Part shown: positions 1-32,000 of the stretch, one piece after another | How positions within the stretch are numbered: the stretch's first letter is position 1 | Layout: each line of letters opens with the position of its first letter | Assembly (NCBI RefSeq): GCF_000621645.1 | Contig: NZ_JHXR01000009.1 | Span: 1-32,000, forward strand | From: Vibrio cholerae ATCC 14035 | GTDB taxonomy: Bacteria; Pseudomonadota; Gammaproteobacteria; Enterobacterales; Vibrionaceae | DNA length: 32,000 nucleotides | Direction: 5' to 3' | Translations under genes and position numbers: made by a program | Notes under the pieces: generated by a model | What the model saw: only the letters and a program-made list of their open reading frames with translations | The model's database searches: none | Told to the model about the DNA's origin: nothing

Positions 1-1011
<1,011 letters not shown>

Positions 1012-1240
1012 GTGAAAACTATCGATAAAATGAAATCGCCATCTCATACTATGGGATTCTCTGAATTTTATTTATCTTGAAATTTTAAGCGTTTTATCTT
1101 GGCGCGCTACAAATAGTTTGGATCTCGACAGTTGAGGACTATTCGCTCTGCCTCTTGTGGGATGTCAAAACGGCGAAGTATCGCGCTCAACGCATGACAA
1201 AAGCTGTCAGCTAACTGGATCGTTTGATAGCTTTCCACAA

Positions 1241-1717
1241 TCATAGCCAGCCCCTTTCTGCAAATGACACACTGCTTTTGCCAACGACCACATGGTCTAG
1301 CACACGAATATCTACCAGTGATAAGGCGTCTTTTAAGCGCTGAGTAATACGCCTATCGGCTTGTGAAGGCTCAGGATCGCCAGAGGGGTGGTTATGGGCA
1401 AAGATCACCGCTGCTGCGTTAACGTTTAGTGCCTCCTTTAATACCTCTCTTGGGTAGACACTGGCGGCATCGACCGTACCGCGAAATAGCTCCTTAAATT
1501 CAATTAGCCGATGCTGGTTATCCAAAAACAGTACGGCAAAGATTTCGTGCTCATATCCAGCAAGTTTACAGCGTAAGTATTCCGTGGTGTTTTCCGTACG
1601 TGCAAAGGTTTCACCGCGCACATAACGCTGTTCAAGGATCTCTGCTGCTTCTTCCAGTACTCGATGCTCATAAGCTCGTTGCGAGAGTAGATAGCGGTGG
1701 CGAGGGAAATGAGTCAT
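1241..1717 (-). CDS. radC: RadC-like JAB/MPN-domain protein (YeeS/YkfG-type, mobile-element associated)
   Basis: The JAMM metalloprotease motif [14 protein letters not shown] is followed by the T-R-L helix typical of the RadC family. I prefer the ATG at 1717 (MTHFPRHRY...) because AAGGAG (reverse complement of 1724-1729) lies 6 nt upstream. The ORF-track start at 1750 lacks an RBS. Confidence 0.85.
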
Positions 1718-1860
1718 AGCCTGCTCCTTAACAATAGTGGGAAGGTTCACAGTGATGACATATATCTAAATTGGCTTTGAATATAGGTAAGGGACTGATT
1801 TAACTATTTTTTACAGAGTCAGTTCATCCCATGGGACAACAAGACATAGGAGAACATCCC

Positions 1861-2037
1861 ATGAGATTTCTGAAACTAAAAGAAGTAATGGAAAAGACCG
1901 CACTAAGCCGTTCAGCAATTTACCGAAAAATGAATGATGGCGAGTTTCCACAGTCGGTGAGCTTGGGAGAAAGGGCTATTGCCTGGGTGGAAAGCGAAGT
2001 GGATGAGTGGATGGACTTTTGTCTTAAACAGCGATGA
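1861..2037 (+). CDS. alpA: AlpA/prophage CP4-57-type small HTH transcriptional regulator
   Basis: MRFLKLKEVMEKTALSRSAIYRKMNDGEFPQSVSLGERAIAWVESEVDEWM is the canonical AlpA family pattern (LSRSxIYrxxxxGxFPxpvxlGxRavaWxxsEVxxW). AGGAGA lies about 8 nt upstream of the ATG at 1861. Confidence 0.85.
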   Translation: MRFLKLKEVMEKTALSRSAIYRKMNDGEFPQSVSLGERAIAWVESEVDEWMDFCLKQR

Positions 2038-2183
2038 TGGCGTGATTATACATGCGTCATGTACTATAGCTGAGAGTGTAAGGTGCCTGATTTGTCAATT
2101 TGAGTACTGGTTTGAAACGGTGACGAGAAATAAGCTGATAGCATCATTTGATGTGCTATCAGCTTTAACACGTTAAGCTGCTC

Positions 2184-4529
2184 TTAGTTTTGCGATAAGG
2201 TCAGCTTCTGTTTTAGCAATGTGATAGGCATACGAAGAATTCGCATATTTGAATTATCCGTTTCAACAATGACAATCGCATTTTCCGAATCCAATTGATA
2301 AATATCAGAATATGCCGATGCACCATTAACAAGTTGAATTGGTCCTTTCCATGTCACCCCTTCATCGAAGCTAAACCATAAGCCTAGATTTTGCCTGCCA
2401 TTTGTCCCCGCAGGGTTTCCTTGTGGGTTAGTAAAGAGTAAGAAATGGCTACCGTCACTTTGCTCGAACCGAGTAATAGAAGCATCAACGGTACCAGTAC
2501 TGATATTGCTAAAGACGTTAGCGTTGTTAGCCTCAAGTAGGCTCCACGTGATTCCACCATCTTTACTCAAAAATTGCTGGCGTGGGCTATAGTTCACACC
2601 ATTAACGATTTGGTTAAAATCAAGGCGTGCAGTAAGGAGTAGATCACCGTTTTGGAGTTCAACCATATCAGCTTCACTAGGTTCGAGAGTTTCTAGGATA
2701 CTCGAACTCTTCCAGCGAAAGGGGATAGGGAGTGTTGAACCGGTTTGCCAGTTTGAACCGCCATCATCACTGTAAATAGACATGACGTTCAAGAAGAAAC
2801 GATCAAGCACAATCGCTGGGTAGATCAAGCGGCCGTTTTGGCTGCCACTGATATTTTGTTGTCGAGTAAGGGTGATGCCATGACCCGGTCCTGGGTTGAC
2901 ACTGGCATTTCCATACAAACTCATGGTGTTGCCCGTTTTAATTTTTGTCCAACCAAGCTTTTCAAGGTCTTTCTCTACTTCAGGGGTTTGCTGTGCTAAA
3001 TAGAAAGCATCAAACTCCACGAGGTTATGGCCTTGCTGTGTGAGAACAATTTTTTGCACATGCAGTCTGCCGTCAATTTGGGCATCCGCATTACCAAACT
3101 GAATGTTGTTCTCCTGCGATACTTCGCCAGCCCAAGTTGTGATTTGCTGACCATCCACGAATAACGTTGTGGTGTGGTTTAACGCCGAATATTGAAGTTC
3201 GTAGTCATGGAAAGAGTGTACCTTTGCGTGTTCAGATTGCAGGATAATCGGAGCACTAACACCGTTTAGATTAGCGACTAGACCACCTGATTCATCAATA
3301 CTCAGTGTGACAACATATTTTCGGCTACCATCGGCAACTTGTATCTGGTTCGCTGCACCATCAACAATTCGGATCTTAGCGTTTGATTGCCAGTCTTGCT
3401 GGCTATTTAGGCTGGTATTTCGGCGATACAGCTCTGAACCACCCCAACCAGCGATTTGGAAACTGCGTTCTTTCACCTGATCGGTAACATCGATAGGCGC
3501 TTGCCAGTTCCCTGATGCAACATCATAGACGCTGTAAAAAATACCGTTTGGCATCCATGGTTTTATTCGATCTCCGTTTTGAGCGGCATCGGTCGGCCAT
3601 CGAGCATAAGAGACAAGAACCGTATTGGAGGAAGGATCATAGATAGGCCGAGGATCGGAGAAATCAAACTCATCACTGACATTGATTTGCTCAGTGAGGT
3701 TGAGCTCGGTATCCCAAGTTATACCGCCATCTCGTGAGGTACGAGTGATTATGTCATTGGTATTACTCAGAGCACCGGGATCTCCTCCCCCCACACGTTT
3801 CTCTGCAAATGCGGTTACCACCCCTGGTGTTACGCTACTTGCTACAATGGACGGTATACGGTCTGGGCCTCTGAAGATGACGTCGCCTTGAATTTCAAAC
3901 TTAATATCACGATAAGCGGCGACACCATCCGTATTTGATGAGCCATTCCCCCATACGATCATATTTTGTTTTGATGCAGTCGGCTGGATGTTGTCACGAA
4001 TGAGTTTGCCATCGAAGTAAAAGCTAGCGGATGGGTTACTTCCAGGAAGGAATACCAATTCAAATTTATGATATTCCGTTGCTGCTGTGCCGGTTGCCAA
4101 AACGGTGCGTCCAGTTTGCCCTTCAAACTCAACAACTAAGTTACCACTGCTATCTAATGAAATGATGGGTAAGACACGCTGAGTGCCGTTGGCGTAGTAG
4201 TTTGTGATCATTCCACCACTGAGCACTTTCATTTCTGTCGTCATTCGCCAACCGAAACTTGATGCTTGGGCATGTTGATTAGTAGAGAGAGAATATGTCC
4301 ATTGAGCTCTCCCTCCAATACCTTGCACCAACCAAGCGGGCATTCCATCTGCATTGGTTAAAACGCCGCTGCCATTATTCGTGTTGTCTTGCATCCATCC
4401 CTGTTTGGCTGGACTGTCAAACTCAGTGTCACCCGTTGCGTTATAGTCAAAAAGTGCGGCGTTTGAGCTTGTCGCCATACCGAACATTGCAAGCATTAAA
4501 GCGGTTTTCTTTACGTTTTTGAAACGCAT
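2184..4529 (-). CDS. nanH: Secreted sialidase (neuraminidase) NanH, with a beta-propeller core and lectin-like wing domains
   Basis: Four Asp-boxes are present (SRDGGITW, SDDGGSNW, SKDGGITW, SFDEGVTW), along with the FRGPDRIPS (RIP) motif. Starting at the ATG at 4529 gives the Sec signal peptide MRFKNVKKTALMLAMFGMATSSNAA and a 781-aa product, the length I recall for V. cholerae NanH. AGGGAG lies just upstream. Confidence 0.97.
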   Translation of the reverse strand: MRFKNVKKTALMLAMFGMATSSNAALFDYNATGDTEFDSPAKQGWMQDNTNNGSGVLTNADGMPAWLVQGIGGRAQWTYSLSTNQHAQASSFGWRMTTEMKVLSGGMITNYYANGTQRVLPIISLDSSGNLVVEFEGQTGRTVLATGTAATEYHKFELVFLPGSNPSASFYFDGKLIRDNIQPTASKQNMIVWGNGSSNTDGVAAYRDIKFEIQGDVIFRGPDRIPSIVASSVTPGVVTAFAEKRVGGGDPGALSNTNDIITRTSRDGGITWDTELNLTEQINVSDEFDFSDPRPIYDPSSNTVLVSYARWPTDAAQNGDRIKPWMPNGIFYSVYDVASGNWQAPIDVTDQVKERSFQIAGWGGSELYRRNTSLNSQQDWQSNAKIRIVDGAANQIQVADGSRKYVVTLSIDESGGLVANLNGVSAPIILQSEHAKVHSFHDYELQYSALNHTTTLFVDGQQITTWAGEVSQENNIQFGNADAQIDGRLHVQKIVLTQQGHNLVEFDAFYLAQQTPEVEKDLEKLGWTKIKTGNTMSLYGNASVNPGPGHGITLTRQQNISGSQNGRLIYPAIVLDRFFLNVMSIYSDDGGSNWQTGSTLPIPFRWKSSSILETLEPSEADMVELQNGDLLLTARLDFNQIVNGVNYSPRQQFLSKDGGITWSLLEANNANVFSNISTGTVDASITRFEQSDGSHFLLFTNPQGNPAGTNGRQNLGLWFSFDEGVTWKGPIQLVNGASAYSDIYQLDSENAIVIVETDNSNMRILRMPITLLKQKLTLSQN

Positions 4530-4951
4530 ATCTACTCCCTTTATATTAGAATCTGTTTCCTTGTGAATCGATGCTCTTCTTCGTTGTGAAGTCATCTTGA
4601 TTGACAAGTCTCCATCGAATGTAAGGCTTGGAAACGTTCACATTTCCAGTTGTAGATTCTCATTAAAAAATATTTTCTTCATGAACTGCGATCGCAAAAA
4701 AAATAATTTCCATAAATGTTTTTGTGTGTTGTTTAATCGATGAGACATCAACACGTTGCAGTTATGTTCGTACTTAGATGTGTGTAGTTGGGTTAGAGGA
4801 GGCTACTGAAGTAGGAATAGAAGCGACGGAAGTACAGTTAATGCCTAAAGGCATATAGATTTTTTGGGAAGAGCTATTCCAATGATCTCTGCTGAACATT
4901 GGAATAGTGAACGATCTGGTCAATAACGGATAGGCATGTTTGATCGATAGC

Positions 4952-6088
4952 TCAGTTGTAGAGCACGCCTTCACTGACTACAGCCAAGCTTTCATATTTG
5001 GAGTTTAATACAGTGGCGGCGGCTCGATAATTGGGTTTTAGTTGCCCTAAATCATCACATTGAATTGCTTGAGCCGGATAAGACGAGGCCATTTTTAATG
5101 CTTCATCTTCCGCGATTCCCCAACGAATAACATTGGCAACCGATTCATCCATCCCGATGTGTGCTCCCGCAAGATTGCCTCTGCTATTAATCAGTTTATT
5201 ATCGATGACGCGAATGGTTTCCCCATCCAATTCAAACTGGCTAGTCACACTGCCAAGGCTAGCCATGGCATCGGTAACAATAAGAAGTTTGTCTTTAGGT
5301 TTGATTCGCTTAGCGAGTAAAAAACTTTGTGGATGGACATGAATTCCATCAGTTATTACTGAACACCAAGCATGATCGGTATTCAATGCTGTACCGACAA
5401 CTCCGGGTTCACGACTCTCAAAAGGCGACATGGCATTAAATAAGTGGGTAAATCCATCAATGAGAGCTAACTTCTCAGTGGTTAATTGGGCTGTAGTGGC
5501 ATTACTGTGACCACACGAGAGAGTAACATGATGATCCTTTAACCACTTTAGTGAGTCGATGGAGAGGTTTTCAGCCGCGACCGTTACAAGAACTTTGCCT
5601 TTGGTTGGCCAGTGAAACTGTGAAAGTTGTTCGGGTGTCGGGGAATAGAACAGATCTGGGTTATGAGCGCCTTTCTTTTCTGGGTTTAACCAAGGCCCCT
5701 CTAAGTGAATACCCAACACACCCGAGACTTGATTTTCGATTGCAGATTGAATGGCATCAAGTGCACGGTTGATGTGTTCCGGTGTTGCACTGATTAAGGT
5801 TGGAAGCAGATAGGCGGTGCCGTGAGTTCTGTGTGCTCGGCAGATCGAATCAATACCCGCAAGAGTCATGTCATTATTGAACATGACATCGCCACCGCCA
5901 TTAACTTGTAAGTCAATGAATCCTGGAGCGATCAATGCACCATCAAAATGTTGATGCTCAATATCCTCCGTCAGAGACTCAATAGGAACAATGGAGTGAA
6001 TGTGTGAACCTTCCCAAACCATTGCCGCATTCTCGTAATACTGAATTCCATCAAAAAGCCGTGTGGCTGAAATTGCCTTTAATGCCAT
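4952..6088 (-). CDS. nagA: N-acetylglucosamine-6-phosphate deacetylase
   Basis: Amidohydrolase/NagA motifs are present: GFIDLQVNGGGD, HLEGPWLNPEKKGAH, GHSNAT and VTDAMA. The protein is 378 aa. An AAGGAG RBS lies in the last codons of the upstream nanK. Confidence 0.9.
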   Translation of the reverse strand: MALKAISATRLFDGIQYYENAAMVWEGSHIHSIVPIESLTEDIEHQHFDGALIAPGFIDLQVNGGGDVMFNNDMTLAGIDSICRAHRTHGTAYLLPTLISATPEHINRALDAIQSAIENQVSGVLGIHLEGPWLNPEKKGAHNPDLFYSPTPEQLSQFHWPTKGKVLVTVAAENLSIDSLKWLKDHHVTLSCGHSNATTAQLTTEKLALIDGFTHLFNAMSPFESREPGVVGTALNTDHAWCSVITDGIHVHPQSFLLAKRIKPKDKLLIVTDAMASLGSVTSQFELDGETIRVIDNKLINSRGNLAGAHIGMDESVANVIRWGIAEDEALKMASSYPAQAIQCDDLGQLKPNYRAAATVLNSKYESLAVVSEGVLYN

Positions 6089-6091
6089 CGT

Positions 6092-6955
6092 TTACTCCTT
6101 AAACTGAAATGCTGCTCCGAGTAGGCAAGCATCATAATCGCCATGAGCAGGAGTGACAGGGATGTGAAATACGGATGGCCTAGATTGAATAGCTTTGTTG
6201 AGGCGTTCAAGGTAGCCCTCTGCGAGACCAATTCCACCACCCAAAACAATAATATCCAGATCTAAGCATGCTTTAAGATTACAGCATAATGTGGCTACTG
6301 CTTGCACACTGCGATTGATGATCGCTTCTGCTTTCGGGTTGAACGCTGCTTGCTTAAATAACTCAACATTGCTCATTGTCTCGGTAAAAGTGGCTTCGCT
6401 CTCTTTTTGAATCGCGTTACCTGAAGCCATGGACTCAACACAACCTCGCTGACCACATCCGCATAATGGACCTTCAATGGCCACCGACATGTGACCTATG
6501 TGTCCCGCTAAACCGCTGTTTCCTTTGTGAAGCTTGCCATCAATGATGATTCCGCCACCAACCCCTGTTGAAACCGTAATAAAAGCCATATTTAAGCTAG
6601 GATTTTTTAACTGCACAAATTCAAACCATGCCGCGGCCTGTGCATCATTAAGAATGGAGACTGGTTTATTAGTGAGTTGTTCTAGCGTTTGAGCTAATGG
6701 AAAAGGTACAGGGAAATTAAGAGTCTCTGGATTTATCGATGTGATGCCTTCTGGCGTTACATAACCTGTTGTTGATACGCCTACATAATCGATAGAAGGG
6801 AGCCATTCAGTGACCTTTTCGAGAATCGCTTGAACAAACTTGGTGACGTCCTGCACCACAGGCGTTGCTATCTGGTAACGCTGTATGATCGTACCTTCTT
6901 CTACAATCGCTAATGCTATTTTTGTTCCGCCGATATCGATGGCTAGTGTGCGCAT
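6092..6955 (-). CDS. nanK: N-acetylmannosamine kinase (ROK family)
   Basis: The N-terminal ATP-binding motif [13 protein letters not shown] and the ROK zinc motif GHMSV...[10 protein letters not shown] are present. The gene overlaps the nanE stop by 13 nt. Confidence 0.9.
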
Positions 6956-7665
6956 TTCCTTTCTCCCGCAACTTGGGTTGCGTTATTGAACCATTGAGTA
7001 ACCACTTCTAATCGAGTCAATGCAGAACCAACCGTTACGGCAACCGCACCAGACTCAATAGCTTTCGCTGCTAACTCAGGCGTATTGTATCGACCTTCCG
7101 CCATGGTAAAAAAGCCGGCTTCAGAAAACGCTTTCACAAGTTGGAAATCTGGAACCGTGGGCTCAATATCTCCGACATAGCCTGACAGTGTTGATCCAAC
7201 AATTTCAACACCTTGTGAGTTAGCCCATAATCCATCCTCGAATGTGGAGCAATCGGCCATCGCAAAACATCCCGTGTTTTTGATTGCTTGCGCAATACGT
7301 TCTCGACTTTCAGGGCGTGTTCTATCGGTGGCATCAAAAGCAATGACCGTTGCGCCAGCATTTGCTAAGCCATCAACATCTGAAACAAAAGGAGTGATTC
7401 GAATTGGGCTATCAGGCAAGTCACGCTTAACGATACCTATAATCGGAATTGTTACTGCGGCGGATACAGCAGCCACGTTATTCACACCTTCAATGCGCAG
7501 CGCTTTTGCACCCGCTTGTTCGACGGCGATCGCCATCGCCACAATGAAATCTGTTTTATCGAGTGGGCTGCCTGTTACAGGTTGTATGGAAACGACAGTT
7601 TGGCCGTTTAAAAATCGCTTTAACTCTTCGATATTCAAAAAATTCTTTCTCACGACGGGCCTCAT
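6943..7665 (-). CDS. nanE: N-acetylmannosamine-6-phosphate 2-epimerase
   Basis: The sequence is close to E. coli NanE as I recall it: [46 protein letters not shown] and [10 protein letters not shown]. Confidence 0.92.
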
Positions 7666-7879
7666 TTTTCTTTTCTAAAAACGTTTTTAATTCCTGACTT
7701 GATGAACAAAAGGACTCTTGTAACCAAATTTTGTTCGCCATCACACTTTGAAAAAAGGTGGTTTGAAAATAATCTCCACCGCAATGATAATTCATAACGA
7801 AGATTTTTTTCAAACGAAATAAAAGTTTTTTTTGAAAATGGTGAGACAAGGCGTAACAGGAAAGAACAAAGGGAAAAAT
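7666..7879. promoter_or_regulatory. Divergent nanE-nanK-nagA / siaPQM-nanA promoter-operator region
   Basis: This 214-bp AT-rich gap lies between divergent operons. TTTGAAAA(T) occurs at 7747-7756, 7762-7770 and 7831-7839, with an inverted copy at 7804-7814. A GGTGG...CCACC inverted repeat spans 7757-7780. Confidence 0.5.
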
Positions 7880-8845
7880 ATGAAAACCATTAATAAGATT
7901 ACTATCGCAATACTTACTTTGAGTGCTGCTGCTTCTGTCAATGCTGCGACGACTTTAAAGATGGGGATGCAAGCTTCTGTGGGGTCTGTAGAGTATAACT
8001 CGGCAAAAATGCTTGCCGACACATTAGAAGAAATGAGTCAAGGAGAGATCAAACTCGCTTTGTACCCAAGCGCCCAGCTTGGTGATGATCGTGCCATGCT
8101 TCAGCAATTGACGCTGGGAGATCTCGATATAACTTATGCTGAGTTTGGTCGTATGGGGCTTTGGATACCGCGAGCAGAAGCGGTCATGCTCCCTTATGTC
8201 GCGAAAGATTTTGACCATTTACGCCGCATGTTTGAATCTGACTTTGGTCAAGGTGTTCGTGATGAAATGCTCCAGAAGTTCAACTGGCGTGCTTTGGACA
8301 CTTGGTATAACGGTACCCGTGAAACCACTTCAAACCGTCCCCTCAATTCGATTGAAGATTTTAAAGGGTTAAAACTTCGAGTCCCGAATGCTAAGCAAAA
8401 CCTCAACTATGCAAAGCTGTCTGGTGCCTCGCCAACCCCGATGTCATTCTCTGAAGTTTATTTAGCGCTGCAGACCAATGCCGTAGATGGGCAAGAAAAC
8501 CCGCTACCAACAATTAAAACAATGAAGTTCTATGAAGTGCAAAAGAACTTAGCCATGACACATCATATTGTTAACGATCAAATGGTGATCATTTCGGAAT
8601 CTACTTGGCAGAAGCTTTCTGATACGGATAAAGACATCATTCAGAAAGCCGTGCAGAAAGTGGGAGATGCTCATACACAGACCGTTAAAACTCAAGAGGC
8701 AGAATTGGTCTCCTTCTTCAAGAGTGAAGGTATCAACGTGACTTACCCAGATCTGGAGCCATTCCGAGAAGCGATGCAACCACTTTACAAGGAGTTTGAC
8801 AGTAACATCGGTCAGCCGATTGTGTCGAAATTGGCAGCAATGTAA
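7880..8845 (+). CDS. siaP: TRAP transporter periplasmic sialic-acid-binding protein (DctP family)
   Basis: The ATG at 7880 gives the signal peptide MKTINKITIAILTLSAAASVNAA and a 321-aa DctP-type SBP (LRVPNA..., NPLPT). Genomic context with the Q and M subunits and nanA supports the call. Confidence 0.9.
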   Translation: MKTINKITIAILTLSAAASVNAATTLKMGMQASVGSVEYNSAKMLADTLEEMSQGEIKLALYPSAQLGDDRAMLQQLTLGDLDITYAEFGRMGLWIPRAEAVMLPYVAKDFDHLRRMFESDFGQGVRDEMLQKFNWRALDTWYNGTRETTSNRPLNSIEDFKGLKLRVPNAKQNLNYAKLSGASPTPMSFSEVYLALQTNAVDGQENPLPTIKTMKFYEVQKNLAMTHHIVNDQMVIISESTWQKLSDTDKDIIQKAVQKVGDAHTQTVKTQEAELVSFFKSEGINVTYPDLEPFREAMQPLYKEFDSNIGQPIVSKLAAM

Positions 8846-8895
8846 AGGGTAGGGTTCTCTGTCTCATTAAATTAGCTGGCCAGGACTGGTCAGCT

Positions 8896-9417
8896 ATGGA
8901 GCTTAAGATGTTACGTAAGATAATTAATAATATTGAAGAAATCATTACTGTGCCTCTAATGGCGGCCTTGCTTGCTGTTTTGACTTGGCAAATTGGTACC
9001 CGTTGGCTTCTCAATGATCCTTCTTTGTGGAGTGAAGAGCTTGCCCGATTACTCTTCATGTATATGTGTTTAGTGGGATGTGCTATCGCCATTAAACGAA
9101 GTTCTCACGTCAATATCACTTTTTTCTCTGACAAACTTCCTGAAAAGGCGCGCTTGTCTTTAGTCCTATCGTTAGAGATTGCCGTGCTGGTTTCTATTGG
9201 TGCAATCATTGTGCTCGGCTATCAACATGCCCAGCGTAATGCATTCTTTGAATTGATCACATTAGGGATATCGAGTAGCTGGATGAATTATAGCTTACCT
9301 GTGGGTGGCGTGTTTATGGTGTTTAGACAACTCGAAAAAATCTTTAACCTTATGAAGCTGCTACTGGGTGTTAGCTCATCTGCTTCATTAATTGATCAGC
9401 AAGTAACGGAGAGGTAG
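8896..9417 (+). CDS. siaQ: TRAP transporter small permease (DctQ family)
   Basis: This is a roughly 170-aa protein with four hydrophobic helices, located between the SBP and the large permease. An alternative start at 8908 (MLRKII) has GGAG 6 nt upstream, so the exact start is uncertain. Confidence 0.8.
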   Translation: MELKMLRKIINNIEEIITVPLMAALLAVLTWQIGTRWLLNDPSLWSEELARLLFMYMCLVGCAIAIKRSSHVNITFFSDKLPEKARLSLVLSLEIAVLVSIGAIIVLGYQHAQRNAFFELITLGISSSWMNYSLPVGGVFMVFRQLEKIFNLMKLLLGVSSSASLIDQQVTER

Positions 9418-9424
9418 TAGGACT

Positions 9425-10708
9425 ATGGTTGGTTCAATTTTTGGTTGGTTAGGATTGTTATTTGCGGGCATGCCAGTAGGTTTTTCACTTATTTTTGTTG
9501 CATTAGCTTTCCTCATTCTCACCAATAGTACAGGGATTAATTTTGCGGCTCAGCAAATGCTGGGTGGGATCGACAACTTCACGTTGCTAGCCGTTCCATT
9601 TTTTGTGTTAACTGGCCATCTAATGAATAGTGCCGGTATTACAGAAAGAATCTTCAACTTCGCGAAGTCTCTCGTTGGCCATATTACGGGCAGCTTGGGT
9701 CATGTAAATATCATGGCAAGCTTGTTGTTCTCTGGAATGTCTGGCTCAGCATTGGCAGATGCAGGTGGGTTAGGTCAGCTTGAAATCAAATCCATGCGTG
9801 ATGCGAAGTATCACGATGATTTCGCGGGCGGGCTGACAGCGGCATCTTGCATCATTGGTCCTCTGGTGCCGCCATCAGTACCACTAGTCATATACGGTGT
9901 GGTTTCCAATACCTCTATTGGCGCATTATTTTTAGCGGGTGCGATACCTGGTTTGCTGTGTTGTATTGCCTTGATGGTGATGAGTTATTTTATCTGCAAA
10001 AAGCGCGGATATATGACATTGCCTAAAGCGAGCAGACGTGAGCAATTTAAATCACTTAAAGAAGCATTTTTATCGTTGCTGACACCAGTCATTATCATTG
10101 GTGGGATCTTCTCTGGTAAATTTACGCCAACTGAAGCGGCTGCTGTTTCATCTCTCTACGCACTATTTTTAGGTACAGTTGTTTATAACACGCTCACGTT
10201 ACAGGGGTTCATCGAAATTCTGAAAGAAACGGTCAATACCACAGCCGTGGTTGCTCTGATGGTTATGGGCGTGACTGTTTTTGGGTGGATTGTGGCTCGC
10301 GAACAGTTACCACAGATGTTGGCTGATTATTTCTTAACAATCAGTGATAACCCACTCGTACTGCTTCTGTTGATCAACTTGTTGCTCCTCTTCTTGGGCA
10401 CGTTTATTGAGTCATTGGCCTTGCTGTTGCTGCTAGTTCCATTCTTGGTGCCAGTGGCTTCAGCGGTGGGTATCGATCCTGTTCACTTCGGTGTTATGGC
10501 GATTCTTAACCTAATGATTGGCATTCTTACCCCACCAATGGGAATGGCTTTATATGTGGTTTCTCGAGTCGGAGATATCCCATTCCATACGCTTACGCGT
10601 GGTGTTTTACCACTACTGGTGCCGCTATTCATCGTGTTGGCGCTGGTGGCGGTATTCCCTCAATTTACTCTGCTACTACCGGAATTATTCCTCGGATACG
10701 GACAGTAG
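9425..10708 (+). CDS. siaM: TRAP transporter large permease (DctM family)
   Basis: This 427-aa polytopic membrane protein has an N-terminus and Gly/Pro-rich loops typical of DctM. It lies immediately downstream of siaQ. Confidence 0.9.
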   Translation: MVGSIFGWLGLLFAGMPVGFSLIFVALAFLILTNSTGINFAAQQMLGGIDNFTLLAVPFFVLTGHLMNSAGITERIFNFAKSLVGHITGSLGHVNIMASLLFSGMSGSALADAGGLGQLEIKSMRDAKYHDDFAGGLTAASCIIGPLVPPSVPLVIYGVVSNTSIGALFLAGAIPGLLCCIALMVMSYFICKKRGYMTLPKASRREQFKSLKEAFLSLLTPVIIIGGIFSGKFTPTEAAAVSSLYALFLGTVVYNTLTLQGFIEILKETVNTTAVVALMVMGVTVFGWIVAREQLPQMLADYFLTISDNPLVLLLLINLLLLFLGTFIESLALLLLLVPFLVPVASAVGIDPVHFGVMAILNLMIGILTPPMGMALYVVSRVGDIPFHTLTRGVLPLLVPLFIVLALVAVFPQFTLLLPELFLGYGQ

Positions 10709-10745
10709 TTGAACTAGCGAACTATAGAATTTAAAGGTAAACAAA

Positions 10746-11642
10746 ATGAAAAAATTAACAGGTTTGATTGCTGCTCCACATACGCCTTTCACAAAAGATA
10801 ACAAGGTTAATTTTGCGGCGATTGACCAAATTGCTGAGCTTCTGATTGAACAAGGAGTGAAAGGTGCTTATGTCTGCGGAACGACAGGTGAGGGGATCCA
10901 TTGCTCTGTCGAAGAAAGAAAAGCAATTGCAGAACGTTGGGTGAAAGCCGTTGATGGGAAGTTAGATGTTATTTTACATACAGGCGCTTTAAGTATTGTT
11001 GATACCATCAACTTGACAGAGCACGCTGAAACACTGGATATCTTTGCTACCTCCGCTATTGGCCCATGCTTTTTCAAACCGGGAAGTGTTGATGATTTAG
11101 TTGAGTATTGTGCTCAAGTTGCTGCCGCAGCTCCTTCAAAAGGTTTTTATTACTACCACTCAGGAATGTCGGGCGTGAATCTAGATTTAGAGCAGTTCTT
11201 GATTAAAGGCGAACAGCGCATTCCTAATCTTTATGGCGCAAAATTCAATAATGCTGATTTGTATGAATACCAGCGTTGCGTGCGAGTATCGAATCGCAAA
11301 TTTGATATTCCATTTGGTGTGGATGAGTTTTTACCTGCTGGTTTAGCCGTCGGTGCGGTAGGCGCAGTTGGTAGCACTTATAACTATGCTGCTCCATTGT
11401 ATTTGAAAATCATTGAAGCATTTAACCATGGTAAACATGATGAAGTCGCAGCGTTGATGGATAAAGTGATTGCGATTATTCGAGTATTGGTCGAATACGG
11501 CGGTGTTGCGGCAGGTAAAGTTGCCATGCAGTTACATGGTATTGATGCTGGGGATCCCCGCTTACCTATTCGTTCATTGAATGACAAACAGAAAGCGGAT
11601 GTGCTTGCGAAGATGCGTGATGCTGGGTTCCTGTCGATCTAA
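10746..11642 (+). CDS. nanA: N-acetylneuraminate lyase (class I aldolase, DHDPS/NanA family)
   Basis: The VCGTTGEG motif, a conserved YYYH segment, the Schiff-base lysine context YGAKFN and a length of 298 aa all fit NanA. Confidence 0.92.
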   Translation: MKKLTGLIAAPHTPFTKDNKVNFAAIDQIAELLIEQGVKGAYVCGTTGEGIHCSVEERKAIAERWVKAVDGKLDVILHTGALSIVDTINLTEHAETLDIFATSAIGPCFFKPGSVDDLVEYCAQVAAAAPSKGFYYYHSGMSGVNLDLEQFLIKGEQRIPNLYGAKFNNADLYEYQRCVRVSNRKFDIPFGVDEFLPAGLAVGAVGAVGSTYNYAAPLYLKIIEAFNHGKHDEVAALMDKVIAIIRVLVEYGGVAAGKVAMQLHGIDAGDPRLPIRSLNDKQKADVLAKMRDAGFLSI

Positions 11643-11650
11643 ATAAAGGC

Positions 11651-11675
11651 TAGGGAGGAATATTCATCCTCCCTA
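11651..11675 (+). terminator. Hairpin downstream of nanA (candidate terminator or attenuator)
   Basis: Perfect 9-bp arms TAGGGAGGA (11651-11659) and TCCTCCCTA (11667-11675) flank a 7-nt loop. No T-tract follows on the plus strand, so termination efficiency is uncertain. Confidence 0.4.
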
Positions 11676-11770
11676 AAAGAAGATTTAAGAACAAATTATC
11701 ATGATGATGTATTAATAGATCTAGGTCTTTGGTACTTTTATGGTAGTCAAAAGAATATTAAGGACTCCAA

Positions 11771-12607
11771 GTGAATTTGCCTAAAAATCTGATGGTTCGA
11801 TTGCGCTCGAATACCGAACCTTTGAGCAAAAAACTCAGAGTTGTTGCTGATTATGTGCTCGAAAATGCACATGAAGTTCAGTATCAGACGATCACCGATC
11901 TAGCGTTTAATACAAAAACAAGCGAAGCCACTGTAGTCAGGCTATGCCGTGATTTGGGCTACAAAGGTTATTCGGATTTTAGAATGGCATTGGCGGTTGA
12001 TCTTAGTCAGTCTGCAAACCAATCTCAGCCCAAAATGGATGGCGATATTTGCGAAGTTTCTGCGCAAAGCGCGGTAGATAGTTTAATGGATACTGCAAAA
12101 CTGATAGACAGAGCTGCCTTAAATAGAATATGTGAGTTGGTTCATGGGGCTAAGTTTATTGGGTGTGTTGGTGTGGGAGCATCCAGTATCGTCGGTCGCT
12201 ATTTGGCGTACCGATTAGTGAGAATAGGTAAAAAAGCCATCATGTATGAAGATACACACTTGGCGGCAATGAGTGCTGGACAGAGTGTTGTCGGGGATGC
12301 ATGGTTTGCAATATCGAGCTCAGGTTCTACAAAAGAGGTGGTTCATGCGGCCACCCAGGCTCATCAACGCGGTGTGCCAGTTGTATCTCTTACGAATATT
12401 AGCCATAGCCCACTTTCTTCGATTTCAGATGAAATGTTAGTGGCTGCAAGGCCTGAAGGCCCTCTCACTGGCGGTGCTTTTTCTTCTAAAGTTGGTGCTT
12501 TGTTGCTTGTTGATGTTTTGATTAACACACTTTTAGATGTATATCCTGAATATTCAGCCTCCGTATTTGGTACTGCGGAAGTGATTTTACCTTTAATGGA
12601 TAGTTAA
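11771..12607 (+). CDS. nanR: RpiR-family transcriptional regulator (HTH plus SIS domain), the likely sialic-acid catabolism repressor
   Basis: An N-terminal RpiR HTH (ITDLAFNTKTSEATVVRLCRDLGYKGYSDFR) and a C-terminal SIS phosphosugar-binding domain (GVGASS..., AISSSGSTKE) are present. A GTG start at 11771 has AAGGA upstream. The Vibrio NanR assignment is from context and established knowledge. Confidence 0.85.
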   Translation: MNLPKNLMVRLRSNTEPLSKKLRVVADYVLENAHEVQYQTITDLAFNTKTSEATVVRLCRDLGYKGYSDFRMALAVDLSQSANQSQPKMDGDICEVSAQSAVDSLMDTAKLIDRAALNRICELVHGAKFIGCVGVGASSIVGRYLAYRLVRIGKKAIMYEDTHLAAMSAGQSVVGDAWFAISSSGSTKEVVHAATQAHQRGVPVVSLTNISHSPLSSISDEMLVAARPEGPLTGGAFSSKVGALLLVDVLINTLLDVYPEYSASVFGTAEVILPLMDS

Positions 12608-12626
12608 GCAGTATTTAACAAGTTTG

Positions 12627-12657
12627 AAACCCATCAGGATATCGATGGGTTTTTTTA
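12627..12657 (+). terminator. Rho-independent terminator after nanR
   Basis: The stem AAACCCATC (12627-12635) / GATGGGTTT (12644-12652) has an 8-nt loop and runs into a T-tract (through about 12656). Confidence 0.8.
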
Positions 12658-12788
12658 GCGCATTTAGTGAAGATAATTTTTACTTTTATTAATGGTGAAG
12701 AAATTAATCTTCAAAACAAGGTGTTAATGTTCAGTTTCTCATTGAACACCTGACAAAAGTATGGATAGCAATTAATAAGGACAAATTA

Positions 12789-13943
12789 ATGAATATGAAA
12801 ACTCTATTGACTTACGCTACGTTACTTTCTGTGACAGCATTTAGTCATGTGGTCTATGCCGATAATCAATGGCCTGATTTACCTACTGGATTTAAAGATG
12901 GGGTTGGTGCACAAGTTGGTTCAAAAGTGTATGTAGGACTTGGATCTCTGGGGAAAAGCTTTTATGTACTTGATTTGAATGCATTATCGAAAGGATGGCA
13001 AAAGATTGCTGATTTTACCGGTGCTGAACGAAGTGGAGCGACGGCATCTGTAATAGGAAATTATATTTATCTCTTTGGTGGCTCCGGCAAAGCAGAACCG
13101 TCTGATCCATCGCCTATTTTGTTTGATTCGGTATATCGCTACGACACCAAGAAAGATTCATGGGAGAAAATGAATACGACCTCGCCTGTAGGACTTCTTG
13201 GTGCTTCTTCTTATTCTCCGGACAATAGACAGATCCTCTTTTTTGGTGGTTATAACAAAGCCTATTTTGATCGCTATCTGCGAGATATATCGACCACTGA
13301 CAAGCAAGTAAATCCTGAAGTATGGCAACGTATTGTTGATGATTATATGGGAATGACGCCTACGGATTATAAATGGAACCGAAACGTGATCAGTTATTTG
13401 CCTGAAAAACAAGAGTGGCGTGATTTAGGCGTGTCTACGTATCTCCCTAATTGTGGTAGCGCAACCGTTATTGAAGGGAACAAAGTAACTCTCATCAGTG
13501 GTGAGATAAAACCGGGTTTACGCACCGCTGAAGTTAAGCAATATGAATTTGGAATGGATCAACCGTGGAAAAGTTTGTTGCCCTTACCTGCACCCCAAAC
13601 GAGCAATATCCAAGAGGGTGTTGCAGGTGCATTTTCTGGGAAGACAAATGGAGTTGTAGTTGTTGCTGGTGGAGCGAATTTCCATGGTGCGAAACAAGCA
13701 TTTGAAAACGGAAAAATGTTCGCACATGAAGGGCTGCCTAAGGCGTTTAATTCCGAAATTTATGTAGAAAAAGAGGGCATTTGGTCAACGGTAAATTCGC
13801 TTCCTGAGGGCTTGGCATATGGGGCTTCATTTACTACATCAGAGGGTGTTTTAATTGTTGGTGGAGAAAAAAGTGGTAAAGAAATGAGTCATAAGGTTTA
13901 TATGTTGGCTTGGAATGGCTCTACTGTTGAAGTGATAGACTAA
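12789..13943 (+). CDS. nanM: N-acetylneuraminate epimerase/mutarotase (Kelch-repeat beta-propeller), exported
   Basis: The signal peptide [24 protein letters not shown] is followed by repeated Kelch-like units ([31 protein letters not shown]). The protein resembles E. coli YjhT/NanM. Confidence 0.85.
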
Positions 13944-13957
13944 TTAAGGAGAGCATT

Positions 13958-15028
13958 ATGGCAATCTCATTTCAATTACTCCCTGAGCTTCCAGTAGGAG
14001 TTAAACACGGAGTGGGTGGAATAATAGGTCAAAAATTGTATGCAGGGCTTGGTAGTTCTGGAAATGCATTTTTTGTTTTAGACCTAAAAGATATGAATAG
14101 TGGTTGGAAGTCGGCTGCTGACTTTCCTGGAATTGCTCGAAATGATGCTGCCTATACAGTCTGTGGTAACAAGCTTTATGTTTTTTCAGGTGCAGGGATA
14201 GAGGGCAATAACAGCTTTCCAACAGTTTTAATGGATGGTTATGTATTTGATAGTCAAATCAATCAATGGAAACGATTAGAGAGAACACTTCCTACCGGAT
14301 TTCTTGGTGCATCTTGTTGTAGTCTATCACCGACGGAGATCATTTTTTTCGGAGGGTATGATAAGGATACTTTTAATAACTTCCTTTCTGAAATCTCAAA
14401 AATTGATGTAACAAAAGAGCCTAATAAATATAAAGAGCTTATTACTATATTCATGTCTCAGCCAATCGATAACTATAATTGGAATAAAAATGTTTGGTCA
14501 TTTACACCATGCAATGAACACTGGTCAGTTGTTGGTGAAAACCCATTTAAGCCTAATTGTGGTTCTGGAATAATTCATAAAAACAACGTTGTAACTTTGA
14601 TTGAAGGCGAAGTAAAGCCTGGTCTGAGAAGCTTAGAAACTAAGCGCTACTTGTTTAAAGAAGGAAAACTGGAATATTCTGATAGTAGTGCCTCTATTAT
14701 TGATATATGTAAAAATCATGAAGGACTAGCTGGGCATTTTTTCGGTGAAATTGACAATAAGATAATTGTTATTGGTGGGGCATATTTTATTGGTAGTCAA
14801 GACGCATTTATAAAAGGAAACTTATATGCCCATAATGGCCTCATTAAACACTTTAGTTCGAATGTTTGGATTTTTGATGGTAAATCCTGGGAGAATAAAT
14901 GCCAATTAGATGCTGCAGGTATTGCCTATGGCGTTTCCGCTTCAAACGGAAAAGCTATGTATGTTTTAGGGGGAGAAAACTCTAATGGTGATGCAATGAC
15001 AAGATGCTTATCATTATTAATGGATTAA
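13958..15028 (+). CDS. NanM-like Kelch-repeat protein without a signal peptide (paralogue of the upstream gene)
   Basis: The sequence is collinear with nanM (LPxxxKxGVGxxxGxKxYxGLGSxGxxFxVLDL; FFGGYxKxxFxxxL; EGxxVTLIxGExKPGLR). It starts directly at MAISFQLLPELP with no hydrophobic leader. A strong AAGGAG RBS is present. Confidence 0.65.
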   Translation: MAISFQLLPELPVGVKHGVGGIIGQKLYAGLGSSGNAFFVLDLKDMNSGWKSAADFPGIARNDAAYTVCGNKLYVFSGAGIEGNNSFPTVLMDGYVFDSQINQWKRLERTLPTGFLGASCCSLSPTEIIFFGGYDKDTFNNFLSEISKIDVTKEPNKYKELITIFMSQPIDNYNWNKNVWSFTPCNEHWSVVGENPFKPNCGSGIIHKNNVVTLIEGEVKPGLRSLETKRYLFKEGKLEYSDSSASIIDICKNHEGLAGHFFGEIDNKIIVIGGAYFIGSQDAFIKGNLYAHNGLIKHFSSNVWIFDGKSWENKCQLDAAGIAYGVSASNGKAMYVLGGENSNGDAMTRCLSLLMD

Positions 15029-15092
15029 TTTTTTATAGTTATGCGCTTCGTCATTAACAATGGGAATGAATGTATTAAATGTTTCAATGAAC

Positions 15093-15953
15093 CTACTCCA
15101 AAACGTAGGATATAAGCTCATCCCGATTCCCCAGCACAATCTGTTGTCCTTGAGGATTAGATTTTTGTACATGGATATCAATGTTATAGGTATCAAGCAC
15201 ATAGCGAACGAGTGACGCGTTGGTGGCAATTCGCAAAACGCCGTCACTCATCGCATAATCTTTTTCTATCACCGCGCGTTGTTTTTCATTTAGGCGAAGA
15301 TCGGGGATGAGTTCTACGTTCACTTTGGTATTCCAAAGTACATCGTCACGTTTACCGTGTATCGCATTATTGTTGATGTCAGGAATACCTTGTATGCGGC
15401 TTAAGACAAAATCACGATAGCCACCAGCCTGTTCACAATAAGCGCGAACGTGCCAGCGTAATGGTGTGCAAACAAGAGTATGCGGGGAAATAATGCGCTC
15501 AGATTGCTCACCATCTTTTAGCGATGTGTAGCAAATATCGACACGTTTTTTCTCTCGTATCGCCTGCACCAAAGGACGTAATACTTGTGGCGAAATGTTG
15601 CGTGTTACTGGGCGAACCATAGTGGAATGTTCAAAGCCCATATCGAGCTCATTAAAAGTGACCGTCATATCCTCACTACGCGAAAGAATATGCAAGTATT
15701 CATCGGCATGGCCGGAGGTGAGTTTAGGGCTAAAGCTATCACTGGGCTTATAGCCTTTGAGGTGCTTATCGTAAACCAAGTTGCCAGGTGCAATATCCGC
15801 AAGATAAGTATTGATGTCTTTAGAAGCTTGTTGACGCCCGATACCAAAGCTCTGGATCAGATGGTTGGTGGTCAAACGCCCTTCCCATAAAGCAATAATC
15901 TCAATCATTCGGTATCGAAACAGCAGATCCCATCGAATTGGCCATGCACTCAT
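15093..15953 (-). CDS. WYL-domain transcriptional regulator (BrxR/CapW-like: wHTH, WYL and C-terminal extension)
   Basis: The N-terminal wHTH is IEIIALWEGRLTTNHLIQSFGIGRQQASKDINTY (about nt 15774-15926). The central WYL-type segment is VDICYTSL...RIISPHTLVCTPLRWHVRAYCEQAGGYRDFVLSRI (about nt 15384-15581). An AGGAA RBS is present, and the gene is divergent from the helicase-nuclease gene. Confidence 0.75.
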   Translation of the reverse strand: MSAWPIRWDLLFRYRMIEIIALWEGRLTTNHLIQSFGIGRQQASKDINTYLADIAPGNLVYDKHLKGYKPSDSFSPKLTSGHADEYLHILSRSEDMTVTFNELDMGFEHSTMVRPVTRNISPQVLRPLVQAIREKKRVDICYTSLKDGEQSERIISPHTLVCTPLRWHVRAYCEQAGGYRDFVLSRIQGIPDINNNAIHGKRDDVLWNTKVNVELIPDLRLNEKQRAVIEKDYAMSDGVLRIATNASLVRYVLDTYNIDIHVQKSNPQGQQIVLGNRDELISYVLE

Positions 15954-16070
15954 TGTTAGATTCCTGTCTAGTTATTCGACATGTTCATGTATTCAGTATT
16001 TACCTGTCGCTATTGGCGTTACATTATGGTCCGATTAATAAAACATCAACAACTGCTGGGGGAATATTGT
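15954..16070. promoter_or_regulatory. Divergent promoter region between the WYL regulator and ddmD
   Basis: This 117-bp gap lies between divergent starts. It holds small palindromes (TAGAttcctgTCTA, ACATGttCATGT), but I cannot assign an operator with confidence. Confidence 0.4.
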
Positions 16071-19000
16071 ATGAATGTATCGATAGAAGAGTTTACTCAT
16101 TTTGATTTTCAGCTTGTTCCCGAGCCTTCGCCGCTTGATCTGGTAATTACAGAGTCGCTCAAAAATCACATTGAAGTAAATGGCGTTAAATCTGGTGCTT
16201 TGCTCCCATTACCATTTCAGACTGGAATCGGGAAAACTTACACGGCACTAAATTTCTTACTCCAGCAGATGTTAGAGCAAGTACGAAGCGAGCTGAAAGA
16301 AGAAAATACCGGCAAAAAATCCAAACGCTTGCTGTATTACGTTACTGATTCAGTAGATAACGTGGTAAGCGCGAAAGCAGACTTGTTGAAGTTAATTGAA
16401 AAGCAGACAGTCAAGGGTGAGCCTCGCTTCACTTTAGAACAACAAGAGTACCTTAAAGCGCAAATAGTACACCTTCCCAACCAGTCAGAGCAGCTATTGC
16501 AATGTTCTGATGCGGTATTGAATGACGTGTTAATCGGATTTAACTTGAACGCTGAGCGTGATGTTCAAGCAGAGTGGAGTGCCATATCAGGTCTAAGACG
16601 TCATGCGAGTAACCCTGAAGTTAAAATCTCTTTAAATAGGCAAGCGGGTTACTTCTACCGTAATTTAATAGACCGTTTGCAAAAGAAACAAAAAGGGGCC
16701 GATAGAGTATTGTTGAGCGGTTCGTTGCTAGCATCCGTTGAAACACTATTGCCGGGTGAAAAAATTCGTAATGGAAGTGCTCATGTTGCTTTTTTAACGA
16801 CAAGTAAGTTTCTGAAAGGCTTCCACAATACTCGTTCGCGTTACAGTCCATTGCGCGATCTAAGTGGTGCTGTACTTATAATTGATGAAATTGACAAGCA
16901 GAATCAGGTCATCCTTTCTGAGTTGTGTAAGCAACAAGCGCAGGACTTAATTTGGGCAATCAGAACTTTAAGAGCAAACTTTCGAGACCATCAACTTGAG
17001 AGCTCGCCTCGCTACGACAAAATTGAAGATCTATTTGAACCGCTCCGTGAGCGACTTGAAGAGTTTGGCACCAATTGGAATCTAGCGTTCGCATTTAATA
17101 CGGAAGGTGCTAACTTGAATGAGCGGCCTGTTCGGTTGTTTTCGGATAGAAGCTTCACGCATGTAAGTAGTGCCACTCATAAGCTGTCATTAAAGTCAGA
17201 TTTTTTGAGACGGAAAAATCTCATATTCAGCGATGAGAAAGTAGAAGGCTCTCTCATCGAAAAACACGGCCTTTTAACCCGCTTTGTCAATGAAGCAGAT
17301 GTTATATATCAGTGGTTTCTTGGCACAATGCGTAAAGCCGTGTTTCAGTACTGGGAGAACGTTCGTGGCTTAGAAATCGAAGTACGCGAAAATAGAAGTC
17401 TAGAAGGAACGTTTCAAGAAGCTGTTCAATCCCTGCTTACTCACTTCAACTTACAAGAATTTGAGTCTGCAGTTTACGAGTCTTTCGATACGCGGGGGTT
17501 ACGGCAATCTGCAGGTGGTAAAGCGAACAAGTTAAGTTCTAGCAAGAGTTACCATCATACAGGGCTAAAACTTGTAGAGGTGGCTCATAATCAGGGGACT
17601 CGCGATACCGTAAATTGTAAAGCGTCATTCCTAAATACTTCACCATCGGGTGTTTTAGCGGATATGGTTGATGCAGGTGCCGTTATTCTCGGCATAAGTG
17701 CAACAGCGAGAGCAGACACCGTAATACATAACTTTGATTTTAAATACTTGAATGAGCGTTTGGGTAACAAGCTTCTATCTTTGTCGAGAGAGCAAAAACA
17801 GCGGGTAAATAATTATTACCATAGTAGACGCAACTATAAAGATAACGGCGTAGTTTTGACAGTCAAATATCTCAATAGCCGAGATGCGTTTCTTGATGCT
17901 TTGTTGGAGGAATATAAGCCGGAAGCTCGATCAAGTCACTTTATCCTAAATCACTATCTCGGTATTGCGGAATCAGAGCAGGCATTTGTTCGTAGTTGGT
18001 TGTCTAAGCTCTTAGCTAGCATTAAAGCGTTTATCTCATCCCCTGATAATCGTTATATGCTGTCGTTGTTAAACCGCACCCTAGATACAACACGTCAGAA
18101 CATTAACGATTTCATTCAGTTCTGCTGTGATAAATGGGCAAAAGAATTTAATGTTAAAACCAAGACATTTTTTGGTGTGAATGCTGATTGGATGAGATTA
18201 GTTGGCTACGATGAAATTTCCAAGCACCTAAATACTGAGCTAGGAAAAGTCGTTGTATTTAGCACATACGCTTCAATGGGAGCAGGCAAAAACCCTGATT
18301 ATGCAGTTAATTTAGCTTTGGAAGGTGAAAGCTTAATATCTGTTGCCGATGTCACTTATAGCACGCAGTTGCGAAGCGATATAGACAGTATTTATCTTGA
18401 AAAGCCTACTCAGCTACTCCTGTCAGATGATTACTCGCATACTGCCAACCAGCTTTGTCAATTCCACCAAATTTTATCTTTGCAAGAGAACGGCGAGTTG
18501 TCACCGAAAAGCGCTGAAAACTGGTGTCGCCAGCAACTTATGGGTATGAGCAGAGAGCGTTCTTTACAGCAATACCACCAAACAAGTGACTACCAAAGTG
18601 CAGTAAGGAAATACATTGAGCAAGCGGTAGGAAGAGCAGGAAGAACGTCCCTGAAACGAAAACAAATTCTCTTGTTTGTTGATTCTGGTTTGAAAGAAAT
18701 TCTGGCGGAAGAGAGTCGAGACCCAAGTTTGTTTTCGCACAAATATGTTGCTTTGGTTAATAAAGCGAAATCAGCTGGTAAGTCTATTGTTGAGGACCGA
18801 GCTGTTCGACGTTTATTCAATCTTGCTCAAAGAAACAATAAAGACGGTATGCTATCAATCAAAGCCCTAGTTCATCGTCTACATAATCAACCAGCATCTA
18901 AGAGTGATATTCAAGAGTGGCAAGACATTAGAACTCAGTTGCTCCGATATCCGACGGTGGCCTTTCAACCGGAGCGATTCAATCGATTGTACTTACAGTC

Positions 19001-19643
19001 TATGACAAAAGGGTATTACCGTTATCAAGGTAATTTAGATGGTGATCCGAATAGCTTCGAGTTCTTTGATAGGGTGCCTTATGGCGACATGGTGTCAGAG
19101 GAAGATTGCAGCCTAGCGACGTTAGTACAGAACCAATATGTGAGGCCGTGGTTTGAACGCAAAGGCTTTGCCTGTTCGTGGCAAAAAGAAGCGAATGTGA
19201 TGACGCCAATTATGTTTACCAACATTTATAAGGGAGCCTTGGGCGAGCAAGCGGTAGAGGCAGTGCTAACAGCATTCGATTTTACCTTTGAAGAAGTTCC
19301 AAATTCTATTTACGAGCGATTTGACAATAGAGTCATATTTGCAGGGATTGAGCAACCGATCTGGCTAGACAGCAAATACTGGAAGCATGAAGGTAATGAA
19401 AGCAGCGAAGGCTACAGTTCGAAAATTGCATTGGTAGAAGAAGAGTTTGGACCTTCGAAGTTTATTTATGTGAATGCGTTAGGGGATACTTCAAAACCCA
19501 TTAGATACTTGAACTCGTGCTTCGTAGAAACCTCACCACAGTTAGCTAAAGTTATTGAGATTCCGGCACTAATTGATGATAGCAATGCCGACACCAACCG
19601 AACAGCAGTACAGGAGTTGATAAAATGGTTACACCACAGCTAG
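16071..19643 (+). CDS. ddmD: DdmD-type defence protein: N-terminal SF2 helicase fused to a C-terminal PD-(D/E)xK nuclease (1190 aa)
   Basis: Helicase motifs: Walker A TGIGKT (16221-16238), motif II DEID (16884-16895), motif III SAT within GISATA (17697-17705) and motif VI QAVGRAGRT (18621-18647). Nuclease motifs: GALGEQAVE helix, FDNRV (D at 19323-19325) and LDSKYW (19368-19376). I prefer the start at ATG 16071, which has a GGGGGA RBS. That start numbers the Walker lysine K55 and the nuclease lysine K1102, matching the DdmD mutant positions I recall. Confidence 0.9.
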   Translation: MNVSIEEFTHFDFQLVPEPSPLDLVITESLKNHIEVNGVKSGALLPLPFQTGIGKTYTALNFLLQQMLEQVRSELKEENTGKKSKRLLYYVTDSVDNVVSAKADLLKLIEKQTVKGEPRFTLEQQEYLKAQIVHLPNQSEQLLQCSDAVLNDVLIGFNLNAERDVQAEWSAISGLRRHASNPEVKISLNRQAGYFYRNLIDRLQKKQKGADRVLLSGSLLASVETLLPGEKIRNGSAHVAFLTTSKFLKGFHNTRSRYSPLRDLSGAVLIIDEIDKQNQVILSELCKQQAQDLIWAIRTLRANFRDHQLESSPRYDKIEDLFEPLRERLEEFGTNWNLAFAFNTEGANLNERPVRLFSDRSFTHVSSATHKLSLKSDFLRRKNLIFSDEKVEGSLIEKHGLLTRFVNEADVIYQWFLGTMRKAVFQYWENVRGLEIEVRENRSLEGTFQEAVQSLLTHFNLQEFESAVYESFDTRGLRQSAGGKANKLSSSKSYHHTGLKLVEVAHNQGTRDTVNCKASFLNTSPSGVLADMVDAGAVILGISATARADTVIHNFDFKYLNERLGNKLLSLSREQKQRVNNYYHSRRNYKDNGVVLTVKYLNSRDAFLDALLEEYKPEARSSHFILNHYLGIAESEQAFVRSWLSKLLASIKAFISSPDNRYMLSLLNRTLDTTRQNINDFIQFCCDKWAKEFNVKTKTFFGVNADWMRLVGYDEISKHLNTELGKVVVFSTYASMGAGKNPDYAVNLALEGESLISVADVTYSTQLRSDIDSIYLEKPTQLLLSDDYSHTANQLCQFHQILSLQENGELSPKSAENWCRQQLMGMSRERSLQQYHQTSDYQSAVRKYIEQAVGRAGRTSLKRKQILLFVDSGLKEILAEESRDPSLFSHKYVALVNKAKSAGKSIVEDRAVRRLFNLAQRNNKDGMLSIKALVHRLHNQPASKSDIQEWQDIRTQLLRYPTVAFQPERFNRLYLQSMTKGYYRYQGNLDGDPNSFEFFDRVPYGDMVSEEDCSLATLVQNQYVRPWFERKGFACSWQKEANVMTPIMFTNIYKGALGEQAVEAVLTAFDFTFEEVPNSIYERFDNRVIFAGIEQPIWLDSKYWKHEGNESSEGYSSKIALVEEEFGPSKFIYVNALGDTSKPIRYLNSCFVETSPQLAKVIEIPALIDDSNADTNRTAVQELIKWLHHS

Positions 19644-21688
19644 AACCTTCCTCGCAGGGGCCCTTATCAACCTTAATTGAACAAATATCAATTGATACTG
19701 ATTGGGTTGATAGAAGCTTCGCGATTTACTGTGTCAGTTATAAAGGCATAGACTTCTCAGAACGACCTAAGCGTTTGGTGACATTGGCGTCTGAAACCTA
19801 TAAATCAGGAAGTGTCTATTGCTTAGTCAAAGGTGCCAATAAAGAAGCGTGTTATTGGGTGTTGTTACCAAAGGATTCAAAGTTAGATCTCAAAGATACG
19901 TCTTTGGCCATTAAACCAAGTAGTGCTGCCGAGCTACCTACATGGCAGTTGGCTCGTTTATTGATTAAAGCGATACCCAAAGTATTGAGTGGCACAATGC
20001 CTGAGATAAAGCGCTTTGAAAGTGAAGGTTTGTATTATTTAGTCAAAAGCAAAAAGTTACCGAAAGATCACTCTGGCTATGAATTAACGACCGTCGAAAT
20101 CGACTTAGCTCCATGTGCAGCACTTGGATTCAAACAAACACTTTCAATGGGCACTAAAACATTTTCTCCCTTGTCTTGGTTTACGCTAGAGAACGGAGAA
20201 GTACAAAAAAAGGCAAGGTTTGCTACACGTTATCAACTTGACGATGTTGGGAAGTTGGTCAGTAAATCCATAAAGGGCGACTACATCAAGAAGCCGCTTT
20301 ACTCTAATGCGAAGAATCGAATTCAGGCAATTGATATCACCAAAGAATCTTATAGCGGTTTTCAATTATCTAAGGTCGGTATTCTTGAACAGTTTATGCA
20401 AGATCTTAAGCAAGCTTATGGTGATTCAGTATCCGTGAAGTTGCAGCGGATTCCCGGGGAAAAGCACAGATTTGTTTCAGATACGATTGTCAAAAATCAC
20501 TATGTAGGGCTGTTTGATGCGTTGAAAGAGCATCGTTTGGTGATCTGTGATTTAACCGAAAACCAAGACACAGACGCTGCATTAACCTTGCTTCATGGTA
20601 TCGAGCATCTAGATATAAATGCAGAAATAGCTGAAGTTCCGATTCGTGGGGCATTGAATATCCTAATTGTTGGTAATAAAGACACCTACAAGTCAGATGA
20701 AGAAGACCCGTATCAGGTTTATCGCAAGAAGTACCAAGATACGGTTTTCCAGTCGTGTTACCCAGAGCGCTTATGGAACCGTCAAGGCCAGCCAAACCGC
20801 CATGTGGTGGAAGTGCTGTTAAAAGAACTACTTATCAAGCTAGAAGTCCATACAAGAAAACATTTGATTGAGTACCCAAGTGGGCCTGAAAGATGTGTGT
20901 ATTACATGCCTCAGCGACCAAAAGACGAGTCTTCAGAGGTTCGAGACGAGCCGTGGCCAGTGTATGCGTCTAAGTTAGTTGGCGATGAATGGCAATATAC
21001 ACAAGCGACCCAAGAGGAGCTTGAAGATATTGAACTCGATTTAGGTAATGATAAAAGGCATGTATTTCATGGGTTTGAACGTTCTCCTGTTATTTATTGG
21101 CCGGAGACGGGGGACTATGCCATTTTCATTGACACTGGCATTCAAATGCTTCCGGAATTTGAAGCGGTTGCAGAGCGATTGCGTGAACTCAAAGAAGGGC
21201 GATCACAAGATGTCCCGATTGCATTGTTGGCTCAGTTCATTGAAGAAAACCCAGAGAGTAAAGTAATAAACAAACTGAGAGCGATATTGTCAGAGTGGGA
21301 TGATGTAGCACCTCTACCGTTTGATGAGTTTTCTACAATCGCGTACAAAAGCAGTGATGAAAAACAATTCTATGATTGGCTGCGTGAACAAGGATTCTTT
21401 TTAAAAACATCGATAAGAGGGCAAAGTGAGGGATTCTTTAATGCATCTTTAGGATTCTTCTATAACCGAGAGCAGGGGATGTACTTTGCTGGTGGTAAAG
21501 GCAGCCCACAAAGTAAAATCGAGACCTTTAGCCATTTATACCTGATAAAACATTCGTTTGATGCACTACCTGAAGAGGTAGAAAACTTGTTTGACGTTTA
21601 TCACTTAAGGCATCGCTTACCAACCGTAACGCCTTATCCATTTAAGCATCTACGTGAGTATGTTGAGATGCAGCGTTTTAGATCTTGA
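19625..21688 (+). CDS. ddmE: DdmE-type partner protein (687 aa), reported as a catalytically inactive prokaryotic Argonaute-like protein
   Basis: The ATG at 19625 overlaps the ddmD stop (19641-19643) by 19 nt, consistent with translational coupling. I can see no simple linear motif by eye. The assignment rests on synteny (downstream of ddmD, upstream of hsdM in VPI-2) and on published descriptions, and the Argonaute fold cannot be verified from sequence reading alone. Confidence 0.8.
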   Translation: MVTPQLEPSSQGPLSTLIEQISIDTDWVDRSFAIYCVSYKGIDFSERPKRLVTLASETYKSGSVYCLVKGANKEACYWVLLPKDSKLDLKDTSLAIKPSSAAELPTWQLARLLIKAIPKVLSGTMPEIKRFESEGLYYLVKSKKLPKDHSGYELTTVEIDLAPCAALGFKQTLSMGTKTFSPLSWFTLENGEVQKKARFATRYQLDDVGKLVSKSIKGDYIKKPLYSNAKNRIQAIDITKESYSGFQLSKVGILEQFMQDLKQAYGDSVSVKLQRIPGEKHRFVSDTIVKNHYVGLFDALKEHRLVICDLTENQDTDAALTLLHGIEHLDINAEIAEVPIRGALNILIVGNKDTYKSDEEDPYQVYRKKYQDTVFQSCYPERLWNRQGQPNRHVVEVLLKELLIKLEVHTRKHLIEYPSGPERCVYYMPQRPKDESSEVRDEPWPVYASKLVGDEWQYTQATQEELEDIELDLGNDKRHVFHGFERSPVIYWPETGDYAIFIDTGIQMLPEFEAVAERLRELKEGRSQDVPIALLAQFIEENPESKVINKLRAILSEWDDVAPLPFDEFSTIAYKSSDEKQFYDWLREQGFFLKTSIRGQSEGFFNASLGFFYNREQGMYFAGGKGSPQSKIETFSHLYLIKHSFDALPEEVENLFDVYHLRHRLPTVTPYPFKHLREYVEMQRFRS

Positions 21689-21704
21689 TAGCAGACTAAA
21701 CCAC

Positions 21705-21751
21705 GGTGCTAGTAACGAGCAGAAACGCATGTTTTATTCGCTACTAGTGCC
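21705..21751 (+). terminator. Imperfect hairpin between ddmE and hsdM (candidate weak terminator or RNA structure)
   Basis: The arms GGTGCTAGTAACGA (21705-21718) and TCGCTACTAGTGCC (21738-21751) form 14 positions, with two G-U wobbles and one mismatch. No T-tract follows. Confidence 0.3.
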
Positions 21752-21828
21752 AAAAGTCAGTAAAATTCTGCCCAATCATCCCTATTATTGTTTGAATTTC
21801 AAGCAACTATTGCTTTAAGAAGAAAATT

Positions 21829-24210
21829 ATGGACCACTCAGTACATAACAAACTCGTTTCATTTATTTGGTCGATTGCCGACGACTGTCTTCGTGATGTC
21901 TATGTTCGTGGTAAATACCGCGACGTTATCTTGCCTATGGTGGTGCTACGCCGTCTGGATACGCTTTTGGAGCCATCAAAAGAAGCAGTACTGGAAGAAG
22001 TCAGATTCCAAAAAGAAGAGATGAATGAAATTGAGCTTGATGACGCACCATTATGCGCTACATCAGGTTATGTGTTCTACAACACGTCCAAGTGGACTCT
22101 GCAAACGCTATTCAGTACAGCGACTAACAACCAACAGATTCTGCTGGCTAACTTCGAAGATTACCTCAACGGTTTTAGCGAAAACGTAAAAGAGATTGTT
22201 GAGTGTTTTAACCTGAAAGCCCAAATCCGTCACATGGCAGGGAAAGACGTTCTGCTAGATGTGGTTGAGAAATTCGTCTCGCCGTACATCAACTTAACGC
22301 CAGCGGTTAAAGAAGATCCTGAGGGTAACAAACTACCAGCACTCAGCAACCTTGGTATGGGCTATGTATTTGAAGAATTGATTCGTAAGTTCAACGAAGA
22401 GAACAACGAAGAGGCGGGGGAGCACTTTACTCCGCGTGAAGTGATCGAGCTGATGACGCACCTTGTTTTCGATCCAATCAAAGATAACTTGCCACTTTCT
22501 ATCACAGTGTATGACCCAGCATGTGGTAGTGGCGGTATGCTGACAGAAACGCAAAACTTTGTTGAAGAGAAATACCCAGCATCAAACCGTGATATCTACC
22601 TTTACGGTAAAGAGATCAACGATGAGACTTACGCTATCTGTAAGTCAGATATGATGATCAAAGGTAACAACCCAGAAAACATCCGTGTAGGTTCAACCCT
22701 TTCCACTGACGAATTCTCATCTAATCGCTTCGATTTCATGCTCTCTAACCCGCCTTATGGTAAGAGCTGGGCGAGTGAGCAAAAGCACATCAAAGAAGGC
22801 AAAGAAGTCGTTGATGGTCGCTTTAAAGTGAAGTTAAAAGATTACTGGGGTGTAGAGAGCGAGCAAGAAGCGATACCACGCTCAAGTGATGGCCAGTTAC
22901 TGTTCCTGATGGAAATGGTCACCAAAATGAAGTCGCCGCAAGACAGCCCATTGGGTTCACGCATTGCGTCCGTTCACAATGGTTCAAGCTTGTTTACCGG
23001 TGATGCGGGTAGTGGTGAAAGTAATATTCGTCGTTTCATCATAGAAAATGACATGCTGGATGCGATTGTTCAGTTGCCAAACAACCTGTTCTACAACACG
23101 GGTATTACCACGTACATCTGGCTGCTCAATAACAACAAACCTGAAAATCGCCAAGGCAAAGTGCAGCTGATTGATGCTAGCTTACTGTTCCGTAAGTTGC
23201 GTAAGAACTTGGGTAATAAAAACTGCGAATTTTCGCCAGAGCACATTGCGGAAATTGTCTCGACCTATCTTGAGAATCAATCTGTTGAACGTGCTATTGA
23301 TGAGAAAGGCGATCCGGTCGGTATTGCCGCGCAAGTATTCAAGAACCAAGATTTTGGTTACTACAAAGTCAATATTGAGCGCCCAGATCGCCGAAATGCC
23401 CAATTCCGCGCTGACTTAATTGAGCCGTTACGTTTTGAAAACTCACAGCGTGAAGTCATGGAGTACTTGTACGCCGAATATGGCGAGCAAGTCTATGACG
23501 CAGGTTTTGTTAAAGGGATTGAAAAAGAGATCACCAAGTGGTGTGAAGAAAATGATATCAGCCTAAACAAAGCGGCAAAAACCAAGTTGCTGGATACGAA
23601 AAACTGGATTAAACAACGCACACTGGTGAATGTAGCGAGTCAATTACACAAAAAGATCGGTGACGAAGTTTACAACGACTTTAACCAGTTCAAACAATTA
23701 GTAGATGCAGAACTTACATCACTCGGCCTTAAGCTTTCAGCACCAGAAAAGAAAGCCATCTTGGATGCGGTAAGCTGGTATGACGAAAATGCAGAAAAAG
23801 TCATCAAGAAAGTCGCCAAGCTAAAGCAAGATAAGTTAGACGAACTGCTAGAAAACTACGAATGTGAACTGCAAGATTTGCCAGATTTCGGGTACTACCC
23901 AACGGGCAACCACAACGAGTTCGTGACTTATGAATCAAGTTCAGACTTGCGTGATAGCGAATCCGTTCCACTTGAGCAAAGCATTTACCAATACTTCCTT
24001 GATGAAGTAAAGCCGCATGTAGATGAAGCTTGGATAAATCTTGAATCAGTCAAGATTGGTTATGAGATCAGCTTTAACAAGTACTTCTATCGCCATAAGC
24101 CACTGCGCTCAATGGATGAGGTCGCTGGTGACATTATTGCGCTTGAACAAAAAGCGGAAGGCTTAATTGCTGACATTTTGGGCATCTCTGTGGCTAAGGT
24201 TCAGGGGTAA
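21829..24210 (+). CDS. hsdM: Type I restriction-modification system DNA methyltransferase subunit (N6-adenine), a long 793-aa form
   Basis: The SAM-binding motif I DPACGSGG (22513-22536) and the catalytic motif IV NPPYG (22747-22761) are present. The N-terminal HsdM_N-like segment is LVSFIWSIADDCLRDVY...RDVILPMVVLRRLD. Confidence 0.95.
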   Translation: MDHSVHNKLVSFIWSIADDCLRDVYVRGKYRDVILPMVVLRRLDTLLEPSKEAVLEEVRFQKEEMNEIELDDAPLCATSGYVFYNTSKWTLQTLFSTATNNQQILLANFEDYLNGFSENVKEIVECFNLKAQIRHMAGKDVLLDVVEKFVSPYINLTPAVKEDPEGNKLPALSNLGMGYVFEELIRKFNEENNEEAGEHFTPREVIELMTHLVFDPIKDNLPLSITVYDPACGSGGMLTETQNFVEEKYPASNRDIYLYGKEINDETYAICKSDMMIKGNNPENIRVGSTLSTDEFSSNRFDFMLSNPPYGKSWASEQKHIKEGKEVVDGRFKVKLKDYWGVESEQEAIPRSSDGQLLFLMEMVTKMKSPQDSPLGSRIASVHNGSSLFTGDAGSGESNIRRFIIENDMLDAIVQLPNNLFYNTGITTYIWLLNNNKPENRQGKVQLIDASLLFRKLRKNLGNKNCEFSPEHIAEIVSTYLENQSVERAIDEKGDPVGIAAQVFKNQDFGYYKVNIERPDRRNAQFRADLIEPLRFENSQREVMEYLYAEYGEQVYDAGFVKGIEKEITKWCEENDISLNKAAKTKLLDTKNWIKQRTLVNVASQLHKKIGDEVYNDFNQFKQLVDAELTSLGLKLSAPEKKAILDAVSWYDENAEKVIKKVAKLKQDKLDELLENYECELQDLPDFGYYPTGNHNEFVTYESSSDLRDSESVPLEQSIYQYFLDEVKPHVDEAWINLESVKIGYEISFNKYFYRHKPLRSMDEVAGDIIALEQKAEGLIADILGISVAKVQG

Positions 24211-24214
24211 GCTG

Positions 24215-25555
24215 ATGAGCAATACTATGATTAAGAAGATGCCCAAATACGAGTCTTACAAAGACTCTTGTGAGCAATGGATTGGTGACATCCCCGCTCA
24301 TTGGGAAGTTTATAGGTTAAAAAGCGCTGTATATGAGTGCTCAAATGGTATTTGGGGAAGTGATCCTAACGGTAGGGACGAAATAGTCGTGCTGAGGGTT
24401 GCTGACTTTGATGATCACAAACTCAAAATATCAGATGAAAAACTTACTTATCGCTCAATTCCAGCAAAAGAGCGCCAGGGGCGTCTGTTAAAAAATGGAG
24501 ATTTGCTGATCGAAAAATCTGGTGGGGGAGATAAAACTCTAGTCGGAAGAGTAGTATTGTTTGATAAACAATACCCAGCAGTAACATCTAATTTTGTCGC
24601 AAAAATGACACCTAAAGAGTGGGTTATATCTGGATTCTTGAAGTACGTATTTTCTGCTTTATACAATAATGGAGTTAACTATCTTTCTATAAAGCAAACT
24701 ACTGGCATACAGAATCTCGATGCTAGCTCATATCTAAATGAAAAATTTTGTATCCCTCAAAAAGAGGAGCAATATGAAATAGCTAAGTTTCTCGACAACA
24801 AAACGACACAGATAAATGAAGCAATCGCAATCAAACAAAAGCAAATCGAGCTGCTAAAAGAACGCAAACAAATCATCATTCAGCAAGCAGTGACACAAGG
24901 TTTGAATCCCGATGCAACGATGAAATATTCAGGTGTGGATTGGATAGGAGCTATTCCAGGGCATTGGATCGTCAAAAGAGCTAAATACCTTTTAGATGAA
25001 ATCAATGAGCGTTCAGAGACAGGGCTTGAAGAGCTACTTTCAGTTTCCCACATGACTGGCGTAACTCCACGATCCGAGAAAAACGTCACCATGTTCATGG
25101 CGGAAGACTACACAGGTTCAAAGCTCTGCCACTCTGGTGATCTAGTGATCAACATAATGTGGGCATGGATGGGAGCGTTAGGTGTATCTGACAGAACTGG
25201 TATTGTGAGCCCATCATATGGCGTATTCCGTGAACAGCGCGAGGGCACTTTTGTACCTAAATATCTGGAGATGTTGCTGAAATCAACTAAGTATGTTGAA
25301 TACTACAACAAGGTCTCTACAGGACTTCATTCTTCTCGATTACGTTTTTATGGGCACATGTTGTTTGATATGGCTTTGGGCTTTCCTCCTTATGAAGAAC
25401 AAACACAAATTGTTGAATACATAAGCAGAGAATGTTCGAAAGTTGATGAAGCAATAACTGTTCAGGCTGAGCAAGTAAGTAAGCTCAAAGAATACAAAAC
25501 CACTCTCATCAACAGCGCTGTAACCGGCAAAATCAAAGTAACGGAGCTGGCGTAA
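24215..25555 (+). CDS. hsdS: Type I restriction-modification specificity subunit
   Basis: Two target-recognition halves are each followed by the conserved coiled-coil spacer (QINEAIAIKQKQIELLKERKQIIIQQAVTQGL and KVDEAITVQAEQVSKLKEYKTTLINSAVTGKIKV). I prefer the ATG at 24215, which is 4 nt after the hsdM stop. The ORF-track start at 24167 would overlap hsdM. Confidence 0.9.
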   Translation: MSNTMIKKMPKYESYKDSCEQWIGDIPAHWEVYRLKSAVYECSNGIWGSDPNGRDEIVVLRVADFDDHKLKISDEKLTYRSIPAKERQGRLLKNGDLLIEKSGGGDKTLVGRVVLFDKQYPAVTSNFVAKMTPKEWVISGFLKYVFSALYNNGVNYLSIKQTTGIQNLDASSYLNEKFCIPQKEEQYEIAKFLDNKTTQINEAIAIKQKQIELLKERKQIIIQQAVTQGLNPDATMKYSGVDWIGAIPGHWIVKRAKYLLDEINERSETGLEELLSVSHMTGVTPRSEKNVTMFMAEDYTGSKLCHSGDLVINIMWAWMGALGVSDRTGIVSPSYGVFREQREGTFVPKYLEMLLKSTKYVEYYNKVSTGLHSSRLRFYGHMLFDMALGFPPYEEQTQIVEYISRECSKVDEAITVQAEQVSKLKEYKTTLINSAVTGKIKVTELA

Positions 25556-26968
25556 ATGGCGGTTGTTGTTGCCAGTTGCACACTGGATAAGCTGTTTTCT
25601 AATGAGTCGATTTTAGCTTCTGACGGTAAAGTTCAAAAAAACGTTCACGGGATGCTTGCCATCCCTGAATATCAGCGTCCCTATCGCTGGAATGAAGAGC
25701 AAATCACCCGTCTATTGAAAGATTTCAAGCTTCATCAGCAAGAGTTAAATGACAAGCTTGAAACAGAGCATTGCCCATTCTATTTAGGTAGTGTGATTCT
25801 GCATCAGCAGGGTGACAAGCTGAATATCATCGATGGTCAGCAACGTTTGACCACAATGGCGTTGATGTCTTATCTAGCAAATAAACATGTCGATCTTAAA
25901 CTAGTTTACGAATCGCCTGAGAGTCAGCAGCAAATCAAACACAATCTTGGTTGGTTGTATAGAAATGAAGCCTCTTTGGCTGATATCGATTTTGCTCAAA
26001 TCAATATTACCTTGGTGGTGACAGACAGTGAAGATGAAGCCTACCGCTTTTTTGAAACCCAAAACACGGGCGGCGTGCGATTAGCCGGGCCAGATATTAT
26101 TAAAGCGCACCATCTTAGAGCGGTTGATGAGAAAGATAAGTCTGCGGTAAACACCTTTGCCACACGTTGGGAAGCGCTGGGGGATTTAAACCCCGTGGTC
26201 GATATTTTGCTACGTGGTCGCTATTGGCAATATCTGAACTTCCGAGACTACCCGCTGCACAACCAAACTCAGCAAGTGCGAAATAGTATTGTCACCGAAC
26301 TGGCAGAGCACACAGGCAAAGGCGACGATATTGCCTTTGGTAGAATTGCTCGTACTTATATGCCCAACGGTGGAGAGAGCTTGGCACAGCCTCAAGTTGG
26401 CTATGAATTGCGCCAGCCGCTAAACAGTGGCGCTAATACCATTCACTATTTGCAATATTTTGAGCAACTGCGCCAAACCTATTTGCTGAAAAACTCAACG
26501 CAAGGTGAGCTTGCAGGCTTTTACGAGTTCTATCAAAAGCTGGTGTGTAAACTTGATGGCTGCGGCTATCTCAAACAGCTTTATGACGCTTGCCTGCTGC
26601 TCTACATCAGTCAGCATGGGCAGCAAAGCCTAGAGGTAGCAGCGAAAAAACTTTTCCGCGTGGTTTACTCTCGACGTGTAGAGAACCAAAAAGCAGTAAA
26701 AGAGAAATCGGTTCCTGCTTTTGTCAAAGAAACCCCAGTGCTGGATTGGATTGCGATGAGCTATACCCCAGAGCAGTGTTTCGCACAGCTTGATGGTTTT
26801 AAGCTGTCGGTAGACAAGAGTGGCTTTGATAAAAACAGCGTTAAAAAACGTTTCGTCGAAAAAGTGTCTCAATACTTTGGCCTTGATATAGACAAGCAAG
26901 ATTATGCCAATCAATTTGGCCCTGCATTTAGCCAACACATCTCTGCGTTAGGAGCAAAACATGGGTGA
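25556..26968 (+). CDS. DUF262 (ParB/GmrSD N-terminal-like) protein without a recognisable C-terminal HNH/DUF1524 module
   Basis: Hallmark DUF262 motifs are present: IPEYQRPYRW, IIDGQQRLTT (DGQQR at 25832-25846) and FETQNTGGVRLAGPDIIKAH. The start ATG directly abuts the hsdS stop (TAAATG). Confidence 0.8.
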   Translation: MAVVVASCTLDKLFSNESILASDGKVQKNVHGMLAIPEYQRPYRWNEEQITRLLKDFKLHQQELNDKLETEHCPFYLGSVILHQQGDKLNIIDGQQRLTTMALMSYLANKHVDLKLVYESPESQQQIKHNLGWLYRNEASLADIDFAQINITLVVTDSEDEAYRFFETQNTGGVRLAGPDIIKAHHLRAVDEKDKSAVNTFATRWEALGDLNPVVDILLRGRYWQYLNFRDYPLHNQTQQVRNSIVTELAEHTGKGDDIAFGRIARTYMPNGGESLAQPQVGYELRQPLNSGANTIHYLQYFEQLRQTYLLKNSTQGELAGFYEFYQKLVCKLDGCGYLKQLYDACLLLYISQHGQQSLEVAAKKLFRVVYSRRVENQKAVKEKSVPAFVKETPVLDWIAMSYTPEQCFAQLDGFKLSVDKSGFDKNSVKKRFVEKVSQYFGLDIDKQDYANQFGPAFSQHISALGAKHG

Positions 26969-28952
26969 TCATTTATCGGTGCAAACTGAGCTTCTGACGC
27001 TTGAGAAAATCTACACCGACAACTACCAGTTCTCTATTCCCAGCTATCAACGTCCTTATGTCTGGTCAGATGATGATGTCTTGCTGCTGTTCAGAGATAT
27101 TAAAGAAGCGTGTCGATTAAAAGAGCCAAACTACTTTATCGGCACCATCCTGTCGTCTCGCATTGAACAAGATGGAGAGCGGATCTATGAGTTGATCGAT
27201 GGTCAGCAACGCACGACAACGCTAATGCTCATGACCATTGCTTTCAAGTACGCAGGCATTAAATCCGATCTTGCAGGGCTTGCTGTTTATACATCGAGTG
27301 ATGGTGAAGATAAGCCACGTCTCCAATTTTCAATTCGTGAGCAAGTTCAGCAGCTTTTAGGTGGTCTAGCGGGGCTTAAGAACTATCAAGTGCCGTCTAA
27401 GGAAACGATCGCTGACAATGCTTATTTGAAACAGATGGGCGTGGCGTTAGACGTATTGACCAAAGAAGTAGAGAAGCTCAAATCAGACGATGGGGTGAGC
27501 GCCGAAGCTATGGGGGATTACCTCTACCGCCAAGTTCAATGGGTAAATAACATTGTGCCAACACAAATGGACTTAAACCGATTGTTTGCCACCATGAATA
27601 CCGCTGGCATTCAATTAGAACAAGCGGACATTCTAAAGGCGAAGCTGTTCAAGCATATCCATACTGACAAAGCACAGTATGATGCAATGTGGGTGGCGTG
27701 TGAGCATCTGGAAAACTATTTTGAACGCAATGTACGCAAAGTATTTCCTAATGCGGATTGGTACCATATTGAACCCGAACATTTGGCGTCTTTTGATGCT
27801 GAACGTTTCGCTGCAAAAGATGAAACGTCAGAGGCGTTGTCTGGCTTGTCGATTGCTGAGCTAGCGTCACAAGTTAAAGCAAGTTCAATTCCTGATAACA
27901 CCGAGCAAGAGAAGTTTGAAACTTACGACTTGGACGTTGAAACAGTTTATTGTCGCCCGATCATCAAGTTCCCGCTGTTATTGATTCACGCTTATCGAGT
28001 CTACTTAGCGCTTAATGATCATAATGATATTGAACCACGTCTGCATAGCGATCGCTTGTTGGAGATATTCGACCCACTTATCAACGGTGATGAGCAATCG
28101 GTAAAGCTGTTTATTGAAACGCTATGGCAGGTTCGCTACCAGTTTGACCGTTGGGTTGTAAAATGGGTTGAATGTGATGATGCGACAGATGCGCAGCTCG
28201 GCTTAACGTATCAATCTCGCAGCAAGTCGAATGACACTTACTACATCAACCGAACGCAGAAAGAGCTGACGGATATTGTGCTTTTGCAAAGTGTTCGCAA
28301 CTTTACCGGTGAGCGCAGCGCCCAGTATTGGTTAACACCATTTCTTTCAGGCTTGATCCGTTCGAGTATCAAGCAAGACTCTGTCGCGTTAGAGCTACTA
28401 GAAAACATTGACAACAAAATGTCATTGTCTGTTGATACTCAAAAAGAGGCCAGCTTTGCACTCGCTGAAGGCATAGAGCCAAACTGCCAGAGTTGGCAAT
28501 CTCAATCGACATATTTTGCAAAGTCGTTAGGTACGAGCTTTGAGCATTACTGGTTTCAAAAACTTGAATATTTGATTTGGAAGAAAATGAAGGCGTCAGA
28601 ATCTTCATTGCCTTCTGAAGAATTGAATAAGTTTAAAAAGTACCGGATTACATCCAAAAACTCAGTAGAACATGTTCATCCTCAAAATGATGAGTATAAC
28701 AGTAGGTTAGACTGTGAAACGTTAAACTCATTTGGAAATCTAGTGCTACTGAGTCCAGGTGAAAACTCGTCTTATAGCAATCAAGATGTTGACAAGAAAC
28801 GCATCGACTTCGAGAGAAAATCCCACTTTGACGCACTGAAATTAAGAGAGATATTCGGTGTGAAAGGTCAGGGACTGTGGGGCAAACAGCAGATAGATAA
28901 CCATCTAGAAGACATGATGGCAGTATTTGCTCAGCACTATAAACATCAATAA
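26961..28952 (+). CDS. GmrSD-family protein (N-terminal DUF262 plus C-terminal DUF1524 His-Me finger nuclease), a candidate type IV modification-dependent restriction enzyme
   Basis: DUF262 motifs: IPSYQRPYVW, LIDGQQRTTT (27198-27212) and FATMNTAGIQLEQADILKAKLF. C-terminal DUF1524 motifs: SVEHVHPQN (EHVHPQN at 28668-28688) followed by FGNLVLLSPGENSSYSNQ. The gene overlaps the previous gene by 8 nt (ATGGGTGA). Confidence 0.85.
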   Translation: MGDHLSVQTELLTLEKIYTDNYQFSIPSYQRPYVWSDDDVLLLFRDIKEACRLKEPNYFIGTILSSRIEQDGERIYELIDGQQRTTTLMLMTIAFKYAGIKSDLAGLAVYTSSDGEDKPRLQFSIREQVQQLLGGLAGLKNYQVPSKETIADNAYLKQMGVALDVLTKEVEKLKSDDGVSAEAMGDYLYRQVQWVNNIVPTQMDLNRLFATMNTAGIQLEQADILKAKLFKHIHTDKAQYDAMWVACEHLENYFERNVRKVFPNADWYHIEPEHLASFDAERFAAKDETSEALSGLSIAELASQVKASSIPDNTEQEKFETYDLDVETVYCRPIIKFPLLLIHAYRVYLALNDHNDIEPRLHSDRLLEIFDPLINGDEQSVKLFIETLWQVRYQFDRWVVKWVECDDATDAQLGLTYQSRSKSNDTYYINRTQKELTDIVLLQSVRNFTGERSAQYWLTPFLSGLIRSSIKQDSVALELLENIDNKMSLSVDTQKEASFALAEGIEPNCQSWQSQSTYFAKSLGTSFEHYWFQKLEYLIWKKMKASESSLPSEELNKFKKYRITSKNSVEHVHPQNDEYNSRLDCETLNSFGNLVLLSPGENSSYSNQDVDKKRIDFERKSHFDALKLREIFGVKGQGLWGKQQIDNHLEDMMAVFAQHYKHQ

Positions 28953-28988
28953 AAACTTCGAGTCATCAAACTAAACAACGTGGTATTT

Positions 28989-31900
28989 ATGGTTAGTAAA
29001 ACAAATGAACAGGCGCTAGAGGCCGCAATCGAAAAAGGTTTAGCAGGTATTTGTAAAGAAGAGTTAGCGCTGGGTGAAGCGCCTCTTAATTACAATAATG
29101 ATCTTTATCTTATTGGCTCTCCAAGTGACTTTGACAAGCAGTACGCTTTAGATACCCGTTTGTTTTGGCAATTCCTCGAAGATACTCAAGCGAGTGAGTT
29201 AGAAAAACTTAAGCGCACCAGCCCTCACGATTGGCAGAGAAAAATCCTTGAGCGTTTCGATCGTATGATCAAGCGCCATGGTGTTTTGCGACTATTGAAA
29301 AAAGGGCTAGACGTTGACGATGCCTTTCTATCGTTGATGTACCCGGCACCACTCGCCAGTAGTTCTGAGAAGGTAAAAAAAGATTTTTCTGCCAACCTGT
29401 TTAGTGTGACTCGCCAGGTTTGTTATTCCAATGCAAATCCATTGGAAGAAATTGACATGGTGCTTTTTATCAATGGTATCCCTCTGATTACCCTTGAGCT
29501 TAAAAACCCATGGACGGGCCAGAACGCTGTTTATCATGGTCAAAAGCAGTACCGCGATGATAGAGATGCAAATCAGCCATTGTTGAACTTTGCTCGTTGC
29601 TTGGTTCACATGGCGGTCGATACCGATGAAGTCTATATGACGACTAAGCTGGCAGGCAAAAATACCTTCTTCCTGCCGTTCAACAAAGGCTTCAACTTTG
29701 GCAAAGGTAACCCGATTAATCCACATGGGCACAAGACGGCCTACTTGTGGCAAGAGGTATTCCGCAAAGAAAGCATCGCCAATATTATTCAGCACTTTAT
29801 TCGTCTTGATGGCAGCAGTAAAAAGCAGTTGGACAAACGAACTTTGTTCTTCCCTCGATATCACCAAATGGATGTCGTACGTCGCTTGGTTGATCACTGC
29901 TCAGTTAATGGTGTTGGGCAAACGTATTTGATACAGCACTCAGCGGGGTCAGGTAAATCTAACTCAATTACATGGGCGGCGTATCAGCTCATCGAAACTT
30001 ACCCTATTAGCGATGATCTACCAGGAAGTAGAGGAAAAGAAATGCCTCTATTCGATTCGGTCATCGTTGTTACTGACCGCCGATTGCTCGATAAGCAGTT
30101 ACGCGACAATATAAAAGAGTTCTCTGAAGTGAAGAACATTGTTGCGCCTGCGTTTAAATCGTCAGAACTAAAGTCAGCATTAGAGAATGGTAAGAAAATC
30201 ATCATTACCACCATTCAAAAGTTTCCCTATATTGTCGATGGTATTGCAGACTTAAGTGATAGGCGCTTTGCTGTCATCATTGATGAAGCACACAGTTCGC
30301 AGGATGGGCATAACCAAGATAAGTTAAATGAAGCAATGGGGTTTGTTTCGGAGGATGTTTTAGACAAAGCATTACAAAGTGCGAAAAATCGTAAGATGCG
30401 CTCAAATGCATCTTACTTTGCATTCACCGCAACGCCCAAAAACACCACTCTAGAAAAGTTTGGTCAGCGACAAGCAGACGGAACTTATGTTCCTTTTCAT
30501 TTGTACTCGATGAAACAAGCCATCGAAGAAGGGTTTATCCTCGATGTTATTGCCAATTACACGACCTATAAGAGCTACTACGAGATTGAAAAATCAATCC
30601 AAGATAACCCTGAGTTTGACAGCAAAAAAGCACAGAAGCGCTTACGAGCGTATGTAGAGGCAAGCCAAGAGACGATAGACACTAAAGCCGAGATCATGCT
30701 TGAGCATTTCATCAAGCATGTCGTTAACGGCAAGAAGCTAAAAGGTAAAGGCAAAGGTATGGTGGTGACTCAAAACATTGAGTCAGCCATACGTTACTAT
30801 CGGGCACTAACCAGACAGCTCAATAAAATGGGCAATCCGTTTAAAGTTGCCATTGCATTCTCTGGCTCAAAAGAAGTCGATGGGATTGAGTACACAGAAG
30901 CTGACATTAATGGTTTCCCAGAAGGTGATACCAAAGATTACTTTGATGTGAACTACAAGCGTAAGGAGCCGGACTCTCCAATCCCTAAGCACGTAGACCA
31001 AGATGCTTACCGGTTGCTGGTAGTGGCGAATAAGTATTTAACAGGCTTTGATCAGCCGAAACTTTGTGCCATGTACGTGGATAAAAAGTTGGCTAGCGTT
31101 TTGTGTGTCCAAGCTCTGTCACGCTTAAACCGTTCAGCGCCAAAGTACGGTAAGAAAACGGAAGATCTGTTTGTGTTGGATTTCTTCAACTCAGTGGATG
31201 ATATCAAAACCGCATTCGACCCTTTCTATACATCCACAACGCTTTCTGAAGCGACAGATGTCAATGTTCTTCATGAGCTAAAAGATGATATGGACGACAC
31301 AGATGTTTATGAGTGGTTTGAAGTTGAGGAGTTCAACAAGCGTTTCTTTGAAGGACGAGAGGCTCAGGACCTAAGCCCAATCATTGACATCGCAGCTGCG
31401 CGTTTTAACCACGAGTTAGAACTAGAGAACGAGTTTAAAGTCGATTTCAAAGTGAAAGCCAAGCAGTTTGTGAAAATCTACGGCCAGATTGCATCTATCA
31501 TGCCTTATGAGGTCGTTCAGTGGGAAAAACTGTTCTGGTTCTTGAAATTTTTGATTCCGAAGCTTTCCGTCGAAGACCCAGATAAAGAAGCACTAGACTC
31601 ATTACTAGATTCAGTTGATTTGAGCTCTTATGGATTACAAAGGGTTAAGCTTAACCATTCCATCGAGCTAGATGACTCTGAAACTGAGTTAGATCCTCAA
31701 AACCCGAACCCGCGCGGGGCTTATGGTCCTGAAGCTGAGAAAGATCCGTTAGATGAGATCATCAAAATCTTTAACGAACGCTGGTTCCAAGGCTGGAGCG
31801 CAACACCAGAAGAGCAGAGAGTTAAGTTTGTGAACATTGCTGAGAGCATCCGAAATCACCCAGATTTCGAAGCTAAATACCAAAACAACGCAGACCCTCA

Positions 31901-32000
31901 TACGCGAGAGTTAGCGTTTGAAAAGATGTTGAAAGAAATCATGCTTCAACGTCGTAAAGACGAGTTAGAGCTCTACAAGCTGTTTGCCCAAGACCCAGCT
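28989..32000 (+). CDS. hsdR: Type I restriction enzyme R subunit (3' end beyond the window)
   Basis: The frame is open from ATG 28989 to the window end (1004 codons). It is absent from the ORF track because no stop lies in the window. The N-terminal PD-(D/E)xK motif is DMVLFINGIPLITLELK (D at 29454-29456, ELK at 29496-29504). Walker A is HSAGSGKS (29937-29960) and the DEAH box is at 30282-30293. The later motifs FAFTATP and ALSRLNR are also present. Confidence 0.95.
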   Translation, partial: MVSKTNEQALEAAIEKGLAGICKEELALGEAPLNYNNDLYLIGSPSDFDKQYALDTRLFWQFLEDTQASELEKLKRTSPHDWQRKILERFDRMIKRHGVLRLLKKGLDVDDAFLSLMYPAPLASSSEKVKKDFSANLFSVTRQVCYSNANPLEEIDMVLFINGIPLITLELKNPWTGQNAVYHGQKQYRDDRDANQPLLNFARCLVHMAVDTDEVYMTTKLAGKNTFFLPFNKGFNFGKGNPINPHGHKTAYLWQEVFRKESIANIIQHFIRLDGSSKKQLDKRTLFFPRYHQMDVVRRLVDHCSVNGVGQTYLIQHSAGSGKSNSITWAAYQLIETYPISDDLPGSRGKEMPLFDSVIVVTDRRLLDKQLRDNIKEFSEVKNIVAPAFKSSELKSALENGKKIIITTIQKFPYIVDGIADLSDRRFAVIIDEAHSSQDGHNQDKLNEAMGFVSEDVLDKALQSAKNRKMRSNASYFAFTATPKNTTLEKFGQRQADGTYVPFHLYSMKQAIEEGFILDVIANYTTYKSYYEIEKSIQDNPEFDSKKAQKRLRAYVEASQETIDTKAEIMLEHFIKHVVNGKKLKGKGKGMVVTQNIESAIRYYRALTRQLNKMGNPFKVAIAFSGSKEVDGIEYTEADINGFPEGDTKDYFDVNYKRKEPDSPIPKHVDQDAYRLLVVANKYLTGFDQPKLCAMYVDKKLASVLCVQALSRLNRSAPKYGKKTEDLFVLDFFNSVDDIKTAFDPFYTSTTLSEATDVNVLHELKDDMDDTDVYEWFEVEEFNKRFFEGREAQDLSPIIDIAAARFNHELELENEFKVDFKVKAKQFVKIYGQIASIMPYEVVQWEKLFWFLKFLIPKLSVEDPDKEALDSLLDSVDLSSYGLQRVKLNHSIELDDSETELDPQNPNPRGAYGPEAEKDPLDEIIKIFNERWFQGWSATPEEQRVKFVNIAESIRNHPDFEAKYQNNADPHTRELAFEKMLKEIMLQRRKDELELYKLFAQDPA

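Follow-up and report, generated by a model that had tools for sequence, protein, structure and literature searches.

[quoted passage not shown] The first-pass annotation had named the same pair on the strength of its location, the protein lengths and the positions of two lysines, and its identification is borne out by identity to PDB entries, matches to PADLOC models, exact-sequence records and structural similarity; no finding speaks against it. It had also guessed that the system was probably already described, and this is correct: DdmDE of this locus is fully characterised and is not new, having been published in 2022–2025 with structures in no fewer than twelve PDB entries (the phmmer matches span 14 codes) and with inclusion in the PADLOC library. 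Finding DdmDE here is thus no advance for the field. The noteworthy by-product of the analysis is a natural variant, E891K, at an invariant position of DdmD.

The ddmD gene, orthologous to VC1771, occupies positions 16071–19643 of the forward strand and encodes a 1190-residue protein in which an SF2 helicase is followed by a C-terminal PD-(D/E)xK nuclease, the domain order being HD1, an inserted domain, Arch, HD2 and nuclease. The reading frame is open from 15981 to 19643, and translation from the in-frame ATG at 16071 yields a product of exactly 1190 residues; a start at the ATG at 15981 corresponds to the 1220 residues of the older ddmD annotation. A Shine-Dalgarno sequence (GGGGGA) is found 8 nt 5' of the ATG at 16071, and both elements are conserved in six related loci. 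A phmmer search of the PDB returned full-length matches with E = 0 (PDB codes: 8u0u, 9bf1, 9ezx, 9khv and 8u0w). In comparison to V. cholerae DdmD in the PDB, 1189 of 1190 residues are identical and E891K is the sole difference. The PADLOC DdmD model matched positions 1–1190 of 1190 (2779 bits, E = 0), and sequence look-up identified an exact match in VC0395_A1369 of V. cholerae O395. Pfam returned zero matches in either DdmD or DdmE.

The helicase motifs are all in frame. The Walker A motif (helicase motif I, TGIGKT; 16221–16238, residues 51–56) contains K55, encoded at 16233–16235, and the Walker B motif (motif II, DEID; 16884–16895, residues 272–275) contains D272 and E273. These are followed on the same strand by the SAT motif (17697–17705, residues 543–545) and by motif VI, GRAGRT (18630–18647, residues 854–859), with the arginine fingers R855 and R858. 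The nuclease residues E1059, E1082, D1085, D1100 and K1102 are encoded within 19245–19376, with D1085 at 19323–19325 and K1102 within a DSK motif at 19368–19376. The motifs and residues named in the first-pass annotation lie where it had placed them, apart from the range given for GRAGRT (18621–18647), which was slightly wide as it took in QAVGRAGRT. In an alignment of 40 homologues K55, D272, E273, S543-A544-T545, R855 and R858 are invariant, with one gap at K55, and D1085, D1100 and K1102 are conserved in all homologues except a 903-residue protein (P0096); the helicase and nuclease motifs are therefore not chance matches. Published work assigns coordination of Mg2+ to D272 and the arginine-finger role to R855/R858 (PMC11795196), and lists the five nuclease residues (bioRxiv 10.1101/2024.07.20.604412). 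The published helicase-dead mutant is K55A and the nuclease-dead one K1102A; plasmid elimination is abolished in both, in vivo and in vitro (Loeff et al. preprint). The positions of both lysines, as counted from the ATG at 16071 in the first-pass annotation, agree with this numbering.

The second gene, ddmE (VC1770; 19625–21688, forward strand), encodes a 687-residue protein that is identical over 687 of 687 residues to PDB entries 8u3k_E and 9bgk and exactly matches Q9KR73_VIBCH on look-up; the PADLOC DdmE model gave a full-length match (E = 0). The supposition that its Argonaute character would be missed by ordinary annotation proved apt, as Pfam is blank and a phmmer search of the PDB matched only DdmE itself. 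The relationship is recovered from structure. An AF2 model of DdmE (pLDDT 88.3, pTM 0.86) superimposes on the DdmE cryo-EM structures with TM scores of 0.88–0.92 (8u3k_E, 9ezy_B at 0.92). Beyond the DdmE family, all 18 Foldseek matches in the PDB with E <= 0.001 are Argonaute-type complexes, of which 17 are named Argonautes and one is a protein-DNA complex without a name (8xih); examples are TtAgo (5gq9/4nca), PliAgo (7r8k) and human Ago2 (hAgo2, 4ola). E-values against Argonautes range from 2e-8 to 2e-5 with probability 1.00, and the global TM scores are only 0.3–0.38, a level to be expected where multidomain proteins are flexible.

By its Foldseek matches, the AF2 model has the N-L1-(PAZ-like)-L2-MID-PIWI fold of a long prokaryotic Argonaute (pAgo), and the residues published for the MID pocket that holds the 5'-phosphate of a guide (Y363, Y379, K405, E401 and E678) are all in place. 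Y363, K405, E401 and E678 are invariant in 18 DdmE homologues and Y379 is nearly so; the role of these residues and the domain assignment come from cryo-EM structures (Loeff et al. preprint; bioRxiv 10.1101/2024.07.20.604412). According to Loeff et al., DdmE is without the DEDX tetrad and does not cleave its target, and it represents a clade of its own, termed 'long-C', in which a C-APAZ domain replaces PAZ. The missing tetrad places DdmE among the catalytically inactive pAgos, still within the family, where it serves as a DNA-guided DNA sensor.

The start of ddmE precedes the ddmD stop on the same strand, so that the two genes overlap by 19 nt (19625–19643). The overlap is consistent with translational coupling within a single operon. 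The ATG at 16071, the lengths of 1190 and 687 residues and the 19-nt overlap all agree with the earlier reading of the open reading frames. The locus combines a DdmD component, recognised by PDB identity, PADLOC and conserved motifs, with a pAgo-like DdmE partner homologous to VC1770, the two being adjacent in one apparent operon with ddmD first. This order is kept in related loci, and the pair is syntenic in the loci of 20 GTDB species. Two antisense open reading frames, at 15585–15890 (forward) and 20490–20795 (reverse), were treated as spurious because they are located within well-supported genes.

The surroundings are those of VPI-2. [quoted passage not shown] Every catalytic, DNA-binding or interface residue published for DdmD and DdmE is present in the window proteins and unchanged with respect to 7PET; the difference is K891 in DdmD of the window versus E891 in the studied proteins. 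A V. cholerae-type contig from Logan is identical to the window over 9.5 kb. The Vibrio chanodichtyis locus lacks the nan cluster; its DNA is only 96% identical, with 100% identity in the best DdmE segment. The more distant DdmDE of Lactobacillus casei (PDB codes: 9ix4, 9ixm, 9iw3) resembles the window pair in its two-protein architecture and fold (Foldseek E = 5e-26 and TM ~0.7 for DdmE; phmmer E = 6e-14 for DdmD), but DdmE identity is only ~15% and the system belongs to a Gram-positive host with another genomic context.

Between the nan cluster and ddmD, and divergent from the latter, lies VC1772 (15093–15953, reverse strand), which encodes a 286-residue HTH-WYL (BrxR/YafY-like) regulator and putative repressor of ddmDE; the first-pass annotation had passed over this gene. 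Its sequence is exactly that of Q9KR71_VIBCH. The WYL domain was matched by both Pfam (E = 3e-16) and PADLOC (E = 5.5e-40), and the precomputed Pfam domains are WHD_BrxR, WYL and BrxR_CTD. The protein has the winged HTH, WYL domain and BrxR-type C-terminal domain of a WYL/BrxR-type regulator and adjoins a defence operon; as in WYL/BrxR/CapW-regulated defence operons, the divergent gene is directly 5' of the operon, although for ddmDE repression by VC1772 is a proposal. A regulatory role has been hypothesised (PMC12409362; bioRxiv 10.1101/2025.11.13.688357). Of 20 loci, 9 have a WYL gene upstream of ddmD, some of them with DdmE identity of only 33–36%, and this conserved linkage provides comparative support for a connection between VC1772 and ddmDE.

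The divergent intergenic region (117 bp, 15954–16070) contains the ddmD Shine-Dalgarno sequence and presumably the promoters and operator. Alignment of the intergenic regions of WYL-carrying loci revealed conserved blocks with consensus TATTCAGTATTTACCTGTCG and AAACATCAA, which are not shared by two Pseudoalteromonas loci without a WYL gene. A simple sigma-70 and terminator scan called no promoter in the 117 bp, and the sites that it called overall were no more numerous than in shuffled sequence. A repeat search of the region returned only a weak 9-nt inverted repeat, from which no operator could be called, and Rfam gave no match anywhere in the window.

The expected match to VC1771/VC1770 holds as an identification, but the ddmD allele is of the O395 type, deposited for that classical strain as VC0395_A1369, and differs from that of N16961/7PET. 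Codon 891 (18741–18743, forward strand) is AAA, encoding Lys, in place of the Glu of the common V. cholerae allele (P0022), which was seen on at least 1000 contigs. E891 is one of 79 positions, out of 1190, that are invariant in 35 full-length DdmD homologues (30–100% identity), and it is the only one of the 79 at which DdmD of the window deviates. Glu is likewise present in 16 of 16 DdmD genes adjoining ddmE in the GTDB loci and in all five PDB sequences of DdmD, and it was the E891 form that was used in published experiments. The substitution reverses the charge within S-H-E-Y-x-A-L, a conserved motif of the helicase domain HD2, and lies 33 residues C-terminal of the arginine finger R858.

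These observations raise the possibility, which we regard as real but unlikely, that the locus is DdmDE with a crippled or weakened DdmD, in which ATP-driven translocation or folding is impaired and the O395-type (classical-lineage) operon is poor or null in plasmid elimination. The invariance of E891 and the nature of the change argue for such a defect. So may a complete genome with the K891 allele (AP026558.1) in which ddmE is split into 293 and 382 residues; the split fits relaxed selection and could equally be a sequencing error. On the other hand, the ddmD reading frame is intact with all residues of known function unchanged, many assemblies carry the identical K891 allele (58 index blocks), and Lys is also aligned at this position in P0099, a very remote homologue (21% identity). 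The DdmDE structural papers searched make no mention of E891, H890 or Y892, and no role for E891 was found in them; a literature search found no report of DdmDE activity in classical strains or O395. If E891K were inactivating, the classical pandemic lineage would effectively be without both plasmid-elimination modules, because to our knowledge it lacks DdmABC too. That E891K weakens or abolishes DdmD with this consequence is a rather doubtful proposition; if true, E891 of the S-H-E-Y motif would be a functional residue unmentioned in the structural papers searched.

For DdmDE as identified here, the mechanism is known from the experiments of other groups, whose proteins were the same as those of the window or nearly so. 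DdmE requires a 5'-phosphorylated DNA guide of 12–14 nt (Loeff et al. preprint), and an auto-inhibited DdmD dimer, a handover complex and 5'->3' translocation have been described (PMC11795196; bioRxiv 10.1101/2024.07.20.604412). DdmE takes up single-stranded 5'-phosphorylated guides of ~12–14 nt, possibly generated from DdmD cleavage products or by end resection, and pairing of the guide with plasmid DNA forms a D-loop. Recruitment by DdmE separates the resting, auto-inhibited DdmD homodimer and delivers a monomer onto the displaced non-target strand. ATP hydrolysis, involving the Walker lysine K55 and the fingers R855/R858, then drives DdmD 5'->3', and its C-terminal nuclease (K1102) nicks or degrades the DNA, with loss of small multicopy plasmids as the outcome. 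The K891 form of the window would probably act likewise. Synthesis of the two proteins may be coupled through the 19-nt overlap, and VC1772 may repress ddmDE until released by a DNA-damage or restricted-infection signal.

That the pair is primarily anti-phage, or that it is a helicase-nuclease of general DNA repair assisted by an accessory protein, is very improbable. In favour of such a reading, Zorya, T1RM and TgvAB share its defence island, ddmDE transcription is reported to rise during restricted ICP1 phage infection, and the DdmD helicase core is similar to DinG-type repair helicases (PMC11795196; bioRxiv 10.1101/2024.07.20.604412). Against it, the direct experiments in the papers searched all demonstrate that plasmids are eliminated and undergo DNA-guided nicking, a 2025 review calls DdmDE anti-plasmid, mainly against small plasmids, and a ddmD strictly linked to a pAgo gene is at odds with housekeeping repair.

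As a dedicated anti-plasmid module, DdmDE resembles the long-B and short pAgo systems (BPAN pAgo-nuclease, SPARTA, SPARDA) in that a catalytically inactive Argonaute is the guided sensor that switches on a separate effector. Guides in those systems are mostly RNA, and the outcome is collateral nuclease or NADase activity with abortive infection, whereas DdmE uses short 5'-phosphorylated DNA guides and passes the target itself to a helicase-nuclease. DdmDE defines in this respect a separate clade of inactive Argonautes, guided by DNA, whose targets pass to a helicase-nuclease, and it helps to account for the near-absence of small plasmids in pandemic V. cholerae.

The two proteins encoded by the ddmD–ddmE pair were searched against the PDB with phmmer. 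The 687-aa protein is identical over all 687 residues to 8u3k_E, 9bgk, 9ezy_B and 8u0j_A, entries titled 'DdmE' or 'Vibrio cholerae DdmE', and for the 1190-aa protein five V. cholerae DdmD sequences (8u0u, 9bf1, 9ezx, 9khv and 8u0w) align along the entire length with a single mismatch; DdmD from Lactobacillus casei was returned as a weak match. The PADLOC models for DdmD and DdmE both match end to end (E = 0). In an exact-sequence look-up the DdmE sequence corresponds to Q9KR73_VIBCH, present on at least 1000 contigs, and that of DdmD to VC0395_A1369 of V. cholerae O395. VC1770–VC1771 are established as DdmDE, located in VPI-2 beside Zorya and a type I R-M system (PMC9608740, PMC12409362). The PDB and PADLOC matches agree with the identity to VC1770/VC1771 claimed in the first-pass annotation and, with the exact sequences and the VPI-2 position, support its assignment of the operon to DdmDE. 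Its further expectations, that the system was probably already described and that ordinary annotation would miss it, were also borne out: DdmDE is known in full, with genetics from 2022, multiple cryo-EM structures from 2024–2025 and an entry in the PADLOC library, and Pfam gave no match in either protein.

The ORF map places ddmD at 15981..19643 (+), within which an in-frame ATG at 16071 yields exactly 1190 aa, and ddmE (687 aa) at 19625..21688 (+). Constructs of both the 1190-aa and the 1220-aa length are represented in the PDB. The shorter form is favoured over the 1220-aa ORF because a Shine-Dalgarno sequence, GGGGGA, lies 8 nt 5' of ATG 16071 and both elements are kept in alignments of related loci. 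The end of ddmD overlaps the beginning of ddmE by 19 nt, as first described, and the two-gene operon is confirmed. All six motifs previously located by eye are in frame and translate as expected: TGIGKT (aa 51–56, with K55), DEID (aa 272–275), SAT (aa 543–545), GRAGRT (aa 854–859), D1085 and DSK (aa 1100–1102, with K1102). For GRAGRT the motif itself stands, but the nucleotide range assigned to it began 9 nt too far 5'. Across 40 aligned DdmD homologues with identities down to about 21%, K55, D272, E273, S543–T545, R855 and R858 do not vary, save for one gap at K55, and D1085, D1100 and K1102 are kept in every homologue but one of 903 residues (P0096). This conservation shows that the motifs are real.

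The structure of DdmE was predicted after aligning 18 homologues (mean pLDDT 88.3, pTM 0.86). Foldseek matched the model to the solved V. cholerae DdmE structures at TM 0.88–0.92 and to L. casei DdmE with E = 5e-26. Beyond structures of DdmE, all 18 further matches at E <= 0.001 are Argonaute-type complexes (E 2e-8 to 2e-5); 17 are named Argonautes, including those of T. thermophilus and Pseudooceanicola lipolyticus and human Ago2, and the remaining one is an unnamed protein–DNA complex (8xih). Because the matches past the DdmE family are Argonautes, the predicted model bears out the MID/PIWI similarity proposed for the 687-aa protein. The published residues of the pocket for the guide 5' end (Y363, Y379, K405, E401 and E678) are all present, and are invariant across the 18 homologues save for the nearly invariant Y379.

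The mechanism of the system has been described elsewhere, in work with the same two proteins. DdmE has no DEDX tetrad and leaves its target uncut; it requires a 5'-phosphorylated ssDNA guide of about 12–14 nt and recruits DdmD solely to dsDNA targets that resemble a D-loop. On its own, DdmD forms a dimer that is auto-inhibited, and it has ssDNA nuclease activity (Loeff et al. preprint). Plasmids are no longer eliminated in E. coli, nor nicked in vitro, when DdmD carries either K55A or K1102A (Loeff et al. preprint). On recruitment the DdmD dimer comes apart and DdmD loads onto the non-target strand, moving 5'->3' by a gate-clamp mechanism involving R855/R858, Q781 and F639 (PMC12409362, PMC11795196). 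The nuclease centre comprises E1059, E1082, D1085, D1100 and K1102 (bioRxiv 10.1101/2024.07.20.604412), all of which are found in the DdmD studied here. The literature is undecided on the source of the guide and on the fate of the plasmid, be it nicking, gapping or complete degradation (PMC12409362, bioRxiv 10.1101/2024.07.20.604412).

The surroundings of the operon match the placement in VPI-2, with the nan cluster on one side and the type I R-M genes on the other, and the region is the published 'defence region' of that island. The upstream nan-nag cluster comprises nagA, nanK, nanE, nanA, an RpiR-type regulator, TRAP genes (a DctP-family binding protein and the DctM large permease) and two nanM genes. 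These tandem NanM-type genes (N-acetylneuraminate epimerase, Kelch-repeat; 12789–13943 and 13958–15028, +) close the cluster directly before the gene for a WYL regulator. Downstream lie hsdM (21829–24210) and hsdS (24167–25555), followed by two GmrSD-like genes, tgvA (DUF262; 25556–26968, +) and tgvB (DUF262 with a DUF1524/GmrSD_C nuclease domain; 26961–28952, +), which correspond to TgvAB (VC1767/VC1766), a type IV restriction system already published. A further ORF, more than 1000 aa long and presumably hsdR, starts near 28990 and is open at the window end. GC content is 39–46% throughout the window, in which Rfam found no match.

A scan of GTDB species genomes returned 20 ddmE loci, mostly from marine Gammaproteobacteria, with ddmD almost always directly upstream. 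Acinetobacter dispersus ANC 4105 carries two ddmE-like genes, one (L018) with a 1209-aa ddmD directly 5' and the other (L017) with neither a ddmD homologue nor any ORF of at least 250 aa detected upstream. The ddmE of Marinomonas fungiae (L010) has no recognisable ddmD; this gene and that of L017 may be orphan or re-partnered. Among six related loci (L001–L006) compared with 15127–29738, ddmDE and the T1RM/TgvAB cluster are shared as a block at 86–96% DNA identity, seen in Vibrio chanodichtyis, Pseudoalteromonas and Aliivibrio and in most cases including the WYL gene; in Photobacterium jeanii (L002) similarity was detected only across the WYL gene and ddmDE (15135–21689). That the block is shared across genera with the nan cluster left outside points to the defence region having spread horizontally as one module.

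The single mismatch in DdmD lies at codon 891 (18741–18743, +), which is AAA (Lys). Glutamate occupies this position in all five PDB sequences, in P0022, the common allele of V. cholerae (at least 1000 contigs), which differs from this one at no other residue, in 16/16 DdmD genes of the GTDB loci and in each of 35 full-length homologues at 30–100% identity. E891 sits inside a conserved S-H-E-Y-x-A-L motif and is one of 79 positions invariant in the 35-homologue alignment; among these, the window deviates here alone. The K891 allele is the DdmD deposited for the classical strain O395 (VC0395_A1369) and is present in 58 index blocks; a contig from Logan shows complete identity to the window across 9.5 kb. 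The papers searched contain no mention of E891 and no test of DdmDE in classical strains. K891 may be a putative hypomorphic allele, though a functional defect caused by E891K is judged rather unlikely. The same allele occurs in a complete V. cholerae genome (L022; AP026558.1, GCA_030295265.1), whose ddmE (locus coordinates 6555–8617) is split into two called ORFs of 293 and 382 aa by a 1-nt indel close to the equivalent of position 20459; either a genuine frameshift or a mistake in assembly could explain it.

The WYL gene, VC1772, was absent from the first-pass annotation. It encodes a 286-aa HTH-WYL (BrxR/YafY-like) protein at 15093–15953 (-), divergent from ddmD at a distance of 117 bp, and its product is exactly Q9KR71_VIBCH, on at least 1000 contigs. 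Regulation of ddmDE by VC1772 is a hypothesis of Blokesch's review and of a 2025 preprint (PMC12409362, bioRxiv 10.1101/2025.11.13.688357), and ddmDE is reported to be induced in restricted ICP1 infection independently of BrxR (bioRxiv 10.1101/2025.11.13.688357). A WYL gene is divergently upstream of ddmDE in 9 of the 20 ddmE loci, three of which (Bacterioplanes, an Oceanospirillaceae MAG and Mangrovitalea) have only 33–36% DdmE identity. Alignment of the intergenic region (15954–16070) revealed blocks, with consensus TATTCAGTATTTACCTGTCG and AAACATCAA, that are conserved among WYL-bearing loci and missing in two WYL-less Pseudoalteromonas loci; these are candidate operator or promoter elements. 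The linkage in nine loci and the confinement of the blocks to WYL-bearing loci lend comparative support, not proof, to a functional link between the WYL gene and ddmDE. This conserved linkage and the E891K allele are the only leads that merit modest further attention.

What the first reader, a model, noticed from the sequence alone, without database searches (positions are those of the whole stretch)
25556..28952. Two tandem DUF262/GmrSD-like genes embedded inside the type I R-M operon
Two translationally coupled genes lie between hsdS and hsdR (TAAATG junction at 25553-25558; 8-nt overlap at 26961-26968). Both begin with DUF262 motifs (YQRPY.W, DGQQR, the N-T-G-G/A...L...D-I-L/I-K box). Only the second carries the C-terminal DUF1524 His-Me nuclease (EHVHPQN...GNLVLLSPGENSSYSN). 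Canonical GmrSD/BrxU enzymes are single polypeptides, so a nuclease-less DUF262 protein paired with a full GmrSD looks like a heteromeric or regulator-effector variant. Sitting within an hsdMS...R operon would pair an enzyme that attacks unmodified DNA with a candidate modification-dependent one. This echoes other defence genes embedded in type I loci, such as PrrC. To my knowledge this pair has not been functionally characterised.
Basis: partly seen in the sequence, partly recalled or inferred. Interest (0 to 1): 0.7.

Follow-up and report, generated by a model that had tools for sequence, protein, structure and literature searches.

The report
TgvAB restriction system of Vibrio cholerae
These two genes are tgvA and tgvB of Vibrio cholerae pathogenicity island 2, a two-protein enzyme that cuts sugar-modified phage DNA, which two laboratories described and tested in 2024, so the finding is real but not new.

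Summary
Two overlapping genes (25556-26968, 470 aa; 26961-28952, 663 aa) lie between hsdS and hsdR. Both start with a DUF262/GmrSD_N domain. Only the second has the DUF1524/GmrSD_C His-Me nuclease.

The pair is not uncharacterised. ORF1 is identical to V. cholerae VC1767 (TgvA). ORF2 is identical to the classical-biotype O395 protein VC0395_A1364 and differs from N16961 VC1766 (TgvB) by one residue, C405 instead of R405. The window is part of Vibrio pathogenicity island 2: nanH, the nan-nag cluster, ddmDE, hsdM, hsdS, tgvA, tgvB, hsdR.

Vizzarro et al. (J Bacteriol 2024, PMC11411939) and Gomez & Waters (bioRxiv 10.1101/2024.04.05.588314) named the pair TgvAB. They showed that:
- both genes are needed for defence;
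- the system restricts T-even phages carrying glucosyl- or arabinosyl-5hmC;
- DGQQR mutants of either protein, and TgvB H571A or N602A, abolish defence;
- protection does not need HsdR nuclease activity;
- the five-gene layout recurs in other genera.

My survey agrees. In all 15 loci from other species tgvA is followed by tgvB, and in 13 of them the pair sits between hsdS and hsdR.

How TgvA and TgvB cooperate is still open, as is the role of TgvA's C-terminal DUF7834 domain. Novelty: already known. Interest: low.

The parts
21829..24210 (+). hsdM, the type I R-M methyltransferase (VC1769 homologue)
   Evidence: Pfam HsdM_N plus N6_Mtase. PADLOC MTase_I, E 4e-266.
24215..25555 (+). hsdS, the type I specificity subunit (VC1768 homologue). 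The ATG at 24215 is the likely start.
   Evidence: Pfam Methylase_S. PADLOC Specificity_I, E 3.9e-234, aligning from residue 18 of the TTG-started ORF. The gene is called as 446 aa in assemblies.
25556..26968 (+). tgvA (VC1767), 470 aa: an N-terminal DUF262/GmrSD_N NTPase-like domain plus a C-terminal DUF7834 domain, with no nuclease domain
   Evidence: Pfam. The sequence is an exact match to Q9KR76_VIBCH. The gene is named and tested in PMC11411939 and 10.1101/2024.04.05.588314.
25649..26116 (+). TgvA DUF262/GmrSD_N domain (aa 32-187) with QR (aa 40-41), DGQQR (aa 93-97) and FETQN (aa 166-170)
   Evidence: These residues are invariant in 55 homologues.
26150..26812 (+). TgvA DUF7834 domain (aa 199-419), function unknown
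   Evidence: Pfam PF25202, E 1.8e-43. It has no profile homology to TgvB and no significant PDB fold match when modelled alone.
26961..26968 (+). 8-nt overlap (ATGGGTGA) between the tgvA stop and the tgvB start
   Evidence: The same overlap is reported by Gomez & Waters.
26961..28952 (+). tgvB (VC1766 / VC0395_A1364), 663 aa: DUF262/GmrSD_N plus a helical linker plus the DUF1524/GmrSD_C His-Me nuclease
   Evidence: Pfam. Exact match to V. cholerae O395 ABQ21700.1/ACP09876.1. 662/663 identical to Q9KR77.
27000..27650 (+). TgvB DUF262/GmrSD_N domain (aa 14-230) with DGQQR at aa 80-84
28173..28175 (+). TgvB codon 405: Cys in this window, Arg in the experimentally tested 7PET allele
   Evidence: 42 of 52 homologues have R at this position.
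28494..28922 (+). TgvB DUF1524/GmrSD_C His-Me finger nuclease domain (aa 512-654). The catalytic H571 is at 28671-28673 and N602 at 28764-28766.
   Evidence: H571A and N602A abolish defence in PMC11411939.
28989..32000 (+). hsdR, the type I restriction subunit (VC1765 homologue), cut off by the window end (1003 of 1019 aa)
   Evidence: Pfam HSDR_N, ResIII, SWI2_SNF2 and T1R_D3-like. TIGR00348. Full length seen.

Best explanation
[quoted passage not shown] Shown by published experiments on the 7PET allele: both proteins are required. The system restricts T-even-type phages whose cytosines are glucosyl- or arabinosyl-hydroxymethylated. Phages that lose glucosylation escape. The DGQQR motif of both DUF262 domains and the His-Me finger of TgvB (H571, N602) are essential. 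Protection does not need HsdR nuclease activity.

Inferred, not shown: TgvA and TgvB are made in a fixed ratio through translational coupling (the 8-nt overlap) and assemble into a hetero-oligomer. The two DUF262 NTPase domains sense the modified DNA and gate the single nuclease domain of TgvB, which cuts the phage DNA. This would parallel the NTP-controlled dimer of BrxU.

The host type I system (HsdMSR) in the same operon attacks unmethylated DNA. The operon therefore covers both unmodified and hypermodified invaders.
For: Identity:
- TgvA is an exact match to Q9KR76/VC1767. TgvB is an exact match to V. cholerae O395 proteins and 662/663 identical to Q9KR77/VC1766.
- Window 16961-32000 is 100% identical to V. 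cholerae assemblies. It differs at only 4 of 15,040 positions from loci carrying the N16961-type TgvB.

Context matches VPI-2:
- DdmD and DdmE give full-length PADLOC hits.
- V. cholerae sialidase and the nan-nag genes lie upstream.
- Zorya follows hsdR in the matching contigs.

Domains and motifs:
- H571 and N602 fall at the same residue numbers as the published mutants.

Function comes from PMC11411939 and 10.1101/2024.04.05.588314.

Conservation of the pair:
- 12 of 12 genome loci have tgvA followed by tgvB, and 11 of 12 have the pair between hsdS and hsdR.
- Three more distant homologues give two embedded pairs and one free-standing pair.
- TgvA and TgvB homologue lists share the same contigs.
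Against: Nothing contradicts the identification.

Caveats:
- The allele here has TgvB C405 instead of R405. Both papers tested 7PET alleles (strains A1552 and C6706). R is the majority residue at this position (42 of 52 homologues), next to the invariant K401 and D406. Activity of this exact allele is therefore inferred.
- A physical TgvA-TgvB complex, DNA cleavage in vitro, and the part that reads the sugar have not been shown by anyone.
- No activity against a natural V. cholerae phage is known.
Confidence: 0.97

Rival explanations
1. TgvA is not part of the enzyme. It is an accessory that counters a phage-encoded inhibitor of GmrSD-type enzymes (such as T4 IPI*), and TgvB is the complete restriction enzyme.
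For: Vizzarro et al. raise this as a possibility. By domains, TgvB has the full GmrSD architecture.
Against: TgvA's DGQQR NTPase motif is required for defence. It is invariant across 55 homologues, which fits a catalytic or sensing partner better than a decoy. The pair protects against all 15 tested Tevenvirinae, including Mosigviruses. tgvA-tgvB adjacency is kept down to about 53% identity.
Confidence: 0.1
2. TgvA is a DndB-like transcriptional or post-transcriptional regulator of tgvB or the hsd operon, not a subunit.
For: Nuclease-less DUF262 proteins exist as regulators in Dnd systems (my own knowledge, not tested here). Gomez & Waters mention regulation of expression as one reading of the overlap.
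Against: TgvB expressed alone from PBAD still gives no protection, so lack of expression is not the reason TgvA is needed. No DNA-binding HTH domain was found in TgvA.
Confidence: 0.03
3. The allele in this window (TgvB R405C) is inactive or has altered specificity, so the locus here is a decaying copy.
For: R405 is the majority residue (42 of 52), next to the invariant K401 and D406. The C405 allele is much the rarer of the two. It is listed in 137 blocks of the collection, against 5383 for the R405 allele.
Against: The position is not invariant: K, H, T, P and N also occur. Both ORFs are intact. The locus is otherwise near-identical to the tested one.
Confidence: 0.1

Closest known systems
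TgvAB (VC1767/VC1766) of V. cholerae VPI-2 (Vizzarro et al. 2024, PMC11411939; Gomez & Waters 2024, 10.1101/2024.04.05.588314)
   Same: It is this system. TgvA is 100% identical and TgvB is 662/663 identical. The operon position, the 8-nt overlap, and the DdmDE and Zorya neighbours are all the same.
   Different: There is one substitution in TgvB (C405 here, R405 in the tested 7PET strains). Nearby, HsdS differs by R87H and DdmD by K921E.
Single-chain GmrSD (Eco94GmrSD, CT596 GmrSD)
   Same: It has DUF262 with QR/DGQQR/FxxxN and the DUF1524 His-Me nuclease. It targets sugar-modified 5hmC DNA.
   Different: GmrSD works as one polypeptide, or as a GmrS plus GmrD split. Here a complete GmrSD-like protein still needs a second, nuclease-less DUF262 protein.
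BrxU, SspE and DndI (solved GmrSD-family structures)
   Same: The fold family is shared. The TgvA model's best PDB matches are DndI 9jfl and SspE 6jiv/7drs. The best sequence-level PDB hits for both proteins are 9jfl and SspE.
   Different: Those are single-protein enzymes. SspE and DndI sense phosphorothioate. TgvA's C-terminal DUF7834 region, modelled alone, has no significant match in the PDB.
GrwAB of WASA-lineage V. cholerae VSP-II
   Same: It is another two-protein GmrSD-like type IV system: one DUF262+DUF1524 protein plus one DUF262-only partner, both required.
   Different: It sits in a different island. The partner has a different, longer C-terminus. Its range is broader and includes 7-deazaguanine-modified phages.
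PrrC embedded in the EcoprrI type I locus
   Different: PrrC is an anticodon nuclease kept latent by the type I enzyme. TgvAB protection persists when HsdR's nuclease is inactivated, and tgvAB alone protects.

Membership tests
TgvAB (V. cholerae VPI-2) | Protein sequences equal to VC1767 and VC1766 | tested here: met
   TgvA is an exact match to Q9KR76. TgvB is an exact match to O395 ABQ21700.1 and 662/663 identical to Q9KR77.
TgvAB (V. cholerae VPI-2) | Located between hsdS and hsdR of the VPI-2 type I R-M operon, with ddmDE upstream and Zorya downstream | tested here: met
   The layout matches that described in PMC11411939.
TgvAB (V. cholerae VPI-2) | Both genes required for restriction of glucosyl- or arabinosyl-5hmC phages | not testable with these tools
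   Published for the 7PET allele. The C405 allele in this window has not been tested.
[quoted passage not shown] | N-terminal DUF262 (ParB-like NTPase) domain with QR, DGQQR and FxxxN motifs | tested here: met
   PF03235 matches with E 8.8e-29 (TgvA) and 3.2e-32 (TgvB). The motifs are located.
[quoted passage not shown] | C-terminal DUF1524 His-Me finger nuclease (H...N...H/N) | tested here: met
   Met by TgvB: PF07510, E 1.4e-21, with H571 and N602. TgvA lacks it: there is no PF07510 hit and no profile homology to TgvB beyond aa 235.
[quoted passage not shown] | Activity carried by one polypeptide (or by a GmrS plus GmrD split) | not testable with these tools
   The literature reports that TgvB alone is inactive. 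On that basis TgvAB is a two-protein variant of the family.

The most novel reading that the evidence does not exclude
TgvA and TgvB form an obligate asymmetric hetero-oligomer with two NTPase sensor domains and only one nuclease. TgvA's DUF7834 domain has no recognisable solved-structure relative. It includes the invariant but poorly modelled stretch GYELRQPLNSGANTIHYL (aa 282-299). In this reading that domain is the element that reads the sugar on 5hmC or licenses the nuclease. This would be a new way of building a GmrSD-type enzyme, and it is still unresolved in the literature.
Probability: 0.35. Interest if true: 0.4.

Novelty: already known. Interest (0 to 1): 0.1.

Why it matters
As a discovery it does not matter, because the system was named, tested and surveyed in 2024.

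What remains of interest is mechanistic. It is unclear why a protein with the complete GmrSD architecture needs a second, nuclease-less DUF262 partner. It is also unknown what the DUF7834 domain does. No structure or in-vitro biochemistry exists for TgvAB, and no natural V. cholerae phage target is known.

The window carries the classical-lineage allele (TgvB C405), which has not been tested.

Tried and rejected
1. NCBIfam has no model for either protein. My first NCBIfam call failed because I gave hsdR in the wrong frame.
2. PADLOC 2.0.0 (2023) has no TgvAB model. Both proteins hit only generic DUF262 models (HEC-06, Orf5, SspE, mREase_IV), mainly over the N-terminal domain.
3. Sequence search of the PDB found no TgvA or TgvB structure.
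4. I asked whether TgvA's C-terminus is a degenerate copy of TgvB's linker or nuclease. Profile-profile comparison aligns only the DUF262 domains (TgvA 1-235 against TgvB 5-278, probability 99.2), so I rejected this at the sequence-profile level.
5. The AlphaFold model of TgvA aa 196-470 alone has mean pLDDT 69.5. It is confident only from about aa 295. Foldseek against the PDB gave nothing below E 0.3, so no fold assignment was possible.
7. The promoter and terminator scan of 21500-29300 found fewer promoter-like sites than shuffled sequence and no convincing internal terminator. It gives no evidence of a separate transcription unit and no evidence against one.
9. The genome-contig scan returned no V. 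cholerae locus. I obtained the organism identity from exact protein look-ups and encoding contigs instead.
Full report
**Observation.** The ORF list shows two ATG-started genes on the + strand at exactly the stated coordinates: 25556-26968 (470 aa) and 26961-28952 (663 aa). The hsdS stop TAA (25553-25555) abuts the first ATG. The two genes overlap by 8 nt, ATGGGTGA. All quoted motifs are present:
- YQRPY and DGQQR occur in both proteins.
- FETQNTGGVRLAGPDIIK is in ORF1 and FATMNTAGIQLEQADILK in ORF2.
- EHVHPQN (aa 570-576) and GNLVLLSPGENSSYSN (aa 592-607) occur only in ORF2.

Pfam confirms the domain calls at E-values that exclude chance. ORF1 is GmrSD_N (PF03235, 8.8e-29) plus DUF7834 (PF25202, 1.8e-43). 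ORF2 is GmrSD_N (3.2e-32) plus GmrSD_C (PF07510, 1.4e-21).

The flanking genes are hsdM (21829-24210), hsdS and hsdR. The likely hsdS start is 24215. hsdR runs from 28989 to the window end and is 1019 aa in full-length contigs.

**What it is.** An exact-sequence look-up shows that ORF1 equals UniProt Q9KR76 of V. cholerae. ORF2 equals proteins of V. cholerae O395, ABQ21700.1 and ACP09876.1. ORF2 differs from Q9KR77, which PMC11411939 and the 2025 review treat as VC1766, by one residue: C405 instead of R405.

The surroundings fit Vibrio pathogenicity island 2:
- Full-length PADLOC hits to DdmD and DdmE lie immediately upstream.
- The V. cholerae sialidase, with its family-specific lectin insertion, and the nan-nag sialic-acid genes lie further upstream.
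- In contigs that carry the same TgvB, a type I Zorya system follows hsdR.

Window 16961-32000 is 100% identical to three V. cholerae assemblies. It differs at only four positions from loci with the N16961-type TgvB: DdmD K921E, a silent change in ddmE, HsdS R87H, and TgvB C405R.

**Literature.** A full-text search for TgvAB found two 2024 papers that describe exactly this pair.

Vizzarro et al. (PMC11411939) showed the following:
- VC1765-69 is a five-gene operon, and its type I system is active.
- The embedded genes VC1767/VC1766 (tgvA/tgvB) protect E. coli at least 1,000-fold against all tested Tevenvirinae, covering glucosyl- and arabinosyl-5hmC phages.
- Neither gene works alone.
- An HsdR K172A mutant does not reduce protection.
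- DGQQR mutants in either protein, and TgvB H571A or N602A, abolish defence.

In this window's TgvB, H571 and N602 fall at exactly those residue numbers.

Gomez & Waters (10.1101/2024.04.05.588314) found the same genes in a cosmid screen. They noted the 8-bp overlap. They showed that T2 agt mutants and T4 Δagt Δbgt escape, at the cost of becoming sensitive to McrA/McrBC.

A 2025 review (PMC12409362) restates that TgvAB and the related GrwAB are unusual two-protein GmrSD-like systems whose mechanism is unresolved.

**Recurrence elsewhere.** A genome scan with TgvA returned 12 loci in other species: Shewanella, Pseudoalteromonas, several Vibrio, Aliivibrio, Marinomonas and Pseudidiomarina. Mapping the window's proteins onto them gave these results:
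- tgvA is followed by tgvB in 12 of 12 loci.
- The order hsdM-hsdS-tgvA-tgvB-hsdR holds in 11 of 12.
- ddmDE lies upstream in four.
- HsdS is only 31-66% identical, while its neighbours are 91-97% identical in the seven closest loci. This is the usual pattern of specificity-domain exchange.

Three more distant TgvA homologues (54-59% identity) gave two further embedded pairs (Alcanivorax, Leucothrix) and one free-standing pair next to an integrase (Yersinia enterocolitica). This agrees with the published survey: 79 five-gene clusters and 1,341 tgvAB pairs in 41,142 genomes.

**Mechanism: what is shown and what is inferred.** Published work on the 7PET allele shows four things:
- dependence on DNA modification;
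- a requirement for both proteins;
- a requirement for both DGQQR motifs and for the TgvB His-Me finger;
- independence from HsdR nuclease activity.

The rest is inference, by me and by the authors. It holds that the overlap couples translation, that the two proteins assemble, and that the two DUF262 NTPase domains gate the single nuclease by analogy with BrxU.

I tried to add to this:
- Profile-profile comparison of 55 TgvA and 52 TgvB homologues aligns only the DUF262 domains (TgvA 1-235 against TgvB 5-278, probability 99.2). TgvA's C-terminus is therefore not a recognisable degenerate copy of TgvB's linker or nuclease.
- An AlphaFold model of TgvA (pLDDT 76) best matches DndI (9jfl) and SspE (6jiv, 7drs) in the PDB.
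- The DUF7834 region modelled alone (pLDDT 69.5) is mostly helical. It has no PDB match better than E 0.3.
- A stretch that is largely invariant across the family, GYELRQPLNSGANTIHYL (aa 282-299), is modelled with low confidence. This would fit an element that orders only in a complex, but that is speculation.
- No PDB entry exists for either protein by sequence.

**Caveat on the allele.** The window carries the O395-type TgvB with C405. The tested strains (A1552, C6706) are 7PET. R is the majority residue at this position (42 of 52 homologues), next to the invariant K401 and D406. Other residues also occur there. Function of this exact allele is very likely but has not been demonstrated.

**Verdict.** The claim that the pair is uncharacterised is wrong: this is TgvAB, which is already known. 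Interest is low. The remaining open question is how TgvA and TgvB cooperate and what DUF7834 does.

Noticed in passing
window 15981-21688: The plasmid-defence module DdmDE (DdmD helicase-nuclease and the DdmE Argonaute-like protein) lies directly upstream of hsdM. Both give full-length PADLOC hits. The DdmD model aligns from residue 31 of the ORF, so the start is probably 16071 (1190 aa). Assemblies annotate the protein as 1190, 1205 or 1220 aa.
   Followed up: partly
window 18741, 20329, 24474, 28173: Only four SNPs separate this window from loci with the N16961-type TgvB over 15,040 bp. They are DdmD K921E, a silent change in ddmE, HsdS R87H, and TgvB C405R. TgvB residue 405 is R in 42 of 52 homologues and sits next to the invariant K401 and D406.
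   Followed up: partly
window 15093-15953 (- strand): A WYL-domain protein (286 aa) is encoded divergently from ddmD. It may be a regulator of the defence region.
   Followed up: no
window 24215-25555 compared with L001-L012: HsdS is only 31-66% identical across species, while HsdM, TgvA, TgvB and HsdR in the same loci are about 91-97% identical in the seven closest loci. In some loci the halves of HsdS match in swapped order. This is consistent with exchange of target-recognition domains.
   Followed up: no
window 26399-26452 (TgvA aa 282-299): The stretch GYELRQPLNSGANTIHYL is largely invariant across 55 TgvA homologues but is modelled by AlphaFold at low confidence. It is a candidate interface or ligand-contact element.
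   Followed up: partly
L017 1339-3135 (Alcanivorax sp. 97CO-5): A third DUF262-only protein (598 aa), next to an SNF2-type helicase, lies just upstream of the hsdM-hsdS-tgvA-tgvB-hsdR cluster.
   Followed up: no
L012 6816-8001 (Pseudidiomarina fusca): A gap of about 1.2 kb separates hsdS from tgvA, unlike the direct abutment elsewhere. It may hold an extra gene or an insertion.
   Followed up: no
window 1241-15028: The rest of the window holds other VPI-2 genes. These include a RadC-like JAB protein (1241-1750) and the neuraminidase NanH (2184-4607). The nan-nag sialic-acid cluster follows: a TRAP transporter, NanA-like aldolase, NanE, a ROK kinase, an RpiR regulator and two NanM-like epimerases.
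   Followed up: partly
L015 2666-4728 and 19419-21992 (GCA_030295265.1): In one V. cholerae assembly with the same TgvB, ddmE and zorD are each called as two pieces. A 1-bp indel relative to the window was seen. This could be a frameshift or a sequencing error.
   Followed up: no
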